Assembly (NCBI GenBank): GCA_016191105.1
Contig: JACPPH010000006.1
Span: 32,670-96,669, forward strand
DNA length: 64,000 nucleotides
Source: Candidatus Saccharimonadota bacterium
GTDB lineage: Bacteria > Patescibacteriota > Saccharimonadia > CAILAD01 > BJGX01
Reading direction: 5' to 3'
Part shown: positions 1 to 64,000 of the stretch, piece after piece
Layout of the letters: the number at the start of each line of letters is the position of its first letter
How positions within the stretch are numbered: position 1 is the stretch's first letter
Program-made: the position numbers and the translations under genes
Notes under the pieces: generated by a model
The model's input: only the letters and a program-made list of their open reading frames with translations
Database searches by the model: none
What the model was told of the DNA's origin: nothing

Positions 1-21
1 ACCCTAAGCGCCGCCAACTTC

Positions 22-879
22 TTGGAGCAGGTAGAGTTAGAGGTCGAGTCGGGCATAGATAAGCAACAAAACAGCGAGCCCAAAAGCATTTTAGGTGAGG
101 CTGCTACGGCGGTGATAAGTAAGCTTTGGTCAAAAAACCTAATCCAACTCACCAGCCTGTATCCGACGATTCAAAAATTGGCTAGTCAGAAGTCGATTGT
201 TTTGTGGTCGCGCGATCAGAATTTACAGCAACAAGTTCTGCAGAGTCAAGTTGGCGGCGAAGTCAAACCGGCTGACTATGATTATCTGTTTATTGCCGAA
301 CAAAATAGTGTGGCCAATAAAAGCACGCCATATATACAGCAAAAAGTGGTTAAAAAGATAAAGATAGGCGAAGACGGCAAGGCTGTTGTAGATGTCACAA
401 TAACCCGACAGCATACATCGGACTATGCTGGTAATTTTTACAATCCCTGGGGTAAGTTCAATATGTTTTTGATTGGCGAAAATAAGTCTGTCATAAAAAT
501 GGTCTTGCCTCAACAGGTAAAGCTTTTTGGCTTGTCCAATAATTTACGTATTCAATCTGATAGTGAAGCGGACCTTCAGTTTTATCAGTTCGTATCTGAT
601 CTACTACCTCTTACTCGTGAAACCTACACCTTTAGTTATCAACTGCCGTTCAAATATCAGATGGGCGACAACCTAGATGTGGTGAGCCAGGTTCAAAAAC
701 AAATTGGTCGGGCAGCCTACGATTTTGAACTTCAGATTATAGCGCCACCACCATACCGCCTGGCGGCTGCCAGTGTTAACAAGCTAAGCTATAAAAGCGA
801 TGGCAACAACCTGGTTGTTGACTATGCTACTGCCATCGATACTGATAAAATAATCTCACTTAAATATGCCAAAAACTAA
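22..879 (+). CDS. Hypothetical protein (TTG start in the ORF track; frame is open back to position 1, so it may be 5'-truncated by the window edge)
   Basis: 285-aa ORF with protein-like composition. Its stop overlaps the start of the next ABC ATPase gene by 14 bp, suggesting an operon. No recognisable motifs. Confidence 0.45.
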   Translation: MEQVELEVESGIDKQQNSEPKSILGEAATAVISKLWSKNLIQLTSLYPTIQKLASQKSIVLWSRDQNLQQQVLQSQVGGEVKPADYDYLFIAEQNSVANKSTPYIQQKVVKKIKIGEDGKAVVDVTITRQHTSDYAGNFYNPWGKFNMFLIGENKSVIKMVLPQQVKLFGLSNNLRIQSDSEADLQFYQFVSDLLPLTRETYTFSYQLPFKYQMGDNLDVVSQVQKQIGRAAYDFELQIIAPPPYRLAAASVNKLSYKSDGNNLVVDYATAIDTDKIISLKYAKN

Positions 880-1564
880 TCAGCAAGTTGTTTATATAAA
901 AGGGCTAGGCAAGCGCTACGATGATGACGCCGGAGTATTAGATGCTCTAAAAGGTGTTGACCTACAGATTAATAGTGGCGATTTTTTGGCTATTATGGGG
1001 CCCTCGGGTTCAGGCAAATCCACGCTCATGAATATTCTCGGCCTTCTAGATCGGCCAACTTCGGGGGTATTTTTGCTAGACGATGTTGATACGGCCACCT
1101 TAAGTGATAAAAACTTGGCAATGCTCAGACGAGACCGAGTGGGTTTTATATTCCAGAACTTTAACTTGCTACCAAGGCTGAATGTAGCTCAAAACGTTGA
1201 GCTACCCATGATCTACCAAAAAATAAGGACAAGAGAGCGCAGTAAGCGGGTAATTGAGGCGCTGAACAAGGTTGGGCTGGGCGATAAGGCCAAGAACAAG
1301 TCTAATCGCTTAAGCGGCGGTCAGGTGCAACGTGTGGCTATAGCCAGGGCTCTAGTAAATAAACCAAGTCTAATTTTGGCCGACGAGCCAACCGGCAATC
1401 TGGATACTAAAACCGGCGAAGAAATCCTGAAATTACTTGTTAAGCTCAATCAGCAAGGGGTAACAATTGTTATTGTGACCCACAACCCTGAGGTAAGCCA
1501 GTTTGCTAGCCGAACGGTACTCGTGCGCGACGGTCAGGTCGCCGAAAAAAGGAAGTCACTATGA
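866..1564 (+). CDS. ABC transporter ATP-binding protein, MacB/LolD-like
   Basis: Walker [13 protein letters not shown] signature [15 protein letters not shown], Walker [13 protein letters not shown]-loop VTHN. Confidence 0.9.
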
Positions 1565-2805
1565 TTTGGCAGAACATCAAGATGGCCTTGGTAAGTATTA
1601 AATCGGCCAAGCTCCGATCATTTCTAACCATGCTTGGAGTGATTATTGGTGTCTTTGCAGTTCTTACCATGATCGGAATTGGCGATGGCGTTAAAGCTCA
1701 GGTGACCGGCCAGGTTACAAGTTTGGGTACCAACCTACTTACTGTTACTTCAGGCCAGATTGGCCAAAACGCCTCAACGGCCAAGAATGGCCAGCAGCAA
1801 AAAGGCGGTGGCCTTGGTTTCTCGAGCAGCCTAGGTAGCTCAACCTTGACTGAAAAAGACGTTCGGACCATCCAAAATACTACAAATGTTGTAAATGTTG
1901 CACCAGTCTCTATCGTGTCTTCGATAGTTACCCAGGGGGAGCTATCAAGCTCAACGCCAATTATTAGCGGGACAAGTGCAAACTATGGCTCTATTCGTAG
2001 TCTTAAGTATTCTGCCGGCGGATTTTTTAGTGATCAAGATAATAGTTCAGCTGCCAAAGTCGCTGTTATTGGTGCCGACACCAAGCAAAATCTGTTTGGT
2101 GAGGCCGATGCTATGGGCAAAACAATTGGTGTTCGAGGCCAGCAATTTATAGTAACTGGGGTGCTGCAAAAGAGCGATGCTGGTAGTTCGCTTGGCCCAA
2201 ATCTAGATGATGTGGTTGATATTCCGATCAATACAGCCAATCAAATTACCGATTCTAACCAAATAAGTAGAATCTTGGTTGAGGTAAACGACCCTAAGAA
2301 TATTGATTCTACTCAGGCTGCAATTACTCAGGAGCTTAAGAGCAACCACGGTGGCCAACAAGACTTTAGCGTGCTTACCCAGAAGGATCTGCTTTCGACA
2401 TTCAACTCCATATTAGATATACTAACCACCTTTGTGGTGGCTATAGCTTCGATCAGCTTGCTAGTCGGTGGTATCGGAATTATGAATATTATGCTAGTGT
2501 CTGTGACCGAGCGAACCCGTGAGATTGGCATTCGCAAAGCCATTGGTGCCACCAGCGGTAATATACTAAGTCAATTCTTAATAGAGGCAGTAATAATCTC
2601 GATATTGGGCGGTCTGTTGGGCCTAGGCCTGAGTTACTTAGCCGGCAGAGTTGTGCAAAAGGTGGCCAACATTACACCAGTCTTTAGCTTTAAAGCGCTG
2701 CTGCTGGCACTCGGTGTGAGTTTGGCGGTCGGCGTGGTGTTCGGAGTAGCTCCGGCCGTCAAAGCCGCCCGCAAGCGGCCCATACAGGCCCTAAAGGCAC
2801 TGTAG
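1561..2805 (+). CDS. ABC transporter permease, MacB/FtsX family
   Basis: N-terminal transmembrane helix, a large periplasmic domain, then a C-terminal FtsX-like domain with 3 transmembrane helices. 4-bp overlap with the upstream ATPase gene. Confidence 0.85.
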   Translation: MIWQNIKMALVSIKSAKLRSFLTMLGVIIGVFAVLTMIGIGDGVKAQVTGQVTSLGTNLLTVTSGQIGQNASTAKNGQQQKGGGLGFSSSLGSSTLTEKDVRTIQNTTNVVNVAPVSIVSSIVTQGELSSSTPIISGTSANYGSIRSLKYSAGGFFSDQDNSSAAKVAVIGADTKQNLFGEADAMGKTIGVRGQQFIVTGVLQKSDAGSSLGPNLDDVVDIPINTANQITDSNQISRILVEVNDPKNIDSTQAAITQELKSNHGGQQDFSVLTQKDLLSTFNSILDILTTFVVAIASISLLVGGIGIMNIMLVSVTERTREIGIRKAIGATSGNILSQFLIEAVIISILGGLLGLGLSYLAGRVVQKVANITPVFSFKALLLALGVSLAVGVVFGVAPAVKAARKRPIQALKAL

Positions 2806-2807
2806 CT

Positions 2808-3491
2808 ATGAGCGATGTGAGAATTGGCAAAGGAAAACTGGCGGGCAAGGGGGTGTATGCAGCACGCGACTTTAAGAAAGGCGAGCTCATCAAATACTGG
2901 AACCTAAAAGCTTTAACACAAGCCGAATTTGATGCACTACAAAAGAGTGAACATATGTTTGTGCATTCCTTTTGGGGAAAGATGTATCTATTCCCAGTAC
3001 CATCACGCTACACCAACCATTCTGCTAATCCTACCGCAGTGTCAGACTTTGAAAAACAGTGCGATTACGCCGTTCGGGATATAAAAAAGGGCGAGATGAT
3101 AACTATCAATGCCACCGAAGAGGTTAAATACGAATTAGAAACTTTTATGCAGGCTTATGAAAAAGCAGCAAACAGCCGTAATTTTAGTAAAGTTTCTCCA
3201 ATGATCGCAGACAATGCGGTCTTCATTTTCACTAATGGTACTTTTGAAGGAAAACCCGCAATCCAAAAAGCTTTTGAGGACACCTGGGATAAGATAAAGA
3301 ACGAAAAGTATTCGGTATCTAGCGTTATTTGGCTAAAGAATGGGTATAGAAATGCAATTTGCGAGTATCTGTTCGTTTCTGACGGTATAGTGAACGGCAA
3401 ACACCGTGCTTACAAAGGTCGTGGTAGAAGTGAACTCAAACGAATTAATGGCAACTGGCGGATTACCAAGGAACACTTAATAAAAAGCTAA
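2808..3491 (+). CDS. SET-domain protein fused to a C-terminal NTF2/SnoaL-like (DUF4440-like) domain
   Basis: GKGVYAARDFKKGELI (GxG motif), YTNHSANPTA (NHSCxPN-like motif), IKKGEMITINATEE (ELxFDY-like motif). The C-terminal ~110 aa has an NTF2-like pattern. Confidence 0.55.
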   Translation: MSDVRIGKGKLAGKGVYAARDFKKGELIKYWNLKALTQAEFDALQKSEHMFVHSFWGKMYLFPVPSRYTNHSANPTAVSDFEKQCDYAVRDIKKGEMITINATEEVKYELETFMQAYEKAANSRNFSKVSPMIADNAVFIFTNGTFEGKPAIQKAFEDTWDKIKNEKYSVSSVIWLKNGYRNAICEYLFVSDGIVNGKHRAYKGRGRSELKRINGNWRITKEHLIKS

Positions 3492-3492
3492 C

Positions 3493-3530
3493 CAAAAAAG
3501 ACTCCAAATTAGGGTCTTTTTTGGTTTGAA
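3493..3530. terminator. Bidirectional hairpin terminator between two convergent genes
   Basis: aaaagactccaaattagggtcttttttgg: a stem of agactc/gggtct with T/A runs on both sides. Confidence 0.5.
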
Positions 3531-3535
3531 ATAGG

Positions 3536-3877
3536 TTATTTTGTAGCTTTTACAACAGCTTCGAAAGCTTTGGGTTGAGTGGCCGCTAGTTCTGCTAACA
3601 TTTTGCGGTTAAGGGCAATGTTAGCTTTCTTGAGGCCATTCATTAGGGCAGAGTAGTTGGTGTTGTTGGCCACAGCGCCGGCTGAAATGCGAGTTATCCA
3701 AAGTGAACGCATATCGCGCTTAATGTTGCGGCGGTCGCGATACTGATAGCTCAAGGCCTTTAGTACAGCCTCGTTGGCCTTGCGATAGCTGGTGCGACGA
3801 TTCTTAGAATAGCCCTTAGTTAGTTTTAGGACCTTCTTGTGTCGCGCTCGGGCAGTAACGCCTCTTTTAACACGCAT
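3536..3877 (-). CDS. rplT: 50S ribosomal protein L20
   Basis: MRVKRGVTARARHKKVLKLTKGY... is a typical L20 N-terminus, and the protein is 113 aa. Confidence 0.95.
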   Translation of the reverse strand: MRVKRGVTARARHKKVLKLTKGYSKNRRTSYRKANEAVLKALSYQYRDRRNIKRDMRSLWITRISAGAVANNTNYSALMNGLKKANIALNRKMLAELAATQPKAFEAVVKATK

Positions 3878-3879
3878 AG

Positions 3880-4074
3880 CTAAACTCCCAACATAGTTTT
3901 AATGTTGCGCACATCGGCATCGGCAGCAGCATGCTCACGGGTATAGGCTCGCTTACGAGCGGCCGACTTAATGGTGAGTTTGTGAGCGCGAGTGGCTTTG
4001 CGGCGTAGGACTTTGCCGGTGCCGGTAACCTTTACGCGCTTACTCATCGTCTTGTTGGTCTTGAGTTTGGGCAT
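3880..4074 (-). CDS. rpmI: 50S ribosomal protein L35
   Basis: MPKLKTNKTMSKRVKVTGTGKVLRRKATRAHKLT. I chose the internal ATG at 4074, giving 65 aa, the typical L35 size. Confidence 0.9.
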   Translation of the reverse strand: MPKLKTNKTMSKRVKVTGTGKVLRRKATRAHKLTIKSAARKRAYTREHAAADADVRNIKTMLGV

Positions 4075-4615
4075 TACTTTTCTCGTTAATTTTCTTTGAC
4101 TTGTAGGCTTTGCTTTGACCGACCACGATTGACATATCACGGCCAGTCATGCTGGCTTCTTGCTCAATGCTGGCGATATCGCTTAAACCTTCAAAAAACT
4201 TTATTAATACCTGTTTGCCAAGGTCTTGGTGGGTCATCTCCCGACCCTTAAAGCGGGCGGTGATCTTGACCTTGTTGCCGGCCTCTAAAAACTTGCGAGC
4301 GGCGCGCCGCTTAACCTCAATGTCGTGATCGCCAATCTTGAGCCCCATACGAACTTGCTTAACCTCGATGGTCTTTTGCTTCTTGCGGCTTTTGGCCTCG
4401 TGCTTAGCTTGTTCGTATTGATATTTGCCCCAGTCAATTAGCTTGGCTACGGGCGGCTCGGCGGCGGGCGAGACTTCGGCCAGGTCGTAGCCTTGGCTTT
4501 CAGCCTGCTCTAGTGCTTGTTTGAGGCTCATAACACCGATCTGCTTAGAATCGACCCCTAGTAATCTTACGGTGGGGGCTTTGATCTCGTGATTTAAGCG
4601 AATACGGTTTTTTAT
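4040..4615 (-). CDS. infC: Translation initiation factor IF-3. The start codon is probably non-AUG (AUU/AUA near 4615). The ORF stays open to 4711.
   Basis: Strong similarity to IF-3 over the N- and C-domains (…EVSPAAEPPVAKLIDWGKYQYE…KVKITARFKGREMTHQ…). Standard infC-rpmI-rplT gene order. The acidic C-terminal tail overlaps the rpmI start. Confidence 0.85.
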   Translation of the reverse strand: MKNRIRLNHEIKAPTVRLLGVDSKQIGVMSLKQALEQAESQGYDLAEVSPAAEPPVAKLIDWGKYQYEQAKHEAKSRKKQKTIEVKQVRMGLKIGDHDIEVKRRAARKFLEAGNKVKITARFKGREMTHQDLGKQVLIKFFEGLSDIASIEQEASMTGRDMSIVVGQSKAYKSKKINEKSNAQTQDQQDDE

Positions 4616-4691
4616 GAGTGGTTTCTCCTTAAGCTCAGACCCAATGATAGCATGCCAAGTCTTATAAATCAAGGCCTTTATAAGGAGTGGG

Positions 4692-5495
4692 CTAGAATTG
4701 ATTACGTTCACGCAAACTAAGCTTTTTGACTATCAAACGGATTGGTTTTTTGGCTGGCTCTACATGCAGGGGCGAAGTAAATTCCATACCGTCTTGATCT
4801 GTTATCTTTGCGCCAGGCGAACTGAGCTCGAGCTTGGCGGCATGTATTCTAAATAGTAAGTTTTGGGTTGGCTCCTCGCTGTTATTTTTGAATTTGTGTC
4901 CAAACAAAAGGGCATCGCTGGGTTCTTTGGAGTGCCCGGATGGCCCAAACGCCGTAATCCCGATAGGTGTGGATTGTTGAAATTCATCGCCCGACAAGTT
5001 GCGCAACCTTAATCTCTGAACTGGACCATTAAGCTCGAGCTTATCTAATTGGCAGCTTACGTCGGCTCGATTACTACTTTTTATGGTGAATATCTTTTCA
5101 AACAATACTACGCCACCGTTGAATTTTAATAGCTGGCGAGGCTCAATCCGCCTTGATCTAGTCGATGTTACAGCCTCTTGCCAAGTTTTGATTTTCAGCG
5201 CCACCGCTAAACGACTATTGGCCGGCTCGATTGGTATATAGCCGTAAGCTGTCTCCGGCGGCAGAAAGCCACTAATGCTTAATAAACTTTCGAATGTTGT
5301 ATCGTCACCGATGGCTATTAGAGTTTTACATTCAGCCGTTATATTGCCACGGAATTTAGGATTAGTTATTTGCTTGGTCGACGAAACAGACAGCTGTTTG
5401 CCCTCAATGCCACCAGAGCTAAGCTTGGCTATGATTTGAGCGAGTAATTCGTGTTGGGCGTCGCCCTTGGGTTCCTGGGCAATATAGCAGTACAC
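4692..5495 (-). CDS. NAD kinase / DAGK-catalytic-like protein, divergent (GGDG motif reads GDDT)
   Basis: Colinear similarity to NadK: LIAIGDDTTFESLL aligns with VVVGGDGSMLGA, and TPIGITAFGPSGHSKEPSDALLF with [20 protein letters not shown]. 267 aa. Confidence 0.4.
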   Translation of the reverse strand: MYCYIAQEPKGDAQHELLAQIIAKLSSGGIEGKQLSVSSTKQITNPKFRGNITAECKTLIAIGDDTTFESLLSISGFLPPETAYGYIPIEPANSRLAVALKIKTWQEAVTSTRSRRIEPRQLLKFNGGVVLFEKIFTIKSSNRADVSCQLDKLELNGPVQRLRLRNLSGDEFQQSTPIGITAFGPSGHSKEPSDALLFGHKFKNNSEEPTQNLLFRIHAAKLELSSPGAKITDQDGMEFTSPLHVEPAKKPIRLIVKKLSLRERNQF

Positions 5496-5851
5496 TAACG
5501 CACCACCCGAACCATGCCGCTAACTAGGGCGTTTTTGTCGACCACCAGGGTAGAGCTTTGTAGTTCAGCCTGCACCTCGGCACTATTATGTACGGCAATC
5601 TCTTCTTTGGCGTAAGCCTTGCCCTGTAAGAACCCATCGATAATGATGGCTCTAGCGTTAATTTCGGCTTTGGCCCGACCGTTCTTGCCAATTTCTAACA
5701 GGCCAGATGAATTTATACTGCCACTAAAACTGCCGTCAATATGTACATCGGAGTTGGTATCAATGGCACCATGGCTCCTAACTCCAGCTGCAATCAGCAC
5801 GTCGTTTTCGGACTGAAGGGGGGTGAGGGAGCGCTTTTTGCGGAACAACAT
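5495..5851 (-). CDS. Bactofilin-family protein
   Basis: 118 aa with a repetitive beta-helical G/V/I pattern (VHIDGSFSGSINSSGLLEIGKNGRAKAEINARAIIIDG). Confidence 0.6.
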   Translation of the reverse strand: MLFRKKRSLTPLQSENDVLIAAGVRSHGAIDTNSDVHIDGSFSGSINSSGLLEIGKNGRAKAEINARAIIIDGFLQGKAYAKEEIAVHNSAEVQAELQSSTLVVDKNALVSGMVRVVR

Positions 5852-5862
5852 TTTTATAACCG

Positions 5863-6318
5863 CTATTTTTGTAGCGCCGTAGTTAGAGCTTGCTTTTCTT
5901 CGCCTGACAGGTTACTTTTGCTGGTACCCTGGTGGATTTGCTTAGCATATACACGAGTTGTGTTGCGAGAGTGTACACCGGTTAGAACCACACCGTCATG
6001 ATTACGATCTAGCAATGCTAAGGCAAAACTTTGATCGCCACCAGTATCGCCAAAAGGGTTGAATCGAATTAAGCCAAAGTTAGAAATGGCAAACTTTTGG
6101 TTTTTGTGCAACTTGGCGCAAAAAACCGCGAGCTCTTCGAGCTTTTGGTGGGCGTCTGTCACGGCTTTTGAGTAATTTTTTACCATTTCTTCAATCTGCT
6201 TTGCCTCGGCTCCCTTTAAAAACTGCCCGTATTTTTGTTGCAACTGCCACAATTGCCAGTAAGTAAAGCCCAATCCGCCTATCAACAAGATAATCAATAT
6301 CGTTACGAACCACTCCAT
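5863..6318 (-). CDS. Membrane-anchored hypothetical protein (DUF4446-like)
   Basis: N-terminal transmembrane helix (FVTILIILLIGGLGF) followed by a coiled region. 151 aa. Confidence 0.4.
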   Translation of the reverse strand: MEWFVTILIILLIGGLGFTYWQLWQLQQKYGQFLKGAEAKQIEEMVKNYSKAVTDAHQKLEELAVFCAKLHKNQKFAISNFGLIRFNPFGDTGGDQSFALALLDRNHDGVVLTGVHSRNTTRVYAKQIHQGTSKSNLSGEEKQALTTALQK

Positions 6319-6411
6319 GGCACCCCCTAATTTATATCCGTATTATACTTACTACTAAGCTTGCTTGGCAACAAGATCCAACAATAGTATGATAGCCCCA
6401 AAGGAGAAACT

Positions 6412-6756
6412 ATGGCTAAGAAAAAGAAGCATCGTAAAAAGTCAAAAGGCAAAGCGGCCAAACTGCAGCAAAAAAATACCGCCCAATTAGTAGATGGGGC
6501 AAAATCAAAGCAATCTGCCAAGAAAAGCGGCGCATCTGAGCTTAGCAACAGCTCAAGGCCAAGTAGCAGATCCAAATCATCTGTAGCCCAGACTAAACCA
6601 ACAGTAGAAACCATCGGGCTAAACCAAGATGTTAAAGCCGACGTTAGGCTCAGCCTATCTCTTATAGGGGTTATAGTAGCAGCCTATACAGTATTGTGGT
6701 TAATCTTACAATATTCTAGCTTTGGTAAATTCATATATCAAATTATAAAGCTGTAA
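6412..6756 (+). CDS. Small lysine-rich protein with a C-terminal transmembrane helix
   Basis: Strong ribosome-binding site (aaaggagaaactATG), a basic N-terminus and a hydrophobic C-terminus (LIGVIVAAYTVLWLIL). Confidence 0.45.
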   Translation: MAKKKKHRKKSKGKAAKLQQKNTAQLVDGAKSKQSAKKSGASELSNSSRPSSRSKSSVAQTKPTVETIGLNQDVKADVRLSLSLIGVIVAAYTVLWLILQYSSFGKFIYQIIKL

Positions 6757-8253
6757 TTACACCCTGTACTGTAGGGCCTCGCTAAAGTGCTCGGACTTGA
6801 TTTGCTCCGAATCATTCATATCGGCAATCGTGCGACTAACTTTTAGAACACGTATATAGGCCCGGGCGGTTAAGTTCATGTTATTTAAGGCTTGGCGGGC
6901 GAGCAACTCTACATCTGAGTCTAGGCTACAATATTGCTTAATGTGCTTGTTGGTCATCTCGTTGTTGCTACTAAAAGGCTCATCTTGGAAGCGACTAATC
7001 TGTATCTGTCGAGCTTTCTCGACTCGACCTCTAACCGATCTGGATGGTTCTCCAGCCACTCCTGCCAGAAGTTCATCGTTTTTGAGTTTTTGAACCGGCA
7101 CTACCAGATCGATTCTATCGAGCAATGGGCCCGAGACCTTAGTCTGGTAGCGATTGATTTGGGCTAGGCTACAGGTGCAGGCAGTTGAGCTGTCACCGCT
7201 AAAACCACAAGGGCAAGGGTTTTGAGCCGCTACCATTAGAAAGCGAGCCGGAAACTTATAGCTAGCACTGGCTCTGGCAACTGTTACCTGGCCTTCTTCG
7301 AGCGGTTGACGCAGCACCTCAAGCACATGACGTGGAAATTCTGGCAGCTCGTCTAGAAACAGCAGGCCACGGTGGGCCAAGCTGATTTCGCCAGGTTTGG
7401 GTGACTGACCGCCACCTATTAGAGCAATGTTGCTGGCGGTGTGGTGCGGGCTACGAAATGGGCGAGCGGTAATAATGTTGTCGGTTTGAACCCCAGCTAA
7501 GCTGTGAATGCTGGTGATCTCGAGCATTTCCTCGTAGCTAGGTGCTGGCAATATGCCAGCCAGGGCCTTGGCTAGTAAGGTCTTGCCGCTCCCAGGTGGG
7601 CCACTAAGCAAAATGTTGTGATTACCGCTGGCGGCTATTTCGACCGCTCGTTTAGCCTGAGCCTGGCCATAGATATTGCTCATATCGACTTCGCTTTCGT
7701 GGATTTTGCCAGATATGCCTTTGTGTCGTAAGGGGATAATTGCTTTCTCACCAATCAGGTGTTGGTAGAGTTGGCCAATGTCTTTTACAGGGTAGATGGT
7801 GATATCTTTAACCAGTGCAGCTTGCTCGGCAATCTCGGCTGCTATGTATAGCTCGCTAAGGCCACTCATTTTGGCGGCTTGGGCGGTGGCTAGGGCCCCG
7901 TTTACAGTTCTGGTAGAACCATCGAGAGCCAGTTCGCCATAAAAAGCCGAGGCTGGGCTAATGTGCTTAATTTGACCACTACTAGCTAGCAGGCTAACGG
8001 CAATAGCCAAGTCAAAACCGCTTCCGTTCTTGGGTAGATCGGCTGGCGCTAGATTAACTGTGATTCGCCGAGGAGGCAGGTGGAGATTGGCGTTCTTGAG
8101 TGCGCTCCTGACTCTTTCTTTGGCCTCGTCGACGGCTTTGTTGGCTAGACCCACGACTATGAAGGCTGGCAAGCCGTTATAAATGTCGGTTTCGACCTCA
8201 ATGTGGTAGCTTGTAAGCCCAAAGTGGGCGATTGTATTAACTTTTGTTAGCAT
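6757..8253 (-). CDS. comM: YifB/ComM-family Mg-chelatase-like AAA+ ATPase
   Basis: Walker A GPPGSGKTLLAKALAGILP, ChlI-like arginine finger region and a C-terminal domain. 498 aa. Confidence 0.9.
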   Translation of the reverse strand: MLTKVNTIAHFGLTSYHIEVETDIYNGLPAFIVVGLANKAVDEAKERVRSALKNANLHLPPRRITVNLAPADLPKNGSGFDLAIAVSLLASSGQIKHISPASAFYGELALDGSTRTVNGALATAQAAKMSGLSELYIAAEIAEQAALVKDITIYPVKDIGQLYQHLIGEKAIIPLRHKGISGKIHESEVDMSNIYGQAQAKRAVEIAASGNHNILLSGPPGSGKTLLAKALAGILPAPSYEEMLEITSIHSLAGVQTDNIITARPFRSPHHTASNIALIGGGQSPKPGEISLAHRGLLFLDELPEFPRHVLEVLRQPLEEGQVTVARASASYKFPARFLMVAAQNPCPCGFSGDSSTACTCSLAQINRYQTKVSGPLLDRIDLVVPVQKLKNDELLAGVAGEPSRSVRGRVEKARQIQISRFQDEPFSSNNEMTNKHIKQYCSLDSDVELLARQALNNMNLTARAYIRVLKVSRTIADMNDSEQIKSEHFSEALQYRV

Positions 8254-8467
8254 TTGAACCCCTTATAGGACGTTAACCTTGGACGAACTGCTGTGTTGCC
8301 TAGCTGTGCTACGGCTTCGCTGTAGGTTTACTACAACTCAGTCCGTTGCTCGCTAGCGCTTTGCACTTCATTCCAATTTTAACGTCCAAGTTTTGTTAGT
8401 CTTAAACCGAGGATATACAAACAAAATACGAACGTCAAGCATGGGCGACTTACTTTTTTGGTTATGA

Positions 8468-8500
8468 ACGAAAAAACCCCACCAGGGGTTTTTTCGACCC
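8468..8500. terminator. Rho-independent terminator downstream of the DAHP synthase gene (also reads as a terminator on the other strand)
   Basis: gaaaaaaccccaccaggggttttttcg. Confidence 0.6.
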
Positions 8501-8529
8501 AGTAGGGTTGCTAGGCAGCCACCCTTGCT

Positions 8530-9576
8530 TTAGCTGCTGAGTTGCTCGTAAGTGTATTCGATCATTTGCTCGGTTGTGCTCCAGTCCATGCAGGCGTCGG
8601 TAACCGAGAGTCCGTACTTGAGCTTAGTTCGGTCAACGGGTAGCTGGATAGGCTGTTTTCCAGCCTCAATGAAGCTTTCGACCATCAGACCCATCACATA
8701 CTCACGAGTCCCCGGTAGAGAGTCCACGACTTCCCGCCAAACAGCCTCTTGCCTCACAGGATCACCGCCGCTTTGGGCGTGGCTGCAGTCGATCATTACC
8801 AGATCGATCAAATTTTCCTTGCGAAGGAGTGACGAGGCGCTGCGAACACTCTTGGGGCTGTAGTTCGGGCCGTTTTTGCCACCTCTGAGGATCATGAAGG
8901 TGTCGGGATTGCCGGAGGTGTGATGAACCGCGCTACGACCATCGCGATCCGGGCCGAAGAGGCTGTTGGAATCTTGAGTGGCGATCATGGCATCGACGGC
9001 CATCTCGATGTTGCCCGAGGTGCCGTTCTTGAAGCCCGGTGGCATTGATAGTCCGCTGGCCAGTGCTCTAGCTAGAGGACTCTCGGTGCTTCTAGCGCCA
9101 ATGGCCGCTACTGACAGCAGATCACCAATGTATTGCGGGGTAACGGGATCAATCAGCTCAGAGCAGGTGGGCACACCCAGCGAGTTGATTTCCAGCAACA
9201 GACTGCGTGCTTGTCGCAAGCCCTCTTGGCCATCGTTCGAGCCGTCCATGTGCGGATCAACGATCAGCCCACGCCAACCCTTGCGAGTTCGGGGCTTCTC
9301 GAAGTAGACCCGCATGATGATCACCAGCCGGTCACCGAAACGTTTTATTAATGGCGCCAGACGTTTGGCGTAGTCCATGGCCGCCTCGATGTCGTGGATG
9401 GAGCACGGACCTACTATAAGCACTAGCCGATGATCCTGACGGTACATGATCCGCCGGAATGCCTGGCGAGCTGCTTCGACGGTTTCGGCCGCTGCGTCGG
9501 TCATCGGAAGTTCGATTGCCATCTGATTGGCGCTAATGAGTGGGGTGGTTTCTTTGATACGTAGATCGTAAAGCAT
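8530..9576 (-). CDS. aroG: 3-deoxy-7-phosphoheptulonate (DAHP) synthase, class I (AroG/F/H type)
   Basis: LVLIVGPCSIHD is the AroG signature. There is end-to-end similarity to class I-alpha DAHP synthases. I chose the internal ATG at 9576. Confidence 0.85.
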   Translation of the reverse strand: MLYDLRIKETTPLISANQMAIELPMTDAAAETVEAARQAFRRIMYRQDHRLVLIVGPCSIHDIEAAMDYAKRLAPLIKRFGDRLVIIMRVYFEKPRTRKGWRGLIVDPHMDGSNDGQEGLRQARSLLLEINSLGVPTCSELIDPVTPQYIGDLLSVAAIGARSTESPLARALASGLSMPPGFKNGTSGNIEMAVDAMIATQDSNSLFGPDRDGRSAVHHTSGNPDTFMILRGGKNGPNYSPKSVRSASSLLRKENLIDLVMIDCSHAQSGGDPVRQEAVWREVVDSLPGTREYVMGLMVESFIEAGKQPIQLPVDRTKLKYGLSVTDACMDWSTTEQMIEYTYEQLSS

Positions 9577-9681
9577 ATTGCTCTCCCTGTCGATTTGTGG
9601 GTGCGGTGGAAAGATCTTGGCAATTATGCTACTTTTGGCTAAAAAATGCAAGCATATGGAGGGGTTAAAATGACAATTGGA

Positions 9682-10743
9682 CTAGGCTTTATACCACTTG
9701 GCAGCGCTCTCGGGCGGCACCGTATTGATTATCATCCCCGTGGCTACTTCAAAGCCGCCCCAAATAATGCTACGGCCGGTTACTTTGAGCACAAACCGGT
9801 GATGCTCACTAATGCCCTCTTCCAGATAGAAGTTAAAGCTAATTAGGTGTGGGCAGAGTCGGCCCATGAGTTTTTTGAGAATCTCAGCAGTGGTGCGCAG
9901 GTCGTCTTGGCTAAACTGAGTAAAGCTGGTAACGGGCGTTTTTGGCATAATCCAGGCCTCGAACGGCCACTGACTGGCGTAAGGGCAGAAGGCTATAAAT
10001 TTGTCGTTCTCCCAGATTATGCGCTCGGCAGCATTTTGCTCGTAAGCGATTATGTCATTGAAAGGGTCGGAGTTCTTTTGGGTAAAATACTGTTCGATGG
10101 TTTGACTTTCAATCGTGAGCTTGGGTGGCATAACCGGAATAGCAAAAATCTGGCTGTGGGCGTGGGCCAGCGAGGCGCCGGCGCTATACCCGTCGTTATG
10201 AAAAACACTCACATACTCAATGGCTTTTTGGTTCTTGAGCACCCCAATCCGCTCCTGGAACACCTGCATAACCTTGGTAATCTGATTAACGCTTAAACTC
10301 GATAGCGGCCTATTACCCAATGGTGTGTCGATTACTATCTCTTGCATGCCGTAGGCTTGGGGGTTCATGGGGGTTAGAGCCGGAAACTTATTTTCGACTA
10401 CCCGCACTTGCCAGCTCCCGTGCTCGTCGTTGAGATCGAACACCTTCTTTTCTAGGTGGAGCTTAGGACTATTAGCGGTCTCGATTAGCTTATGTTCTTC
10501 TATCCTAGTGTCGAAGGGCCGTTTGCCACGATTGGGGGCAATAATAACATAGTATTCGTGCAAGTAGTCGCGACGAATCTCGGTAGCTATGCCGGCAGTA
10601 TCGAGCTTAATGCCGCTGTGCTGCGGATTGAGTTTTTGAGGGTTGGAATTCCCGTCATTCGGCCTATCAGAATTAACAGAAACAGCGCTCCGGTGGTGCA
10701 CTTGTCGAGCATGCTTGGCCCCAACAGCTGACTTATTATTCAT
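9682..10743 (-). CDS. GalT-family nucleotidyltransferase (galactose-1-phosphate uridylyltransferase-like, HIT superfamily)
   Basis: HxHxQ-type motif SLAHAHSQIF, with GalT-like N- and C-half architecture. The N-terminal extension is rich in basic and polar residues. Confidence 0.5.
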   Translation of the reverse strand: MNNKSAVGAKHARQVHHRSAVSVNSDRPNDGNSNPQKLNPQHSGIKLDTAGIATEIRRDYLHEYYVIIAPNRGKRPFDTRIEEHKLIETANSPKLHLEKKVFDLNDEHGSWQVRVVENKFPALTPMNPQAYGMQEIVIDTPLGNRPLSSLSVNQITKVMQVFQERIGVLKNQKAIEYVSVFHNDGYSAGASLAHAHSQIFAIPVMPPKLTIESQTIEQYFTQKNSDPFNDIIAYEQNAAERIIWENDKFIAFCPYASQWPFEAWIMPKTPVTSFTQFSQDDLRTTAEILKKLMGRLCPHLISFNFYLEEGISEHHRFVLKVTGRSIIWGGFEVATGMIINTVPPESAAKWYKA

Positions 10744-10794
10744 AGTTCTTATGGTAACAATTTTCTAGTCACTTTGAAAGCTAGCTAGCTCTGC

Positions 10795-12030
10795 TTAGAT
10801 CAGCTGAGCATAGATATGTTCGAGCTTCTTGGCTTGTTGGCTCATGGTGATCTTTTTGGCTTCGGTGTGGGCCTGTTCACCAAACTTAATAGCCAGCTCG
10901 GGGTTGTGTATGAGCTTGCCGATTTTATTTGCCAAATCATGCACCGTAGCTTTGGCCAGCAAACCAGTTTTGCCATCGATAGTTAATGGTGATATTTCTG
11001 GATCACAAAATACTATCGGTTTTTTGCTGTAGGCCGCTTCGTTTATAACCAGTCCCTGAGTGTCGGTAAGAGAAGGAAAGGCGAATACATTGGCAGCTCT
11101 AAAGCAGGCAAAGGTCTCGGCTCGACCGAGTGAGCCGGTGAAAGTGGTTAGCTGGTCGATGCCCAAGTCTTCGCTTAAGCTTTCGAGCTGGCCGTAGTAG
11201 GGGCCATCGCCCACAATCAACAATCTGGATTGCGGCATGGCCTTTACATTGTGGGCAAAAGCTCGCAACAGCAGCTGAATGTTCTTTTCTTCACCCAAGC
11301 GGCCAACAAACAATACCACCGGCGCATCTGTATCTATGCCATATTGCTGGCGCGGCTCGAAGCTGGTATGCAGGCGCGCCTCTTCGGGATCAATACCCGT
11401 AGGCAAGATGTCTATGGGCGAATTCACATGATAGCTCTTGAGCTGTTCGGCCATCTTGACCGACGGTGCAATTATCTGATCGCACATATCATAAAAACTG
11501 GTCAACCCTTCGCGCACCACTTTGCGATTCCAGTGGCGGATTGGGCGACCAGGCTTAAGCGCACTCAGGGTATCCGAGTAGAGGCCACGGCTTTTTATAA
11601 ACACCGGTGCCCAGAGTGCGGCAATGATTATTCCAGCCAACGCCCGTTTGTAAATTTTGATGTAACTTTCGATGTCGGTATGGTGGGTGATAACCGTTGG
11701 CAAATGATCCTCTCGAGCTATACGCAGTCCCAGGATGCCCATTTGGGCCGGGGTGTGAATGTGAACCAGGTCTAGGTTGTAAGACCGCACGCGTCGCACA
11801 ATTGCCGGGGTAAACGGCATGGTGTCACGATAGTCCTCGTACCAAATGCTCGGGAACGAGCGAAAGCGCACAATATTCCTGGTTTCACGCCGGTTTTTAC
11901 CGGGCGCACCAGGGCAAAATATAAACACCTCATGACCAAGTCGCCTTAGCTCCCGGGCAAACAGCTCAACCGACACGGCCACGCCATCGACTTGCGGGTA
12001 GTAGCGATCAGTAAAAAAGCCGATTCTCAC
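10795..12030 (-). CDS. Glycosyltransferase family 4 (GT-B fold)
   Basis: MRIGFFTDRYYPQVDGVAV is a typical GT4 N-terminus. The C-terminus carries an EX7E-like region. Confidence 0.85.
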   Translation of the reverse strand: MRIGFFTDRYYPQVDGVAVSVELFARELRRLGHEVFIFCPGAPGKNRRETRNIVRFRSFPSIWYEDYRDTMPFTPAIVRRVRSYNLDLVHIHTPAQMGILGLRIAREDHLPTVITHHTDIESYIKIYKRALAGIIIAALWAPVFIKSRGLYSDTLSALKPGRPIRHWNRKVVREGLTSFYDMCDQIIAPSVKMAEQLKSYHVNSPIDILPTGIDPEEARLHTSFEPRQQYGIDTDAPVVLFVGRLGEEKNIQLLLRAFAHNVKAMPQSRLLIVGDGPYYGQLESLSEDLGIDQLTTFTGSLGRAETFACFRAANVFAFPSLTDTQGLVINEAAYSKKPIVFCDPEISPLTIDGKTGLLAKATVHDLANKIGKLIHNPELAIKFGEQAHTEAKKITMSQQAKKLEHIYAQLI

Positions 12031-13193
12031 TTGGCTACTACTTTCTGAAAGATGTTTTCGTATTTGTTGAGCATGGCGGTGTTGGAATGGTTTTTAACCA
12101 CAATTTCGCGACTGGCTTTGCCAAACTTGTCGGCCCTGTCGGGGCTTTTTAAGATCTCGGTGATTTTTTCGGCCATCATGCCCGAGTTGTTCTCGGTAAA
12201 TAGGTAGCCGTTGGCATTATTATGGACAAGTTCGTGCAGAGCGGCAACATCGACCGACACCACTGGTAGCCCACTAGCCATAGCCTCGAGCGTAACTATG
12301 CTTTGTAGCTCGGCTGGCGAGCTAATGGCAAACAGATTGGCACTGTTATAGATAAGCGGCTTGTCGGCCTCGTCTATGTAACCTGTAAATGTAACCGAGC
12401 TCTGGATGTTCAGCTTTTGAGCTAAATTTTTGAGCCGGTCCATAGCTATGCCAGAACCACATATAACCAAGTGGGCTGTTGTGTTTTTTAACACATGCGG
12501 CATAGATTTTAGCAAAATGTCGAGTCGTTTTTCGCCGTCCACCCGGCCGACGTATAGCACAATCGGTTTGTCGCTAGGAATTTTGTACTTTTGCAGGGTT
12601 TTTACAGATTTGGTTCGGGGTTTAAAGATGTCGGTGTCAACACCATTGGTCACGGCTTCGGCTGGCGTTTTGAGACCATATTTTTTTAGAAAACTTAAAG
12701 CCGTTGGGGTTGGAGTAGTTACAAATGTGGCCTTATTGTGAAATCGCACCAGCCAATGCCAATAAAAGGTGTGGAGCCGGCCGTATAAAAACTTTATGCC
12801 TTTTAGGTTTAGCAAAAAGTTCTCAGGCATTAGGTGATTGGTGGCTACTACGGGAACATCATGACGCCGAGCATAGCGCATGCTAGTACGCCCCAGCATA
12901 AAGGGGTTGTGAATGTGCACGATATCGGCTTTAGCACTGTTAAATACCTGGCGAGTATGGGTGGCGGGCACAAAACTAGCCTTGTACTTGGGGTTAAAAA
13001 AGAAGGTTACAGCTCGCTCTCGGTGGATTAGCGACTTGCCATCGTGCTGCTCGTAGCTGCGAAACTTTCTACCAGGAGCCCACACCTGAACCTGGTGGCC
13101 TCGACCGATTAGGCCCTGAACCAATCGGCGCTCAAACAAGGCCCCGCCATCGGCATTGGGCCAATAACTTTCACTTACCAGTAAAATCTTCAT
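12027..13193 (-). CDS. Glycosyltransferase family 4
   Basis: MKILLVSESYWPNADGG N-terminus, taken from the internal ATG at 13193. 4-bp overlap with the downstream GT4 gene. Confidence 0.8.
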   Translation of the reverse strand: MKILLVSESYWPNADGGALFERRLVQGLIGRGHQVQVWAPGRKFRSYEQHDGKSLIHRERAVTFFFNPKYKASFVPATHTRQVFNSAKADIVHIHNPFMLGRTSMRYARRHDVPVVATNHLMPENFLLNLKGIKFLYGRLHTFYWHWLVRFHNKATFVTTPTPTALSFLKKYGLKTPAEAVTNGVDTDIFKPRTKSVKTLQKYKIPSDKPIVLYVGRVDGEKRLDILLKSMPHVLKNTTAHLVICGSGIAMDRLKNLAQKLNIQSSVTFTGYIDEADKPLIYNSANLFAISSPAELQSIVTLEAMASGLPVVSVDVAALHELVHNNANGYLFTENNSGMMAEKITEILKSPDRADKFGKASREIVVKNHSNTAMLNKYENIFQKVVAK

Positions 13194-13303
13194 GCTTTGG
13201 CTTCTATTATCCCGATTTTTGGCCGGTTTGGCCAGCCCCAATCTGTAAATACACCACAAAAAGCTTGTGTTTTCGAGGGTTTTGTAGTATAGTCTTACAT
13301 CTA

Positions 13304-13696
13304 GGGGCTGACTAGCTTCGACATTGAATCTTGAAATATACCTGCAGGCCGGGTTGGAATGCACGTTAGCCGTTCCGCCAAACCTTAAGTGGCAAAACAC
13401 TTATGAGCAAACTGGTAAACGCTTTGCGCGTTGACAGCTTTGCACCAGCTTACGCTTAACCCGTGTAAGCCGCTGATTGTTCGACATCAGATAGAACCTG
13501 ACGCGTCAACCATCTGATTGCTTTCCGGATAGCCCCTTCATATCTGGAATCAAGCCAAAGATAGGGGAAGCATGTGCTTGTTTTGTTGGTTTTCTTAGAT
13601 AGCACAGCCTTCTAAAACACATCAAAGCTAACTACGCTTGTAGACGGTATATTGAAAGCTCGATGGACGAGGGTGCGATTCCCTCCAGCTCCACCA
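13304..13696 (+). ncRNA. ssrA: Transfer-messenger RNA (tmRNA, ssrA)
   Basis: 5' GGGGCTG pairs with 3' CAGCTCC, including the G3-U wobble expected of an alanine acceptor stem. The 3' end GGACGAGGGTGCGATTCCCTCCAGCTCCACCA matches the T-arm plus CCA of tmRNA. The ~390-nt length fits. An internal reading frame ends ...GCT TAC GCT TAA. Confidence 0.8.
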
Positions 13697-15226
13697 ACAG
13701 GAACTTTCAGAATTTTTTGAGCCAGACGAAAGGACTGCCTCGCGGCTTCGCCGCTCGGCTAAGCCGCTTTGCGCAAGGCGCAAAGCGGCAGAATCCCACG
13801 GCTCGCCAAACGAAACGGAAACGGATTTGTCCAAAAGCATGGGGTTCGTTCCGATCTTTTGGACAAATACCTTGATTTCCCCGAAACTCTCGCTCTGCGA
13901 GAGTTTTTCGGCTTTATTCGCGTCTAAAATCCACGCTCGCAAGGGTTGGAGCCAATTCTTTCCCGTTCGTCCAAAATCCTCCAAATCGTTCGCAAGAGAA
14001 ACTTTTTGCTTCAAAAGTTCTTCTTTTTTGGCGAGATAGTTTTCTTTGGGAATGTCGCCGTCAATGTAGGCGGAAACGAGCTTGTCTAGTTTCTCTTGCG
14101 TATCAGAAAGTTTGGATTTGAGATTTTGGACGAAAGATTGCGATGAGTGGATATCTTCTCTTTGCCATTCGTCTACTTGCTTTAGCATTTTCTCTGTCCA
14201 CTCATCGCAAATAGCAACGCTTTTGAGCTGTGCCTTCAGTTGCGCGGCAAGATTGCTTTCTTGCACATATTTTTGTGAACACACGCCTTTCTTTTTAGTG
14301 CAACGATAGTAGCGATATATTCCGCCGCACTTGCCGCGCGAAAATTGCGCCGTGATCGCCGAGCCGCACTCTCCGCAAGTAAGCAGTCCGGTAAATGGAA
14401 AATCGTGGCGTTGTTTTGATTTGCGGGGTTTGGCACGGCGCAATAAGACATTCTGCACGGCTTCAAAAAGCGTTGCGGAAAGAATTGGCTCAAAGCGTCC
14501 CTCGTGATATTCGCCCTTATGCTTCACCAAACCTAAATATGCTTGATTGGTGAGCATTCGCGATATGGACGCTTTGGCAAGTGGCGTTCGGTGCCGAGTT
14601 TCCAAACCAAGTTCAGCCAAAAACTCCGCCATAGTTTCCAATGTATGCGTTCCTTTGGCGTATTCCTCAAACGCACGGACAATTACTTTGGATAATGTCG
14701 GGTGCGGTTCAATGGTGCGCGTTTTCGGATTATTCACATAACCAAAGGGCGCTTTGGTCAGCCACTCTCCGCGGCGGAGTTTTTGGCGGATACCGCGATT
14801 GATATTCTCCACGAGATTATCGCTGTAATATTTGGATTGACCGAACGCCACTTGCAACATGAACAATCCTTGCGGCGTGGGCTCAAACCAAAATGTCGGA
14901 AAGCGCAAAGAAACGATTTTTTGCGTGTCCACGAGATAAATCACTTTGCCGCCGTCCACAGAATTACGCGCCAACCTGTCGGGGTGCCATGCGAGTATTC
15001 CCACGCCGTCCATTTTTTCAATCTCGCTTATCATGGCGGCAAACATTTCTCGCCCCGGTTTCTTTGCGCTTTTCGCCTCTGTAAATTCTTGGAGAATTTC
15101 CACATTTTCTCTGCGCGCATATTCTCGTAGCTCAAAGAGTTGAGCTTCAATACTCATAATTTGGTGGTCGTCATCCTCCGTTGATTTCCGAGCGTAGAGA
15201 AAATATTTTGGTTTGAGCATATTCAT
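13628..15226 (-). CDS. Large serine recombinase (resolvase/invertase catalytic domain, recombinase domain, zinc ribbon and coiled coil)
   Basis: N-terminal YARKSTEDD...SIEAQ catalytic serine motif, a central recombinase domain and a zinc ribbon CGECG...C..C. 532 aa. The 3' end of the ORF runs through IR-A and overlaps the tmRNA 3' end. Confidence 0.9.
   Translation of the reverse strand: MNMLKPKYFLYARKSTEDDDHQIMSIEAQLFELREYARRENVEILQEFTEAKSAKKPGREMFAAMISEIEKMDGVGILAWHPDRLARNSVDGGKVIYLVDTQKIVSLRFPTFWFEPTPQGLFMLQVAFGQSKYYSDNLVENINRGIRQKLRRGEWLTKAPFGYVNNPKTRTIEPHPTLSKVIVRAFEEYAKGTHTLETMAEFLAELGLETRHRTPLAKASISRMLTNQAYLGLVKHKGEYHEGRFEPILSATLFEAVQNVLLRRAKPRKSKQRHDFPFTGLLTCGECGSAITAQFSRGKCGGIYRYYRCTKKKGVCSQKYVQESNLAAQLKAQLKSVAICDEWTEKMLKQVDEWQREDIHSSQSFVQNLKSKLSDTQEKLDKLVSAYIDGDIPKENYLAKKEELLKQKVSLANDLEDFGRTGKNWLQPLRAWILDANKAEKLSQSESFGEIKVFVQKIGTNPMLLDKSVSVSFGEPWDSAALRLAQSGLAERRSREAVLSSGSKNSESSCWWSWRESHPRPSSFQYTVYKRS
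13691..13822. repeat. IR-A left copy (132 bp, GC-rich). It begins with the terminal CCACCA of the tmRNA.
   Basis: It is the reverse complement of 15254-15385 with 1 mismatch in 132 bp. It contains an internal perfect palindrome gccgctttgcgc..gcgcaaagcggc. Confidence 0.9.
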
Positions 15227-15253
15227 ATTTGAATTATTTTAGACGCGAATAAA

Positions 15254-15385
15254 GGTTTCCGTTTCGTTTGGCGAGCCGTGGGATTTTGCCGCTTTGCGCC
15301 TTGCGCAAAGCGGCTTAGCCGAGCGGCGAAGCCGCGAGGCAGTCCTTTCGTCTGGCTCAAAAAATTCTGAAAGTTCCTGTTGGTG
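15254..15385. repeat. IR-A right copy (inverted relative to 13691-13822)
   Basis: 131 of 132 bp identical to the reverse complement. Confidence 0.9.
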
Positions 15386-15386
15386 G

Positions 15387-15520
15387 GATATTCTAAACTT
15401 TGCGCGAAACTATTTTGAAGGGAACTAGCCCGCCTCCGCTTCGCTCCGGCGGAACGCTCGGGCGCGGCGGAATTCCCCCCACACCCCCCTTCCGCCGCGC
15501 CCTCGCTTTGAAAGCCGCCG
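15387..15520. repeat. IR-B left copy (~134 bp, GC-rich). It starts 1 nt after IR-A right.
   Basis: It is the reverse complement of ~18625-18760. Confidence 0.85.
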
Positions 15521-15681
15521 CGCAGAAAATTCAGAAAAGAAAAGTGGTGTCGTGTTTGCCCCGCCCACCCATGCGCACACGACATCAATTTTGCTCCCCG
15601 AAACTACTGTAGCATAATTGGTCGCCATAGACTAATTGTATAACATCTGCTAAAATTCTTGCAAGAGCGATAATTTCCTTT

Positions 15682-15885
15682 ATGGCGAACGAAATTACAA
15701 AATTCGGTAAAAAGGTCAAAGAAATACGCTTGAAAAAGCGAATGTCGCAAGGCGACATCGCAAGAATTTTGGGCGTTCATAGGAGCTATATCAGTGGCCT
15801 AGAGCGCGGTATTCGCAACCCATCTCTTTTAACGGTTCAAAAAGTGGCTAAAGCGCTAAAAGTGAACGCAAAAGATTTAATATAA
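15682..15885 (+). CDS. XRE-family helix-turn-helix transcriptional regulator
   Basis: MSQGDIARILGVHRSYISGLERGIRNPSLLTVQKVAKAL is a classic HTH_XRE sequence. Confidence 0.85.
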   Translation: MANEITKFGKKVKEIRLKKRMSQGDIARILGVHRSYISGLERGIRNPSLLTVQKVAKALKVNAKDLI

Positions 15886-15902
15886 AGCTTTACCCTCGGC
15901 AT

Positions 15903-16679
15903 ATGAAAACGAAACTGAAGAAACTGAAGATCGGAATATGGACGTTTATTGTTGTGGCGCTTTTAGTTGCGGCAAAATTTCTGATTCACGCCTGGGGGCT
16001 CGAATACTTCTCGCTTAACGCCCTCTTTACGAGCGCGATCGCGGGAGCGATCTTCATCATGGGTTTCCTGCTTGCTGGAATTATGGCCGATTATAAGGAG
16101 GCGGAAAAAATTCCGGTGGAGCTTCGTTCGTCTCTTGAGAATATTTGGGAGGAGGGAAAGTTCTTCAGCCGTGATAAAAGAGAGTTCAATCTCTCAAAAC
16201 TTAATGACACCTTACTCTCAATAGTCCGGAATTTCTTTAAAGGCCTCGGGCACGAGGGCGACCACTACCGGCTCGATCCGTGCGTTGCGTCAGTCAACGA
16301 GCTTTCGGAGTCGTTTGGACAAATGGAAAAGCTTGGCATGCCACCCAACTATATCGTCCGGCTCGAGGGCGAGCAGGCCTCGGTACGCCGCCAGGTGCTG
16401 CGTGTCTATCATATCCAACGCACGCAATTCCTGCCTTCGGCACACATACTTGCAGAATCCCTCGCGCTCGGAATGGTGTTCCTGCTCCTCTTTGTCAAAA
16501 CGGAAGGATCGCCGGAGTCTATCGTGCTATTCGGATTCATATCGTATCTGTTCCTCTACGTCCGGCAACTCATTCGCGTTCTTGAGAAGCCGTTCAGGCA
16601 GGGCGATAATACGCTCGACGACGTGAGCCTATTTCTCTTGAAAAAGTTTGAGAAGGAATTGTCAGGACATACGGCATGA
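15903..16679 (+). CDS. Integral membrane protein, hypothetical
   Basis: Two N-terminal and two C-terminal hydrophobic helices. 258 aa. Confidence 0.45.
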   Translation: MKTKLKKLKIGIWTFIVVALLVAAKFLIHAWGLEYFSLNALFTSAIAGAIFIMGFLLAGIMADYKEAEKIPVELRSSLENIWEEGKFFSRDKREFNLSKLNDTLLSIVRNFFKGLGHEGDHYRLDPCVASVNELSESFGQMEKLGMPPNYIVRLEGEQASVRRQVLRVYHIQRTQFLPSAHILAESLALGMVFLLLFVKTEGSPESIVLFGFISYLFLYVRQLIRVLEKPFRQGDNTLDDVSLFLLKKFEKELSGHTA

Positions 16680-16698
16680 TTTGCGAGTTGTGCGTTTT

Positions 16699-18579
16699 AT
16701 GAAAATTGCAAACGACCAAAAGAAAAGTAATCACCTGGAATGGATACTGACGGCGATTGCCGCCGGCACCTTCGTCGCGGGAATTTTTTTCAGTGTAATC
16801 AAATTGCCTCTGGCAGACTGGTTTTATTATATATCCTTGCTAGCTGGTGGGTTGCCAGTGGCAAGAGCGGCGACACGAACTCTCCTCCGGCGGAAAATAT
16901 CAATTAATGTACTGGTAACCATCGCAGCTATCGGAGCGCTGTATCTTGGACAAATCGCCGAGGCGGCGGCAGTGATGTTTTTCTTTGCTTTGGCGGAATC
17001 ATTTGAAAAATTTGGCAAAGCGCGTTCGCAAAAAGCTATAGCCGCACTGCTGGAGAGATCGCCGAAACTCGCCCGCCTGCAGGATGGCCGAGAAGTCGCG
17101 GTCGAAAAGGTTGGCGTCGGCGAAACCATAAAAATTCTGCCCGGCGACCTTATCCCTCTGGACGGGATAGTCAGCGGAGGCGACTCCGCAGTCGATGAAG
17201 CGGCTATTACCGGTGAAAGCGTCCCGAAGGAAAAGTATGCGGGACAAACGGTATTTGCCGGCACTATGAACGAAAACGGCTATCTGGAAGTCAGAGTTAC
17301 GAAAACCGCTTCCAATACCACACTTTCTAAAATAATTGTGCTTATCCAGCAGGCGCAAAAGTCCAAGCCTGAAATGCAGGAATTTCTGGACAGGTTTGCC
17401 AGCTTCTATATTCCAGCCGCTCTAGCTCTCGCGGCGCTTGTGGTTATTGTGCCGACCGTGTTTTTCGGACAGCCGTTTAGTCCCTGGCTTACCACGGCCC
17501 TGATTTTACTGGTTTTAGCCTGCCCGGATGCGCTGGTGGTGTCGGCTCCTGTGGCAGTGGCTGCCGCCATGGGCGGAGCTTCGCGCAGAGGAGTATTAAT
17601 AAAGGGCGGCAAATTTCTAGAGTCTTTAAGCAAGGTTAAAGCGTTTGCATTTGATAAGACCAAGACGCTTACTGAAGGGAGTTTGAAAGTGGCCGAAGTC
17701 ATAACTATGCATGGAGCAAGTGAGGAAGAAGTTTTGTCTGATGCCGCAGGACTAGAAAAATTCTCATCTCATCCATTGGCGGCTACCATTCAAAAATATG
17801 CTGCCGACAAGGGCGTCTCCGTTCATGATATGGAAGATTTCAAAAACATTCCCGGACGTGGAGGCTTGGCTAATTGCATGGTTTGTCCAACAAAAGATCA
17901 TGCCATTGGTAATTTGCAACATATCGGCGCAAGTATCAAGGTATGCAAGGATGTTTTGAAGGAAGTTGAGAGAATGGAATCGCTTGGCATGACAACGGTC
18001 ATTGTCAGCGAAGGCCCCAAAGTGATAGGGATCATAGGCATCACTGACCGCCTGCGCCAAGAATCTAAAAACGTTATCACCTCGCTTAATTCGCTTGGAG
18101 TCACACCGGTTATGCTTACGGGCGATAATGAACGGGCCGCCCGTCATATAGCGGAGCAAATAGGAATTAACGAAGTTCATGCGGCCTTGCTTCCTGATCA
18201 AAAAGCCGAACTGGTGAGAGTATTGCAGCAAAGGTATGGAAAAGTCGCCATGGTGGGAGACGGCGTAAATGATGCGCCATCTTTGGCGCGGGCTGATGTA
18301 GGCATAGCGATGGGCGGAGGCGGGTCGGATGTTGCAATCGAGACAGCTGATGTCACTTTGATGAACGATGCCCTAGGCACTATTCCTTACCTGCTTAGAT
18401 TAGGACGCCAAACCTTCAGCGCAGTGAAGCAGAATGTATATGGCTCGCTTGCAGTAAAGGGTGTGATCCTTCTGCTCGGCTTATTTGGTCTGGTGCGGCT
18501 TGATGTGGCTGTGGCAGTTGATGCGGGCGCAGCCATAGTGGTTATATTGAATGGCCTACGATTGTTTAATGCGAAGTAA
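16699..18579 (+). CDS. P1B-type (heavy-metal) P-type ATPase without an N-terminal HMA domain, with variant motifs
   Basis: TGES, CPD (where CPC is usual), DKTKTLTEG (where DKTGT is usual), GDGVNDAPSL, and a transmembrane core like CadA/ZntA. I chose the internal ATG at 16699. Confidence 0.8.
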   Translation: MKIANDQKKSNHLEWILTAIAAGTFVAGIFFSVIKLPLADWFYYISLLAGGLPVARAATRTLLRRKISINVLVTIAAIGALYLGQIAEAAAVMFFFALAESFEKFGKARSQKAIAALLERSPKLARLQDGREVAVEKVGVGETIKILPGDLIPLDGIVSGGDSAVDEAAITGESVPKEKYAGQTVFAGTMNENGYLEVRVTKTASNTTLSKIIVLIQQAQKSKPEMQEFLDRFASFYIPAALALAALVVIVPTVFFGQPFSPWLTTALILLVLACPDALVVSAPVAVAAAMGGASRRGVLIKGGKFLESLSKVKAFAFDKTKTLTEGSLKVAEVITMHGASEEEVLSDAAGLEKFSSHPLAATIQKYAADKGVSVHDMEDFKNIPGRGGLANCMVCPTKDHAIGNLQHIGASIKVCKDVLKEVERMESLGMTTVIVSEGPKVIGIIGITDRLRQESKNVITSLNSLGVTPVMLTGDNERAARHIAEQIGINEVHAALLPDQKAELVRVLQQRYGKVAMVGDGVNDAPSLARADVGIAMGGGGSDVAIETADVTLMNDALGTIPYLLRLGRQTFSAVKQNVYGSLAVKGVILLLGLFGLVRLDVAVAVDAGAAIVVILNGLRLFNAK

Positions 18580-18624
18580 ATACCAAAATGAATTTGCGGC
18601 GTGCCAGCTTCGCTGGCCTGAATG

Positions 18625-18760
18625 GCGGCGGCTTTCAAAGCGAGGGCGCGGCGGAAGGGGGGTGTGGGGGGAATTCCGCCGCGCCCGAGCGTTCCGCCGG
18701 AGCGAAGCGGAGGCGGGCTAGTTCCCTTCAAAATAGTTTCGCGCAAAGTTTAGAATATAC
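18625..18760. repeat. IR-B right copy (inverted)
   Basis: Reverse complement of 15387-15520. Confidence 0.85.
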
Positions 18761-18812
18761 CCCTCCGGAGCTTCGCAGATATTGCTTGCAAAGCCCAAAA
18801 GGGGGGCGGTGG

Positions 18813-19712
18813 TCACGATTGGAGGGCCGTGGCCAGGTTGGAGGCGAGGTTGCGGATGGCCTGCTTGCCGTCGTCGGTGATGATCGGGATCGACCGCGAG
18901 TAGCTGCTCTCGGTTGCCAGACCGATGTTGAAGTTGATCTTCGGTACCTCGTACTCGACTGGCTTTTCAGGTTCGTGACGGTTCTTGTTCTCCCGGAGTC
19001 CGGTCATCATCGAGGCGTGGGTCTGCCAGGCCGGCATCTCGTCCTCGAGCTGCCATGGCTGGACGATGCCGCCGAGGCTCAACGCCACTTCGTAGTCGCC
19101 GACCTGGAATCGGGGGCGACCGAAGTGACGCAGGGGGCCTCCGCGCTCTTCCGTCATGATCTGCTCGACGATCTGCTCACTCGTGCACTCGGCTCCGATC
19201 GTCGTCAGGTTGATGCTGATGACCTCGAAGTCGAAGGTGACAAGCTCGCTGTCGGGCTCGACCTGTGCGGTGACGTCGATGTGCTGAACTGCGCGGTCGA
19301 TCTGGAGGGACTCGGCGAGCCCCACCTCGACCTGGTCACCGACGTAGGCGGCACTGAGATGCAGCAAGAACCAGGTGTCGTCCAGCTTCTGGACCTCGAC
19401 GGTGGTCTTGAAGAACCGACCAACGCCGTCGTAGTCGTAGTGGTAGCTGTACGAGCCCACCGCTTCGATGCCGGCGTCGATCTTGGTGAAGAGGTCGGTC
19501 AGGAACCGATCGTCTCCACCATACATCTCCTCGACGAGCGGCTTCAACAACGCGATCCCGACGCCACCATCCTGGATCAGCTTCTTCTCGGTGGCATTCG
19601 ACCCGGCCGTCTGGCCAGAGGCGAAGAGTCGGAGTGCGTTGCGAACGGCCTCGATCCCTTCGAGTGGGATGCCGCTCAGGTATTCCGTGGTATTGACGGT
19701 GAGGAAGCTCAT
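18813..19712 (-). CDS. Hypothetical protein, GC-rich (~60%), foreign-looking
   Basis: Ribosome-binding site ggaaggag 8 nt upstream of the ATG. Varied amino-acid composition. The antisense 391-aa ORF is an artefact. Confidence 0.55.
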   Translation of the reverse strand: MSFLTVNTTEYLSGIPLEGIEAVRNALRLFASGQTAGSNATEKKLIQDGGVGIALLKPLVEEMYGGDDRFLTDLFTKIDAGIEAVGSYSYHYDYDGVGRFFKTTVEVQKLDDTWFLLHLSAAYVGDQVEVGLAESLQIDRAVQHIDVTAQVEPDSELVTFDFEVISINLTTIGAECTSEQIVEQIMTEERGGPLRHFGRPRFQVGDYEVALSLGGIVQPWQLEDEMPAWQTHASMMTGLRENKNRHEPEKPVEYEVPKINFNIGLATESSYSRSIPIITDDGKQAIRNLASNLATALQS

Positions 19713-19830
19713 GGCTTCACTCCTTCCTGTAGGTGTGGGGTGCGACCGCTTTCACGGCCCTAGACTTACTAGAGATGCTGACAATGTTACCATAAGTAAT
19801 TTAGTTTGTCAATACCCTGGTGTTAATCCC

Positions 19831-20286
19831 TTATCGGAGTACTGGTGATCCGTTGAGCTTCCATCTGTTGTATTCGGGAGTTAGTATTTCTCTCCAGTAG
19901 GCAGCGTTTTCGAGTATTAGGTGTAAATTATTGCGTATTCGCTCCACCATGGGAGACTCAGAGTCATTTTCTGGGTCTTTTTTGGTACTTGCTAACCTGA
20001 TAAGTGGACTAATTTGCTGGGTGTAAACTTTTCCATCTTTTTTAACTACAAAATCCTGTGGAAATACCAATTGTTTACACCTCAAGCCTATCATCGTGTG
20101 GTTCAACTGCCAGTACTTTTTAGTCATGTTGTTGATAAAGCCGATGGAGAAGTGTACAAACTCCGATAGATCCTTTTCTACGTTCTTGACCCCATTAATC
20201 TCTTTTTTGTTTTCAACAAGGCTCTGTTTTACCTTTTCGATTGCTTGTTTAGTATAGTCAGCGAGTTCGGGACTATTTGCCAACAA
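19831..20286 (-). CDS. Hypothetical protein (AT-rich module)
   Basis: 151-aa ORF, ~38% GC, downstream of the Fic gene and on the same strand. Confidence 0.4.
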   Translation of the reverse strand: MLANSPELADYTKQAIEKVKQSLVENKKEINGVKNVEKDLSEFVHFSIGFINNMTKKYWQLNHTMIGLRCKQLVFPQDFVVKKDGKVYTQQISPLIRLASTKKDPENDSESPMVERIRNNLHLILENAAYWREILTPEYNRWKLNGSPVLR

Positions 20287-20291
20287 GGTTA

Positions 20292-20477
20292 TTAGCCTAC
20301 TTTCTGTTCCTGAAGCTCAATAGACCGCGTCTCGAGCCGTTTAAGATACTCAAGCTTAGTTTGTTGTCTCTGACGCCAAACTGTATCAAGGGTGGTCTCT
20401 AGATCCGTACAGCCCAAGGAGAAGGCTTCATCCAGCTTATCTAAGACCGATTTAGTCATAACACTGGGGCTAGTCAT
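20292..20477 (-). CDS. Small hypothetical protein (61 aa) between the Fic gene and the 151-aa ORF
   Basis: ORF only. It might be a Fic-associated partner. Confidence 0.3.
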   Translation of the reverse strand: MTSPSVMTKSVLDKLDEAFSLGCTDLETTLDTVWRQRQQTKLEYLKRLETRSIELQEQKVG

Positions 20478-20587
20478 AGTACCTACGGTATACTCCTGTA
20501 TAGCGTACTACGGGCAAATTTGAAGACATCCAAAGAGACTCCTTTATCTTGTAAGTAGGGGCGGTAGGTGATAACTAACCCAACCTT

Positions 20588-21709
20588 CTAGCTTATTAGA
20601 GTTAGTAGTTTTGGAAAATAGTAGACAGTGGCACCCTTTGTGCCTCTAACAGATCTTATGGAATCGATCACCCTATCTTCTAATAATCTGTTAACCAAGG
20701 AACTGGCAGTAATTCTAGAGATTTTCAGTGTCTTTATTACATGGGAGATTTGGAATACTGGTGTTTCAAATATCATGTTAACCATTCTGTTCATATTGGG
20801 GGATTGTGAACCTTCGTACCTATCAAGCAATATCTCATTTAGCTTGGTTATCTTTTCTACAAGACTGATCGATATGCCACACTGTTCCTTTAAGGATTCC
20901 AGGAAGAATATTATCCAAGGGGTGATGTCGCCAGTTGTGTCAACATAGTGAAGCATCTGACGGTATTCCTTTGCTTTTTTCTCGAAGTATTCACTGGTGT
21001 AAAGGACGGGGGCAGAAAGTGCACCCTGGTATTGAAGAAGGGCAGGGATTAACATTCTACCAATTCTTCCATTCCCATCCTCAAATGGGTGGATAGCCTC
21101 AAACTGATAGTGGAAGATTGCAGTTTTTATCAAGGGCGTCTCATCTGTGGAGTTAAAATAGTCAACCAGATTATCCATATATCCTTCCACAGCGGTGTAG
21201 AAAGGTGGAACATAGGTAGCTTTTTGTATGGAAGTGCTCTTGTTTTTACCTATCCAAACATCTTTTGACCTAAATTTACCAAGAGCTCCGTTATGAGGGG
21301 TTCTATGTAAGAGAACATAGTGAAGTTGACGTATCTGGTATTTTGAAATGCCGCCCTTTTGATCTTTTATCTTCATAGCAAGACGCATCGCATCACGATA
21401 ATTTGCAACTACGATGGTATCTTGTTGGGGCGCTTTGCCTGTTGCGTCAAGAATGAAAACATCCTTAGAATCGGTGATTGTACCTTCTATCTTGGAGCTT
21501 AGAGAAGCCTCTCTTGTTAGTAGGGGCTTTATCAAGTGTTCTGCATTAGATATTTTACTGTGTGCAGTTTGGAGCATACCTAATGCATACGAAGCTTCCG
21601 CTAACTGCCGGTAGTACTTGCTGGGATCAAGATTTTTTAAGGGTAAGTATGATGGTTGACCGTATTTTACATTCATGATATATAACTTTCTATGAATATT
21701 ATACATCAT
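20588..21709 (-). CDS. Fic/Doc-family protein (AMPylase-type toxin-like), with a putative N-terminal auto-inhibitory motif
   Basis: HPFEDGNGRIGRMLIPALL matches HPFx[DE]GNGRxxR. SSKIEG matches [ST]xxxE[GN] near residue 70. AT-rich promoter upstream at 21710-21760. Confidence 0.85.
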   Translation of the reverse strand: MMYNIHRKLYIMNVKYGQPSYLPLKNLDPSKYYRQLAEASYALGMLQTAHSKISNAEHLIKPLLTREASLSSKIEGTITDSKDVFILDATGKAPQQDTIVVANYRDAMRLAMKIKDQKGGISKYQIRQLHYVLLHRTPHNGALGKFRSKDVWIGKNKSTSIQKATYVPPFYTAVEGYMDNLVDYFNSTDETPLIKTAIFHYQFEAIHPFEDGNGRIGRMLIPALLQYQGALSAPVLYTSEYFEKKAKEYRQMLHYVDTTGDITPWIIFFLESLKEQCGISISLVEKITKLNEILLDRYEGSQSPNMNRMVNMIFETPVFQISHVIKTLKISRITASSLVNRLLEDRVIDSIRSVRGTKGATVYYFPKLLTLIS

Positions 21710-22024
21710 ACATTATGTTTGTATATACACTATATATCTTTTCTTGGAGAAGGTACTATGTGGGTGTCATTCCCTCAACGGAGTAGAGCAGATCTGTCGA
21801 GCTTATACCTCTCATAATCCGAGTACAGCAGTTCTCTCCAGTAGGTTATGTTTTCAGATAAAGCTTGCCAACTTTTTGCTATCCTCTCCACCAAAGAAAG
21901 ATCAGATTAAACCTGGTCTCTTTTTTGATTGACAAATATACTTTAATCTTATAAAATAGTGGCGTTCTTGAATCTGTCGTCTGGTGAACCATTCACCACA
22001 GATTCAGAAGAAAGCAGGTCTACA

Positions 22025-22261
22025 ATGGGTGCACGAAATGCAGCCGACGACCCAACCAAGAAACCCCTCCACGCCTACCTGAGCAAAAAAGCTCACGATG
22101 CTTGGCAGGAGGCGAGCGATGAAGCTGGTGTGAGCATGTCCGCTCTTCTAGAGGCCATTGGCCTTAGTTGGGCGGAAAAGCCACCGACAGAAGACGCTGA
22201 GTGGTTCGACGCCATCGCAGGCCGGGCGCGCAAAATCGATACCTTTCGTCGCCGGCGCTAG
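22025..22261 (+). CDS. Hypothetical small protein, GC-rich
   Basis: MGARNAADDPTKKPLHAYLSKKAHDAWQEASDEAGVSMSALLEAIGL… may be a ribbon-helix-helix-type or DNA-binding small protein. Confidence 0.35.
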   Translation: MGARNAADDPTKKPLHAYLSKKAHDAWQEASDEAGVSMSALLEAIGLSWAEKPPTEDAEWFDAIAGRARKIDTFRRRR

Positions 22262-22273
22262 AGGAGGAGCTCA

Positions 22274-22599
22274 TGGCAACCACGCTATTGTTCAAGGCCG
22301 GCCAGCAAGTAATCTGGAACCCGACACTCGATGGCAACAAACAGCTTGCAGAGCTCCAGCGCGCATACAGCGCAGGGCCGTTCAGGGTGGTTGAGGTGCG
22401 TTCTTGCGGTCAGTCACCTTGCAACTGTGGCAGCCCACCTGGCTACCCGCATAGTTCGAGCTGCCCCAAGGGACTCGGTCGGTTGCTCGGTCACCCCCAG
22501 TGGCTAATCTTGACCGATCTGCAAGGCCGACCCATCAACAGCTGCTTCCACGACATGGGTCCGGTGCAACTTTCGGGCCGCTGGTTCGCAGCAACCTGA
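22274..22599 (+). CDS. Hypothetical protein, GC-rich, cysteine-containing
   Basis: ATG at 22274 preceded by GGAGGAG. 108 aa. Confidence 0.4.
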
Positions 22600-22633
22600 G
22601 CCAAACACAACTACAAGGAGGGAATACCCACGG

Positions 22634-22680
22634 AAAAGACCACGCGGTCCACCAGTCCGTGGGTCTTTTCGTTTATAGAA
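22634..22680 (+). terminator. Rho-independent terminator
   Basis: aagaccacgcggtccaccagtccgtgggtcttttcgttta. Confidence 0.5.
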
Positions 22681-22870
22681 CAAGCCGTTGTGGTACTGAC
22701 CTCTCTATATCTGCACAGCCTTGCTTTTAAAAGAATAGACCGACTAAGGCCTTGCTATAAGCTAGTAGTCATTTTTTTTGTACAGATTGACTTTTTAACT
22801 ACAAAGGACAACAATAATAGCAACTTGTCCGAAAGGCGGACTTGTAGCTCCAGGAAGGTGGTTAGCGACC

Positions 22871-23251
22871 ATGTCCAAGATAGCAACCGAAAGTCGGGTG
22901 CAGAAGGCAAAGCCTTCGCGCCACGGCGTGCCAACCAGGGAGAGCATGATCGGCGACATCGTCGACGAACTGGGATGCAGCCTCGACGACGCGAACCTCA
23001 CCGTCACGATCATCGACCGGATCGGCGCGAAGCTGCGAGCCGGCCAGAGCCGGGTGCAGATCGACACCTGGGCCGAGTTCAACGCTGTGCATCCTTTGCT
23101 CAACCAGATCATGCCGCCCGGGCAACGAGCGCCCCAGGCCGGCACTCTGCACGCCAAGGCCAACGCCTACGCCAGCCGTGACAAGCAAGTCGCACTGGTG
23201 CACGTCGGCAGCAAGAACTGCATCATCATCGCCGACGACGTCGTCGTCTGA
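22871..23251 (+). CDS. Hypothetical protein, GC-rich
   Basis: Ribosome-binding site aggaaggtgg before the ATG. 126 aa. Confidence 0.45.
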   Translation: MSKIATESRVQKAKPSRHGVPTRESMIGDIVDELGCSLDDANLTVTIIDRIGAKLRAGQSRVQIDTWAEFNAVHPLLNQIMPPGQRAPQAGTLHAKANAYASRDKQVALVHVGSKNCIIIADDVVV

Positions 23252-23426
23252 TCGGCAACATCTCGATCATCTAGCGCTTCGCCGCGCGAATGGGGCATCC
23301 CTCTACGCCCCCGACAGAGCCCTCGCTCCCGCCGGGGGCTTTGTCGTTACATTTGTTATAATAATGGCTGAGATCTATAGGGCGGCCAACAGGCCGCTTA
23401 TCCGTTCCAAGACAAGGGAGAGGGAC

Positions 23427-23996
23427 ATGACCCGACCATATCGAATCCAGGTCGTATCTGTAGGTGTGGGCAAATCGCAGGTGATTGGCGCCAAGCCAAG
23501 CGGAGAGGAATGGTCTTCGGCCATTCACAAGGAGCCTGTCAGCTCTCGTAGCCTATGGGTTGATCGCAACGGCCTCGAAGGGGATACCCAGGTAGACAGG
23601 AGGGTGCACGGTGGTGACGACAAGGCAGTGTATGCATATCCTAGCGAGCACCTAAAGGCGTGGGCTGAGGAAGTCGGTCGTGAGATCACCGCGGCTGAGC
23701 TAGGAGTGAACCTGCTAGTAGAGGGTGTGACAGAAGAGACTGCGAGGATCGACGACAAGTGGTGGTGGAACGGTGTAAGGCTGATCATCACCAAGCCCCG
23801 TCAGCCCTGCAACACTCTGAGACATCACACCGGGATTCAAGACATCCGGCTGAGGATGAAAAACAACGGTTTCTGTGGCTGGTATCTGAGGGTGCTGCAG
23901 CCGGGCAGGGGTCTCACCAGCGGTGACATCTCAGTTACCCCTGGTTATGGGCCGACAGTTGCCGAGGTCTTTGCTGGAAAGACCTTCGAAACCTAA
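23427..23996 (+). CDS. MOSC-domain protein (YiiM-like)
   Basis: Ribosome-binding site aagggagaggga, then ATG at 23427. The central region has …VHGGDDKAVYAY… and a conserved Cys (QPCNTL) typical of MOSC. Confidence 0.75.
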   Translation: MTRPYRIQVVSVGVGKSQVIGAKPSGEEWSSAIHKEPVSSRSLWVDRNGLEGDTQVDRRVHGGDDKAVYAYPSEHLKAWAEEVGREITAAELGVNLLVEGVTEETARIDDKWWWNGVRLIITKPRQPCNTLRHHTGIQDIRLRMKNNGFCGWYLRVLQPGRGLTSGDISVTPGYGPTVAEVFAGKTFET

Positions 23997-24178
23997 GGAC
24001 ACCACGCAGGCGCGTAGAGGTCTTCACAAGCCGTCAGAAGGGTGACAACAGTCGCTTTTCGGGCGGCTGTTGTTATTTATAGAGGCTTTGCATATAATAT
24101 ACGAGACAACGGGCGGGCAAATCAGCCCGCTTTTTGCGAATTGACCCCACAAGTGAATCGAAAGAAGGAGGGCCTGTC

Positions 24179-24637
24179 ATGGCCAAACCAAAAGTAGCAG
24201 TCCTGATGGGCTCGCCCAACGACATGGACAAGATGAAGCCGGCGGCCGACACACTGGAGCGCTTCGGACTTGAGGCCGATGTGCGGGTGCTGTCCGCTCA
24301 CCGTAACCCCGATCAGGTGGTGGAGCTGGTGAGCACCGCACGTGAGAACGGCTACGCGGCACTCATCTGCGGTGCTGGCATGGCGGCTCATCTGGCCGGC
24401 GTATGCGCCGCCCACACCACCTTGCCGGTGGTGGGGGTCCCCTTGAGCGGTGGTGCTCTGAACGGCGTCGATGCGCTCTACAGCACTGTACAGATGCCCA
24501 AGGGGATCCCGGTGGCCACCGTGGCCATCGATGGTGCCATGAACGCCGCCCTACTGGTGGCGGAAATGCTGGCCATCACCGACGAGACCCTGCAGGACAC
24601 TCTCTACTTGTATCGCCAAGAGCTCGCCAACAAGTAG
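24179..24637 (+). CDS. purE: N5-carboxyaminoimidazole ribonucleotide mutase (class I PurE)
   Basis: VAVLMGSPNDMDKM…AHRNPD…GAGMAAHLAG. 152 aa. Ribosome-binding site gaaggag. ~65% GC. Confidence 0.9.
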   Translation: MAKPKVAVLMGSPNDMDKMKPAADTLERFGLEADVRVLSAHRNPDQVVELVSTARENGYAALICGAGMAAHLAGVCAAHTTLPVVGVPLSGGALNGVDALYSTVQMPKGIPVATVAIDGAMNAALLVAEMLAITDETLQDTLYLYRQELANK

Positions 24638-24667
24638 TCCGACCCCAACCCAACGGAAGGAAATTCC

Positions 24668-25561
24668 ATGAACACTATCGATTTGCCGCTGCTGTCCTCG
24701 AACAAGGTGCGGGATGTCTACGACGCCGGCGACGGGAGGCTTCTGCTGGTCACCAGCGATCGCCTCAGTGCCTTCGACGTTGTGATGAATCAGCAGGTGA
24801 AGTACAAGGGCATAGTGCTCAACCTGATGTCGGAGTGGTGGTTCAACTTCTTCGGTGATACGCCCAACCACATGATCACCACCGATCTGGCCAAGATGCC
24901 ACCAGGAGTGCCACGCGTTCCTGAGCTCAAGGGTCGAGTGATGCTTTGCCGCAAGGCCGAGATGCTGCCCATCGAATGCATCGTGCGTGGCTACATCACT
25001 GGTTCGGGCTGGAAGGACTACAAGCGCGACGGTGCAGTCTGTGGTCACCAACTGCCCGAGGGGCTGCTGGAGTCGCAGAAGCTGCCCGAGACGCTGTTCA
25101 CGCCCTCTACCAAGTTCGAAGCCAAGGATCGCAACATCGAACTCGACGAGGCAATGTCGCTCACAGAGGAGCGATTCTCGGGGAGAGGGGAGAGCTTGGT
25201 GTTGTCGGCACGCACCATGACCACCAACCTCTACGAGGAGGGTGCGGAGTGGGCGGCCGAACGCGGCATCATCATCGCCGACACCAAGTTCGAGGTCGGG
25301 GTGGTAGACGGTGAGCTGACCGTCTGCGACGAGATCCTGACTCCTGATAGCAGCCGGTTCTGGCCGGCTGATCAATGGGTGCCAGGCACAACGCCACCTA
25401 GCTTCGACAAGCAGCCTGTGCGTGACCACCTGGATGCCTCAGACTGGGACAAGGAACCTCCACCACCCGATCTTCCAGATGAGGTGGTGGAGGCAACCAG
25501 CGGCCGATACGTCGAGGCATACAAGCGGATCACCGGCAGCACGCTCCCACTGGCCGCCTGA
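24668..25561 (+). CDS. purC: Phosphoribosylaminoimidazole-succinocarboxamide (SAICAR) synthase
   Basis: KVRDVYD…LLVTSDRLSAFDVVM… is typical of PurC. 297 aa. Confidence 0.9.
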   Translation: MNTIDLPLLSSNKVRDVYDAGDGRLLLVTSDRLSAFDVVMNQQVKYKGIVLNLMSEWWFNFFGDTPNHMITTDLAKMPPGVPRVPELKGRVMLCRKAEMLPIECIVRGYITGSGWKDYKRDGAVCGHQLPEGLLESQKLPETLFTPSTKFEAKDRNIELDEAMSLTEERFSGRGESLVLSARTMTTNLYEEGAEWAAERGIIIADTKFEVGVVDGELTVCDEILTPDSSRFWPADQWVPGTTPPSFDKQPVRDHLDASDWDKEPPPPDLPDEVVEATSGRYVEAYKRITGSTLPLAA

Positions 25562-25595
25562 GCCAACAACAGCAATATCGCAAGCAATGGGTCGC

Positions 25596-25645
25596 AAGAC
25601 CCCGAAAAGGACTTCGGAATTTTCCGTCACCCATTTCGGGGTTCT
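25596..25645 (+). terminator. Rho-independent terminator after purC
   Basis: aagaccccgaaaaggacttcggaattttccgtcacccatttcggggttcttttcgttta. Confidence 0.55.
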
Positions 25646-25979
25646 TTTCGTTTAAGCAAAATTTGCTATTGGCATGTCGGCATTTGGCGTTGTGCAAAAA
25701 GTTGGCCAAGGCCAAATAAAATTCGTAGCGTCTAAAAAATTAAATGTAAAAATTGTTAAAAATGTTTTGGGCAAATTTAGTACAGTATAAAAAAAGCAGG
25801 TTAGCGTTTGCCCGGGGGCGTTGCTAACCTGTTGGAAGAGCTTTGTTTTTGTTTTTGAGTAATTTATGTGTGCAGCACTAATACAATAATAGCGCTTATG
25901 CTGAGTACCTGTCAACAACTTTTTTGAACTTTTTTATAAGTTTTTTAATACAAAATTTTATTCGTGCACCCCCCAACAA

Positions 25980-26984
25980 TTATAATTGGCCGTCGCGGGC
26001 GAGTGAGTTGAGCGCCAAGCGCTCAATAAATGCAATTTGAGCCGGCGCAATATTACGCTTTTTGCCACGCCACGTACTCAGCGCTGGTTCTTGCACGGCC
26101 CGTGAATACGAAAAGCTAATTGGCCAAGGCTCTTTGCCGGCCCGGGCAATGGCGTTGAGATCCTCGGTAGCTTGCCGAGGAGTCTGCCCACCAGATAGAA
26201 AGACGATTCCGGCTACCTCCTTGGGCACCCGCTGGCGTAACACCCTTACAGTAGCTTTGGCCACATCTGATGGGCTAGACGGCCTAGAGCTGTCGTGGCC
26301 AGCCAAAACCATACTGGTTTTTAAAATAACACCCTTAAGATCGACCCGATAAGCAATTAACAGATCGAACAGCACTCGCAACACCTGGGAAACCACTTGC
26401 TCGCAGGTTTCTAGGCTGTGATTGCCCTCATATAGCACCTCAGGTTCGACGATTGGCACCATACCGGCCGACTGAACCAAGCAGGCATAGCGAGCCATCT
26501 GGTTGAGATTGGCGTGAATAGCCGCGGCAGTTGGCAGGCGTAATTTAGAGTCTATCTGAAAAGCTGCCCGCCACTTGGTAAAGCGAGCGCCCATTTTGTA
26601 GTATTCGTCGAGGCGTTCGGCCAGGCCATCTAGGCCTTCGGTAATGGTCTCGGGCTCGAAGTTGGTGAAGGGGACTAAGCCTTTGTCGACCTTAATGCCC
26701 ACAGCTATACCTTGCCTTCGCAAATATTTGGTAAACTTAATACCAGAGTTGGTTTTTTGGCGAATGGTCTCGTCGTATAGAATAACTCCACTAATATATT
26801 GTGCGAAGTTAGGTGCAGTAAATAGCAAATGGCGATATCGGCGCCGCATTTCGGGCGAACTGGGTATGCGCAAGGCTGCAAACCGCTTCTCGGCCGACTT
26901 ATTGCTTTCATCGGCTGCCAGCAGGCCCCTAGGGTCGGCCATAAGATCCTTGGCTATCTTGGCTAAATCACTATTAGCGCTCAT
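25980..26984 (-). CDS. fba: Fructose-bisphosphate aldolase, class I
   Basis: GLLAADES…, LKGVILKTSMV (active-site Lys region) and IVFLSGGQ. Confidence 0.85.
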   Translation of the reverse strand: MSANSDLAKIAKDLMADPRGLLAADESNKSAEKRFAALRIPSSPEMRRRYRHLLFTAPNFAQYISGVILYDETIRQKTNSGIKFTKYLRRQGIAVGIKVDKGLVPFTNFEPETITEGLDGLAERLDEYYKMGARFTKWRAAFQIDSKLRLPTAAAIHANLNQMARYACLVQSAGMVPIVEPEVLYEGNHSLETCEQVVSQVLRVLFDLLIAYRVDLKGVILKTSMVLAGHDSSRPSSPSDVAKATVRVLRQRVPKEVAGIVFLSGGQTPRQATEDLNAIARAGKEPWPISFSYSRAVQEPALSTWRGKKRNIAPAQIAFIERLALNSLARDGQL

Positions 26985-27083
26985 GCTTACAATATTAGCA
27001 CGTACACCAGGAAATATTAAGTATTTTGATAGAGCAATCTTGTAATCTCTACAGAATGTTTATGCTATAGCACAAAGTATAAG

Positions 27084-27533
27084 TTACTTTGACTGCCCAA
27101 CTTCACGGTCAGCATCGCGCAGCATATCGTGTTTTTTAATCTGTTGGCGTTTGTCAAACTGCTTCTTGCCACGGCCGGCCCCAAGCTCAACTTTTACCAA
27201 ACCGCGCTCAACACCAACGCTTAGTGGCACCACGGCCATGCCACCAGACTGCACTAAGCCTTGCAGCTCATTGAGCTCACGCCTATGCAGCAGAATTTTG
27301 CGACTTTGGGTGGGCTCGTAGTCTTTGAGCCCAGTAGCGTGTTTATAGGGGGTGATGTGGGCATTGGTAAGCCAAGCTTCGCCGCCGCGAAAGCTTACAA
27401 AGCTACCTTTGAGGCTGATAGCCCCAGATTTTACACTTTTAACTTCGTGACCAGCCAATACTAAGCCAGCCAAGACCGTTTTAGCGATGTCGTAGTCATA
27501 GCGGGCCCGTTTGTTGCTGGCTACAATCTTCAT
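27084..27533 (-). CDS. smpB: SsrA-binding protein SmpB
   Basis: NKRARYDYDI…LAGHEVKSVK…GEAWLTNAHITPY…SRKILLHRRELNEL…GKKQFDKRQ. I chose the ATG at 27533. Confidence 0.9.
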   Translation of the reverse strand: MKIVASNKRARYDYDIAKTVLAGLVLAGHEVKSVKSGAISLKGSFVSFRGGEAWLTNAHITPYKHATGLKDYEPTQSRKILLHRRELNELQGLVQSGGMAVVPLSVGVERGLVKVELGAGRGKKQFDKRQQIKKHDMLRDADREVGQSK

Positions 27534-27700
27534 AAGCTCAATTATAGCGTATAAACCCTGCAATCAGATACAACAACTTCTGCATTTGGCGCATTACTGT
27601 GTTGCTCACTACGCTACTCCTTTGGCGTACGATTTTGTACGCTGCCGTCCGTTGCTTACTCGCACCTTGTACTGCACTCAAATCAGAAGTCTTGTATAAT

Positions 27701-29296
27701 ATGGACATTATGACTACCGAAGAGATCAAAAAAATCATTGCAAGAACGGCTGCCAAAACATTCGAAGTGGAAGTGCCCGATTTCGAGGTCAGCTACCCAG
27801 AAGAGAAATTTGGTGATTTTAGCTCCAATATTGCCTTTAAGCTAGCCAAGCCACTATCAAGAGCACCCCAAGAGATTGCTAGTGAGCTGGCCAATCAAAT
27901 TAAGCATGCTGACATCAAGAAAGTAGAGATGGCCGGGCCAGGTTTTATTAACTTAACCATGGTAGATAACTACTGGCTCAAAAAACTAGCTAATCTAGAG
28001 TCAAATCTAAGCCGCAAACTTGTAAATAAGCCTCAAAGAGTGCAGGTGGAATTCATTTCAGCTAATCCAACGGGACCCCTAACTCTTGCAAATGCCAGAG
28101 GCGGCTACCTGGGCGATGTACTCGCTAGCGTGCTTTCACAGGTGGGGCACGATACAACCAGCGAATACTACATCAATGATGCTGGTGGCCAGGTAGAGCA
28201 CCTGGCAAATGCTATCAAGGCCGAATCTGGCCAAGCCATAGAAGGTGAACGTCAGTACACGGGTGAGTATGTTGCTGAGTTGGCTGCTAAGCTCAAGTCT
28301 GAGCTGGGCAAAGATGATCTTGGCTGGAGAGCAGTAGCAGAAATTATTGAACTTATTAAAGCTACGGCTGATCGAATGGGGATAAGTTTTGACGTTTGGT
28401 TTAGCGAGCAAAGCCTGATAGATAGAGAGCTGACCAAAAAAGTTATTGATGTATTCGATCAAAAAGGGCTGATCTACAAGAAAGACGGCGCAACCTGGCT
28501 AAAAACCACTGAGTTTGGTGATAACCGCGATAGAGTATTAGTAAAGTCATCTGGCGAATATGTTTATCTAGTTAATGACTACGCGTATCATTACGAGATA
28601 TTTACAGATCGTAAGTTTGACAGGGCAATTAAAATTTGGGGCGCAGATCACGCCGGCCAGGTTGAATCTCTCAAGCTTGGGGTAAAGCAGTTGATCCCCA
28701 GCTCCCAGCTTGATTTTATCTTGCTACAGATGGTAAGGATTATTAAGGACGGTAAAGAATTCAAGAGTAGCAAACGGGCCGGTAACTTTATAACGGTCGA
28801 TGAGCTGCTAGATGAAGTGGGCAACAGCGATGTGGTACGATTCTTCTTTTTGCTGCACTCCTCAGATAGTCAGATGGACTTCGATATAGATCTAGCCCGC
28901 GAGCATTCTCAGCAGAATCCACTGTACTATGTCATGTATTCATACGCGCGCGCCAACTCAATTCTAGAAAAGGCTTCTCAGAATAATCTTAAGCCGGTTG
29001 GCAGACTTGATAAGCCCAATAACCACGAGCGCAACTTAATTAAGCAGCTGGATAAGTTTCAGGAATTATTACTGCAAGTTGCAAATAGCTATGAAGTGCA
29101 CAAGCTAAGCTTTTATGGACACGAAACTGCTAGATTATTCCATGCCTACTATGAGTCAGAAAAGATAATAGAATTAGATAATCCTATTGCGGCCGGCAAG
29201 CTAGGCCTAATTAACTCCTATAAGCTTTTTATGGAGCAATACTTTAAGCTAATTGGTATAACTGCGCAAGCCAAAATGGACAGTAGGTCAGATTAG
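27701..29296 (+). CDS. argS: Arginine--tRNA ligase
   Basis: Class I tRNA synthetase with ArgRS-specific N-terminal and anticodon-binding domains (…SANPTGPLTLANARGG…, C-terminal DALR-like region). Confidence 0.9.
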   Translation: MDIMTTEEIKKIIARTAAKTFEVEVPDFEVSYPEEKFGDFSSNIAFKLAKPLSRAPQEIASELANQIKHADIKKVEMAGPGFINLTMVDNYWLKKLANLESNLSRKLVNKPQRVQVEFISANPTGPLTLANARGGYLGDVLASVLSQVGHDTTSEYYINDAGGQVEHLANAIKAESGQAIEGERQYTGEYVAELAAKLKSELGKDDLGWRAVAEIIELIKATADRMGISFDVWFSEQSLIDRELTKKVIDVFDQKGLIYKKDGATWLKTTEFGDNRDRVLVKSSGEYVYLVNDYAYHYEIFTDRKFDRAIKIWGADHAGQVESLKLGVKQLIPSSQLDFILLQMVRIIKDGKEFKSSKRAGNFITVDELLDEVGNSDVVRFFFLLHSSDSQMDFDIDLAREHSQQNPLYYVMYSYARANSILEKASQNNLKPVGRLDKPNNHERNLIKQLDKFQELLLQVANSYEVHKLSFYGHETARLFHAYYESEKIIELDNPIAAGKLGLINSYKLFMEQYFKLIGITAQAKMDSRSD

Positions 29297-31363
29297 CTAC
29301 TTTTGGAGCGGGAAGCTTAAAATCGTATTGCTATTAGCTACAAATATTTGTTTATTACTGTCGTCTATGGCAAAAGAATTGATGTTTGTTGCGTCGGTTA
29401 CAACATACTGGCGTATATATTGAGCCGAATTACTACCAAGTTGGATTTGTAGTATCCGACCATCATTTAGCAGTAAAAATAGGCTAGTTAAGTTTTCTGA
29501 ATACAATATTTTAACTATATTCTGGCTGTTTTTGGGATAGTTTTGTATCTGGAGATCTCGTTTTTGGCCAAGCTGAAAGTTTAATGCAGAGCCGTCGTTA
29601 TTACCGACGTAAACATTGCCATTTATAGCCATCGAAGTGGCGTTTTGTAGCAGATTTTCAGCCGGATTTTTTAAGTAAGGCGTTTTGGTGCTATAGCCGC
29701 CCAGGTTTTTGGTATAACGATAGATTTGATTATCGACAGGCGAGAGGATATATATGTTGCCCAGGTAACTAGCTATATCCACACCACGACTCCATTCGTT
29801 TGAGGTGTTCTTGGCTTCTGTTAAGCTGCCATCGGGGCTGAGCAGAAACAGGTTTGGGTTTTTGGTCATAATGTAGCCGGTTGAGCCATCGTTTGCGACC
29901 GAACTAGCCTGAACATTAGCCAAAACCTGGTTGCTGGTAGCCACCGAGCCAGACTTAGAATCTAGATTGATTCGCAGCAGGTTCTTGGCCTTGGTGTCGA
30001 TGGTGTATATGGTTTTGCCAAATAATAATAGTTGTGAAAAGCTAGCTGTGTTTTTGTCTTTGGCGCCGTAAACGGCCTGGGCGTTGACTCGAACGACCGA
30101 CCTAATGGTGTCCAAAAGTGAGGTGATTTGGGTGTTGAGGCTAGCTATAGTATTGAGCTGAGGGCTAAACTGGGCCTGCTTAGAGGCCAATTTGTTAACT
30201 CTTTCGACAGAGCTGGCCGGAATAGAGTTGAGTTTGGTTTGAGCATCTTGTAGACTAGCTTCGGCTTGTTCTTTGTTGCCCTGCGACAGGTCAGTAGCTG
30301 CTTGCTGTTCAATTTGATAAGCCTGACTAAATACAGCCAGGTTTTTATCGTTCTTTTGTGATTGCAGTGACAACAAGTAGAATCCAACGAAAATCAGGAT
30401 AACGCCAACCACAACTATTCCCAAAGCCAGCCGCGGGTTGCGGTTAATGTATTTAGACCAAAGCTTGTTCCAGCCCTCACGGATACCATTACCGGCCGAT
30501 CTGAGCGCACGGTCTTTGGTTTCGCCACCAAGCCTTTTGGCACCAGACACACTTTTTTGAATGGCTTTTTGGGCATGGGGCTGAATTTTTTTGGCAATCG
30601 CACCAGCGGCCGACGTAGTGGCGCCAATAAATGTTTGATTTGGCTCATCGGATAGGGGCTTTTCGGAAAGATCCTTGATCGTAGTTATATTTACAGCAAT
30701 GGCGCTACACCGACTGGCGCCTTCACCCTGAGGCATGTGCTGAGCGAGCTTGTGTATGCAGGTACTGGGGCTGTTTTCGGTCAGCAGACTGCTTAGGTCA
30801 GTTTTTTTGAGCTGGCTAAAGACAGCTTGAGTATAAAACAACAAGCTATCTCTTTTTTGCAAACTACCCTCGATAATCTCCGAAAAAATTAGATCTTTTT
30901 GACTATCAGCCTGGTTTAGCTGTCTGAGCTCTTCACCGGGCCGAGCCAGTACGGCGCCAACCCGGCCAAAGAGTGATAGTAATAGCTGAGCCTCGTCGAT
31001 TACCGCTATTAGAATGCTAATGTGGCCTGGAAGAGTTTTGTTGTGTCTAAACAGCTCCTCTAGATTTTCGTTGATCTGTGACAGAGTTTTTTCGAAACGT
31101 TCCTGGGGCTCATCTCGAAACTGGTTGTGGTAGTACAGCTCGCCAAAATCTTGAATGATTGTGTTGGTGATATCTTCGGCCAGGCGCTTATGGCCCTCGA
31201 TATCGATAACTACATAAAAGCTGCCCACCAAGTTGTTTTCATCTACTGGTGGATCGAACCAATAACTAAAAGCCGCTGCTCGATTTTCGCCTGGCCGGGG
31301 AGTGAGTTTGGCTGCCGTCTGCACATAAGTCTTAGACAAAAATTTAAACCCTCCTACCAACAA
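29297..31363 (-). CDS. Transmembrane hypothetical protein with a C-terminal beta-propeller-like repeat domain. The N-terminal cytoplasmic domain may be PPM/SpoIIE-like.
   Basis: Central transmembrane helix LALGIVVVGVILIFVGFYLL. The C-terminal half has repeated Y/G-rich blades. Confidence 0.35.
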   Translation of the reverse strand: MLVGGFKFLSKTYVQTAAKLTPRPGENRAAAFSYWFDPPVDENNLVGSFYVVIDIEGHKRLAEDITNTIIQDFGELYYHNQFRDEPQERFEKTLSQINENLEELFRHNKTLPGHISILIAVIDEAQLLLSLFGRVGAVLARPGEELRQLNQADSQKDLIFSEIIEGSLQKRDSLLFYTQAVFSQLKKTDLSSLLTENSPSTCIHKLAQHMPQGEGASRCSAIAVNITTIKDLSEKPLSDEPNQTFIGATTSAAGAIAKKIQPHAQKAIQKSVSGAKRLGGETKDRALRSAGNGIREGWNKLWSKYINRNPRLALGIVVVGVILIFVGFYLLSLQSQKNDKNLAVFSQAYQIEQQAATDLSQGNKEQAEASLQDAQTKLNSIPASSVERVNKLASKQAQFSPQLNTIASLNTQITSLLDTIRSVVRVNAQAVYGAKDKNTASFSQLLLFGKTIYTIDTKAKNLLRINLDSKSGSVATSNQVLANVQASSVANDGSTGYIMTKNPNLFLLSPDGSLTEAKNTSNEWSRGVDIASYLGNIYILSPVDNQIYRYTKNLGGYSTKTPYLKNPAENLLQNATSMAINGNVYVGNNDGSALNFQLGQKRDLQIQNYPKNSQNIVKILYSENLTSLFLLLNDGRILQIQLGSNSAQYIRQYVVTDATNINSFAIDDSNKQIFVANSNTILSFPLQK

Positions 31364-31412
31364 GCATAACAGATCTGAGACAGGCTATCTAGCGCCATTT
31401 ATGTAGGCTATA

Positions 31413-34259
31413 ATGGAGTTTATGAGGAATTTAGGGGGGCTCAATGAGGCGCAAAAAGCCGCGGTCGAGCATGGCACGGGTCCAGCGCTGGTGGCGGCTG
31501 GTGCCGGCACCGGCAAAACGGCGGTCTTAACATTTCGGATTGCTAACCTGATACTCAAGCAAAAAATACCACAATCGCAGATCTTGGCTCTGACTTTTAC
31601 AGACAAGGCAGCAACTGAAATGCAGGAGCGAGTAGACAGGCTTTTGCCGCACGGCTATGTGGAGTCCGACATATCGACTTTTCACGCTCTGGGCGACAAG
31701 ATACTACGGGCGCACAGCTTAGAACTCGGCATAACTAGTGATTTTGTGGTTATGTCGAACTTTTCCCAGGGGATCTTCTTAAGTGAGGTGATTGAGAACT
31801 TAGCTGGCAAGCTAAAGAATTATCGCCCGCTAGGTAATCCCAAGCGCTTTGTCAGTGCAGCTGCCAGATTTATATCGAGGCTCAAAGACGAAGCGATTAC
31901 GGCTGAGCAATTTGCTGAGTTTGTATCGGATCAGATTAAGACAGAAGACGATCTGGCGGAGCGGCGACGGTTGAAAGAGCTTAGCCTAATCTATAAGACC
32001 TACCAGGCAGAATCTAGGCGAAGAGGTTTAATTGACTATGGCGACCAGGTGTTGCTAGTTTTGGAGCTTTTTAAATCTAGAGCCAGCGTTTTAAAGACTT
32101 ATCAACAAAAGTTTCGGTTTATTTTAGTCGATGAGTTTCAAGACACTAATTTTGCCCAATTTGAGTTGGTTAAATTATTATCAGCAGCGCATAGAAACCT
32201 GATGGTGGTGGGAGACGACGATCAGTCGATCTATAGGTTTCGTGGGGCTGCTATCACCAACATCTTGTCTTTTGTTGAGCACTACCCCGATGCTAAGCGG
32301 ATTGTATTAACCAACAATTACCGCTCGGGCCAAAAAATTCTAGACGCAGCTTATAGGCTAATTCAGCACAACAATCCATACCGGCTAGAAAAGCAGCAAA
32401 AAGTTAGTAAAAAGCTACTAGGCAGTCGCCAAGGTCAACTGCCTAGGGCTAAGATATTCGATACTCAGGTAGAAGAAGCCGAATATGTTGCCGCTGAATT
32501 AAAAAAACTCCATAAAAACGGCTACCGCTACAAAGATATGGCGATCTTAATACGTAAAAATAGCCAGTCGTGCAACTTAGCACACTGTTTAAATCGTCAC
32601 TTAATTCCTTATGTCTTATCTGAAAGCACAAATCTATTGGAGCAGCCAGAGGTAAAGGTGCTATTACATTTTATAAATAGCCTCAATGACCCCGGCAATT
32701 CGCAGGCACTATATGGACTACTGACTAGTGAAGTCTATAACATAGCTTTGAGCCAGCTGGTTGCTGCTAGCGCTCAAGCCGCCAGGACGAGGCTGCCATT
32801 AGAACAGTACCTTACTGAGAACAAGCCAGCCGCCAAGCAGATTAACTCAATAATAGAAACCATAAATTACTATCGAGGCTTAGCACACCAGATGAGCGGC
32901 GGTGAACTCTTGTATGATTTTTTACAACACTCTGGCTATTTGGTGAGACTAACTAAGCAAGCTCTAACCGATAACTCAGCTGTTAGGCAAATTCAAAACA
33001 TAACCCAACTGTTTGAGCTAATAAGAGATTTTGAAACAGTTAGTTATGACCCAAACATTGTTTCTTTGTGGAGCCATCTGGCTGAGCTGCAACAAAGCAC
33101 CGATGACATTGTGGTGCAAGCCTCGCCACTCGATCTAGATGCCGTTCGTATACTTACGGTTCACCGGGCCAAAGGCTTAGAATTTAGAGTCGTATTAATA
33201 GTTGATGCGGTAGAGGCGACTTTTCCGGCTGTTAATCGAGCTGAGTTGATACGCATGCCAAAAGGGTTATTCGATTCGCAAGACGGCGCAATTGATTGGC
33301 ACATTATGGACGAGCGGCGCCTATTTTATGTGGCTATGACCCGCGCCAAAGAGTATTTAAGACTGTCGGCGGCTTATAATCATGGCGGAAAAAGGCTAAA
33401 GCGCCCCTCGCGATTCATCACGGAGGCTCTAGGCGAGGTTGTGGTCACCAAAAAGCGCCCCGTGATATTAAAATCAACAGCCGATAGCCTGATAAATTAC
33501 TCCAGATTGCCAGAGTCTAAATTTGATCCCTTAGCTAGGTTTTACTCTGACGGATGGCTGCAGCTTAGTACCAACCAGGTTGCCGATTATCTACGTTCGC
33601 CCAAGGAATTCTGGTATTTTCATGTTTTAAGCTTACCCAAGGGGCCATTTCATGCCCTGGTTTATGGGACAGCAATTCATGCTGCTATAGAGCGCTATTT
33701 TAGAGCCAAACTTGCTCACCAAAACATCGGCTTAAAAGACCTTTATGAAACTTTTGAGGCTAGTTGGTTGCAGGAGGGGTTTGTATCGCTCCAACACCAA
33801 ATAGATCGTTTTAACCAGGGTAAAAATACCTTAAAACACTTTTACGCCAATCAGCAGCGACAAAAGAGCTGCCCAGCAATGGTAGAGCAGCCATTTTTAC
33901 TTAGACTGCCTGAAATAAAGGTGGCAGTCTCTGGCCGTTATGACGCTGTCTATAAAAACAATGATAAAATAGATATATATGACTTTAAAACCAGCGATGT
34001 AGGATCCAAAAAGGATGCTGAAAAACGCTTAAGAGAAAGTATTCAAATGGCTATTTATGCCTTAGCCTGGGAAAAAAACCATCGGCAAGTAGTGAACACA
34101 ATAGGTCTCCAATTTGTAGAGCGACAAATTATAGCTAAGCTACCACCACCTGCGGCAGAAACAACAATCAGCAAGCTAACAATGGTTTGTAATGGTATAA
34201 AAAATCGAGAATTTAGCAAAGTTGGACAGAGTCAAATTAACTTTGAAAAGTTAGTATGA
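31413..34259 (+). CDS. UvrD/PcrA-family helicase fused to a C-terminal RecB-like (PD-(D/E)xK) nuclease domain, AddA-like
   Basis: GAGTGKT Walker A, the UvrD motifs, and a C-terminal …DIYDFKTSD…MAIYALAW nuclease motif. 948 aa. Confidence 0.8.
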   Translation: MEFMRNLGGLNEAQKAAVEHGTGPALVAAGAGTGKTAVLTFRIANLILKQKIPQSQILALTFTDKAATEMQERVDRLLPHGYVESDISTFHALGDKILRAHSLELGITSDFVVMSNFSQGIFLSEVIENLAGKLKNYRPLGNPKRFVSAAARFISRLKDEAITAEQFAEFVSDQIKTEDDLAERRRLKELSLIYKTYQAESRRRGLIDYGDQVLLVLELFKSRASVLKTYQQKFRFILVDEFQDTNFAQFELVKLLSAAHRNLMVVGDDDQSIYRFRGAAITNILSFVEHYPDAKRIVLTNNYRSGQKILDAAYRLIQHNNPYRLEKQQKVSKKLLGSRQGQLPRAKIFDTQVEEAEYVAAELKKLHKNGYRYKDMAILIRKNSQSCNLAHCLNRHLIPYVLSESTNLLEQPEVKVLLHFINSLNDPGNSQALYGLLTSEVYNIALSQLVAASAQAARTRLPLEQYLTENKPAAKQINSIIETINYYRGLAHQMSGGELLYDFLQHSGYLVRLTKQALTDNSAVRQIQNITQLFELIRDFETVSYDPNIVSLWSHLAELQQSTDDIVVQASPLDLDAVRILTVHRAKGLEFRVVLIVDAVEATFPAVNRAELIRMPKGLFDSQDGAIDWHIMDERRLFYVAMTRAKEYLRLSAAYNHGGKRLKRPSRFITEALGEVVVTKKRPVILKSTADSLINYSRLPESKFDPLARFYSDGWLQLSTNQVADYLRSPKEFWYFHVLSLPKGPFHALVYGTAIHAAIERYFRAKLAHQNIGLKDLYETFEASWLQEGFVSLQHQIDRFNQGKNTLKHFYANQQRQKSCPAMVEQPFLLRLPEIKVAVSGRYDAVYKNNDKIDIYDFKTSDVGSKKDAEKRLRESIQMAIYALAWEKNHRQVVNTIGLQFVERQIIAKLPPPAAETTISKLTMVCNGIKNREFSKVGQSQINFEKLV

Positions 34260-34759
34260 ACAAAAAAAGCATAGACTCGACCTACAGAGATCAAGAGTGG
34301 TTGGAAAACTTGCTTGCCGATATATGGTATAGATATTTTTCGGACGTGGATCAATCTAACAAAGTTGTAATAAGGTATGGGCGCAAGGCCAAGCGCCGCC
34401 TCGGTTCAATATCATTAGACCCAAACGACCAGCTCACCAGCATAATAACTATCAACCCGATATATCAAGACCTTAGTGTACCTGAGTACGTTGTGGTTGC
34501 CACAATAGTACATGAGATGACCCACTATGCTCATGGCTTTAATTCTCCGCTAGATCAAAGGCACCAGCATCCACACAGTGGCGGAATTATTAAGGCCGAA
34601 TTTGCTGAACGGGGGTTAGAAGATATGTTTGTTAAGCAGCGTAAATGGTTAAAAACTAATTGGCCCACCATGGTTGAACGATATTTTGGTCCTCAAATGC
34701 CTAAGTTTAGATATACAAGCCCCAAAAAAGTACCAATCCCAAAGTGGTTTAGAATTTAG
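34256..34759 (+). CDS. SprT-like zinc metalloprotease-domain protein
   Basis: HEMTHYAHG is an HExxH motif in an SprT-like context. 4-bp overlap with the helicase gene. Confidence 0.55.
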   Translation: MNKKSIDSTYRDQEWLENLLADIWYRYFSDVDQSNKVVIRYGRKAKRRLGSISLDPNDQLTSIITINPIYQDLSVPEYVVVATIVHEMTHYAHGFNSPLDQRHQHPHSGGIIKAEFAERGLEDMFVKQRKWLKTNWPTMVERYFGPQMPKFRYTSPKKVPIPKWFRI

Positions 34760-34902
34760 TGCTTACCTTATATTTTATACCGCTACATAAGCTTTATATA
34801 CAGATATCGAGATTAGTAATATTGAGTAAATATATAGTTTATTATATTCAAATCCCAGACTATTATTGCAAAGTAGCCGTCCAAGTTGTATAATATTGCC
34901 AA

Positions 34903-35235
34903 ATGAAGAAAACCAAACGTCAAGTTAAGAATATTTCAGCCCGATCGCTAAAAAACATGCCCCAATCGGTTAAATATCAACGAACCACGCAGTCTTTTGG
35001 TGCTACTGGTCATTTTAAAGCCCGCCATTTCTTAATGATGGCTCTGCTCTGCTTCTTACTTACTCAGGTTATAAAGTTTGTGCTGTACTCGATCATATTT
35101 AGAGGCGAGGCCACGCCGGCCGGGGCTGTCTTTAGTTTTGTGGTCTACGTGCAGATTGTATTACTACTCTCAGCTTTCGGCTTCTTGATAATAGCCTGCA
35201 TAAAAGCCCTTAGGGGCTTAATACGGGCTATATAG
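34903..35235 (+). CDS. Small membrane protein, hypothetical
   Basis: Two hydrophobic helices. 110 aa. Confidence 0.35.
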   Translation: MKKTKRQVKNISARSLKNMPQSVKYQRTTQSFGATGHFKARHFLMMALLCFLLTQVIKFVLYSIIFRGEATPAGAVFSFVVYVQIVLLLSAFGFLIIACIKALRGLIRAI

Positions 35236-35256
35236 CCAATTGCTAAGCTAAAAGGC

Positions 35257-36105
35257 ATGACCACAAAGCGGCACATTGTTTCTATTCAGGGCGAGACCGG
35301 CTCGTTTCACCACATAGCGGCTAGGCACTTCTTTGGTGGGCAACTAGAAATATTGGCACGGGACAGCTTTGCTGGGGTATTTTCGGATTTGCAGCAAGCA
35401 AAAGCAGATTTTGCCGTGGTAGCGGTTGAAAATTCGCTAGCTGGCAGCATTAACGAAGTTTATGACTTGTTGCGCGAGGACGGCCAGAAGATTATTGGTG
35501 AGGTCTATATGCGCATCTCACTTAATCTCATCGGCCAGCCCGATGCAAAGATTAGTGATGTTAGGCAGATTTACTCCCACCCTGTGGCTCTAATGGAGGC
35601 CGAACAATATCTAGCTAATTTAAGCGGTGTAGATGTGCACGAGCGCCACGATACGGCCGGCAGCGTGGCCTACATAGCCAAGTCCAAAGACAAGAGTCTG
35701 GCCGCAATTAGCAGTAAAGAGTCGGCTAAGCTGTACGGCATGAAGGTTTTGGCGGCCGATATTGAAACCGACAAGCAGAATCACACGCGCTTTGTGCTGC
35801 TTGTTCCCCGAGGCTGCAAGAACCCCGACGGAGCCAACAAAAGCTCGATTATTATTACCACCAATCATCAGCCAGGCGCGCTATACAATGCGCTTGGGGT
35901 GTTTGCCAAGCGCAACATTAACCTAAGCAAGCTAGAATCCAGGCCAATTATTGGTAAGGGTTGGCACTACTACTTTTATCTGGACTTCGATGCTGGCCTA
36001 GATGAGCACAGAAGCAAACAGGCTCTGAGCGAGCTCAAAGACTATACTGGCGAGATTAATATTCTTGGTACCTACATTAAGGGTAAAGTTATCGACCAAG
36101 CGTAA
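35257..36105 (+). CDS. pheA: Prephenate dehydratase (PDT domain plus ACT domain)
   Basis: …SIQGETGSFHHIAARHFFG…VAVENSLAGSINEVYDLL… and a C-terminal ACT domain (ESRPI…). Confidence 0.85.
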   Translation: MTTKRHIVSIQGETGSFHHIAARHFFGGQLEILARDSFAGVFSDLQQAKADFAVVAVENSLAGSINEVYDLLREDGQKIIGEVYMRISLNLIGQPDAKISDVRQIYSHPVALMEAEQYLANLSGVDVHERHDTAGSVAYIAKSKDKSLAAISSKESAKLYGMKVLAADIETDKQNHTRFVLLVPRGCKNPDGANKSSIIITTNHQPGALYNALGVFAKRNINLSKLESRPIIGKGWHYYFYLDFDAGLDEHRSKQALSELKDYTGEINILGTYIKGKVIDQA

Positions 36106-36157
36106 AAGTTTTGTTTTTTCGTATTGTGTTCGTAGACCCAAGATGTATAATAGGCAT

Positions 36158-37228
36158 ATGAATACATCGGTGGTGATACTTTTGGTGGTTATGGTGCTGG
36201 GCTTCGTGGCAGTAATAGTTTATTTGCAGCGAAAACTGTCTAATACCACCGACGACCCGACTGCTAATTTGTTAAAAACCGATCTTCAGGGGTTGCAGCA
36301 ACTACTTAGTCAAACTCAGTCCCAGATGGGCGAGCGCATTGATCGTAATAACGCCGCCATGCAAGCCAGCCTGCATAAGCAAATGAGCGAGTCGGCTAAG
36401 CTTATCACCGATGTTACCGAGCGCCTAACCAAGCTCGACGACACTAACCGCCAGGTGGTAGATGTCGCGACCGAGCTCAAAACTCTGCAAAATGTGCTCC
36501 AAAATCCCAAGCAGCGCGGAGTTTTGGGCGAATACTATCTAGACACCGTTCTCAAAAACGTATTGCCGCCAGATCAGTACAAGCTGCAGTACAAGTTTAA
36601 AGACGGCGAAATTGTTGATGCGGTAATTTTGCTAGATAAAAAGGTACTGCCAATCGATTCTAAGTTCAGCTTGGAAAACTATAACCGCCTGATAGACGAG
36701 AAAGATAAAGTTAGTCGCGAGCGACTGATTAAACAGTTTAAAACTGACCTTAAGGGCCGCATAGACGAAACTAGCAAATATGTTCGTCCCAACGAGGGCA
36801 CCATGGACTTTGCCTTTATGTTTATTCCTTCGGAGGCTATCTACAACGATCTACTGATTAACAAAATTGGCTTAGCCGATACCAGCTCACGCGACCTAAT
36901 CGAGTACGCCTTTCGTGATAAACAGGTGATTATTGTAAGCCCTACAACATTCATGGCCTACCTGCAGACTGTAATGCAGGGCTTACGCTCACTACAGATA
37001 GAAGAACAGGCCAAAGAAATCCAAAAAAGAGTAGGTCAGCTGGGTGTACACATTAAAAATTACGATCAGTTTATGCAAAAACTGGGTAATTCTCTGGGCG
37101 TGACTGTGAATCACTACAACAACGCCCACAAAGAGCTCAAAAAGATCGATAAAGATGTGGTTAAGATTGCTGGTGCCGATGCTGGTATTGAGCCGCTACT
37201 GGTTGATAAGCCCTCAATAGATGAGTAA
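36158..37228 (+). CDS. rmuC: DNA recombination protein RmuC
   Basis: N-terminal transmembrane helix, a long coiled coil and the conserved C-terminal region (FMFIPSEAIYNDLL). Confidence 0.7.
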   Translation: MNTSVVILLVVMVLGFVAVIVYLQRKLSNTTDDPTANLLKTDLQGLQQLLSQTQSQMGERIDRNNAAMQASLHKQMSESAKLITDVTERLTKLDDTNRQVVDVATELKTLQNVLQNPKQRGVLGEYYLDTVLKNVLPPDQYKLQYKFKDGEIVDAVILLDKKVLPIDSKFSLENYNRLIDEKDKVSRERLIKQFKTDLKGRIDETSKYVRPNEGTMDFAFMFIPSEAIYNDLLINKIGLADTSSRDLIEYAFRDKQVIIVSPTTFMAYLQTVMQGLRSLQIEEQAKEIQKRVGQLGVHIKNYDQFMQKLGNSLGVTVNHYNNAHKELKKIDKDVVKIAGADAGIEPLLVDKPSIDE

Positions 37229-37237
37229 ACTGTTAAT

Positions 37238-38236
37238 ATGAAGGTTCGAAACATAAATAAGCGTGTGGTATCAGGCATTACGTCTAGTAACATTCCGACA
37301 ATCGGCAACTATCTGGGTGCTATGGTGCGTTGGGCTCAAGAACAAGATGAGGATAAGCTTTACTTTATTGCGAATTCTCACGCTATAACAGTGCGCCAAA
37401 AGGCAGATCACTTACGAAATTGCAGCTTAGACAGCTATGTCTGGTTGATTGCTGGCGGACTTGACCCAGATAAATGCATCATTTTTATACAGTCGATGGT
37501 GCCAGCCCATACAGAATTGGCCTGGATATTAAATAACTACACGACTATGGGCGAGCTTAACCGCATGACTCAGTATAAGGATAAAACTGCTCGCTTTGGA
37601 GAGGCTGGGCAACTAGCCGGGCTTTTTGACTACCCGGTGCTAATGGCTGCCGATATATTGCTTTATGATGCCGATGAGGTCCCTACTGGCGAAGATCAAA
37701 AACAACACATTGAACTAACTAGAAATATTGCTGAGCGCTTTAATAATCTGCACGGTGAAGTTTTTAAGTTGCCCAAACCAGGTATCGATGAAGTTGGAGC
37801 GAGGATCATGAACATAGCCGACCCTTCTAAGAAAATGAGCAAGAGCGATCCGGGGCCGGGTACGGTCTACCTTAAAGATACTAGTGAAGAGGTGATCACT
37901 AAGTTTAAGAAGGCGGTGACTGATTCAGGTAGTGAAGTTAAGTACGACAAAGCAAAAAAGCCAGCCGTTTCCAATCTGCTGGAGATTTACCACGGCTTTT
38001 CTGGCAAACCGATCGAAGAAATTGAGAATAAGTATAGGGGTAAGGGCTACGGCGACTTCAAGAAAGACCTGGGGGAGTTAGTGGCCGGCAAATTAGAAGA
38101 GTTGCAGGCTAAATTTAACAAGATCCGCTCTAACGAAAGTGAATTAATGCGAATCATTGAGTCTGGTAATGTCAAAGCCTCTAAAATTGCCAACAAAAAA
38201 CTCGAGCAAATAAAGCAAACTATTGGCTTGCTGTAA
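37238..38236 (+). CDS. trpS: Tryptophan--tRNA ligase
   Basis: TIGNYLGA (HIGH-type motif) and KMSKS. 332 aa. Confidence 0.9.
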   Translation: MKVRNINKRVVSGITSSNIPTIGNYLGAMVRWAQEQDEDKLYFIANSHAITVRQKADHLRNCSLDSYVWLIAGGLDPDKCIIFIQSMVPAHTELAWILNNYTTMGELNRMTQYKDKTARFGEAGQLAGLFDYPVLMAADILLYDADEVPTGEDQKQHIELTRNIAERFNNLHGEVFKLPKPGIDEVGARIMNIADPSKKMSKSDPGPGTVYLKDTSEEVITKFKKAVTDSGSEVKYDKAKKPAVSNLLEIYHGFSGKPIEEIENKYRGKGYGDFKKDLGELVAGKLEELQAKFNKIRSNESELMRIIESGNVKASKIANKKLEQIKQTIGLL

Positions 38237-38379
38237 TAAAAACAACATGGGTTTTCAGGTTACATAGTAAAAAATACCATTAAACTTATTGACATAAGCA
38301 TAAGCACTGTGCTATACTAGTATCAATCTCAAGCGCATCTTAAAAAAACAAAAACAAAACTTGCCACAACTCATAAAAG

Positions 38380-38857
38380 AGCTTAAGGATTTGAACTCTA
38401 AAAATCCTGCTTTAACCACTTGTAACAGTGGGGCGACTTGGTACTAAAAAACAGCCCCCTTGTTTTTTAGTACCAGATCTCCCTACTGTTCGAGGGTAGT
38501 TGCCTGCTTGGCCCTCAAAAGCTAAGAAGGCGTATCACACATCCCGCTGGGACTTGCTCGGCCTAAGGGCTTTTTATGCTTAACAAGCCAAAGAACCTTT
38601 GAGCCGAGTAGGTTACCGCAAGGATGGTTGGGAATATGTCGGCAACATTCTCCCGTTTCTTGCGACTGTTTTATACGAGAGAACCACCGACAAGCACACA
38701 CCCGGTAATCCTAGGGCCCCCATTCTAGGAGTACTAACCCGGGCCGGTGCCCGCTAATATTGTTTCATAACATTTAAGAGTGGATGCATCGGCCCGTAAC
38801 CAAAGCATTTATTTAAGATCTGATAGTACCAATGCCGCCCAGCCAGGGCGGTTTTTG
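38380..38857 (+). ncRNA. Candidate structured non-coding RNA, family unassigned
   Basis: A 630-bp non-coding gap. It contains a 14-bp perfect hairpin, ggtactaaaaaaca / tgttttttagtacc, extended by cagtggg / ccctactg. Several GC-rich helices follow. An intrinsic terminator, gccgcccagccagggcggttttt, sits at 38834-38857. Confidence 0.25.
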
Positions 38858-38871
38858 GTTATAATAGTTAT

Positions 38872-39633
38872 ATGAGCAAATACAATCAGTACGACCATTT
38901 TGCAGCAGACAAGCAACAAAGGCTAATTAAAGGCCAGAGCCTGCCTCATTCCTATGTAGAGAAGCCGGCTATGCGCAAAATGCTTCCTGACTTACTAGGG
39001 CAAAAAGTGCTGATGCTGGGTTGTGGCACAGGGGAAGAGTCGAGGCTTCTTGAAGAGAAAGGTGCAGCTGAATTAGTTGGCATAGATAAATCAACAGTGT
39101 CGATAGAACTGGCCAAAAAGACTTATCCCGGCCACACCTTTAGGTCAGGAGATATAAATGACCTTGTTTTTGATAATGAATCCTTCGACTTTGTTTATAG
39201 CAGTTTAGCAATTAATTACACGGGTAAACCAAAGAATGTTTATAAAGAAGCCTACAGAGTTCTCAAGAAAGGCGGTAAATTCCAATTCTCAGTACCACAT
39301 CCTGTTAGGTGGGCTTCAGAACGCATAATAATTGAAGGAAAGCCAGCTCGGATACTCGGTTTCGAAGAAGTAAAGGGTGAGAGTAGAGTCTTTGGCAATT
39401 ATAACGACTATCTAGAGTATTCACACGAGCTCACAATATCAGATGAAGACCCGATTCGTTTCTGGGTGGGTTCACCGAGCATGCATTTTCGGCTATTAAA
39501 AGAAACCGGGTTTAAGATAGAGGACTTTGTAGAAACAAAAGCTATAGAAGAGACAAAAACGGTAGACCCAAATTACTACGCAAGATTTAGTAAGTTACCA
39601 CAGTTCACTTTGTTTCTAGCGACTAAGCCTTAG
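38872..39633 (+). CDS. Class I SAM-dependent methyltransferase
   Basis: VLMLGCGTGEES (motif I) and Rossmann-fold motifs. Confidence 0.75.
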   Translation: MSKYNQYDHFAADKQQRLIKGQSLPHSYVEKPAMRKMLPDLLGQKVLMLGCGTGEESRLLEEKGAAELVGIDKSTVSIELAKKTYPGHTFRSGDINDLVFDNESFDFVYSSLAINYTGKPKNVYKEAYRVLKKGGKFQFSVPHPVRWASERIIIEGKPARILGFEEVKGESRVFGNYNDYLEYSHELTISDEDPIRFWVGSPSMHFRLLKETGFKIEDFVETKAIEETKTVDPNYYARFSKLPQFTLFLATKP

Positions 39634-39935
39634 TTACCAACATTACCCTACATACTCTGTTGGCATTTTCTGACACAGTTTTATTTATCCACAGCTAATC
39701 CAAGCAAAAGTTTACCCACCAAAAAACCGAACAAACTCAACTATGACGTCGTCAATCTAGTCTATGTAGCGATTGTTTGGCTAGACTAATTGATATTTGG
39801 CTACGTCGCACAAATTGCTAGCCACAACCCGTACAACAATCTTGATCATAGAATTTATTCAATACACAAAGCTCAAAAAACAAGTCAATAAATGTATTCA
39901 GAATAGAGTAGTAAAGTTGTTCAACAAGAACAATT

Positions 39936-40406
39936 TTGGTTCGCTTGCACACTCAGCGACTGTTGTGGGATAATGTAACAGATAAGAACGGCGTATTTAC
40001 AGATATGGCACTAGCACAAAGACAAAAAATCGTATTTATTGTATCTGGCTTGTTTCTAACACTCCTGGTTACAGGTATTTTGTGTACGGCCATGGTATTT
40101 GCCACAAACCCGCAAAAACTTGGTCCGGCAGGGGTAACCTTCTGGTTCATAGGGGTGTTTTTGTTTGCCGGTAGTGTATTGAGCTTACTTGGCTTTGCTT
40201 GGAAGATGCGAAAGGTGAAAAACCGTGAAAAACCGATGTGGTCGATCAATGAGGCACTGAGAACAGGCTTTTTACTAAGCTTTGCCGGGGTGGTTTTATT
40301 AGCTCTCGCTAGCCTCAAGAGCCTAAGCTGGCGCGATGTAATACTGTTTGTGCTAACAATCATTATTGTGGAGTTTTACTTTCGAACCAGAAGGGCAAAG
40401 GGGTGA
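39936..40406 (+). CDS. Membrane protein, hypothetical
   Basis: Four predicted transmembrane helices. 156 aa. Confidence 0.4.
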   Translation: MVRLHTQRLLWDNVTDKNGVFTDMALAQRQKIVFIVSGLFLTLLVTGILCTAMVFATNPQKLGPAGVTFWFIGVFLFAGSVLSLLGFAWKMRKVKNREKPMWSINEALRTGFLLSFAGVVLLALASLKSLSWRDVILFVLTIIIVEFYFRTRRAKG

Positions 40407-41395
40407 AAGGTAACCTGTTAGGACAATTAGAAAGTGCCAAATTGGAGCTTACGAGGGTTAAAGACAGGCACGGGCTTTTGCAACTCAAATCTCGCTATTT
40501 GGGCGCCAAGAGCCAGGTGGCGATGGGGTTGTCGCAGCTTAAAGGTTTGGAAGCAGGCGAGCGGGCCAAGGCTGGCCAAGCTCTAAACCAGGTAAAAAAG
40601 CAACTCGAGAAGTTGTTCGCCGCTGCCGAGCAAGAGCTTGTTACAGCTCAAGACTTTGAGCCCGTAGATATAACCGAGCCAGGTAAGAGGGAATACCCTG
40701 GTTATGGCCACGCTCACCCCACAACCTCGGTAATTGCCGAGAGCTTTCGTATATTTACAGAGCTGGGCTTTGCAATCGTTGATAGCCCAGAGGTTGATAC
40801 CGATTGGTACAACTTTGAGGCTTTAAACATGCCACCCGAGCACCCGGCGCGCGAAATGCAAGACACTTTTTATAGCACTTATCAGGATAAAAACGGTGCT
40901 AAGTGGCTGCCGCGCACCCATACCAGCAATATGCAGGTGAGGTTTATGGAGCATAATAAACCACCGTTTAAGATTATTGTTCCTGGTAAGGTGTTCCGAA
41001 ACGAAAACGAAGATGCTACTCACTCCTGGGCTTTTATTCAGATCGAGGGAGTGGTGGTGGGCGAGGGCGTGTCGATGGCCGATCTGAAAGGCACATTACT
41101 TAGAATAGTGAGGGGTATATTGGGTTCAGAGGCCGAAATTCGGTTTCGACCAAGCTTTTTTCCGTATACCGAGCCCTCGGTCGAGCTGGATTGCAAATAT
41201 CAGGGTAAATGGCTAGAGCTAGGCGGGGCCGGCATGATCCACCCCCAGGTGTTACGCAACGGCGGGATAGACCCCGAAAAGTACACTGGCTTTGCCTTCG
41301 GTTGGGGCTATGAGCGCCTGGCAGTAATTAAGTATGGCTTAAATGATCTGCGAAGTTTGTGGCGGCCAAACTTTCGTTATTTGGAGCAGTTTTAG
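40403..41395 (+). CDS. pheS: Phenylalanine--tRNA ligase alpha subunit
   Basis: Class II motifs (…FRPSFFPYTEPS…GWGYERLA…). Confidence 0.95.
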   Translation: MKGNLLGQLESAKLELTRVKDRHGLLQLKSRYLGAKSQVAMGLSQLKGLEAGERAKAGQALNQVKKQLEKLFAAAEQELVTAQDFEPVDITEPGKREYPGYGHAHPTTSVIAESFRIFTELGFAIVDSPEVDTDWYNFEALNMPPEHPAREMQDTFYSTYQDKNGAKWLPRTHTSNMQVRFMEHNKPPFKIIVPGKVFRNENEDATHSWAFIQIEGVVVGEGVSMADLKGTLLRIVRGILGSEAEIRFRPSFFPYTEPSVELDCKYQGKWLELGGAGMIHPQVLRNGGIDPEKYTGFAFGWGYERLAVIKYGLNDLRSLWRPNFRYLEQF

Positions 41396-41396
41396 G

Positions 41397-44021
41397 ATGA
41401 AAGTAAGCGTAAAATCAATCAATTCATATTTGGAAAGGCCGCTTTCGACCGAAGATATGGTGGCGGCTCTGGAGCGCAGCGAGGTTGAGGTTGAGGAAAT
41501 TTTGTATGCGAATAAGATCGATTCTAAGGTAATTATTGCAAAGATCACCAAGGTTGAGCCGCACCCCAATGCCGATCGTCTAAGATTGGTAACCATAGAT
41601 ACTGGTGTCGGTACTAAAAAGCTTGTTTGTGGTGCACCCAATGTCAAGAACAGCCTGGTCGTGGCATTTGCCCAAGTTGGCACAATTTTACCCGGCGGAA
41701 TTGAAATTAAAGCAGCAGAGATCCGTGGTGAAAAGTCGGATGGCATGTTGTGTTCTGAGCGCGAGCTAGGGTTATCGCAAGACCATAGCGGTATTGTTGA
41801 GCTAGACCCTGCTCTACCCTTGGGAAAGTCATTGTGCGACATAGCCGAATTAGGAGATTGCCTAGACCTTACCACCCCCTCAAATAGGTGGGATTATCTG
41901 TCGATAATAGGGTTGGCGAGGGAAATTGCCGCATTTTCGCTCAACAATAGCCTAGTTGAACCTGATATTGCCAAAAATGAATACCAGAACAGGGAAGTAA
42001 CAAAAGTCAAGGAAAAGGGCGGCTGCAGGCGGTTTATATCTGTGAAATATGTTGTGAAAAATGATATGGCCAGCCCAAGTTGGCTTGTGGATAACTTAGA
42101 GGCCAATGGTATGAATAGCATTAACCCGGTGGTCGATATTACCAACTGGGTTATGTTGGAATACGGCCAACCATCGCACGCTTTTGCGGCTGATAAAATA
42201 TCTGGCAACTTGCAGGTGCGCTATGGATCCCCCGCCGAAAAGTTGAAGTTATTAAATGGTAAAGAAATTACCTTCGTATCTGAAGATTTGGTAATTGCCG
42301 ATGATGACGGCCCGCTGGATCTGGCTGGCGTTATGGGTGGCCAAAAAGCCGAAGTTGAACCGAACACTACCGAAATTGTGCTCACGATCGCAAATTTCGA
42401 CAAAACCACGGTCCGGCGCCAAGCCTTGAGACATGGTGTGCGCACCGAGGCTAGTGCTCGCTTTGAGCGCGGACTCCCCCTCCCCTTGCCGGTTCTGGCG
42501 GCCGATCGTTTGGCTGGCCTATTAAAAGAAATCTGTGCAGCAAAGATCGTTGACTCCCCTGCCGATCAGCTGTTTGCCGAAATTCATGGCGTTCAAATTG
42601 GTTTGCGACTGCGCAGAGCCGAGGCGGTCTTGGGCATGAAGCTCGGTGAAAGGCAGTTGGCCAATGGGCTAAAAGCCCGCGGCTTCGAGATTAACCATTT
42701 TTCACTTGCTCATTCTATTAAAGAAGTGTTTAGTCGTAATATCAAGACTGATTCAGAACTTTTAACTACTGTTTTTGGCCCTTTGGGTCTTGAGTTAGAT
42801 TCCAAGACCGGTTGGAGTGAAACCGGTGAAATAATTGACGCAAATTTATATCGGGCCGGCGACATATTGTGGTTGGGCAATAATATGGCTATTTGTCAAG
42901 ATAAGAATTCGGCTGTGGTGGTGGAAAAGGGCAGGCCGGTGGTGGTAAAGCCCGACAAGATTAAGCAGGTTCGCAGAGTTGTGCCATCGCTTAATCATAT
43001 ACTAGCGGTGGCTGTGCCTTGGTGGCGCACAGATGTGAGTATGGCCGAGGATCTATACGAAGAAGCCGCCAAGATATTTGGCTACGATACTATGCCCCCT
43101 ACCCTGCCTGAGTCGCCGCCCATGGATACACATGAATTCCAAGCTTTACCAAAACTCACAGATCTCAAGCAGGCCATGGTAACTATCGGTTGTACCGAGA
43201 TCATGACCTACTCTTTGGTGAGTGCAGAAATGGTAGATATGGTTGGTGGTGATCTGAGCCGGCAGATAGAAATAGTTAACCCAATGGTTAAGGAGCAAGC
43301 TTATTTGCGGAGCGGCCTTTTAGCTAGCCACCTAAAGGCGATTGCGGCAAACCGAAATACTGACGAAGTAGATGTGTTTGAATTATCAAAAGTGTCTTGG
43401 CTCGAGAATGGCTCTAAGTCGGTTGCCCCCAACGAGGAATGGCGACTGGCCATAAGCAGTGTTGGCGAGTCTTCGCTAAAGAGACTCAAAGCCTTGCTAG
43501 ATGCGGTATTGGCTCGCAGTCGTATTGAAGTTAGTATTGAAGCGGCTCAAAAACCAGCATTCGTGTTGGGGCGTTATGGCCAAATGTTTTTGGGTGGAAA
43601 ATTTGTGGCTGAGTATGGCCAGATAAATCCAGCCACCCTAAAAAACCACAATATTCCCCCAGAAGTTAGCTACGCCGAAATAAAAATTGAACTAGTTTTG
43701 AGTAGTGTTGGTACACCACAGCCAAAAGCCATACCGCCCTACCGCTATGTCGGTCGCAACCTGGCCTTAGAGCTGCCGGTGGCCGTCAGCTGGCAGCACC
43801 TGCATGAACAAATAAGCTCTCGCAAGCATGTTGTAAAAGCAGATTTTGTTGATAGCTACCAGAACAGCGAGTTAAAGGCGGCCAAGCGAAAAAGTGTGAC
43901 CGTAGAAATTGAATTTGACCTTGGTCCACAACCCAAAACCGCCACAATTGACCAACAGCTAACAGATTTGGTAGAAGCCTTAAAATCTGACCCCCAACTT
44001 AGTAGCTTGACTCTGCGCTAA
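41397..44021 (+). CDS. pheT: Phenylalanine--tRNA ligase beta subunit
   Basis: N-terminal tRNA-binding domain, then B3/B4, B5 and the C-terminal domain. ATG at 41397, immediately after the pheS stop. Confidence 0.9.
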   Translation: MKVSVKSINSYLERPLSTEDMVAALERSEVEVEEILYANKIDSKVIIAKITKVEPHPNADRLRLVTIDTGVGTKKLVCGAPNVKNSLVVAFAQVGTILPGGIEIKAAEIRGEKSDGMLCSERELGLSQDHSGIVELDPALPLGKSLCDIAELGDCLDLTTPSNRWDYLSIIGLAREIAAFSLNNSLVEPDIAKNEYQNREVTKVKEKGGCRRFISVKYVVKNDMASPSWLVDNLEANGMNSINPVVDITNWVMLEYGQPSHAFAADKISGNLQVRYGSPAEKLKLLNGKEITFVSEDLVIADDDGPLDLAGVMGGQKAEVEPNTTEIVLTIANFDKTTVRRQALRHGVRTEASARFERGLPLPLPVLAADRLAGLLKEICAAKIVDSPADQLFAEIHGVQIGLRLRRAEAVLGMKLGERQLANGLKARGFEINHFSLAHSIKEVFSRNIKTDSELLTTVFGPLGLELDSKTGWSETGEIIDANLYRAGDILWLGNNMAICQDKNSAVVVEKGRPVVVKPDKIKQVRRVVPSLNHILAVAVPWWRTDVSMAEDLYEEAAKIFGYDTMPPTLPESPPMDTHEFQALPKLTDLKQAMVTIGCTEIMTYSLVSAEMVDMVGGDLSRQIEIVNPMVKEQAYLRSGLLASHLKAIAANRNTDEVDVFELSKVSWLENGSKSVAPNEEWRLAISSVGESSLKRLKALLDAVLARSRIEVSIEAAQKPAFVLGRYGQMFLGGKFVAEYGQINPATLKNHNIPPEVSYAEIKIELVLSSVGTPQPKAIPPYRYVGRNLALELPVAVSWQHLHEQISSRKHVVKADFVDSYQNSELKAAKRKSVTVEIEFDLGPQPKTATIDQQLTDLVEALKSDPQLSSLTLR

Positions 44022-44078
44022 CATTCTCCCTAGAGTACTGGCTTCATTGGAGCGTAAGCGATATAATTAGGCTTAAGA

Positions 44079-45551
44079 ATGCAAAACAAAAACCACAGCC
44101 ATTTTTTGAGTTTGCCTCCCAAAATTTCTAAATCTGGGCAAAGGCCGAGTATGAAAGCCAGATTGTGGTTTGTAGCGATTGGAGTTCTGGCAGCTGTTGT
44201 AGTACTCAATGCTCTGGTAGCTGCCCTGTTCGAGGGCGTAATTTACCCGGGCGTTTCAGTCGCAGGGCACGACTTGAGTTTCAAAAATCGAGCCCAGGCA
44301 TTACAAGTTTTGCGCTCACAGAATCTTGACCGCCGCTTTGATTTGCGAGTTGGCGATAAAACATTCATCGCTACCAATAGTGATTTGGGGGCTGAGTATG
44401 AGCTAGGAGCTACGATTGAGGCTGCTTATAATGTCGGTCGCAACTGGCCTTTGCCGTTGGCTGGGCTAATAGAAGCCAGCAATAAAGGCACGGTTGGTTA
44501 TGCTTATAACATTAATAACACCCAGCTCAGTAAATTCACAGACAGCGTAGTTAGCTCGGTCGGGCGTGATCCGGTTAACGCAACATTGCAAATAACTGAC
44601 GGCAATATAAATGTAGTGCCAGATCGGGACGGATTACGGGTAGACCGGCGTTACCTTAACGATCTAATTGCCAATGCTCTGGCCGACGGAAAAGACCAAA
44701 CAATTAGTTTGCAGCCTGTGCCCAAAAAAGCCGACATTTTGGCAAAAGATACCGCTGCCGCCCAAAAACGAGCCGAAGATTATTTGAGTCGTCAAATATC
44801 ATTAAGCTATAACGGCAAGACATTTGTGCTAGATAGAACCGCTTTGGGGTATATGATAGTTTTCAATATTGTATCTGGATCCGATGGCAGGCCAGAGTTA
44901 AAAGCCGACATTTCTAAAGAGCAAATTTTGGGCTATCTACAATCTGTGGCTAACCAAGTGGATGTGGCTGCCCAAAATAAAATTGTAGTTGTTAGAAACG
45001 GTGCCAACTCGGTAGAGCAGGAAGGCAAAAATGGCACGACCATAAACCAACAACCGGCCGCCGATGCGATATTTACGGCACTCCAAAATGGTCAGAATAC
45101 AACGATAGCGCTAACTGATTCGCCGGTGCCGTTTCAAACTCAAACTAGCAACAGCAATGGTCCAGATGCCCGCATGTACATCGAGATTAATTTATCGAGC
45201 CAACGCCTATGGGCCTACCAAGATGGGCAGGTCGTTTATAGCTCACCAATAACAAGCGGCGCTACCGGCAAAGGGTTTCCGACTGTAACGGGCACATTTG
45301 CTATTTACGCCAAAGAAAGAAACCGCTACCTTAATGGCGCCGTCTATGGCTACGACTATAATGTCTTTGTTCAATACTGGATGCCTTTTTATCAGGGCTA
45401 TGGCCTACACGATGCTAGTTGGCGCAATAGCTTTGGTGGACAAGACTATTGGTTGAACGGCAGCCACGGTTGTGTAAATATGCCATTGGCAGCAGCAGTC
45501 TTCTTGTATGATTGGGCGCCAATTGGTACACCCGTTTGGGTACATAGCTAA
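44079..45551 (+). CDS. L,D-transpeptidase (YkuD) catalytic-domain protein with an N-terminal membrane anchor. An alternative start is at 44151.
   Basis: C-terminal …HGCVNMPLAAAVFLYDW… matches the YkuD catalytic motif (His…Cys). Confidence 0.75.
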   Translation: MQNKNHSHFLSLPPKISKSGQRPSMKARLWFVAIGVLAAVVVLNALVAALFEGVIYPGVSVAGHDLSFKNRAQALQVLRSQNLDRRFDLRVGDKTFIATNSDLGAEYELGATIEAAYNVGRNWPLPLAGLIEASNKGTVGYAYNINNTQLSKFTDSVVSSVGRDPVNATLQITDGNINVVPDRDGLRVDRRYLNDLIANALADGKDQTISLQPVPKKADILAKDTAAAQKRAEDYLSRQISLSYNGKTFVLDRTALGYMIVFNIVSGSDGRPELKADISKEQILGYLQSVANQVDVAAQNKIVVVRNGANSVEQEGKNGTTINQQPAADAIFTALQNGQNTTIALTDSPVPFQTQTSNSNGPDARMYIEINLSSQRLWAYQDGQVVYSSPITSGATGKGFPTVTGTFAIYAKERNRYLNGAVYGYDYNVFVQYWMPFYQGYGLHDASWRNSFGGQDYWLNGSHGCVNMPLAAAVFLYDWAPIGTPVWVHS

Positions 45552-45590
45552 AATTAGCCAAAGCTGAACCATAACTGGTATAATTTTAGT

Positions 45591-46031
45591 ATGGATAACC
45601 GTACGCAAAATCTGCCAATACCAGAGCAGCCTAGGCGACCCCAGGGCAACGAACGAAAGCCGGTATTAAAGCCTGAGGTGGCACCAAAAGCTCCAGAAGT
45701 TCAGATGCAGCAGCCAGAGGTTCGTCCGTCTGGTGTGGAGCAACAACCACAAGCTAACCCAGCGCCACAAGCTGCCACACCGCCACCAGCACCAGCTTCT
45801 CCACTTACACAGCAGCCAGCTGCCCAGCCCGACCCGCTCGCGCAGGCCGGTGTAAAGACCCGCCCCGAAACTCTAGATGCTGACGATATTGATCTTATAG
45901 AAAAGGAATGGGTCGACACAGTCGATGATGTGATTGAGCATACTAAGGATGATCCGTACACTGAAGAGGAAGCTCAACAGAGCTTAAGCAAAACCTATCT
46001 AAAAAAGCGTTTTGGGATTGATGTTGATTAA
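45591..46031 (+). CDS. Pro/Ala/Gln-rich hypothetical protein
   Basis: Low-complexity PAPQA repeats followed by a conserved-looking acidic C-terminus. Confidence 0.4.
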   Translation: MDNRTQNLPIPEQPRRPQGNERKPVLKPEVAPKAPEVQMQQPEVRPSGVEQQPQANPAPQAATPPPAPASPLTQQPAAQPDPLAQAGVKTRPETLDADDIDLIEKEWVDTVDDVIEHTKDDPYTEEEAQQSLSKTYLKKRFGIDVD

Positions 46032-46046
46032 TAAGTCGAACCAGCC

Positions 46047-48491
46047 ATGAATCAGTTTATACTACTAACTAGCACGCTGTTTGCACTGTTTCTGTTTATA
46101 CTCTTAGCAGTTGGTTTTTTGGTTTATCGACGCATAATTCATCATGCCAAAAATGTCGAGCGAAGTTTGAAGTTTGTGCCGTTACTGATTAGGCTACCGC
46201 CCCAAGAGGCCAACGAGGCCACCAATCGCGATGTGCGCGAAATGATCAAAGAAAACATTACTAAGGCCGAAGGTGTATTCAATTTACTATCTGGCATAAC
46301 AACTTCTAAGGCTCAAATTTATGGCCGCCGACACATTAGTTTGGAGATTATCGCTGAAGGGCCCATGATTTACTTTTATATGGCCGTGCCGGCTAGCCTT
46401 TTGAGCTCGGTTCAAAAAGCCCTGGCTTCCGGGTATCCAGGAATCCAGATCGAGAAAGCCGAGGATATAAACTTTTTTTCTAAAGTTAGCAAGGCCTCAG
46501 GCGTTCAGGGCGGTGAATTAGATCTCAAACGCGATAGCATACTGCCTATAAACACATTTCGCAATTCTGATAGCGATGCGCTGGGCGGTATTCTCTCCAG
46601 CTTATCTAATCTAGGAGACGATGAGGGAGCGGCTATACAGATTTTAATTCGTCCGGTATCTCAGCGCTGGGTAAAACGAGCCCACCGCAAAGCCCGAGCC
46701 TATTTGACAGGCAAAAAAACCGGTGGCGCCAAAGCTTTTTCGGCTGTTAGTGAATCAGTTCGAGCTGCTGGTGGTGGGTCGGGTGGTGAAAAGTCCCCCG
46801 CCGAAAACCATCAAGTTACCGACATGGAAAAAAAACGATCTGAAATTATTGAAGAAAAAGTTAGAACGCCGGCTTTTGAAACTAATATTCGGCTCGTAGC
46901 TAGCAGTGGCGATCCGGCCAAAGCCAAAGTGTTGTTGCAGGATATGTTGCTTGGCTTTGCGCAAATGACCCAGCAAGATGCTAATAGGTTTGAGTTCCAT
47001 CCAGCTGATACACCACAAAAGATCGCCACCGACTTTATATTCCGATTTTTTAATGAGCGCTTTTTACACCTTCATAAGATGGTCTTAAATTCGACTGAGT
47101 TGGCCACCATATTTCACCTACCAAGTGAAATTATTGAGATTGCTACCCCGCTGCAGCGCAAGGGCGTAAAGGAAGTTGCGGCTCCGACAGGCTTGCCGGA
47201 GCTGGGATTGGTATTGGGTACCAATATATTTCGTGGTGTTGAAGCAACCATTCATTTAAGCGATAACGATAGACGACGGCACTTATACATATTGGGTCAA
47301 ACTGGTACCGGTAAATCTACCTTGTTAGAGAACTTAATGTTGCAAGATGCCGCAGCTGGTAAGGGCTTTGCGTTTATTGACCCCCATGGCGATGCCGCCG
47401 AGAAGCTCTTGGCGATGTTGCCGCCCGGACGAGCCGAAGACGTAATCTACTTTAGCCCGGGCGATACAGAGGTGCCAATGGGCTTTAACATCATGGAATA
47501 CGACCCTAACAAGCCCGAGCAAAAAGACTTTCTGATCCAAGAAGCCATTCAGATGCTTTACAAGCTCTACGACCCACAGCATCAAGGGATAATTGGACCA
47601 CGCTATGAACACTGGTTTAGAAACGCTGCCCTGACAGTCATGGCTGACCCCGAGGGCGGTACCTTTGTGGAGATACCCAAGGTCTTTACTGATGATGAAT
47701 ATCTGAAAAAGAAATTCAAGTATTTAACAGACCCCACTGTCCAAGACTTCTGGACCGGTGAAATGGCTCAAACCGATGCCCACTCTAAATCTGAAATGCT
47801 GGGTTGGTTTGTGTCTAAATTTGGAGCCTTTGCCAACAATGAGATCATGCGAAACATTATTGGCCAAAAACATTCAGCTTTTAACTTTCGCGAAGTTATG
47901 GATGGCAACAAGATTTTGCTGGTGAATTTGAGCAAAGGCCTACTTGGCGACCTCAACTCCAAGTTGCTAGGTATGATTATGGTTATTAAGTTTCAGATGG
48001 CGGCTATGAGTCGAAGCGATACACCCGAAGATCAGCGCCCCGATTTTTCTGTGTACGTAGATGAGTTTCAGAACTTTAGTACTGATAGTTTTGCAACCAT
48101 TCTCTCGGAAGCTCGAAAATACCGGCTAAACCTAATTGTGGCCAATCAATTTATATCGCAATTGGACGAGCAGGTGCGTGACGCCGTATTTGGAAATGTC
48201 GGCTCAATTTTAAGCTTTCGGGTAGGAACCGACGATGCTGAATACATGGAAAAACAATTCCAGCCACAATTTAATCAGGCCGACCTTATAAATATACCCA
48301 ATGGCCAAGGTGTTGGCAGGGTTATGGCCAATGGTGTGCCAACCACACCGTTTAGTATTCATTTCCCACCACCAATAGGCGTGCCTAATCAAGAAATTTT
48401 AAAAGCCATGCGCGATCTAAGCCGTAGTAAGTATGGTCGGCCCAAGAACGAAGTCGAAGCCGAAATTACCAGTAGCCTGGCCGACAAATAA
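46047..48491 (+). CDS. Membrane-anchored P-loop ATPase of the type IV secretion VirD4/TraG-VirB4 (DUF87-like) superfamily
   Basis: N-terminal transmembrane helix, Walker A GQTGTGKST, Walker B VYVDEFQNF. 814 aa. Confidence 0.55.
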   Translation: MNQFILLTSTLFALFLFILLAVGFLVYRRIIHHAKNVERSLKFVPLLIRLPPQEANEATNRDVREMIKENITKAEGVFNLLSGITTSKAQIYGRRHISLEIIAEGPMIYFYMAVPASLLSSVQKALASGYPGIQIEKAEDINFFSKVSKASGVQGGELDLKRDSILPINTFRNSDSDALGGILSSLSNLGDDEGAAIQILIRPVSQRWVKRAHRKARAYLTGKKTGGAKAFSAVSESVRAAGGGSGGEKSPAENHQVTDMEKKRSEIIEEKVRTPAFETNIRLVASSGDPAKAKVLLQDMLLGFAQMTQQDANRFEFHPADTPQKIATDFIFRFFNERFLHLHKMVLNSTELATIFHLPSEIIEIATPLQRKGVKEVAAPTGLPELGLVLGTNIFRGVEATIHLSDNDRRRHLYILGQTGTGKSTLLENLMLQDAAAGKGFAFIDPHGDAAEKLLAMLPPGRAEDVIYFSPGDTEVPMGFNIMEYDPNKPEQKDFLIQEAIQMLYKLYDPQHQGIIGPRYEHWFRNAALTVMADPEGGTFVEIPKVFTDDEYLKKKFKYLTDPTVQDFWTGEMAQTDAHSKSEMLGWFVSKFGAFANNEIMRNIIGQKHSAFNFREVMDGNKILLVNLSKGLLGDLNSKLLGMIMVIKFQMAAMSRSDTPEDQRPDFSVYVDEFQNFSTDSFATILSEARKYRLNLIVANQFISQLDEQVRDAVFGNVGSILSFRVGTDDAEYMEKQFQPQFNQADLINIPNGQGVGRVMANGVPTTPFSIHFPPPIGVPNQEILKAMRDLSRSKYGRPKNEVEAEITSSLADK

Positions 48492-48567
48492 CAAAAAACT
48501 TGCAAACCATCGTCAACCAGTCTAAAATCAAAGCTAAAGTAATAAAGCTGTATATGAGGGTAAACAC

Positions 48568-50850
48568 GTGAATACATTTCGAAAATTAGTAACCGGCGTT
48601 AGTTCGGGTACTACCCCCGTTAGCAGACTGAAGTTTTATGGCAGCCGCCTAGCCCAAGAGGCGGCAACTCGAAAGATTGCAACAGTCTTAATGATTGGCT
48701 TGCTTATATTTCAGGTGGCGGTTTTTCTTTTCCCGCCAACCTCGGCCAGGGCTAACCAGTGCTCAGAAAATAATATCATTCGACCCTGTGGCATAACAGA
48801 CACTAGTAATCAGGGAGTGCTAAATGCTCTTAAGGGACCCGACAATGCAATTCAGCTTATGAATCAGCTAGGGGTGACAGACAGCGATGTTTTAAATGGC
48901 ACCCCTAATCAAACCGTTTGTAAAGGTCAAAATCCGCTTTCTATGGGTCGGGAGGCCGGTAGCGGTGGTTCCTGGTTATTCCCGGGGCATACAGACATTT
49001 ATGTAGGGCCTGCCAGCAGCAGATGGCAGCAAGAATGTTTCTCGGCAGAATTACTCGGCAACAAGGTGCGAGGCAGCGATATTGGTACTGGCGATCCCAA
49101 CCAGTGGTACCAGGTCGGCATTCTATATGCTTGTGGCAACTTGGTGTTTATACCAACCAGCCCGCCTTCAAAATCAATAGCTTGTACCTCCCTAGAAGCG
49201 GCACCATTGGCAGTCGACGTAAACCAGCCTATAAAACTAACTGGCCGGGCAAGTGGCCAAAATATTCCCAACGGCGAACTGGTCGATATGTCGTACCTTG
49301 TATACAGAGGCACCAATCCATCTGTAAATACAACGCCACTAGTTACAAAACTTGAGTCCAAAGGAATACCGTGGAACGGCACAGAGTTTATCGATGACAA
49401 TCCGCCTAAGCAGTTCCAGACAGATCAGCCTGATACCTATACTATTTTATTGGCCGTTGGCTATAACAATAATGGAGCACCTGCGCTAGCTCCAGGCTCA
49501 GGTGTAAATGAATGCCAAAAAGTTGTTACCGTAAAGCAACCGGCACAGCCCACAATTGTTTGCCAGAACCTGAGCATTGCCCCTACTACGCTTGCAGGTG
49601 GACAGCCGCTGTCCAATCTAACCGGTACAGCACAGCTAAAAAATTCCAACGACCCTAATGAGCTAGCTGACATGTCGTTTATATTCCGTGAAAAACAAGC
49701 CGATGGCAGCTTTACTGAGGTGCCTGATGCTAAAGGTAAGAGTAGGCTTGAGGCAGCTGGATTACAGCCTAGCGGCACCGGTATTTACACCGCTGTCAAG
49801 CCAAGTTCAGGCGATTCAAATGATACATTCTTTATGCCCACGAGCACACAGCAAAAAACGTACCAGGTATTCTTAAGAATATACTGGCGTGGCCATCAGA
49901 CTGTTTCCGATGCCTTTAGTGTGCCAGCCTGCCAAAAAGAAATTACAGTGCCACCAGTACAGAACTTTGCTTGCTCTAGCCTAAAGGCGAATCCAACCAG
50001 TGGTAGTGCTCCGCTCGACGTTAACTTCGATGCTGCAGGCATAGCTACCAACACCACTGTTTCAGCTTTTAAGTTCGATTACGGTGATGGCCAAAATCAA
50101 ACCGTAAATACCAACCAGCCAACCGCCAGGGCAGTTCACAAATATACCAAAGGAGGAAGATACACGGCCTCAGTAATTATGCAAACTGCTGCGGGGACGA
50201 CGTCTGTAGTTCCGGTCTGCCAGGCGGTCGTAACAGTTAACGAAAGTGATTTTGCCAAGATTGCTGCCAATATAACCCTGCTTACGTCTGACAGGCAGCC
50301 GACCGATGCCAATGGTGCTGTAGCAAGGGCAGGCGACCAATTGCGCTACACGATCGGTGTTCAAAACAAGGGCGGCGATGTTATAAGGGGCTTTGTGTTT
50401 GATGATGATATAACCGACATATTGGTCTACGCGGATGTAGTTGATCCAGGTGGTGCCCAGGCAGTTAAGCAAGGCGCAACCACTAAATTGGTTTGGGCTC
50501 CGATTGACATACCGGTGGGCACGAGTAGTAGCCCAGGAACAGTCACCAAGCAGTTTACAGTTAAACTTAAAGACCCTATCCCGTTTGTTGCCCAGAAGAC
50601 TACCGATCTACCGGGTACAAACGACTGCCAATTAACCAATACATTTCGTAGCAAAGTGGTTGTAACTCCGCTAGGCGTTGATATCAACAAGCAAATTGAG
50701 TGCGTAACCAAGCAGCTTCCGCAAACTGGTGCGGGCTGGAGTATAGTAATTATGGCTATGCTAGCGGCTGCTTCATTCTTCTTGTTATTGCGCAACCGAT
50801 TGCTCAAGCGTGAGCTACAATTAGTTGAAACACTAACGGAGGGAGCATAA
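48568..50850 (+). CDS. LPXTG-anchored surface protein with a PKD-like domain
   Basis: Signal/transmembrane N-terminus. LPQTG followed by a hydrophobic stretch and RNRLLKR. FDYGDGQ…YTKGGRYTASV is a PKD motif. Confidence 0.7.
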   Translation: MNTFRKLVTGVSSGTTPVSRLKFYGSRLAQEAATRKIATVLMIGLLIFQVAVFLFPPTSARANQCSENNIIRPCGITDTSNQGVLNALKGPDNAIQLMNQLGVTDSDVLNGTPNQTVCKGQNPLSMGREAGSGGSWLFPGHTDIYVGPASSRWQQECFSAELLGNKVRGSDIGTGDPNQWYQVGILYACGNLVFIPTSPPSKSIACTSLEAAPLAVDVNQPIKLTGRASGQNIPNGELVDMSYLVYRGTNPSVNTTPLVTKLESKGIPWNGTEFIDDNPPKQFQTDQPDTYTILLAVGYNNNGAPALAPGSGVNECQKVVTVKQPAQPTIVCQNLSIAPTTLAGGQPLSNLTGTAQLKNSNDPNELADMSFIFREKQADGSFTEVPDAKGKSRLEAAGLQPSGTGIYTAVKPSSGDSNDTFFMPTSTQQKTYQVFLRIYWRGHQTVSDAFSVPACQKEITVPPVQNFACSSLKANPTSGSAPLDVNFDAAGIATNTTVSAFKFDYGDGQNQTVNTNQPTARAVHKYTKGGRYTASVIMQTAAGTTSVVPVCQAVVTVNESDFAKIAANITLLTSDRQPTDANGAVARAGDQLRYTIGVQNKGGDVIRGFVFDDDITDILVYADVVDPGGAQAVKQGATTKLVWAPIDIPVGTSSSPGTVTKQFTVKLKDPIPFVAQKTTDLPGTNDCQLTNTFRSKVVVTPLGVDINKQIECVTKQLPQTGAGWSIVIMAMLAAASFFLLLRNRLLKRELQLVETLTEGA

Positions 50851-50851
50851 G

Positions 50852-51469
50852 ATGGCTGAAAAAGGTGGCGAAGAACTCCAGGGAGTAGGTAGCGAGCAGC
50901 AGGGCGAGAAGCTTCAGGCCGAATTAAGTGCCGAAAGGAAAAGTGCCAAGGCCACAGAGCGCGAGATTAAATCTTCTAAAGCAGAGCTTGAAAAAAGCGG
51001 TGAAAAAGCCGAGAAAAAATTAGCTCGTGAGGCCGAGAAAGAAGCCACCGAAGCTAATTTAGCCAAAAAATCTGAAGCTTCTGAAGCCAAAAAGGCTAAG
51101 CAGGCCGAAAAATCAGAAAAAAAAGAACCAATAGTAGCCGCCACACCCAAAGAGCGTAATCGAGCCTACAAAAAAGAAATGCGCAAGGTTCAGGCGCAAC
51201 TCTCACCAGGCTCTAGAATGTTTTCTAAGGTTGTACATAACCGAGCCGTAGAGGTCACCAGCAATGTGGCCGAAAAAACAGTTGTTCGTTCGTCGGTGTT
51301 GATTGGTGGTACGGTTGTGGGCATTATACTTGGCGGCCTAGTGTACTTTTCTGCTAATCGGTATGGTTACGGATTGCCCAATTGGTCGTTGGTATTCTTT
51401 TTAATAATGGGTGGTGTATTGGGTGTAGTAATTGAATTTTTACTCAAAGCCACACGCTCTACTAAGTAA
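50852..51469 (+). CDS. Lys/Glu/Ala-rich protein with C-terminal transmembrane helices
   Basis: A long charged, helical, low-complexity segment, then two hydrophobic helices at the C-terminus. Confidence 0.45.
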   Translation: MAEKGGEELQGVGSEQQGEKLQAELSAERKSAKATEREIKSSKAELEKSGEKAEKKLAREAEKEATEANLAKKSEASEAKKAKQAEKSEKKEPIVAATPKERNRAYKKEMRKVQAQLSPGSRMFSKVVHNRAVEVTSNVAEKTVVRSSVLIGGTVVGIILGGLVYFSANRYGYGLPNWSLVFFLIMGGVLGVVIEFLLKATRSTK

Positions 51470-51565
51470 TATATTACATCTAGCAACATAGTGGTTTGAC
51501 CTGGCCTGCTGGTGCTTATAATGGTAATATTGTAAGCATAAGAATATTCAATTATAGGTTGGGCT

Positions 51566-52405
51566 TTGAATCTTAGTGTTTTCAAGAGTGGCTTGAGGTT
51601 TTTGGGGTGCTTTTTTGGCACTGTTTTAGTTTTAATACTTGTGGCTCAAGCCTCTACTGCCGCAACGGTCTCTCAGGGCTATCAAAGCAACGACATATTG
51701 GTTACTGGCAACATTGTGAGCACAAATAGCAATGCCAACAATTACCAGGTTCAGCTTGCTACTACTGATAATTTTAACAATCTTTTGGGTATAGTGGTGA
51801 CGCCGAATTCTACTCTGCTCAGCATAGACAATACCTCGAGCTCAGCTCAGGTGGCAAGCAGCGGTGTTGCAAATGGCTTTGTCAGCGACATTAATGGCAA
51901 TATCAGCAAAGGTGACGCAGTTGCCATTTCTCCTATAGCAGGTGTAGGGATGAAGGCTACGCAACCAACGCGAATAGTTGGTGTTGCTCAAGCCGATTTT
52001 AAGTCGGCTACAAATGTACAGTCAAAAAATCTAGTAGATAAGCAGGGTCAATCTAAGCAAGTCCGAGTTGGGTTAATCCCGGTCTTGGTGAACGTTGGCG
52101 ATTATCAGCCCAGCAATTATTCTGGCAATTCTGCGGTTGTACGCGGCGTACAGTCGGCCGTTTCTAATCTCGCTGGCCGGTCAGTATCGGCAACCAGAGC
52201 TATGGCGGCTTTTGGGGTCATAACGCTCGCTATTATATTGGCCATTATTGTTTTGTATGCCTCGGTGACCGGGAGTATACGTTCAATTGGCCGAAATCCA
52301 TTGGCCAAGAAATCAGTTTTGCGAAGTTTGGCCCAGGTAATAGTGGCAGTAGGATTAATAATAGTCGCGGCAATCGCAGCCGTATATGTAATAGTAATCG
52401 CTTAA
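51566..52405 (+). CDS. Secreted Asn/Ser/Thr-rich protein with a C-terminal helix-loop-helix membrane hairpin
   Basis: Signal peptide. C-terminal …AIILAIIVLYASVTGSIRSIGRNPLAKKSVLRSLAQVIVAVGLIIVAAIAAVYVIVIA. Confidence 0.4.
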   Translation: MNLSVFKSGLRFLGCFFGTVLVLILVAQASTAATVSQGYQSNDILVTGNIVSTNSNANNYQVQLATTDNFNNLLGIVVTPNSTLLSIDNTSSSAQVASSGVANGFVSDINGNISKGDAVAISPIAGVGMKATQPTRIVGVAQADFKSATNVQSKNLVDKQGQSKQVRVGLIPVLVNVGDYQPSNYSGNSAVVRGVQSAVSNLAGRSVSATRAMAAFGVITLAIILAIIVLYASVTGSIRSIGRNPLAKKSVLRSLAQVIVAVGLIIVAAIAAVYVIVIA

Positions 52406-52411
52406 AACATT

Positions 52412-53812
52412 ATGACAACCACTACAAAAACCCAGTCTGTTTCAAAAGTGCTTTCACGCCAAGGCTTTGTGGTAGAAGCGAACCCGATTGAGGGGATTCA
52501 CTTGCGAGCAACTGTAGAATTCGAGGATGGCACAATCGGCCTGGTTTGGGCTATAGAAGACACCATGAGGGTGTTGCTGCTAAATGATAGCGAAAAGGCC
52601 ACTGTTGGCTCCAAGCTCAAGCCACTACACCGGCAGGTTGCAATCGATTGTGGCGAGCACCTTTTGGGTCAAACAGTCGATTCTTTGGCCAGGCCGCTCG
52701 ATGCTAAAACCAAAGCGACTGCAGGCCAAGCTTTGCCAGTTTTTAATCTGGCGCCAAGCTTTTATGAGCGAGCCGTTGTGGACGCACAACTTGAAACCAG
52801 CGTAAGCTTGGTGGATACGCTCTTCCCCATAGTCAAAGGCCAACGCATAGCGGTCTTGGGCGATGCCAAGTCGGGTAAAACAACTTTTTTAAGCCAAGCT
52901 GCTATTCACCAGGCCCAGAACGATTGCATAATAATCTACGTTGTGATAGCCAAGGCCAAGCACAGTGTCGAAAAACTTAAATATAGACTATATCAGTCGG
53001 GGGCACTTAAGAACACAGTGATTGTGGTGGCCGACAGCTTCGATGCTTTGCCGCTATCGTTTTTGGCCCCCTACACCGGCTGTACTATTGGCGAATGGTT
53101 CTGGCACACCGGTCGCGATGTGGTAGTTATTTATGATGATTTGAGTAATCACGCCAAAATATACCGTGAACTTAGTTTGCTGCTTCGGACGAATCCGGGC
53201 AGAGAGGGTTATCCGGGCAATATGTTCTATACCCACTCCTCGTTATTAGAGCGAGCCGGTAAATTTAAAAAAAGCGGTTTTAGCCAGACAGTTTTAGCCG
53301 CTGGTACAACACCCAACGGCGATATAACTGGTTATTTTCCAACCAATCTAATATCTATGACCGACGGTCAGATCGTATTCGACCTCGAGACTATGCGCAA
53401 GGGAATTAAGCCGGCGGTTAATATTGGCTTGTCGGTTAGTCGTGTAGGTGGTCGCAGCCAAGAGCCCGAAATTCAAGAGCTTTCGGCTCGTGTTATGGAG
53501 GTTTTGGCAGGTTATCGACAGGCTAGCAGTTTTGCAAGGTTTGGTTCACAGCTTTCGGAGGTAGCCGCCAAGCAGCTTAAGCTTGGAGCCAAACTTTATG
53601 AACTGTTTGCTCAAGCGCCAGACCAAGCTTTTAGCCTAGCTGAGCAACGAGTAATGTTAGAAACGATATTTTTAACCAATGACATCGATTCTTTAAATGT
53701 TGGCTGGCTTAAGAGTGTGATCCACGACGTTGTTAAGTATGACCTCAAAACTACCAGTGATTATAAAGCCTTGGCCAAAGAGCTGATTAAAAGTAACCCG
53801 GTGGTTAAATAA
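52412..53812 (+). CDS. F1-ATPase alpha-subunit homologue (divergent, 466 aa)
   Basis: GDAKSGKT P-loop where GDRQTGKT is usual. Colinear similarity to AtpA (…LAPYTGCTIGEWF…IYDDLSNHAKIYRELSLLLRTNPGREGYPG…). Confidence 0.8.
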   Translation: MTTTTKTQSVSKVLSRQGFVVEANPIEGIHLRATVEFEDGTIGLVWAIEDTMRVLLLNDSEKATVGSKLKPLHRQVAIDCGEHLLGQTVDSLARPLDAKTKATAGQALPVFNLAPSFYERAVVDAQLETSVSLVDTLFPIVKGQRIAVLGDAKSGKTTFLSQAAIHQAQNDCIIIYVVIAKAKHSVEKLKYRLYQSGALKNTVIVVADSFDALPLSFLAPYTGCTIGEWFWHTGRDVVVIYDDLSNHAKIYRELSLLLRTNPGREGYPGNMFYTHSSLLERAGKFKKSGFSQTVLAAGTTPNGDITGYFPTNLISMTDGQIVFDLETMRKGIKPAVNIGLSVSRVGGRSQEPEIQELSARVMEVLAGYRQASSFARFGSQLSEVAAKQLKLGAKLYELFAQAPDQAFSLAEQRVMLETIFLTNDIDSLNVGWLKSVIHDVVKYDLKTTSDYKALAKELIKSNPVVK

Positions 53813-54654
53813 TGGCTAAACCAACAGAAATTTTACGTGCTTACCAAGACACTATCGTGGTTGAAGAGGTCGCCCAGGTGTTTGAAAATGTTGCTTCTGT
53901 CCAGATTAGACGAATTAAAAGCAGGGTTATTGCAAGCCGGGAGTTTTTTCATGAACTGTGGGGAATGTACTCGCAGCTACGGTTAGATAGTAAGCTGAAA
54001 GATGATTTTGGGCCAGCCAAAACCAAAAACCAAGCCGTGCTATTAATCAGCTCAGACAGCGGCCTTTCGGGTTCGATCGATGAACGTCTAGTTGAGACCA
54101 TGATGCAAGAGGTCAACATTCGCTTAGTAGATGTGGTGGTTATCGGTCGGCGTGCGGAACAATTATTGACCCAAAAGCACATGAAAGCCGTTAGCGTTTT
54201 CCCGTTGCCCGACATTACCAAATCAATTCGGATATTGCCGCTGGTGAACTATCTGGCGCCATATAAAAAAGTAACTATATTTTATGAACGATTCGTGTCT
54301 TTGTCGCACCAAGAGATAGTTGCCTTTGAGCTTCAGGAGAGCGTAAAGCGCTTAAGCGAAGCCGAGTCGATTCGCGTAGACACAAACTTAATGTATGCCA
54401 GTGATTATATTTTCGAGCCTAGCCTGGCTGAGGTAGTTCTTTATCTGGAATCCATGATGCAGGCCACTGCCCTTACCGAGATGATTCTGGAGTCAAGATT
54501 GGCTCAGCTAGCCAGTCGCTATACAGCCATGAGCTCGGCTCACGACAATGCCGAGCAGAGAAAAAACCAGCTCAAGCGAGCCTACTCAATTGCTCAACGC
54601 CGAGGCAAAGACCAATTTAACCAAATATTTATTAGTCGGGAGCAGGCTAAATGA
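53812..54654 (+). CDS. F1-ATPase gamma-subunit-like protein
   Basis: Its position between the alpha and beta genes, 280 aa, and an N-terminal helix (…VQIRRIKSRV…) all fit a gamma subunit. Confidence 0.5.
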   Translation: MAKPTEILRAYQDTIVVEEVAQVFENVASVQIRRIKSRVIASREFFHELWGMYSQLRLDSKLKDDFGPAKTKNQAVLLISSDSGLSGSIDERLVETMMQEVNIRLVDVVVIGRRAEQLLTQKHMKAVSVFPLPDITKSIRILPLVNYLAPYKKVTIFYERFVSLSHQEIVAFELQESVKRLSEAESIRVDTNLMYASDYIFEPSLAEVVLYLESMMQATALTEMILESRLAQLASRYTAMSSAHDNAEQRKNQLKRAYSIAQRRGKDQFNQIFISREQAK

Positions 54655-55958
54655 AAACCTTTGTTGGCAAAGTGGTAAAAATGCGGTGGCTGCTAGTTAC
54701 AGTAGAGTACACAGGCGATAAGCCTCAGATATTTGAGTTGTTAAGCACCGGCAGTAAAAGTTTGCTGCTGGTTTACTGCATAGAGTCAGAGACTAGGCTT
54801 TTGGCTCTTAGTTTAGACCCCAATCTTACCGTAGCCTTGGGCGAAAAAATATCCAGCTTGAATAAGCACATTACACTACCGGTTGGTAGCGACGCTCTAG
54901 GCAGGGTTTTTAATGCCACTGGCACAGCTGTAGATGGCCTGCCGACGCCTAAGTCAACTACTACCATTGAGCTTAAGCCTTACCACGGCAGCGGCAAAAG
55001 TGGCTATGGTACATCTACAGATCTAATAGAAACAGGCATAAAAGTAATTGATTTCTTTGCCCCGTTTGTGCGAGGCCGCAAGATCGGCATAGTTGGTGGC
55101 GCAGGAGTGGGCAAGACTGTGCTTACAACCGAGCTAATGCACAACGTAGCCAGCGCCGATCGGGGCTTATCGTTTTTTGTTGGGATTGGTGAGCGCATAC
55201 GTGAAGCCCATGAGCTGTATAATAATCTGCGCGACAGCGGCCTACTAAAAAACACTGTTATGTATCTTGGCCAAATGAATGAAACGGCGGCTATGCGATC
55301 ATTGGTGGGTTTGAGTGCAGCCGCCAGTGCTCGTTACTTTCGCGACCAAGCCAAACGCGATGTGATATTTTTTGTAGACAATATTTACCGTTACCTGCAA
55401 GCTGGCAATGAGCTTGCTACCACCCTGGGTGAGTTGCCAAGCGAAGGGGGTTACCAGCCGACTCTGTTTTCTGATTTGCTTCAGTTTGAAGAGGGTCTAG
55501 ATACCAATGAATTTGGAGCCATAACTTCGGTCCAGTCGATCTTCATTCCGGCCGACGATCTTTCTGACCCAGCAGTTGTTGAGGTTTATCAGCAGCTCGA
55601 TAGTGTAATTGTACTGAGCCGCGAGGTTATGGAGTCTGGCATATTGCCAGCTGTAGATTTGGTCAACACCAGCTCGTCGTTGCTCTCGCCCGAAATTGTT
55701 GGTGAACGCCACTACTTTTTGGCTTCGCAAGTGGCCCAAATAATGCAAAAATACCAAGCCTTACAAGGAATTATTACGATTATTGGTGAGAGCGAACTAT
55801 CTATAACCGACCGCGTTGACTATAACAAGGCCAAAAGATTAATCGACTACTTTTCACAGTCCCTGTTTGTGACCGAACAGCTAACCGGCAAGAAGGGCCA
55901 GTATGTTGACCGCGAGGCCATGTTGTCGGGAGTTGAGGAGATATTAACCTCGGGATAG
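54651..55958 (+). CDS. F1-ATPase beta-subunit homologue
   Basis: GGAGVGKTV P-loop, …FVDNIYRY…, and a DELSD-like SELSITD. Confidence 0.85.
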   Translation: MKTFVGKVVKMRWLLVTVEYTGDKPQIFELLSTGSKSLLLVYCIESETRLLALSLDPNLTVALGEKISSLNKHITLPVGSDALGRVFNATGTAVDGLPTPKSTTTIELKPYHGSGKSGYGTSTDLIETGIKVIDFFAPFVRGRKIGIVGGAGVGKTVLTTELMHNVASADRGLSFFVGIGERIREAHELYNNLRDSGLLKNTVMYLGQMNETAAMRSLVGLSAAASARYFRDQAKRDVIFFVDNIYRYLQAGNELATTLGELPSEGGYQPTLFSDLLQFEEGLDTNEFGAITSVQSIFIPADDLSDPAVVEVYQQLDSVIVLSREVMESGILPAVDLVNTSSSLLSPEIVGERHYFLASQVAQIMQKYQALQGIITIIGESELSITDRVDYNKAKRLIDYFSQSLFVTEQLTGKKGQYVDREAMLSGVEEILTSG

Positions 55959-55960
55959 TT

Positions 55961-56209
55961 ATGCGGCCAACCTTTGAAGTCAAGATATTCTCACCATTTG
56001 AGACATACTATCAAGGCCAAGCTTACAGCTTATCGGCCAATAATGCCAGCGGACCATTTGATGTGCTGGCCGGCCACGCTAACTTTATCTGCCTGCTTTT
56101 ACCAGGCCCAGTGCGCATTGATACGCCCTATGGCCAGCGTGAGTACAATCTGACGCGTGGAATTGTTAGGGTTAATCAGAGTAAAGTTACACTGTTCGCC
56201 AATGTTTAA
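55961..56209 (+). CDS. F1-ATPase epsilon-subunit-like protein (N-terminal beta-sandwich only, 82 aa)
   Basis: Its position after the beta gene. …FDVLAGHANFI…G.VRV… resembles the AtpC N-domain. Confidence 0.5.
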   Translation: MRPTFEVKIFSPFETYYQGQAYSLSANNASGPFDVLAGHANFICLLLPGPVRIDTPYGQREYNLTRGIVRVNQSKVTLFANV

Positions 56210-56687
56210 AGCCATGAAGTGGAAGAAGCCACCTTTAAACAAAGTCTACGAGGCATTGGCTGTAATTGCTGATGGCAGAATTAAAATAACTGGCAATACA
56301 GCTCAAATCGTCTCAAGCAGCGGTAATAAAACCTATCAAGTAATTTATAGCCCCAAAAAAAATGCAATCACCGCCAACGACAACGGTAGCTTTTGGCAGG
56401 GCTACTTGGGCTATACCTGCATAGCCTTTTTACTCAAGAAGGGATTGGTTGAATTTGATCATGGCCTAGCTAAATATTTAAAGGGATTTATGTGGAAAGA
56501 CATGGCTGGTCGTTTTAAGCACGATTATAATCAGATAGATGCCTTTGTTGAGCAAGAAATAGCCAAAAAGCACCCAAACTTTAACTTGGCCGAGTTTCAT
56601 AAGCAACTAGAGAAAATATTGGCCGATGCTATGAAGCTAGACCTAAATAGGCTCCGATCGCCCAAAAAACCACCAGCCGGCTATTAA
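56202..56687 (+). CDS. Hypothetical protein (161 aa)
   Basis: ORF that overlaps the stop of the epsilon-like gene. Confidence 0.35.
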   Translation: MFKAMKWKKPPLNKVYEALAVIADGRIKITGNTAQIVSSSGNKTYQVIYSPKKNAITANDNGSFWQGYLGYTCIAFLLKKGLVEFDHGLAKYLKGFMWKDMAGRFKHDYNQIDAFVEQEIAKKHPNFNLAEFHKQLEKILADAMKLDLNRLRSPKKPPAGY

Positions 56688-56774
56688 AATTGAGCTATTT
56701 TTATCTGGAAATCAGCTTGCTAAAGCTAACCATAAGCGATACAATTGTTGTAGCCTTAACTACATGGAGTCAAG

Positions 56775-59700
56775 GTGGAGCCGACAGCACAAACAAATAA
56801 TCAAACACTCGATTCAACATTTTCATCTCAAGTGAATCCCGAAGGTTTGCTGCCTTCGGATGTTGCTAGTGCCAACAATCAAGTTCAGGCATTACATCAG
56901 CGCAATCGCTACTTTCAGCTATTGTGGGCGGTTTTAATTGCCATTGCTCTACTTTTAGTTGGTTTGGCGGTTTGGCTTTTTTTGCGCAATAATACCAAGG
57001 TAATTAGTACTACCGGTGTTGCCGAACAGTACAGCCCGACCAGAGTTAATTTGACTAATACCGGCAATCCGACCGCGGTTAATTTGGGGCAGGTAAACAT
57101 TAATGGTGACCTCCAGGTTTTAGGTGATATTGCAGTCGGTGGCAGTATAAACGGCAACGGCAGCGGCATTACCAACATAAACCCAAACAATATTTCTGGA
57201 GTTATACCCGTTGGTCAGCTCGACCCAAATGTGGCGCTTCTCAACCGGAACTTTCAAACCTTTGTGGGCACCAATCAATTCTTTCGTAATAGTAGTAACT
57301 CAGTAGCGGCTTTTGAGATTCAAAATGCCTCCTCAGCACCGATTTTTAGCGTTGACACTAGCCAGGGTGCAGTGGCGATTAATTCGACGGTAACCTCACA
57401 GAATGGACTACAATTTGAAACTAACGGCAATGGCCGCTTTGCGGGCACACTCCAGGTGGGCGCCCAGTCAAATCCCAGTGTTTCGATTTTGAATACCGGC
57501 ACCCTGTTTAGCAACGACATTCAGCGCGTATTGACGGTCCAAGACATTACTCAGCCAAGCACAAATGTGCCTGGCCGAATTTACGTTGGAACCAGTGCCG
57601 AGCTATTGGCCGATCCACAAATTGATCCGGTTGCTATCACCTACTATCCGCTTCCTCCTGGTTTTCCGACCAACGTCCCGCTAACTGTTTCTGGTAATAA
57701 AAATATCTTTGCTGGCGGCTATTCGGCCGTACAAACAGCCAGCACTAACAGTAAGGACTATTTTATTGTTGGTGGCAACCTTAGTGGTGCCACACATGCT
57801 GGGTCGGGCAACGTTTTGGTAGATATTGGTCAGTTTAGTACGGTGAGTAATGTAGGTGCTGGATCAATTACGGCGGCGCTGGCAAATGTGGTGGCGCCAA
57901 CTATGACCCAGGGCGGCATTACCAACTACACCGGCTATACCGCACTTGACCCCCAGAGTTCAGCCCTAACTGGCTATGGTTTGCAGCCTTTGATAACTGG
58001 CGGGAGTTTGTTTACCCAAACTGGCATAGATATACAGTGGCAACACTCGGCTACTGGCGCAATTGGTACGTTTGCCAACTTAAATCTATATTCAGAAGGC
58101 CAGTCTTCAAATAACCTTATGGAGGGCTCGCTCATAATAGGTCAGTGCAACACATATAGTGCGGTTAACCTGTATGAGCTACTTAATATTGCTAATCCTA
58201 CCAACCGAACCAATTGTTTAAGCTCTACAGCAAATCAAGTTAGGTTGACCGTTGCAGGGACTGCTAGTCAGACCAGCGACCTAAGCCGATGGACAAATAG
58301 TAGTGGCACGGTGCTGGATAGCATTAGTTCGAGCGGCAAGTTGAATGTTCAAGGTTCGGGTTCGGAATTTGCGCTCAACGTAGGCAATACTAGCCTCAAC
58401 GGTGGCTTAATGATAAAAGGCACATTTGGCTCTGGCGACACCCTAACTACTACTGGCATCGGCACTAGAGCTTTTGTGTATCCAAAAAAAGCAGCCTTTC
58501 GGGCGGGTATTATTACAGGCAGTGGTCCGTATGCTGGTGCCGAATGGAACGATGCCAATATTGGCGACCGGACGGTTGTGTTTGGCAAAGACAGCGCCGC
58601 AGTTGGCAGCGATAACTTTGTGGCTGGCAATAACCTCAACGTTACTGGTTCTGCAAATGCAGTTTTTGGTGATGCGACTGGTTTTGGTGCTTCAATTGCC
58701 GGAATTGGAAATTTTAGTGTTGGCCCAAATACGATTAGTGCTACGACCGGCGTTGGCAATGCCGTGTTTAATGTGTTTAGTGGTGTTAGCTCTGTAATAA
58801 ACACGATTGGTACCGGCGGCAATGTAGTATTTGGTAACGGCAACTCAATCAGCACCGGCAGCTCTAACAGGTTATTTGGCAATAGCATTACTGCCACGGG
58901 TAGCAATGCCTATATAATTAACCTAAGCTCTACGGCAGTAAGTTCTTCGGCAAGCAATGTATTTTCGGTAATGAATGGCAAGGTAGGCATAGGCAGCACA
59001 AACCCCACTGCTCGCCTAGATGTTAGTGGTAGCTCGGGTACTGAAATAACGGCCATCTTCGACAACGGAACTTCTACTGGCGATATTATGCGCGCAAGAG
59101 ACGGCGGCACCCAAGTGTTCGCACTGGCAAATGAAGGTGCGGCCACATTCCAAAACAAAACTAACTCTACAGCGGCATTCCAGATTCAAAATGCTGCGGG
59201 AACTTCTAACTTGCTAATTGCTGATACCACCAATACCCGAATTGGCATTGGTGCTAGTGGACCAACCAACACTCTAACTGTTACCAACACAGGCACCACT
59301 AGTGTGGCCAAGTTTAATGGCTCAAGCAGCACCCAATGCACGGTGGTTACTGGCACCGGTTGGAGCTGTAGCTCCGACGAACGGTTAAAAACCAATATAC
59401 TATCGATTGATGATGGTTTGGATAAGATTATGCAACTGCGCGGCGTAACGTTTAATTGGGTGAGCGATCCGAACGGAGAACAGCAAGATGGATTTATAGC
59501 CCAGGAGGTTCAAAAAGTTTTGCCAGAGCTGGTAAGCACTGATACAAATGGTTACCAGAGCCTTAATAAAGACGGTATTTTAGCTTATCTTGTTAAAGCC
59601 GTTCAGCAACAACAGAGTCAAATTGACCAGCTAAAAAATATTGCTTCTAGCAGCGCTACGTCGATAGACGTAATTAAGATCCTTGCCGATGCCCAGGCCG

Positions 59701-59981
59701 TAACCCTAAGTGGCGACCTAACTGTAAATGGCCAAGTCGTGGTAGCTGGCAACTTGCAGCTCAAAGGCGACAACACGGGCGTAATTAGGGTACCGGCTGG
59801 CCAAACCCGTGTGCGCATGAGCTTTAATAGGCCATTCCAGGTGGCACCAAATGTTACGCTGACAGCCAAAGCCTTAACAAAAGTGAGCTACGCTGTTGAT
59901 AACGAATCAACTACCGGGTTCGATGTAATCTTGGAGTCGCCACAAGATCAGGATACGGTTTTGAATTACCACGCTCTCTAG
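56775..59981 (+). CDS. Large membrane-anchored surface protein resembling a tail fibre or beta-helix, with a C-terminal peptidase-S74 intramolecular-chaperone domain
   Basis: N-terminal signal anchor. Gly/Thr/Asn-rich repeats. C-terminal CSSDERLKTNI…GVTFNW…GFIAQEV is the motif of endosialidase/tail-fibre chaperone (S74) domains. Confidence 0.65.
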   Translation: MEPTAQTNNQTLDSTFSSQVNPEGLLPSDVASANNQVQALHQRNRYFQLLWAVLIAIALLLVGLAVWLFLRNNTKVISTTGVAEQYSPTRVNLTNTGNPTAVNLGQVNINGDLQVLGDIAVGGSINGNGSGITNINPNNISGVIPVGQLDPNVALLNRNFQTFVGTNQFFRNSSNSVAAFEIQNASSAPIFSVDTSQGAVAINSTVTSQNGLQFETNGNGRFAGTLQVGAQSNPSVSILNTGTLFSNDIQRVLTVQDITQPSTNVPGRIYVGTSAELLADPQIDPVAITYYPLPPGFPTNVPLTVSGNKNIFAGGYSAVQTASTNSKDYFIVGGNLSGATHAGSGNVLVDIGQFSTVSNVGAGSITAALANVVAPTMTQGGITNYTGYTALDPQSSALTGYGLQPLITGGSLFTQTGIDIQWQHSATGAIGTFANLNLYSEGQSSNNLMEGSLIIGQCNTYSAVNLYELLNIANPTNRTNCLSSTANQVRLTVAGTASQTSDLSRWTNSSGTVLDSISSSGKLNVQGSGSEFALNVGNTSLNGGLMIKGTFGSGDTLTTTGIGTRAFVYPKKAAFRAGIITGSGPYAGAEWNDANIGDRTVVFGKDSAAVGSDNFVAGNNLNVTGSANAVFGDATGFGASIAGIGNFSVGPNTISATTGVGNAVFNVFSGVSSVINTIGTGGNVVFGNGNSISTGSSNRLFGNSITATGSNAYIINLSSTAVSSSASNVFSVMNGKVGIGSTNPTARLDVSGSSGTEITAIFDNGTSTGDIMRARDGGTQVFALANEGAATFQNKTNSTAAFQIQNAAGTSNLLIADTTNTRIGIGASGPTNTLTVTNTGTTSVAKFNGSSSTQCTVVTGTGWSCSSDERLKTNILSIDDGLDKIMQLRGVTFNWVSDPNGEQQDGFIAQEVQKVLPELVSTDTNGYQSLNKDGILAYLVKAVQQQQSQIDQLKNIASSSATSIDVIKILADAQAVTLSGDLTVNGQVVVAGNLQLKGDNTGVIRVPAGQTRVRMSFNRPFQVAPNVTLTAKALTKVSYAVDNESTTGFDVILESPQDQDTVLNYHAL

Positions 59982-60023
59982 TCTAAATTAACTTGCAACT
60001 AACCTGGTATTCACCTATAATGA

Positions 60024-62165
<2,142 letters not shown>

Positions 62166-62303
62166 TTATGGCTTATTTCTTTGGAGCATTTCATTGGCAA
62201 AACCTACGCGATTCATTCGCCGTGCCTTTAAGTCCGTCTCATTGCATTGCTCGGTCTTTCCGCGAACTGCTTACAAATAAATCAGCCATAGAAAGAGTAG
62301 AAT

Positions 62304-64000
62304 ATGGAAGATAAAGAAAACATACCTGGGCCAATCGAAGAGAATCCGGAAAATAAATTTGGAGCAAATATTGCCGACGGCTTGAGTGATCCGGTTAAGA
62401 CTGAATTCGGGCTAATTTCAGACAAAACAGTTGAGTCCGAGATGGAACAGAGCTATTTAGATTACGCTATGAGTGTAATTGTCGCTCGAGCTTTGCCCGA
62501 TGTGCGCGACGGCTTAAAGCCGGTGCACCGCCGCATACTATATGCCATGAACAACATTGGCCTGCGGCACAATGTAAAGTACCGTAAGTCGGCTACGATT
62601 GTTGGTGAGGTGATTGGTAAGTTTCACCCGCACGGCGATGCGGCAATTTATGAATCAATGGTTCGAATGGCACAACCCTGGGCGATGCGCTACACACTAG
62701 TAGACGGCCAAGGTAACTTTGGTAGTATGGACGGCGATGGGGCAGCCGCCCACCGCTATACCGAAGCCAGGATGACCCGGCTTGCCGAAGAGCTATTAGC
62801 CGATATCGACAAAGATACCGTTGACTTTATGCCTAACTTCGACGGCAGCCAGAAAGAGCCCAAGGTGCTGCCAGCCAAGCTACCAAACCTGCTTATCAAC
62901 GGCGTGCAGGGTATTGCTGTTGGTATGGCCACAAACATACCGACCCATAACCTCTCAGAGGTCATTGATGGCGTAATTTGTTTAATTGATACTCCAAATG
63001 CCGGACCAGTTGAACTGGCCAAAATTGTAAAAGGCCCCGACTTCCCGACTGGTGGTGTAATTTTCGATGATGGCTCAATCGCTCACGCTTACGGAACTGG
63101 TCGTGGTAGCATTACCATGCGGGCGGTGGCCGAGATAGAAGAAGATAGCAAAGGTCGCGAAAAGATAATCATTAGTGAAGTGCCTTACCAGGTGAATCCA
63201 TCGGTTTTGATTGCCAAGATTGCCGAACTGCACCAAGCCAAAAAAATAGTCGGCATTTCAGATCTACGCGATGAGTCAGCCAAAGAAGAAGTTCGAATTG
63301 TTATTGAACTCAAAAAAGATGCCTATGCCAACAAAATACTCAATCAGCTCTATAAGCTCACGCCTATGCAAACGGCCTTCCATGTAAATATGCTTGCCCT
63401 AGTCGACGGCATACAGCCACGCGTTCTTAACTTAGAAACAGTCCTGCGCGAATATCTCAAACACCGCCAGATTGTAGTACGCAGGCGCACCGAGTTTGAG
63501 CTCAAAAAAGCCGAAGACCAGGCTCATATACTCGAGGGCTTAAAAATTGCTCTGGATCAAATTGACGCTGTTATTTCAACCATTCGCAAGTCGCAAACCC
63601 AAGAAGAAGCCAGAGCGAATTTAGTAGAGCGGTTTAAACTATCAGAAATCCAAGCCAACGCCATCTTGGCCATGCAGCTGCGCCGTTTGGCTGCGCTCGA
63701 ACGCCAAAAAATCGAAGACGAACTTAAAGAGCTAAAGAATTTTATCAAAGAGCTGAAGGAAATCTTATCGTCCGAAGCAAACATCTTAAAGATCATTCGC
63801 GAGGAACTAGTTGAAATAAAAGAACGCTATGGCGACAGGCGTCGCACCAAGATAGTTAAAAAAGCCATTGGCAACTTCTCTGAAGAAGACTTAATCCCCG
63901 ACGAAGATGTGATTATCACGCTCACCAAAGGTAATTATATTAAACGCATACCGGCCAATACTTATATACAGCAAAACCGAGGCGGTAAAGGCAAAATTGG
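62304..64000 (+). CDS. gyrA: DNA gyrase subunit A (3'-truncated by the window end)
   Basis: …[32 protein letters not shown]… and the downstream GyrA motifs. There is no stop codon within the window. Confidence 0.9.

Follow-up and report, generated by a model that had tools for sequence, protein, structure and literature searches.

We analysed a 64-kb stretch of DNA, hereafter the window, whose proteins include 100% identical matches to NCBI MBI2798327.1 and MBI2798323.1 of a 'Candidatus Saccharibacteria bacterium' (contig of 125,602 bp), which settles in favor of a Saccharibacteria MAG the backbone supposed in a preliminary description of the locus. The genome comes from groundwater. Between the tmRNA gene and the backbone anchors encoding a class I fructose-bisphosphate aldolase (FBA) and SmpB lie the following features:

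13304..13696, +, tmRNA (ssrA; ARAGORN; Rfam RF00023, 106.7 bits)
13691..18758, no strand, module M1, large-serine-recombinase element, GC 49.4% (backbone-like)
13691-13822 / 15255-15386, inverted repeats A/A′ in M1
13628/13823-15226, −, large serine recombinase (LSR; Pfam Resolvase, Recombinase and Zn_ribbon_recom)
15388-15521 / 18625-18758, inverted repeats B/B′ in M1
15682-15885, HTH gene in M1
15903-16679, 258-aa protein in M1
16648-18579, P-type ATPase in M1 (Pfam E1-E2 ATPase)
18759..19800, −, module M2, GC 60.6%, holding hyp299
18813-19712, −, hyp299, 299 aa, GC3 85%, no assigned function
19801..21887, −, module M3, GC 40.4%
19819-19902 / 21763-21845, direct repeat of 84 nt in M3
19831-20286, hyp151, possible gene in M3
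20588-21709, Fic/DOC protein in M3 (Pfam Fic_N and Fic)
about 21775-21895, C-terminal fragment of a hyp151 paralog in M3, present in contig L002 too
21888..21957, +, ancestral tmRNA-end remnant: CCACCA, tmRNA terminator hairpin, then a TTGACA-17-TAAAAT promoter for hyp100
22025-22261, +, hyp100/78, module M4a
22273-22599, +, hyp132/108, module M4a
22633-22674, +, intrinsic terminator after hyp132, M4a (22025..22674)
22787-22815, +, promoter-like site, module M4b (22787..23346)
22871-23251, +, hyp126, GC3 84%, module M4b
23312-23346, +, hairpin with 14-bp stem, module M4b, conserved in L002
23427-23996, +, MOSC-domain protein (PF03473), 189-210 aa depending on start codon
24047-24078, terminator after the MOSC gene
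24070..25653, +, purE-purC operon
24070-24098, +, its promoter, TTGTTA-17-TATAAT
24111-24135, +, its conserved leader hairpin
24179-24637, +, purE (PF00731; TIGR01162)
24668-25561, +, purC (PF01259; NF010568, TIGR00081)
25598-25653, +, its terminator
25785..25915, −, strongly conserved noncoding element downstream of FBA, candidate small RNA with its own promoter and terminator; the backbone resumes here
25980-26984, −, FBA, backbone anchor (Pfam)
27084-27563, −, SmpB, backbone anchor (Pfam)

Mosaic structure of the tmRNA-FBA interval

The interval 18813-25645 had been described as one block of 60-65% GC. Against a backbone of 46.6% (700-nt windows: sd 3.2, maximum 57.1) its mean is 52.7%, with local 300-nt maxima at 64-66%; the interval is a mosaic of hyp299, the Fic module and the hyp100-to-purC module, with sharp GC steps at 18.6, 19.8, 22.0 and 25.65 kb. 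From 60.6% over 18759-19800, GC falls below the backbone to 40.4% in the Fic module (19801-21887) and stands at 57.7% over 21958-22675 and 59.2% over 22871-25654, on either side of an AT-rich promoter gap of 41.5% (22676-22870); the hyp100-hyp132-hyp126-MOSC-purE-purC module has 58% overall. The contrast between island and backbone is clearer in GC3 (hyp299 85%, hyp126 84%, purE 78%, purC 76.5%, hyp132 68%, MOSC 62%, hyp100 56%, compared with 45-57% in backbone genes and 40% in Fic) than in plain GC. The gene content first listed (hypotheticals, MOSC, purE, purC and the nearby tmRNA) is borne out by Pfam, NCBIfam and ARAGORN.

The insertion point of the island array is the tmRNA 3′ CCACCA, which foreign DNA, beginning at 13691, overlaps. 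The attL of the recombinase element lies at the tmRNA CCACCAA, and its attR, seen in Logan contig L163, consists of B′, CCCACCAA and a copy of the tmRNA terminator. Copies of CCACCA plus terminator delimit both this element (in L163) and the hyp299/Fic segment (at 21888), the latter copy being orthologous to positions 7949-8010 of L002. As had been proposed, the region from tmRNA to FBA-SmpB is a variable hotspot: the window and the related contigs L002 and L083 combine identical flanks with three different cargoes, that of L083 lacking purE-purC. The idea of delivery by the visible integration machinery fails, since the element stops at 18758 and two tmRNA-end/terminator copies precede purE-purC, whose module starts 8.3 kb past the start of the island at tmRNA. 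A site-specific recombinase was found in M1 and none in M2-M4, and no repeat of the tmRNA end was found distal to purC, the sole match in a search for its 18 nt (≤3 mismatches) being a chance one inside purE.

Genomic islands stack at the 3′ end of tmRNA and tRNA genes, such as CP4-57 in E. coli and VPI in Vibrio, and these integration sites were reportedly surveyed by Williams in 2002-2003. The locus resembles such islands in having foreign DNA directly downstream of ssrA, copies of the tmRNA 3′ end, a recombinase gene abutting the tmRNA, cargo that varies among relatives and atypical composition. It differs in its large serine recombinase, where a tyrosine integrase is usual, in a repeat of merely 7 nt of tmRNA plus terminator, and in a purE-purC module that lies distal to the ancestral terminator with no att-type repeat and no integrase at its bounds.

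For hyp299 an actinobacterial origin is not demonstrable, given that the best of its about 156 distant homologs has 40% identity and that the amino acid composition of these homologs is unlike that of high-GC organisms; it has no Pfam match, and its AlphaFold2 model (pLDDT 91) gave no fold match. The lineage-specific small proteins hyp100 and hyp132 (46% and 43-49% identity to L002 ORFs) have just two members in 5.8 billion proteins, and hyp132 shows a dN/dS of about 0.31. The coding status of hyp126 is doubtful because its identity to the L002 ORF at the same position is 29% and dN about equals dS. A prophage or phage-borne auxiliary metabolic genes were considered and rejected: the hypotheticals, hyp299 included, have no PHROG match, and hyp299 and the recombinase have no relatives in IMG/VR.

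Acidimicrobiia ancestry and purifying selection of the purine genes

PurE passes the TIGR01162 model for class I N5-CAIR mutases (177.4 bits; cut-off 149.6) and PurC passes both NF010568 (374 versus 251 bits) and TIGR00081 (218 versus 190). Beyond these equivalog cut-offs, the pair is like the Acidimicrobiia pur operon in the PurE loops and motifs GSxxD, SAHR and AGMAAHLAG and in many invariant PurC alignment columns. With a dN/dS of 0.14 for purE (window versus L164) and 0.25-0.30 for purC, both genes are, by this measure, under purifying selection. Unlike the Acidimicrobiia order purD-purE-purB-purC-purQ, in which purB sits between purE and purC, the two genes here lie 30 nt apart with neither purB nor purK, and the clade is one from which the pathway is reportedly missing (PMC12592800). 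Pfam, run on 30 further ORFs of the 64-kb window, the largest of the remainder, revealed no additional pur gene, neither purK, purB nor purH, and the statement that purE and purC occur alone holds within it.

PurE has 75-76% identity to its counterparts in Actinomycetota/Acidimicrobiales MAGs; the named best matches of PurC are Acidimicrobiales/Iamia (62-65% identity), with Acidimicrobiales, Iamiaceae and Aquihabitans as the best GTDB species among the matches listed; and the named top matches of the MOSC protein are Acidimicrobiales in four of four cases (46-50% identity; named best matches only). In neighbor-joining trees of a limited sample, whose long Saccharibacteria branches make long-branch attraction possible, PurE of the window and L164 group together (98% bootstrap) and are nested within Acidimicrobiia (96%). 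The PurC gene tree, a check that the preliminary description had suggested, unites the three Saccharibacteria-type contigs (93%) and joins them to an Acidimicrobiia-like clade (99%), with 45% for 'nested within' versus 'sister to'. Judged by these sequence comparisons, PurE, PurC and the MOSC protein are of Acidimicrobiia-like (Actinomycetota) origin, in keeping with the actinobacterial type first ascribed to them. GC3 of the island is 76-85% in the window and 72-82% in L002, as against 94-98% for purC in four of five Acidimicrobiia genes and the Actinomycetota MAG L010 (L007, 85%); the island genes are partly ameliorated, about half-way in GC3.

The MOSC-domain protein shares with YiiM-type reductases the domain and the conserved cysteine motif PRQPC, and its best NCBIfam match is PRK11536. 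It falls far below the YiiM equivalog NF008577 (104 bits versus a cut-off of 294), and we rejected an identity as YiiM 6-hydroxyaminopurine reductase in favor of a MOSC-domain protein only. It is also shorter than its homologs (189-210 versus about 216 aa), with 87-89% of the query covered in most matches. MOSC proteins require molybdenum cofactor, for which no source is evident here. The gene is present in L164, at about 40% identity to the window, and absent from L002; with the YiiM score, this leaves the notion of a purine-themed cargo weak.

Shared synteny in related contigs and the history of the module

L163 (SRR12113392) is 100% identical to window positions 18759-25291, including all internal GC transitions, and differs by 52 nt at 18758/18759. 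L002 (SRR31418086) reads GT4-GT4-tmRNA...hyp100-hyp132-ORF-purE-purC-FBA-SmpB-ArgRS, where the high-GC island again sits in a backbone of 45-50% GC, and L164 reads MOSC-purE-purC-terminator-sRNA-FBA, its contig reaching only the FBA end; on the right (25291-25980), the window's own junction is supported by homologous contigs only. FBA and SmpB are 84% and 81% identical to those of L002 and 63% and 71% to those of L083. The conserved candidate small RNA, which matched no Rfam family, was exposed as a by-product of studying the locus.

In the window, L002 and L164 alike, purE and purC are joined by 30-31 nt, under a shared promoter/leader and with shared terminators; the module is old because position, purB-less junction, promoter and terminators are common to all three. 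Between the window and L002, dS is 1.1-2.9 for the backbone and 0.86 for purC. The L002 'PurE' has only 29-37% identity to any PurE (31% to that of the window) and scores 80.1 bits against TIGR01162, below the 149.6 cut-off; at least this gene has been replaced or has decayed, which weakens a strictly single-event history.

We posit, with good though not full confidence, that purE-purC-MOSC is an old Acidimicrobiia-derived module in a variable tmRNA-FBA region that grew by one insertion after another. The earliest module, lying furthest inside (about 21958-25654), would have brought purE, purC and MOSC from an Acidimicrobiia-like donor, the likely source being a purD-purE-purB-purC segment that has since lost purB, and was probably acquired once, by an ancestor of a Saccharibacteria subclade. 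Domestication would have followed, with AT-rich sigma-70-type promoters, a conserved leader, intrinsic terminators and half-way ameliorated GC3. Later insertions at the tmRNA 3′ CCACCA, every one of which left behind a duplicate of tmRNA end plus terminator, would have added the hyp299, hyp151 and Fic segment and, most recently, the 5.07-kb large-serine-recombinase element with its P-type ATPase, displacing the purE-purC module 8 kb from the tmRNA.

The sharp GC steps, and the 52-nt difference at 18758/18759 with odd inverted repeats nearby, are what a misassembly or chimeric bin wrongly joining high-GC Acidimicrobiia stretches to a Saccharibacteria contig could produce. Such an error, raised as an alternative in the preliminary description, is effectively refuted and extremely improbable: the independent L163 repeats 6.5 kb of high-low-high GC at 100% identity, the junction of purE-purC with the Saccharibacteria FBA/sRNA flank recurs in L002 and L164, contigs obtained from other samples, AT-rich promoters and terminators are common to the Saccharibacteria copies, and the genes have a GC3 of 76-85% rather than 94-98% and an identity of only 50-76% to any Acidimicrobiia gene. 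We give still less credence to the view that the genes are native to Patescibacteria, passed on vertically, and owe their high GC to constraints specific to these genes. Three lineages do keep the position and regulatory signals, and there is purifying selection, but PurE is nested in Acidimicrobiia, L083 has the same synteny without the genes, no Saccharibacteria appear among the best 80 GTDB PurC loci listed, the GC3 excess extends to the unrelated neighbors hyp126 and hyp132, and de novo nucleotide synthesis is reportedly missing in Saccharimonadia (PMC12592800).

The initial proposal, that a tmRNA-targeting recombinase element recently carried all 6.8 kb as one block from host to epibiont, draws on the large serine recombinase right at the tmRNA 3′ end with its recognizable attL, and on the GC3 of hyp299, which suggests that some part is younger. 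We regard it as very unlikely: the element, backbone-like in GC, stops at 18758, where it has a separate attR, two tmRNA-terminator copies and the 40%-GC Fic module intervene, and the nearest donor identity is only 65-76%. Moreover, purE-purC occurs with the same junctions, partly ameliorated, in at least three diverged contigs of the lineage, L002 and L164 having no such element, and purC dS among Saccharibacteria copies (about 0.9) is on the order of backbone divergence. That related Saccharibacteria gained purE-purC DNA at this one hotspot repeatedly, each time from another high-GC donor, is unlikely, though less so. In its favor, no copy has lost its high GC3, the PurE of L002 and that of the window are unrelated in sequence, MOSC is variably present and very divergent, and PurC identity among the Saccharibacteria copies (61-70%) does not exceed that to Acidimicrobiia (65-71%). 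Against it stand PurC monophyly, the common purB-less 30-nt junction with homologous promoter/leader and terminators, and the shared orphan neighbors hyp100/hyp132, found nowhere else; partial amelioration would fit about 0.5 synonymous substitutions per site per lineage.

Donor, host and a possible purine shunt

Extra-phylum gene transfer into Patescibacteria is documented in general, and aquifer members carry genomic islands and acquired nucleotide-metabolism genes such as thyA (PMC12455944); mammal-associated Saccharibacteria acquired an arginine deiminase system (PMC8764695). The present case, a real but fairly ordinary horizontal gene transfer, is like these in placing a small extra-phylum metabolic module under selection, within an island of atypical GC, in a reduced epibiont genome. 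It differs in that the donor can be named (Acidimicrobiia) and that two internal steps of an otherwise absent pathway were gained, which complete or extend no recognizable pathway. The DNA may have come from a physically associated host; for cultured pairs, a study reports no evident transfer between Saccharibacteria and hosts (PMC8406219). The pattern would look no different had free DNA been taken up.

PurE, of the N5-CAIR mutase type, and PurC may form a two-step CAIR-to-SAICAR shunt acting on externally obtained purine intermediates. The partner genes of such a shunt, purK, purB and purH, are absent from the 64-kb window; PurE would depend on N5-CAIR supplied through PurK or high bicarbonate. 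The epibiont would take AIR/CAIR-level intermediates from its host, convert them to SAICAR and pass this onward to retained PurB/PurH-type enzymes. That such an intermediate-salvage shunt works, and that this Saccharibacteria clade from groundwater has Acidimicrobiia as its natural hosts, is a speculative combination that we would not presently bet on.

The locus illustrates island accretion at ssrA in an ultra-small genome. Two internal purine enzymes kept by selection in organisms described as making no nucleotides (PMC12592800) pose a puzzle about what epibionts import. Three genes pointing to one nameable donor lineage provide a testable host hypothesis for an environmental Saccharibacteria clade, and intermediate salvage from Acidimicrobiia hosts, if true, would amount to a novel type of metabolic parasitism, with a host group that is also new.

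Gene order and mosaic composition

The genes considered here, in window coordinates, are as follows (FBA, fructose-bisphosphate aldolase; hyp, ORF without assigned function):

10795-13400 (-), two GT4 glycosyltransferases
13304-13696 (+), tmRNA
13628-15226 (-), large serine recombinase
15682-15885 (+), HTH gene
15903-16679 (+), 258-aa protein
16648-18579 (+), P-type ATPase
18813-19712 (-), hyp299
19831-20286 (-), hyp151
20588-21709 (-), Fic
22025-22261 (+), hyp100
22273-22599 (+), hyp132
22871-23251 (+), hyp126
23427-23996 (+), MOSC
24179-24637 (+), purE
24668-25561 (+), purC
25980-26984 (-), class I FBA
27084-27563 (-), SmpB
27599-29296 (+), ArgRS

PurC and hyp132 are 100% identical to MBI2798327.1 and MBI2798323.1 (locus tag HYX70_03455) of a 'Candidatus Saccharibacteria bacterium' MAG, and MOSC to a MOSC-domain protein on the same 125,602-bp contig. 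The gene identities of purE, purC and MOSC hold, with PurE scoring above the TIGR01162 cut-off and PurC above those of NF010568 and TIGR00081; the MOSC protein falls far under the YiiM equivalog cut-off. That purE and purC stand without the remaining purine biosynthesis is borne out within the window, where none of the 30 other large ORFs is a pur gene. Searches of Pfam, NCBIfam, PHROG and PDB sequences returned no match for hyp100, hyp132 or hyp126, and the single relative of hyp132 among 5.8 billion proteins is its ortholog on L002, a contig of a related Saccharibacterium; its AlphaFold2 model, from an alignment of only two sequences, has a pLDDT of 41. The hyp299 family comprises ~156 distant homologs (best 40% identity), whose amino-acid composition is unlike that of high-GC organisms, and IMG/VR scans gave no relatives of hyp299 or the serine recombinase. 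A 94-nt tRNA-SeC call by ARAGORN (20690-20783, +), antisense within the Fic ORF and without Rfam support, is probably a false positive.

The interval 18813-25645 had been read as one block of 60-65% GC. The compositional anomaly is real and well above the background (backbone GC 46.6%, sd 3.2, 700-nt windows), but it consists of two separate high-GC segments split by a low-GC Fic module, and because of this mosaic the interval as a whole reaches only 52.7%.

GC content of the segments
18759-19800, hyp299 segment, 60.6%
19801-21887, hyp151-Fic segment, 40.4%
21958-22675, hyp100-hyp132 segment, 57.7%
22676-22870, AT-rich gap, 41.5%
22871-25654, hyp126-MOSC-purE-purC segment, 59.2%

GC at third codon positions (GC3, %) is 85 in hyp299, 84 in hyp126, 78 in purE, 76.5 in purC, 68 in hyp132, 62 in MOSC and 56 in hyp100, compared with 45-57 in backbone genes and 40 in Fic.

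Acidimicrobiia ancestry and age of purE-purC

We conclude that purE-purC is an old, domesticated horizontal acquisition from Acidimicrobiia-like bacteria, lodged in an ssrA-linked variable region. The actinobacterial look of purE, purC and MOSC is upheld by their named best matches, which are from Acidimicrobiia/Actinomycetota for all three. After itself, PurC matches at 69% and then ~65%, the named matches all being Acidimicrobiales or Iamia; the best loci listed from GTDB species representatives are Acidimicrobiales (65%), Iamiaceae (63%), Aquihabitans (58%) and then more Acidimicrobiia/Actinomycetota, with no Saccharibacteria among the matches listed. PurE is 75-76% identical to its counterparts from two MAGs, L010 (Actinomycetota) and L003 (Acidimicrobiales), both with the order purD-purE-purB-purC-purQ, and all four named top matches of MOSC are Acidimicrobiales (46-50% identity). 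In neighbour-joining trees, PurE of the window groups with that of the metagenome contig L164 (bootstrap 98%) and the pair nests among Acidimicrobiia (96%); the gene tree called for in the case of purC makes the three Saccharibacteria-type sequences monophyletic (93%) and unites them with an Acidimicrobiia-like clade (99%), a union that does not choose between a nested and a sister position.

A chimeric metagenome bin, named earlier as the other possibility, is contradicted by independent contigs. L163 (Logan assembly, SRR12113392, 6,607 bp) matches window 18759-25291 at 100% identity, from hyp299 across the low-GC Fic module to hyp100 and on to purC, while L002 (Logan SRR31418086, 17.5 kb) and L164 (ENA, 2.5 kb) repeat the purE-purC arrangement with its FBA flank. 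In L002, ComM-GalT-GT4-GT4-tmRNA and a low-GC G5-domain gene precede a high-GC block that comprises the hyp100 (46%) and hyp132 (43-49%) orthologs, an ORF in the corresponding position, a purE-like gene and purC (64%); FBA (84%), SmpB (81%) and ArgRS (75%) come next. L164 carries MOSC (40%), purE (81-83%), purC (69%), the same terminator and the beginning of the FBA flank. In the window, L002 and L164 alike, purE and purC lie 30-31 nt apart with no purB in between, and the promoter and hairpin leader 5' of purE as well as the terminators are homologous. The more distant L083 (FBA 63%, SmpB 71%) retains the frame ArgRS-SmpB-FBA...tmRNA-GT4 with another 3.6-kb cargo and no purE-purC; a JGI metagenome scan with FBA found no near relatives, only L083 and L084 at 62-63% identity. 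The purE-purC stretch is thus neither a chimera nor recent.

Between the window and L002, backbone genes have dS 1.1-2.9 and dN 0.12-0.16, and purC has dS 0.86 and dN 0.26. Both purE and purC evolve under purifying selection (dN/dS 0.14 and 0.25, window against L164). Island-gene GC3 is 72-85% in both lineages, about half-way between the backbone (~50%) and Acidimicrobiia (94-98%), as would be expected if a single acquisition shortly preceded the split of the lineages and each then accumulated ~0.5 synonymous substitutions per site. The high GC3 in both is no bar to a single old acquisition, since the purC dS of ~0.9 is comparable to that of the backbone and fits half-way amelioration. Recombination was likewise rejected as the reason why L164 and L002 share 95% identity in the purC-FBA spacer, as the same element is conserved in the window, L083 and L084.

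Build-up of the array at the tmRNA end

The tmRNA 3' end, ...CAGCTCCACCA, lies at 13696, and foreign DNA starts within CCACCA. A second copy of the tmRNA end and terminator, CCACCAAAGAAAGATCAGATTAAACCTGGTCTCTTTTTTGATTGACAAAT (21888-21937; ortholog at L002 7949), resembles the native tmRNA terminator of L083. As it sits directly 5' of hyp100 in both the window and L002, the ancestral order would have been tmRNA, terminator, hyp100...purC, small RNA, FBA. A later insertion at the tmRNA end would have brought hyp299/hyp151/Fic (18759-21887), bounded by two terminator copies, and the last one the 5.07-kb serine-recombinase element (13691-18758; GC 49.4%, backbone-like); L002 gained another insertion there instead. 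The array is like known tmRNA-adjacent island arrays in structure, but with a serine instead of a tyrosine recombinase. Delivery of purE-purC by the tmRNA integration machinery, as proposed earlier, is disfavored because the recombinase element came last and the module has no integrase or bounding repeat; entry by transformation with host or environmental DNA would be plausible.

The first bases of L163 are the final 21 nt of repeat B', followed by CCCACCA and AAAAGAGATCAGATAGAAACTGGTCTTTTTTTGATACAAATGCGA up to the junction with window 18759. Recombination of an element at CCACCAA with the tmRNA end and terminator would be expected to produce just such an attR. Of this right end of the recombinase element, 52 nt (CCCACCA and the tmRNA terminator copy; L163 22-74) are missing from the NCBI contig at 18758/18759, which reflects either variation within the population or a local misassembly. 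The element has two pairs of 132-134-nt inverted repeats (99-100%), A/A' around the recombinase gene and B/B' around the HTH-DUF-ATPase cargo (13691-13930, 15236-15521, 18625-18758), with 89 extra nt in copy A; these could be invertible segments, a second-element remnant or an assembly artefact. The stretch A'-CCCACCAA(rc)-B, which lies between the start codon of the recombinase and the HTH gene, resembles the element's attP in inverted orientation. Direct repeats of 84 nt (73% identity; 19819-19902 and 21763-21845; L002 7839-8039) cover the hyp151 3' end and a C-terminal paralog fragment bordering on the ancestral CCACCA/terminator. In hyp151-type proteins the motif LVER is coded for by CCTCTCCACCAA read in reverse complement, which suggests an old attachment site inside a hyp151-type gene.

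Predicted regulation and function

A candidate small RNA lies just 3' of FBA (25785-25915, -), with copies at L002 11107-11274, L164 2263-2419, L083 2500-2623 and L084 2072-2204. Its predicted ~90-nt transcript has a near-consensus promoter (TTGACA-18-TATTAT, 25915-25886) and ends in a 9-bp GC-rich hairpin and a run of seven T; identity is 94-96% in L002/L164 and 79-81% in the contigs with FBA proteins of only 62-63% identity. No Rfam riboswitch or sRNA family matches 21850-24200 or 25560-26000, the candidate included. Between the purE promoter and start codon, a GC-rich hairpin with a T-run (24111-24135; L164 ~575-605; L002 ~9400-9425) is conserved in all three purE-purC-bearing contigs, matches no riboswitch family and could be a transcription attenuator.

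The purE and purC genes are intact, keep the catalytic-loop motifs in common with Acidimicrobiia, and have predicted sigma-70-like promoters and terminators. Their products would catalyse N5-CAIR -> CAIR -> SAICAR with intermediates beyond the cell's own synthetic capacity, since Saccharimonadia reportedly have no de novo nucleotide synthesis (PMC12592800; also PMC12455944). Such a shunt would depend on AIR or CAIR being supplied and on PurB/PurH acting downstream, and we consider a working two-step shunt possible but somewhat doubtful; alternatively, the proteins moonlight or the genes are in slow decay. In L002 the purE-like gene (9467-9970) has 29-37% identity to any PurE, insertions and an altered 70s loop (AAALPG for AAHLAG), and falls below the TIGR01162 cut-off, next to a well-conserved purC. 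The notion of a purine-themed cargo is weak, because this gene has diverged past equivalog recognition and MOSC, variable among related contigs, would depend on molybdenum cofactor.

In the window, ComM and GalT are separated by a DAHP synthase gene (PF00793; 8530-9651, -; local GC 52-53%, above the backbone), whereas the syntenic L002 has the two side by side and no such gene. The DAHP synthase and a lone prephenate dehydratase (35257-36105) may be additional cases of acquired, isolated biosynthetic genes.

We found no report of purE or purC in Saccharibacteria in the literature, and the acquisition adds another case to the Patescibacteria metabolic genes from outside the phylum (PMC12455944, PMC8764695). 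Evidence for gene transfer in cultured Saccharibacteria-host pairs has been noted as lacking (PMC8406219). The locus offers two leads: two isolated steps of the purine pathway kept under selection, and Acidimicrobiia as candidate hosts of this Saccharibacteria clade.

Follow-up and report, generated by a model that had tools for sequence, protein, structure and literature searches.

A c-like fusion protein accompanies F1-type ATPase genes in Saccharimonadia: a candidate surface-coupled rotary ATPase

Among described systems, the type 2 and type 3 F1-like X0 ATPases of Mycoplasma, represented by the gliding G1-ATPase of M. mobile and the MIB-MIP-associated ATPase, are among the closest in design to the gene cluster reported here. 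Seymour et al. (2023) describe a "symbiotic" non-respiratory F-type ATPase of Omnitrophota which adjoins pili and whose beta subunit clusters with Saccharimonadia sequences. Kantor et al. (2013) remarked in passing on a WWE3/OP11 operon in which alpha, beta, gamma and epsilon genes lie beside genes for membrane proteins without homology to subunits a, b or c, and noted a "putative c" common to CPR genomes. Earlier publications partly foreshadow the idea of a non-chemiosmotic, surface-linked F-type ATPase.

In publications on Saccharibacteria the F-type ATPase is regarded as proton-coupled, and Saccharibacteria and CPR reconstructions routinely infer proton-coupled ATP synthesis from "F-type ATPase present". 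The canonical operon (atpZ-B-E-F-H-A-G-D-C) is present in other Saccharibacteria, in which canonical c and a subunits are readily recognised, and ATP synthase is dispensable in one cultured Saccharibacterium. The initial annotation of the locus raised the possibility of a second, canonical gene set, and a precedent exists in one published Saccharibacteria genome (RIFCSPHIGHO2_12_FULL_41_12), which has a canonical set and an extra alpha/beta/gamma/epsilon set (c, a, b and delta once each; alpha, beta, gamma and epsilon twice each), a situation like that in Mycoplasma. The recently described Pam pilus, for which no trans-envelope assembly machine was found, has a tail-fibre-like protein gene and ATP synthase genes as reported conserved neighbours of its operon.

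F1 genes and the search for Fo

The window is the whole 64-kb stretch of Saccharimonadota DNA that was analysed, and all features for which coordinates are given lie on its + strand. Pfam searches placed genes for F-type ATPase alpha, gamma, beta and a short epsilon at 52412-56209, so that the alpha-gamma-beta-epsilon block recognised in the initial annotation, including both P-loops, holds at every position. The block consists of an alpha-like subunit of 466 aa (52412..53812; PF00006, E=1.6e-62, and PF00306), a gamma-like central shaft of 280 aa (53812..54654; PF00231, E=7e-29), a beta-like catalytic subunit of 435 aa (54651..55958; PF00006, E=6e-58) and an epsilon-like subunit of 82 aa (55961..56209; PF02823, E=1.5e-13, profile positions 1-78 of 80). 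The P-loops of alpha (GDAKSGKT, non-catalytic) and beta (GGAGVGKTV) are both intact. Alignment showed that the catalytic Glu (GERIRE) and Walker B motif (FFVDNIYR) of beta are conserved, as is the Arg finger of alpha (SVSRVGG; alignment with E. coli alpha and relatives). All catalytic features of a canonical-type alpha3beta3 head (Walker motifs, catalytic Glu, Arg finger) are therefore present, and the F1 catalytic head and shaft are intact. The same alpha alignment revealed that the N-terminal delta-binding helix is absent. The beta subunit is about 25 residues shorter than that of E. coli at its C-terminus, and epsilon consists of the N-terminal beta-sandwich only, its C-terminal regulatory helices being missing.

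The genes are translationally coupled, with overlaps of 1 nt (alpha/gamma) and 4 nt (gamma/beta) and a gap of 2 nt between beta and epsilon. Reading the sequence by eye, we noted a promoter-like site (TTGACC, 15 nt, TATAAT; 51496..51522) in the 96-bp gap 5' of the gene preceding alpha, which suggests that the ATPase genes are transcribed as a unit of their own. This putative site was not listed by a consensus scan because its spacer is 15 nt.

NCBI and JGI label the proteins of the cluster as F0F1 ATP synthase subunits. All four F1 proteins score below the NCBIfam curated equivalog cut-offs: alpha reaches 357 bits against a cut-off of 484 for atpA, beta 402 against 463 for atpD, gamma 83 against 194 for atpG (TIGR01146) and epsilon 49 against 67 for atpC. 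The block is therefore not a canonical atp operon. Pfam profiles for ATP-synt_A, ATP-synt_C, ATP-synt_B and OSCP matched none of the 40 largest plausible ORFs in the whole 64 kb, and a c-subunit HMM and a phmmer search with E. coli subunit a found no match among all window ORFs of at least 50 aa. Across 88 loci, neither a subunit a gene nor a canonical c gene was found within 10 kb. Genes for the peripheral stalk (b and delta, the latter OSCP) were not found in the window's cluster, which consequently has no obvious stator. Subunit a, or b and delta, may be encoded in this genome outside the 64-kb window. The initial annotation had named nearby atpB, atpE, atpF and atpH as the finding that would overturn it, and profiles of their canonical products had no match in the 64 kb. 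Its suggestion that the block is not the canonical ATP synthase agrees with the sub-cut-off F1 scores and the a, b and delta genes missing from the 64 kb. Its statement that no Fo or delta genes are recognisable there is right for a, b and delta, but the atpE position holds a gene for a c-like hairpin protein.

The c-like fusion protein and its family

In this 279-aa protein (51566..52405) a signal peptide is followed by a beta-rich ectodomain spanning approximately residues 34-180 and then by an amphipathic helix, and the C-terminal part forms a TM-GRNP-TM hairpin. It had been described as a secreted Asn/Ser-rich protein; it is secreted and encoded just 5' of alpha, but the c-like hairpin at its C-terminus had been overlooked. 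The GRNP loop is invariant in 120 out of 120 homologues, and mitochondrial c subunits have an R-N-P loop. Since the cytoplasmic SIGRNP loop is invariant, a conserved cytoplasmic partner is to be expected. The defining feature of a canonical c subunit, a membrane-embedded Asp or Glu, is missing: no Asp/Glu occurs in TM1 or in the core of TM2 in any of 85 relatives, and the alignment of 120 sequences has no acidic residue at a TM position. Where TM2 starts on the cytoplasmic side there is a conserved Gln/Glu, which lies at the membrane boundary, 14 residues past the loop Arg; in the c subunits of E. coli and I. tartaricus the carboxylate follows this Arg at a distance of 20 residues.

In the AlphaFold2 (AF2) model (pLDDT 82), Foldseek matched the hairpin to the c subunit of Chloroflexus ATP synthase (TM 0.87, rmsd 1.3 Å), although this is weak evidence by itself because a helical hairpin is a simple fold. 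A profile comparison with c subunits using hhalign was weak (P=0.004, 8% probability), yet in register; HMMER gave no sequence match between the hairpin and c subunits, and the hairpin lacks the GxGxGxG motif by which TM1 helices pack in c-rings. Sequence homology of the hairpin is not significant, and the 279-aa protein is very probably a remodelled c subunit. The modelled ectodomain matched phage decoration proteins in Foldseek and PF23982 was matched by 8 of 20 family members, which points to a phage-cement- or minor-capsid-like domain. Thus, the membrane partner of this F1 combines the topology and position of a c subunit with an extracellular domain, and lacks the ion-binding carboxylate.

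The c-like gene is the hallmark of a large family within Saccharimonadia, with 263 GTDB species (659 sequence-cluster representatives at E<=1e-30). It occupies the atpE slot, directly 5' of the F1 genes, in 67 of 86 loci, where it is followed by b-delta-alpha-gamma-beta-epsilon or by alpha-gamma-beta-epsilon. We define the Saccharimonadia c-like-fusion ATPase cluster by a gene encoding a signal peptide, a SPIxGVGMKA ectodomain and a SIGRNP hairpin directly 5' of F1, and the window locus has all of these features. As b and delta are also kept in 61 of the 67 loci, the layout without them, seen in the six loci of the window's small clade, is a derived state, and both genes were secondarily lost there. 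This clade has longer branches. About 12 c-like paralogues for which sufficient downstream sequence was available are not adjoined by F1 genes, and five paralogues adjoin giant ORFs; the family is therefore not exclusively linked to ATPases.

Neighbouring genes and possible functions

The cluster lies among genes for surface proteins, as initially proposed, and this neighbour synteny is conserved across the clade. Upstream are genes for a membrane-anchored DUF8128/HerA-VirD4-like P-loop ATPase of 814 aa (46047..48491), whose synteny is conserved in 11 loci, a secreted PKD/DUF11-like surface protein of 760 aa (48568..50850) and a Lys/Glu-rich protein of 205 aa (p205; 50852..51469) with a long helix and a C-terminal TM hairpin. 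Downstream lies a gene for an N-terminally anchored tail-fibre-like protein of 1068 aa (56775..59981). The flanking LPXTG/PKD and tail-fibre-like assignments were borne out by an LPQTG sorting-signal-like C-terminus with a hydrophobic tail in the former and a Peptidase_S74 intramolecular chaperone domain (E=6e-18) in the latter. The PKD protein gene is found 5' of the cluster across the whole p205 clade, and S74 fibre genes come after epsilon in all six b/delta-less loci. Type IV pilus genes were not found in the 64-kb window; in relatives, genes for Pam-like secreted pilins lie 3' of epsilon in 25 of 47 loci. The linkage to surface genes inside one clade may partly be inherited synteny. A 161-aa gene of the UCP014422 family (56202..56687) overlaps the end of epsilon and is probably outside the ATPase system because, among the loci compared, it occurs in this genome only.

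The p205 gene had been placed where Fo genes would be expected. Its product does have two C-terminal TM helices, but the gene is translationally coupled to that of the PKD protein and also occurs without F1 genes: the neighbours of the homologue in Microsaccharimonas sossegonensis are genes for a surface protein and for a DUF8128 ATPase, and F1 genes are lacking there. The family is small (9 clusters), the AF2 model of p205 is of low confidence, and p205 is found together with b and delta in loci L009, L012 and L038. The protein is probably part of the upstream PKD/DUF8128 surface-protein module and not an ATPase subunit.

The reading we prefer, with a probability of about 0.55, is that the c-like/alpha/gamma/beta/epsilon operon encodes a second, non-chemiosmotic F-type ATPase which hydrolyses ATP, is rotary and is coupled to surface structures. 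An ATP-burning cell-surface motor is probable, rather than energy conservation, because the membrane subunit cannot carry protons and displays an external domain. Hydrolysis of ATP by alpha3beta3 would rotate gamma-epsilon, which would dock on the strongly conserved GRNP loops that the c-like hairpins, assembled into an oligomer and probably a ring, present on the cytoplasmic side. Since a proton path and a stator channel would both be missing, the energy could not be kept as an ion gradient; it would pass mechanically across the membrane to a ring of ectodomains and from these to the surface structures encoded next door, here the tail-fibre-like and PKD/LPXTG proteins and in relatives Pam-type pili. 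The proton gradient of the organism would probably be made or spent by a separate canonical F1Fo encoded elsewhere, or the organism would have no canonical F1Fo. The Pam pilus may draw its energy from the cluster or use it as a platform. More speculatively, and on balance doubtfully, in Saccharimonadia and perhaps other CPR an F1 head would spin a carboxylate-free c-ring in which every subunit shows a phage-cement-like domain at the cell surface. The ring would be the base, rotating or ratcheting, by which host-gripping Pam pili and tail-fibre-like filaments are assembled, extended or moved, and the whole would be an ATP-driven transmembrane torque transmitter derived from the ATP synthase independently of the Mycoplasma gliding motor.

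Alternatively, a soluble or peripheral F1-like ATPase could power the export or the assembly of the surface proteins encoded nearby, much as FliI/FliJ act in type III export, with the 279-aa protein as a co-transcribed surface or membrane protein and no rotor. The non-significant homology between hairpin and c subunits, the paralogues without F1 genes, the structural or adhesive type of a phage-cement-like ectodomain and the largely cytoplasmic, loosely attached F1-like part in mycoplasma are all compatible with it. However, the constant gene order with the c-like gene in the atpE slot (67 of 86 loci), the invariant SIGRNP cytoplasmic loop and the retention of gamma and epsilon, which bind the c-ring, make this alternative unlikely.

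We consider it quite improbable that the cluster is the real, highly divergent ATP synthase or proton-pumping ATPase of the organism, with a, and perhaps b and delta, encoded elsewhere and a c-like ring that binds ions by an unrecognised site such as the Gln/Glu at the start of TM2. That residue is at the membrane boundary, 14 and not 20 residues past the loop Arg, and the membrane core is devoid of Asp/Glu in 85 of 85 c-like proteins; no gene for subunit a adjoins any of the 88 loci, other Saccharibacteria have canonical c and a subunits that are readily recognised, and the window cluster has lost b, delta and the N-terminal part of alpha that binds delta. These points outweigh the NCBI and JGI annotation, the proton-coupled enzyme of the Saccharibacteria literature, the interpretation of a WWE3/OP11 operon of similar kind as an ATP synthase whose a, b and c cannot be recognised (Kantor et al., 2013) and the peripheral stalk kept in most relatives. 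Decay of an ATP synthase operon in a reduced genome, to which the loss of b and delta, the shortened epsilon, alpha and beta, the longer branches and the dispensability of ATP synthase in a cultured Saccharibacterium might point, is very improbable given five intact, translationally coupled ORFs, conserved catalytic residues and a five-gene layout shared by six species even though identity between their beta subunits is only about 60-77%.

If the cluster cannot translocate ions, many inferences of proton-coupled ATP synthesis are wrong for genomes having only this type.

Comparison with known systems

With canonical F1Fo (atpIBEFHAGDC, for example in Southlakia epibionticum) the window cluster shares the order and fold of alpha-gamma-beta-epsilon and a membrane hairpin gene in the atpE position, and most of its relatives also share b and delta. 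It differs from F1Fo in having no gene for a, b or delta within the 64 kb, in a hairpin without the carboxylate, in the added N-terminal signal peptide and ectodomain, in shortened alpha and beta and in an epsilon without C-terminal helices. The N-ATPase (alternate F1F0, TIGR03305/03324) was rejected as a match, as the NCBIfam cut-offs were missed (392 against 752 for beta, and 330 against 750) and the order is alpha-gamma-beta-epsilon, not atpDCQRBEFAG with AtpQ/AtpR. By published description, the atypical WWE3/OP11 operons are alike in combining recognisable F1 subunits with non-homologous membrane proteins. The Omnitrophota system, by its published description, is likewise a non-respiratory F-type ATPase homologue beside pilus genes in ultra-small symbionts, but it is linked to type IVa pili, whereas S74 fibres and a PKD protein are the linked surface components in the window and Pam-type pili those in relatives.

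The resemblance to Fo-less Mollicute clusters, suggested at the outset, is one of shared design and does not extend to family membership. Both clusters encode homologues of alpha, beta, gamma and epsilon in which the catalytic motifs are intact, contain no genes for a, b, delta or a canonical c, and have an alpha without the N-terminal delta-binding helix. Directly 5' of alpha, both encode a protein with a signal peptide, an ectodomain and two C-terminal TM helices with a short loop, an architecture compared by description. Coexistence with a canonical F1Fo, seen for Saccharibacteria in one published genome, and a tie to cell-surface machinery are further likenesses. Membership of types 2 or 3 was rejected because NCBIfam cut-offs were missed for type 3 (MSC_0618/0619 families; beta 399 against 570 for MSC_0618, alpha 241 against 520) and type 2 (MMOB1660/1670 families; 318 against 600 and 327 against 850), the gene order is different, and neither the 12-TM protein 1 nor the cytoplasmic protein 2 of the Mycoplasma seven-gene cluster flanks the window cluster. 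The window beta, at only 435 aa, also lacks the extra N-terminal domain of type 2 beta. Mycoplasma, a different phylum, has the order gamma-epsilon-X-alpha-beta and a large ectodomain; the window order is the canonical one, the Saccharimonadia ectodomain is small (about 150 aa) and phage-cement-like, and most Saccharimonadia relatives keep b and delta. On this comparison, the Saccharibacteria cluster is analogous to the Mycoplasma F1-like X0 ATPases and not a member of them. If our preferred reading is true, the cluster would be a second example, independent by phylogeny, of an ATP synthase converted into a cell-surface motor, with a membrane part, the c-like hairpin and ectodomain, much simpler and more interpretable than that of the Mycoplasma F1-like X0, so that force transfer across the membrane in F1-like X0 could become directly testable.

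The F1 genes of the cluster and the search for Fo subunits

The best-supported reading of the ATPase cluster in this Candidatus Saccharibacteria MAG (NCBI locus tags HYX70_) is a second, non-chemiosmotic F-type ATPase, in which ATP would be spent on mechanical work at the cell surface. Pfam matches identified four F1 genes at the positions where the initial annotation had placed them: alpha [52412-53812, 466 aa (PF00006, E=1.6e-62)], gamma [53812-54654, 280 aa (PF00231, E=7e-29)], beta [54651-55958, 435 aa (PF00006, E=6e-58)] and epsilon [55961-56209, 82 aa (PF02823, E=1.5e-13)], the last comprising the beta-sandwich only. The F1 genes are translationally coupled, because neighbours overlap or nearly abut. 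Alignment with E. coli and related sequences showed that the Walker A motif, the catalytic Glu, the Walker B motif and the Arg finger of alpha are all kept, and that the alpha subunit of the window lacks a short N-terminal helix present in the relatives and in E. coli. With these catalytic residues in place, the enzyme is expected to hydrolyse ATP. None of the four proteins reaches the NCBIfam curated cut-offs for canonical atpA, atpG, atpD and atpC, or those of the N-ATPase, the Mycoplasma MSC_0618/0619 and the MMOB1660/1670 families. A gene of the UCP014422 family (161 aa, 56202-56687) overlaps the epsilon stop codon by 8 nt and is missing from all related loci.

The search for Fo subunits covered the 64-kb window and 10-kb flanks of its relatives. 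Pfam scans of 40 ORFs across the 64 kb detected no subunit a, c, b or delta, and none of the window ORFs of at least 50 aa matched a c-subunit HMM or E. coli subunit a. In the 88 loci fetched, a search with few a and c seeds found no canonical a or c gene within 10 kb. The earlier statement that the block has no recognisable Fo or delta genes thus holds for a, b and delta within the 64-kb window and has to be amended for c, since the protein encoded just upstream of alpha is a probable c-like subunit.

The two proteins encoded upstream of alpha

This 279-aa protein (51566-52405, + strand) is the key to the ATPase locus. The 96-bp gap 5' of its gene contains a candidate promoter with a good -10 box and TTGACC 15 nt upstream. 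Its family, annotated as hypothetical proteins, gave 901 matches in a word-indexed search and 659 (E<=1e-30) or 2384 (E<=1e-10) representatives in an exhaustive search, and a scan of GTDB species genomes located it in 263 species. All members consist of a signal peptide, a beta-rich ectodomain with the invariant motifs SQGY and SPIxGVGMKA, and two C-terminal transmembrane (TM) helices joined by a loop, which reads GRNP in 120 out of 120 sequences. The hallmark loop of F-type c subunits, including those of E. coli, Bacillus PS3, I. tartaricus, chloroplasts and mitochondria, is R-(Q/N)-P. In the AlphaFold2 model (pLDDT 82), the hairpin resembles the ATP synthase c subunit of Chloroflexus aurantiacus (Foldseek; TM-score 0.87, rmsd 1.3 A, 19% identity), and the ectodomain resembles capsid decoration or cement proteins of Borrelia phage BB1, phi29, T1 and TW1. 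Eight of 20 family members matched PF23982, the XM1 gp53 minor capsid protein family (best E=6.8e-5). No relatives turned up in viral contigs, which leaves a recent phage origin of the ectodomain without support. A 1068-aa ORF in one related locus (L063, 4214-7420) matches the c-like HMM without a GRNP motif, and may be a larger protein carrying only the cement-like ectodomain.

Sequence comparison with c subunits gave no significant result. HMMER searches of PDB sequences with the family profile and with the hairpin alone returned nothing significant, 20 family members had no Pfam c-subunit match at E<=10, and hhalign of the family against eight c subunits was not significant (P=0.004), with an alignment in register at RNP/RQP. 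The case for a c subunit is therefore built on position, topology, the loop motif and structure. Because sequence homology is not significant and the Gly-rich TM1 packing motif of c subunits is missing from the hairpin, we grade descent from a c subunit as probable rather than proven. The initial annotation had described a secreted Asn/Ser-rich protein in place of Fo genes; secretion and position were borne out, and the GRNP loop and the Foldseek match make it a probable c-like hairpin protein in the atpE slot. An acidic residue in TM1 or in the membrane core of TM2 occurs in none of 85 relatives, and the sole semi-conserved polar residue, Gln/Glu, lies at the cytoplasmic boundary. The missing acidic residues speak against one of the two main rivals to a non-chemiosmotic ATPase, namely a divergent enzyme that does translocate ions and whose subunit a gene lies elsewhere, as does the lack of an adjacent subunit a gene in the related loci; the b and delta genes of most relatives, described below, speak for it.

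The second protein, p205 (Lys/Glu-rich, 205 aa, 50852-51469; low-confidence AF2 model, pLDDT 67), had likewise been assigned to the Fo position and belongs elsewhere: its gene is translationally coupled to that of the PKD/LPXTG surface protein, and in Microsaccharimonas sossegonensis a homologue is found next to a surface protein and a DUF8128 ATPase, in a neighbourhood free of F1 genes. The family is tiny (9 clusters), bears no similarity to b-like proteins and occurs alongside b and delta in three loci (L009, L012 and L038), and for these reasons, together with its occurrence without F1 genes, a role as a substitute peripheral stalk was rejected. On the available evidence p205 is not an ATPase subunit. 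It belongs to a conserved module (44079-50850) that also encodes a YkuD transpeptidase, a Pro/Gln-rich 146-aa protein, a membrane-anchored DUF8128/HerA-VirD4-like ATPase (814 aa) and the PKD/LPXTG protein. Eleven Saccharimonadia loci share the module, one of them (L008) lacking F1 genes altogether, and it may serve to secrete or anchor the surface protein. Elsewhere in the window, a tmRNA gene (13304-13696, + strand; 107 bits) and a large serine recombinase gene (13628-15226, - strand) overlap at the 3' end of the latter. The adjacent stretch (15900-26000) varies in GC content from 0.40 to 0.57 and includes genes for a P-type ATPase, Fic, MOSC and SAICAR synthase; the region looks like an element integrated at ssrA.

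Related loci and evolution of the cluster

For comparison, ORFs of the 88 loci were classified with HMMs built from the window and its first relatives. Among genomes with the cluster, CP064960, OY970378, OY970322 and CP025011 are complete. F1 genes lie directly 3' of 67 of the 86 non-redundant c-like genes, and in 61 of these 67 loci the genes run c-like, b-like, delta-like, alpha, gamma, beta, epsilon; the b-like protein combines a TM helix at its N terminus with a long coiled coil, and the delta-like protein has a weak OSCP match. This is the canonical atpE-F-H-A-G-D-C order, but with the c-like gene filling the atpE slot and no atpB. The b and delta genes are missing in six loci, one of them that of the window. 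Their beta subunits group in a single clade in NJ trees, sister to b/delta-bearing loci, with longer branches; as this clade is nested among b/delta-bearing clusters, the b/delta-less state is derived. The c-like tree broadly follows the beta tree, with the exception of the b/delta-bearing L009, which falls inside the b/delta-less group.

The other main rival is an F1-like ATPase unconnected with the 279-aa protein. The linkage in 67 loci speaks against it; about 12 c-like genes with enough downstream sequence, which have no adjacent F1 genes and form two paralogous clades in the c-like tree, speak for it. A pseudogene or remnant was rejected on account of intact ORFs and a layout kept across the clade. 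Five F1-free paralogues with the same GRNP hairpin (about 10001-10800 in L065, L070, L077 and L087; 620-1468 in L073) adjoin giant ORFs of 2100-3250 aa, and in L070 one giant gene is flanked by two c-like copies. Three MAGs each carry two full clusters with b and delta (L015/L017, L068/L071 and L035/L054; bin contamination is possible), which differ in the length of beta: about 435 aa in the short type, 460-525 aa in the long type. Only the long type regularly has a Pam-like pilin block on its 3' side.

Surface linkage and comparison with known F-type ATPases

The surface-protein genes noticed around the block, the PKD/LPXTG gene 5' and a tail-fibre-like gene 3', recur in the clade of the window: Peptidase_S74 tail-fibre-like proteins are always encoded 3' of the cluster, and the DUF8128 ATPase, the PKD/LPXTG protein and p205 usually 5'. 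Of 47 other loci with sufficient sequence, 25 encode, 3' of epsilon, a set of secreted proteins (about 250-400 aa) with a common conserved C-terminal strand, together with proteins with C-terminal TM anchors. This set fits the description of the Pam pilus operon (Troman et al., 2026). Probable Pam operons lie 3' of epsilon in L057 (15838-20282), L071 (14539-18839) and L006 (11681-18598); in each, a conserved, divergently transcribed gene (about 345 aa) comes directly after epsilon, followed by two to six secreted proteins that share the terminal motif TYxxTLTYICTxT[YF] and by proteins with C-terminal TM anchors. In the 64-kb window itself, neither a Pam-pilin operon nor type IV pilus genes were found. 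Troman et al. found no dedicated trans-envelope assembly machine for the Pam pilus, and read the linkage of its operon to ATP synthase genes as coupling to ATP production.

For the proposed surface ATPase, we infer that gamma-epsilon would dock on a ring of c-like hairpins, and all later steps are likewise conditional. The earlier proposal of a Mollicute-like surface machine instead of a canonical ATP synthase is favoured by the scores below canonical cut-offs and by the surface neighbours; its Mollicute part is not, as the proteins also fall below the Mycoplasma cut-offs. Non-respiratory F-type ATPases in ultra-small symbionts are, as a general idea, already published. We found no description in the searched publications of a c-like fusion without the carboxylate, of the consistent absence of subunit a from c-like clusters, or of the derived b/delta-less form seen in the window. 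In WWE3/OP11, operons whose a, b and c could not be recognised have been reported (Kantor et al., 2013), and, according to Seymour et al. (2023), a "non-respiratory" F-type ATPase of Omnitrophota adjoins type IVa pili and its beta groups with Saccharimonadia.

Canonical enzymes are also known from Saccharibacteria. The operon of Southlakia epibionticum is of the normal atpZ-B-E-F-H-A-G-D-C type and encodes an alpha of 511 aa and a c of 70 aa, and rhodopsin-bearing Saccharibacteria have complete operons with H+-binding motifs in their c subunits. According to the copy numbers tabulated by Mahendrarajah et al. (2023), RAAC3 has a single copy of each Atp subunit, and RIFCSPHIGHO2_12_FULL_41_12 has single AtpE, AtpB, AtpF and AtpH and two each of AtpA, AtpD, AtpG and AtpC, so at least one Saccharibacterium combines a canonical enzyme with a second alpha/beta/gamma/epsilon set, which we infer to be of the same type as the cluster in the window. 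Such a combination in one cell resembles that of mycoplasmas, whose F1-like X0 ATPases have roles in gliding and antibody cleavage.

Follow-up and report, generated by a model that had tools for sequence, protein, structure and literature searches.

Introduction

The closest characterized analogues of the protein described here are the mosaic adhesive trimer (MAT) fibres of Bdellovibrio bacteriovorus, such as Bd3182, which carries an S74 domain, and Bd2133 and Bd2740, which carry β-sandwich or lectin tips (PMC10769870). MATs are cellular trimers, tipped by S74 or lectin domains, that function in prey recognition, and S74 self-cleavage has been shown experimentally (PMC10769870). An S74-type domain is also found in the myelin regulatory factor MyRF (the ICA domain), a protein that cleaves itself into a membrane-bound and a released part (PMC10769870). 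Of the factors known to take part in host attachment by Patescibacteria, type IV pili are the main one (PMC12206443, PMC10633639); the Southlakia Tn-seq and Mycosynbacter cryo-ET papers ascribe attachment to these pili and to other adhesins. S74 or tail-fibre proteins go unmentioned in the main texts of these two papers and in the Southlakia supplements, Patescibacteria are absent from the searched supplementary files of PMC10769870, and our literature search found no paper linking S74 or tail-fibre proteins to Saccharibacteria or Patescibacteria.

Here we describe a fibre gene from a Saccharibacterium whose product has much in common with the MATs: a cellular, non-phage origin, a length of approximately 1000 aa, a phage-fibre-like β-rich shaft, an S74 chaperone/protease with an SDxxxK motif, lectin-type or β-sandwich distal domains, a mosaic, tip-swapping pattern and an owner that lives attached to other bacteria. 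MATs can be described as large cellular fibres ending in an S74 or a β-sandwich/lectin tip, the two being alternatives (the tips are ‘substitutes for the S74 chaperone’), whereas here both modules occur in tandem and the knob follows the cleavage site. At the N-terminus, MATs carry a signal peptide and a conserved N-domain of approximately 130 aa, rich in β-structure, where this fibre has a 46-aa tail and an uncleaved transmembrane (TM) anchor, and the owners differ in phylum and cell envelope. The strict MAT capping-loop motif, V-G-G/N-π-x-x-P-x-x-x-L, is absent from this fibre; a variant one residue longer, [VI]GIGxxxPxxxL, is found at aa 737 and 823.

With phage fibres and tailspikes that have a C-terminal chaperone (K1F endosialidase, T5 pb1 and S16 gp37; PF13884), the protein shares the S74 domain, its Ser-Lys dyad and helical C-terminal part, and the β-rich shaft that precedes it. 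However, the gene lies outside a virion cluster, its product carries a membrane anchor at the N-terminus in place of a baseplate adaptor, and S74 occupies an internal position, followed by a folded domain. MyRF, also membrane-anchored, likewise has its S74-type domain in an internal position, but the likeness is limited to that module: MyRF is eukaryotic, has a DNA-binding domain and is anchored at its C-terminus, with the N-terminal part released. The YadA-family trimeric autotransporter adhesins, long trimeric surface fibres with Gly/Asn/Ser-rich β-rolls, can also be likened to this fibre. They are held by a C-terminal β-barrel, whereas this fibre is anchored at the opposite end and has a soluble β-sandwich at its C-terminus; the Saccharibacteria envelope presumably has no outer membrane for YadA-type insertion. 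YadA_head and YadA_anchor gave no match in the fibre protein at E ≤ 0.1. There is a faint precomputed Pfam match to YadA_head in a paralogue in locus L003, and PF05658 is among the precomputed Pfam domains of the protein P0009.

Organization of the fibre gene

The window, meaning the whole 64 000-nucleotide stretch of DNA that was analysed, contains an intact ORF of 1068 aa at the position given in the initial annotation. It begins with GTG, preceded by GGAG, and the homologous protein P0002 opens with an identical MEPTAQTN. The product is 100% identical to the NCBI entry ‘tail fiber domain-containing protein [Candidatus Saccharibacteria bacterium]’, which derives from a MAG; an NCBIfam scan of it gave no matches. 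The gene, its segments and its borders are as follows.

55961 to 56209, + strand: ATP synthase epsilon-like gene, last of atpA-G-D-C; upstream border of the slot
56717 to 56745, + strand: promoter-like TTGCTA-17-TACAAT upstream of the fibre gene (consensus match only)
56766 to 56769, + strand: Shine-Dalgarno-like GGAG, 5 nt 5′ of the GTG (read directly from the sequence)
56775 to 59981, + strand: complete fibre gene, 1068 aa plus stop (ORF read)
56775 to 56912, + strand: aa 1–46, hydrophilic N-terminal tail, predicted cytoplasmic
56913 to 56984, + strand: aa 47–70, single TM helix, the signal anchor
56985 to 58334, + strand: aa 71–520, membrane-proximal body
58335 to 59054, + strand: aa 521–760, Gly/Ser/Asn-rich segment
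59055 to 59372, + strand: aa 761–866, shaft segment preceding S74; would form the distal tip after maturation
59373 to 59645, + strand: aa 867–957, S74 intramolecular chaperone/self-cleaving domain, with a helical segment at its end
59646 to 59753, + strand: aa 958–993, linker or short β-rich segment between S74 and knob (low-confidence model)
59754 to 59978, + strand: aa 994–1068, six-stranded β-sandwich knob, the C-terminal domain (CTD) (model and fold matches)
60045 to 62165, + strand: gyrB, downstream border of the slot

Promoter-like matches in the region are not clearly more numerous than the shuffled expectation.

An internal S74 domain followed by a lectin-like knob

A phage-type S74 domain at the C-terminus had been proposed from the motifs CSSDERLKTNI, GVTFNW and GFIAQEV, all of which are present. 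The domain itself is beyond doubt: the Peptidase_S74 profile (PF13884) matches aa 867–920 with 65.3 bits against a cutoff of 22, covering profile positions 1–57 of 58, and at an E-value of 6.1e−18 the match is not due to chance. Its placement at the C-terminus is wrong, however. The S74-homologous region stops near aa 957, and the 111 residues that remain include a folded β-sandwich. S74 is the best-conserved part of the fibre (69–73% identity to the homologues P0002–P0005). Modelled as a monomer, it was predicted with a pLDDT below 50. The Ser-Lys dyad, which the initial annotation had singled out for checking, is invariant in the family alignment (7/7; S867-D-E-R-L-K872, SDxxxK) and is kept in 73 of the 73 complete S74 domains that precede a knob, a set retrieved via the downstream knob domain without reference to S74. 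Cleavage is predicted between Ser867 and Asp868 (Ser codon 59373 to 59375, + strand), with Lys872 (codon 59388 to 59390, + strand) as the predicted general base. We infer that the fibre would trimerize and that Ser867 and Lys872 would bring about its self-cleavage.

The knob was modelled confidently (pLDDT 73–92) as a six-stranded antiparallel β-sandwich, and its fold resembles those of H-type lectins and of the distal domains of pyocin fibres and tailspikes. On this model, the domain that follows S74 resembles a lectin-like knob of the sugar-binding type. Compared with the H-type lectins (Helix pomatia agglutinin, SLL-2, discoidin I/II), it lies below the Pfam gathering threshold for H_lectin (PF09458; 14.1–18.8 bits against a cutoff of 24, for the window protein and two of six relatives), and at 14–23% identity the mapping of individual residues is unreliable. 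The knob is the most divergent aligned region of the protein (25–33% identity to P0002–P0005), but it shares 66% identity with the CTD of a 2182-aa L003 fibre. In R-type pyocin fibres and AP22 gp53, related distal knobs are covalently part of the mature protein. Here, because the knob lies downstream of the predicted cleavage site, the expected mechanism changes: classical processing would detach it. This arrangement of a self-cleaving S74 domain, internal and strictly conserved, ahead of a folded knob is an unexplained design. It also fits poorly with a simple ‘lectin at the tip’ adhesin, since S74-type cleavage would part the knob from the anchored fibre.

A mosaic shaft behind an uncleaved anchor

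The initial annotation described the body as Gly/Thr/Asn-rich, β-helix-like repeats. The composition and a tail-fibre-like character hold up: N, T, S and G each make up approximately 11% of the body, the fibre protein matches 16 PHROG families, 13 of them tail-fibre or baseplate, and the body and S74 region resemble the solved tail fibres 8jov and 6f45. The repeats do not: neither self-BLAST nor Tandem Repeats Finder on the DNA detected any of substance, so that label comes down to composition and two short recurring motifs. An AlphaFold model of aa 130–520 from a 5-sequence alignment was unusable (mean pLDDT 34.5), and phmmer searches with the body and the insert yielded no matches among PDB sequences.

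The modules of this mosaic fibre have different nearest relatives. Residues 71–520, which include a Cys458/Cys481 pair and one copy each of AFxIQNA and QTxDLxxW, are common to the Saccharibacteria fibres P0002–P0005 of approximately 800 aa (41–44% identity). Residues 521–760 (18% glycine) are missing from the closest homologues (89–100% gaps) and find their nearest relatives inside other S74 proteins (25–34% identity). For aa 761–866, the nearest relatives are the giant fibres of L004 and L007 (43–44% identity); this shaft segment contains an invariant Cys855/Cys865 pair immediately before the cleavage Ser.

At the N-terminus, the signal anchor proposed earlier corresponds to the only hydrophobic segment of the protein (aa 47–70), which follows a 46-aa hydrophilic stretch that is 78% identical to P0002 and only 24–43% identical to other family members. 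No signal-peptidase-like site was found after the helix, and the single N-terminal TM anchor recurs family-wide. Cysteines in all family members are confined to conserved close pairs, which fits an extracytoplasmic location, and the positive-inside rule weakly favours an N-in orientation. Folding of phage fibres takes place in the cytoplasm, so the topology assignment leans mainly on the cysteine pairs and the domain types.

A family enriched in Patescibacteria

Using the taxonomy of homologues from a GTDB scan, we compared S74 proteins across lineages. A post-S74 tail of at least 100 aa is found in 40 of 45 Patescibacteria proteins versus 5 of 36 from other phyla, and an N-terminal hydrophobic segment in 30 of 34 versus 16 of 31. 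In viral contigs, the median post-S74 tail is 8 aa, only 4 of 83 S74 ORFs have an N-terminal hydrophobic segment, and the CTD is fused after S74 in none of the 102 ORFs sampled. Two viral contigs that had appeared to carry such knob fusions (L107 and L108) were rejected, as the match there continues in a distinct ORF downstream rather than in a fusion. The combination of TM anchor, S74 and post-S74 tail is a layout typical of Patescibacteria and rare in other phyla, and the fibre belongs to a large, Patescibacteria-enriched, previously uncharacterized family of membrane-anchored, phage-fibre-like proteins. Between the fibre and its orthologue in locus L002, identity is 45%, compared with 71–77% for the atp genes.

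A model for assembly and function

The reading that we favour, and consider probable though far from settled, is that this is a chromosomal, vertically inherited Saccharibacterium surface-fibre gene built from phage-tail-fibre parts, whose product would mature in five steps. The uncleaved TM helix would insert with its short tail inside, and the remaining residues (approximately 1000) would be exported unfolded. The C-terminal module, comprising S74 and the intrinsically trimer-prone β-sandwich, would emerge last and set three chains in register, so that, outside the cell and without ATP-dependent chaperones, a trimeric β-rich shaft would fold on this template from C to N; this step is modelled on what S74 domains are known to do in endosialidase, T5 pb1 and Bdellovibrio Bd3182. 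Once the trimer is correct, the catalytic residues observed at Ser867 and Lys872 would cut the Ser867–Asp868 bond. This would leave a membrane-anchored fibre of 867 residues per chain with its disulfide-stapled tip exposed, while the 201-residue chaperone and lectin-like cap would be shed or kept non-covalently. Finally, fibre, cap or both might bind surface glycans of the host bacterium, as a variable, recombining device for attachment and recognition. S16 gp37 (6F45) was considered as a precedent for a retained S74-like module and dropped, as the ordered gp37 described is only the gp38-docking β-helix. A host-attachment or surface adhesin role is plausible but unproven, the argument for it drawing on homology and on the MAT fibres of Bdellovibrio as a precedent, together with mosaicism and faster divergence.

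The alternative that survives best, although we think it unlikely, is that the internal S74 serves to detach the module downstream of it, with the anchored shaft acting mainly as a scaffold for export and assembly. The active product would then be the released chaperone-lectin trimer, either a soluble lectin or a removable cap that masks the tip until contact. Retention of the dyad in 73/73 domains where a knob follows implies selection for cutting ahead of the knob. Elsewhere, the same fold as that of the knob serves as a mature receptor-binding domain, and here the knob is a module swapped between fibres, of a type that also ends other long TM-anchored proteins lacking S74. The internal S74 of MyRF provides a precedent for separating a membrane-bound from a released part (PMC10769870), and phage ‘transient chaperone caps’ have been described (PMC10579305). 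Against this, a conserved shaft of approximately 800 residues with a conserved disulfide-stapled tip seems costly for a mere scaffold. A related and more speculative idea, to which we give a rather small chance, is that Patescibacteria have repurposed S74 as a pre-nicked joint: the knob would be held non-covalently and stripped off by host glycan or pulling to bare a second, disulfide-stapled tip, or else the cap would be shed as a soluble trimeric lectin. If true, this would constitute a two-step, recombinable host-recognition device for epibionts.

We regard as doubtful, and somewhat less likely again, a non-adhesive envelope fibre: a surface layer or spacer, or an anti-phage decoy or shield, with a tail-fibre build for rigidity and a knob that is only a trimerization nucleus. 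The C-terminal β-sandwich domains of tailspikes, which are among the fold matches of the knob, serve trimer assembly, as in P22 and Sf6, and a fixed slot among housekeeping genes, perhaps co-transcribed with the atp genes, would suit a structural protein of this kind. However, module exchange, variation in length and copy number, and faster divergence are more typical of interaction proteins, and the enrichment of the architecture in obligately epibiotic Patescibacteria points to host interaction.

A conserved chromosomal slot

The fibre gene is flanked by the ATP synthase gamma, beta and epsilon genes, a 176-aa ORF and gyrB. The slot after atpA-G-D-C holds S74-plus-knob fibre genes in at least six other Saccharibacteria-type loci, in one to three copies of 599+ to 2182 aa; in one of these six, gyrB comes next after the fibre, as here. 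The conserved order runs from a DUF87/TraG-like ATPase through an LPXTG PKD protein, two small membrane proteins and atpA-G-D-C to the fibre. The initial annotation had placed the gene on the chromosome beside an F1-like block rather than in a prophage, with no phage structural genes nearby. Both points agree with our results: neither the flanks nor the 28 other ORFs of the window that were scanned contained any, and the non-prophage location is strengthened by the conserved synteny in other Saccharibacteria.

The gene is cellular, and gene context and synteny across loci dispose of a prophage reading. It is very improbable that the gene came with a mobile element such as a prophage or tailocin, as its remnant or cargo, and encodes a true virion tail fibre that happens to lie in the chromosome. 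Such an origin would account for the resemblance to phage tail fibres, for the NCBI name and for the presence in the same window of an island with a serine recombinase, integrated at the tmRNA gene, but that island lies more than 30 kb away, behind housekeeping genes. Furthermore, the direct flanks are ATP synthase genes and gyrB in a recurring slot, the GC content of the gene matches its surroundings, and the N-terminus carries a TM anchor, rare in viral S74 ORFs, with no virion-attachment domain. In addition, none of 1555 matching GenBank phage records covers at least 80% of the S74-plus-CTD query. Equally hard to credit is a functional unit in which the adjacent atypical F1-like ATPase and membrane proteins export, power or position the fibre: the gene order from the DUF87/TraG-like ATPase onwards is conserved, but Saccharibacteria genomes are highly syntenic overall, which makes adjacency alone weak evidence, in two Patescibacteria loci (L024 and L068) the fibre adjoins gyrB with no atp genes within 6–7 kb upstream, and no shared regulatory or interaction signal was found.

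Implications for epibiotic Patescibacteria

To our knowledge, every member of the Patescibacteria cultivated so far is an obligate epibiont. The fibre family bears the marks of receptor-binding proteins: its modules are mosaic, its length and copy number vary within a fixed slot, it diverges faster than neighbouring genes, and it has a lectin-fold knob. Its internal, conserved S74 could reveal a new use of this protease/chaperone. If these are host-recognition fibres, they would provide concrete, genetically testable candidates for determinants of host range, and the principle seen in Bdellovibrio MATs, of domesticated phage fibres in predators, would extend to a quarter of bacterial diversity.

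An anchored fibre with an internal S74 domain

The open reading frame encoding the 1068-aa fibre lies exactly where the initial annotation had placed it (56775..59981, + strand), and its GTG start is credible because GGAG lies 5 nt upstream and the closest homologue opens with the identical MEPTAQTN. The proposed Peptidase_S74 domain was confirmed by an HMM search (Pfam PF13884, aa 867−920; 65.3 bits against a gathering score of 22, E = 6e-18), and the expected Ser-Lys dyad is present in the motif SSDERLK, giving Ser867 as the predicted nucleophile and Lys872 as the base. Sixteen PHROG families matched the protein across aa ~80−960, including 13 for tail fibres or baseplates, and phmmer against PDB sequences returned two tail fibres, 8jov and S16 gp37 (6f45), over aa 800−956. 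An N-terminal membrane anchor had also been suggested, and we find a hydrophobic stretch at aa 47−70 behind a 46-residue hydrophilic N-terminus, with no second segment in the rest of the protein hydrophobic enough to span a membrane. The positive-inside rule gives a mild preference for an N-in topology.

Two elements of the earlier description held only in part. The body of the protein, described as Gly/Thr/Asn-rich beta-helix-like repeats, contains ~11% each of Asn, Thr, Ser and Gly, but the repeats themselves were not detected at DNA or protein level, two short recurring motifs being the sole internal repetition detected. Likewise, the S74 domain had been described as C-terminal: the sequence is that of an S74 domain but the position is internal, as 111 residues remain past the S74-homologous end near aa 957.

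A lectin-fold knob downstream of the predicted cleavage site

Residues 845−1068 were modelled with AlphaFold using an alignment of seven family members as input. Residues ~994−1068 formed a six-stranded β-sandwich (pLDDT 73−92), hereafter the knob. In the same run the S74 portion was poorly modelled; an interdigitated trimer is not expected to model well as a monomer. Foldseek against the PDB matched the knob with probability 1.0 to R1/R2 pyocin fibres, at their distal domain, and to H-type lectins (SLL-2, the agglutinins of Helix pomatia and H. aspersa, and discoidin II). The tailspikes of Sf6, Pam1 and phi297 were also matched, through their C-terminal domains. The knob thus shares the fold of the H-type lectins but does not reach their Pfam score, with H_lectin remaining sub-threshold in this protein and in two of six relatives. 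In phage fibres and spikes, knobs of this type normally make up the distal end of the mature protein. Here, the model and fold matches together place a lectin-fold knob downstream of the predicted self-cleavage site.

The knob profile also matches the C-termini of three long, N-terminally hydrophobic proteins without a detectable S74 domain (P0027, P0029 and P0030), so the knob can apparently serve as a covalent mature tip as well. The C-terminus of a further protein, P0008 (1152 aa, Patescibacteria group bacterium), looks similar by eye, although the knob profile does not match it.

Conservation of the dyad and paired cysteines

Ser867 and Lys872 are invariant across the family alignment. Both were also kept in 73/73 complete S74 domains retrieved via the knob alone, a set that is unbiased as to S74. 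That the dyad persists although a folded domain follows it argues that cleavage competence is under strict selection.

Throughout the family the cysteines of each protein are even in number and closely paired (458/481 and 855/865 in this protein), which is the pattern of disulfide-stapled extracytoplasmic loops. The Cys855-x9-Cys865 pair (window 59337−59369) is invariant. Its last Cys falls two residues ahead of the predicted cleavage Ser867, and in the mature fibre the pair would lie at the extreme tip. An arrangement of this kind, C-x(6-12)-C, is seen directly upstream of the cleavage Ser in ~43% of the S74 proteins that we collected.

A conserved chromosomal slot

The gene had been reported to sit on the chromosome beside an F1-like block rather than in a prophage. 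The location is as described, with ATP-synthase-like alpha, gamma, beta and epsilon genes upstream and gyrB downstream. The main features of the surrounding DNA are:

13304−13696: tmRNA gene
13628−15226, minus strand: large serine recombinase, directly abutting the tmRNA gene
46047−56209: block encoding, in order, a DUF87/TraG-like ATPase (N-terminal TM), a 760-aa PKD protein ending in LPQTG, 205-aa and 279-aa proteins, and F1-like alpha, gamma, beta and epsilon
56157−56687: 176-aa ORF between atpC and the fibre gene

A 100% identical NCBI entry on a 125-kb contig is annotated as 'tail fiber domain-containing protein [Candidatus Saccharibacteria bacterium]'. That this is the fibre of a virion would agree with such a label and with the matches to phage proteins, but this reading was rejected. 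There are no phage structural genes among the 28 other window ORFs scanned (housekeeping, envelope and unassigned), the flanks are housekeeping genes, and the same position recurs in other loci with variable content. Using homologues gathered by protein search and a GTDB-wide scan, we found one to three fibre genes with S74 and knob (at least 599 to 2182 aa) straight after the atp block in six loci (L001, L002, L003, L004, L005 and L010), and an S74 fibre immediately before gyrB in five (L005, L014, L021, L024 and L068). The GC content of the fibre gene equals that of its surroundings. We conclude that the fibre occupies a conserved chromosomal slot with variable content, and not a prophage.

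Elsewhere the slot contains fibres of 2182 and 1062 aa (L003, 1318−11189), a 2121-aa fibre (L004, 2316−8681), fibres of >1728 and 1457 aa (L007, 3−9704) or three consecutive S74 genes (L010, 4942−11371). These tandem arrays and giant versions suggest that the atp−gyrB slot of other Saccharibacteria is a hotspot of fibre diversification. The 176-aa ORF, which more likely starts at an internal ATG near 56202, yielded no Pfam, PHROG or NCBIfam match; no counterpart occurs in the corresponding slot of L001, L002 or L005, which suggests a lineage-specific insertion.

Gene order in the neighbouring ATPase block is conserved fully in L001 and L002, with L005 cut inside the PKD gene. The equivalent of its ATPase is annotated as a DUF8128 product in L001 and is a cut, unannotated product in L002. 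F1-like alpha and beta are both short, without an ATP-synt_ab_N match, and no gene between those of the block is recognisable as Fo a, b, c or delta. The 205-aa and 279-aa proteins each terminate in a two-TM hairpin. The hairpin loop of the 279-aa protein, SIGRNPL, resembles that of a c-subunit, and the second helix of the 205-aa hairpin contains a Glu (VVIEFLL). The block may be an atypical rotary ATPase. The LPQTG sortase signal of the PKD protein fits a wall-bearing, monoderm-type envelope.

The region from 13304 to 26000, >30 kb distant from the fibre gene, looks like an island integrated at ssrA. Beyond the recombinase the GC content is anomalous (0.56 at 18−20 kb, 0.40 at 20−22 kb and 0.55−0.57 at 22−26 kb, against ~0.46 elsewhere), and this stretch encodes a P-type ATPase and a Fic protein. 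An ARAGORN tRNA-SeC call (20690−20783) is probably false, as it falls inside the Fic/DOC ORF (20588−21709, minus strand) and Rfam reports no tRNA.

Distribution of the architecture

Searching 1.84 billion representative proteins with a profile of the post-S74 domain gave 2,879 matches at E≤1e-3, of which 898 reached E≤1e-10. The domain lies mostly at the extreme C-terminus (≤10 residues from the end in 117/153) of proteins of 100−2,857 aa. Among the listed knob matches longer than 400 aa, 64/93 have S74 upstream, 59/93 an N-terminal hydrophobic segment and 43/93 both. The best 80 loci of the GTDB scan belong mostly to Saccharibacteria and other Patescibacteria.

Tails and N-terminal hydrophobic segments of S74 proteins by source
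Patescibacteria: tail of ≥100 aa after S74, 40/45; median tail, 126 aa; N-terminal hydrophobic segment, 30/34
Other phyla: tail of ≥100 aa after S74, 5/36; median tail, 22 aa; N-terminal hydrophobic segment, 16/31
IMG/VR viral contigs: tail of ≥100 aa, 16/102; median, 8 aa; N-terminal hydrophobic segment, 4/83

None of the 102 sampled IMG/VR viral ORFs carries the knob fused to S74. In 1,555 matching GenBank phage records, no match spans ≥80% of the query (S74 plus C-terminal domain), and none of those listed reaches into the β-sandwich. A TM anchor, an internal S74 and a downstream tail in combination are therefore a signature of the Patescibacteria lineage.

The Patescibacteria also have another, unrelated class of tail after S74, seen in 11 loci (L014, L016, L018, L019, L022, L024, L033, L056, L059, L072 and L073). 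Its conserved motif, L(I/V)AWFANAxNGIxKIFxGE(V/I)xTKxLCxxDxxGxxxC(I/L)TKxQL, contains two Cys, and behind it comes a long low-complexity end rich in Pro, Thr and Glu.

Mosaicism and divergence

Identity to the four closest homologues (P0002−P0005, Saccharibacteria fibres of ~800 aa) varies by region: 55−62% in the membrane-proximal body, 69−73% in S74, 25−33% in the knob and 22−36% over the whole post-S74 region. These homologues lack aa 521−760, an insertion. The nearest relatives also differ by module. The N-terminal tail, TM segment and body are closest to P0002−P0005, the pre-S74 shaft to the giant fibres of L004 and L007, and the knob (66−67% identity) to those of the 2182-aa L003 fibre and P0043. 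In a comparison with L002, the closest syntenic relative, identity is 71−77% for the atp genes, 60−64% for the other envelope genes and 45% for the fibre. Such mosaicism, variation in size and copy number and accelerated divergence are typically the behaviour of receptor-binding proteins.

Comparison with known fibres and a proposed mechanism

A trimeric autotransporter identity was rejected. The closest characterized counterpart is the Bdellovibrio MAT family, 21 cellular fibre proteins of ~1000 aa, of which 13 terminate in an SDxxxK S74 domain, with self-cleavage at Ser782 shown experimentally for Bd3182. The tips of the other eight are of β-sandwich, TNF-like or C-type-lectin type and 'substitute for the S74 chaperone' (PMC10769870). 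Patescibacteria are absent from the searchable supplementary files of that paper (PMC10769870). The present protein would function in the manner of a MAT, with differences in its construction. The two tip types are alternatives in MATs, whereas here S74 and a lectin-fold knob stand in tandem. MATs also have a signal peptide and a conserved β-rich domain in place of the uncleaved N-terminal TM anchor, and their strict capping-loop motif is missing here. To our knowledge, MyRF is the only case in which an internal S74 parts a membrane-bound from a released piece, but with the opposite polarity. No relevant paper emerged from our literature search for tail fibres, S74 or intramolecular chaperones in Saccharibacteria, Patescibacteria or CPR, and such proteins are unmentioned in the Southlakia Tn-seq and structure-annotation paper with its supplements and in the Mycosynbacter cryo-ET paper. 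As far as the searched literature shows, the family is auto-annotated in databases but uncharacterized.

We propose that the TM helix holds the N-terminus in the membrane while the remainder is exported unfolded. S74 and the trimer-prone knob would exit last and set three chains in register, and outside the cell this C-terminal module would then serve as the template on which the β-rich shaft folds from C to N. The conserved Ser867/Lys872 dyad would cut at Ser867|Asp868. The products would be an anchored fibre, with chains of 867 residues each and a tip stapled by disulfides, and a 201-residue chaperone-knob fragment that could be either shed or retained as a cap. The tip, the knob or both may bind host-surface glycans. 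On balance we favour an extracellular, S74-assembled trimeric surface fibre with a role in cell−cell or host interaction; host attachment specifically is a more tentative assignment.

The initial observation stands, and its interpretation is supported in part and refined: the fibre would belong with the cellular phage-fibre-like adhesins. An internal, strictly conserved S74, predicted to cleave itself, with a swappable lectin-fold knob after it, is a twist characteristic of Patescibacteria. These fibres offer tangible candidates, open to testing, for how hosts are recognized in a very large bacterial lineage that is still little understood.
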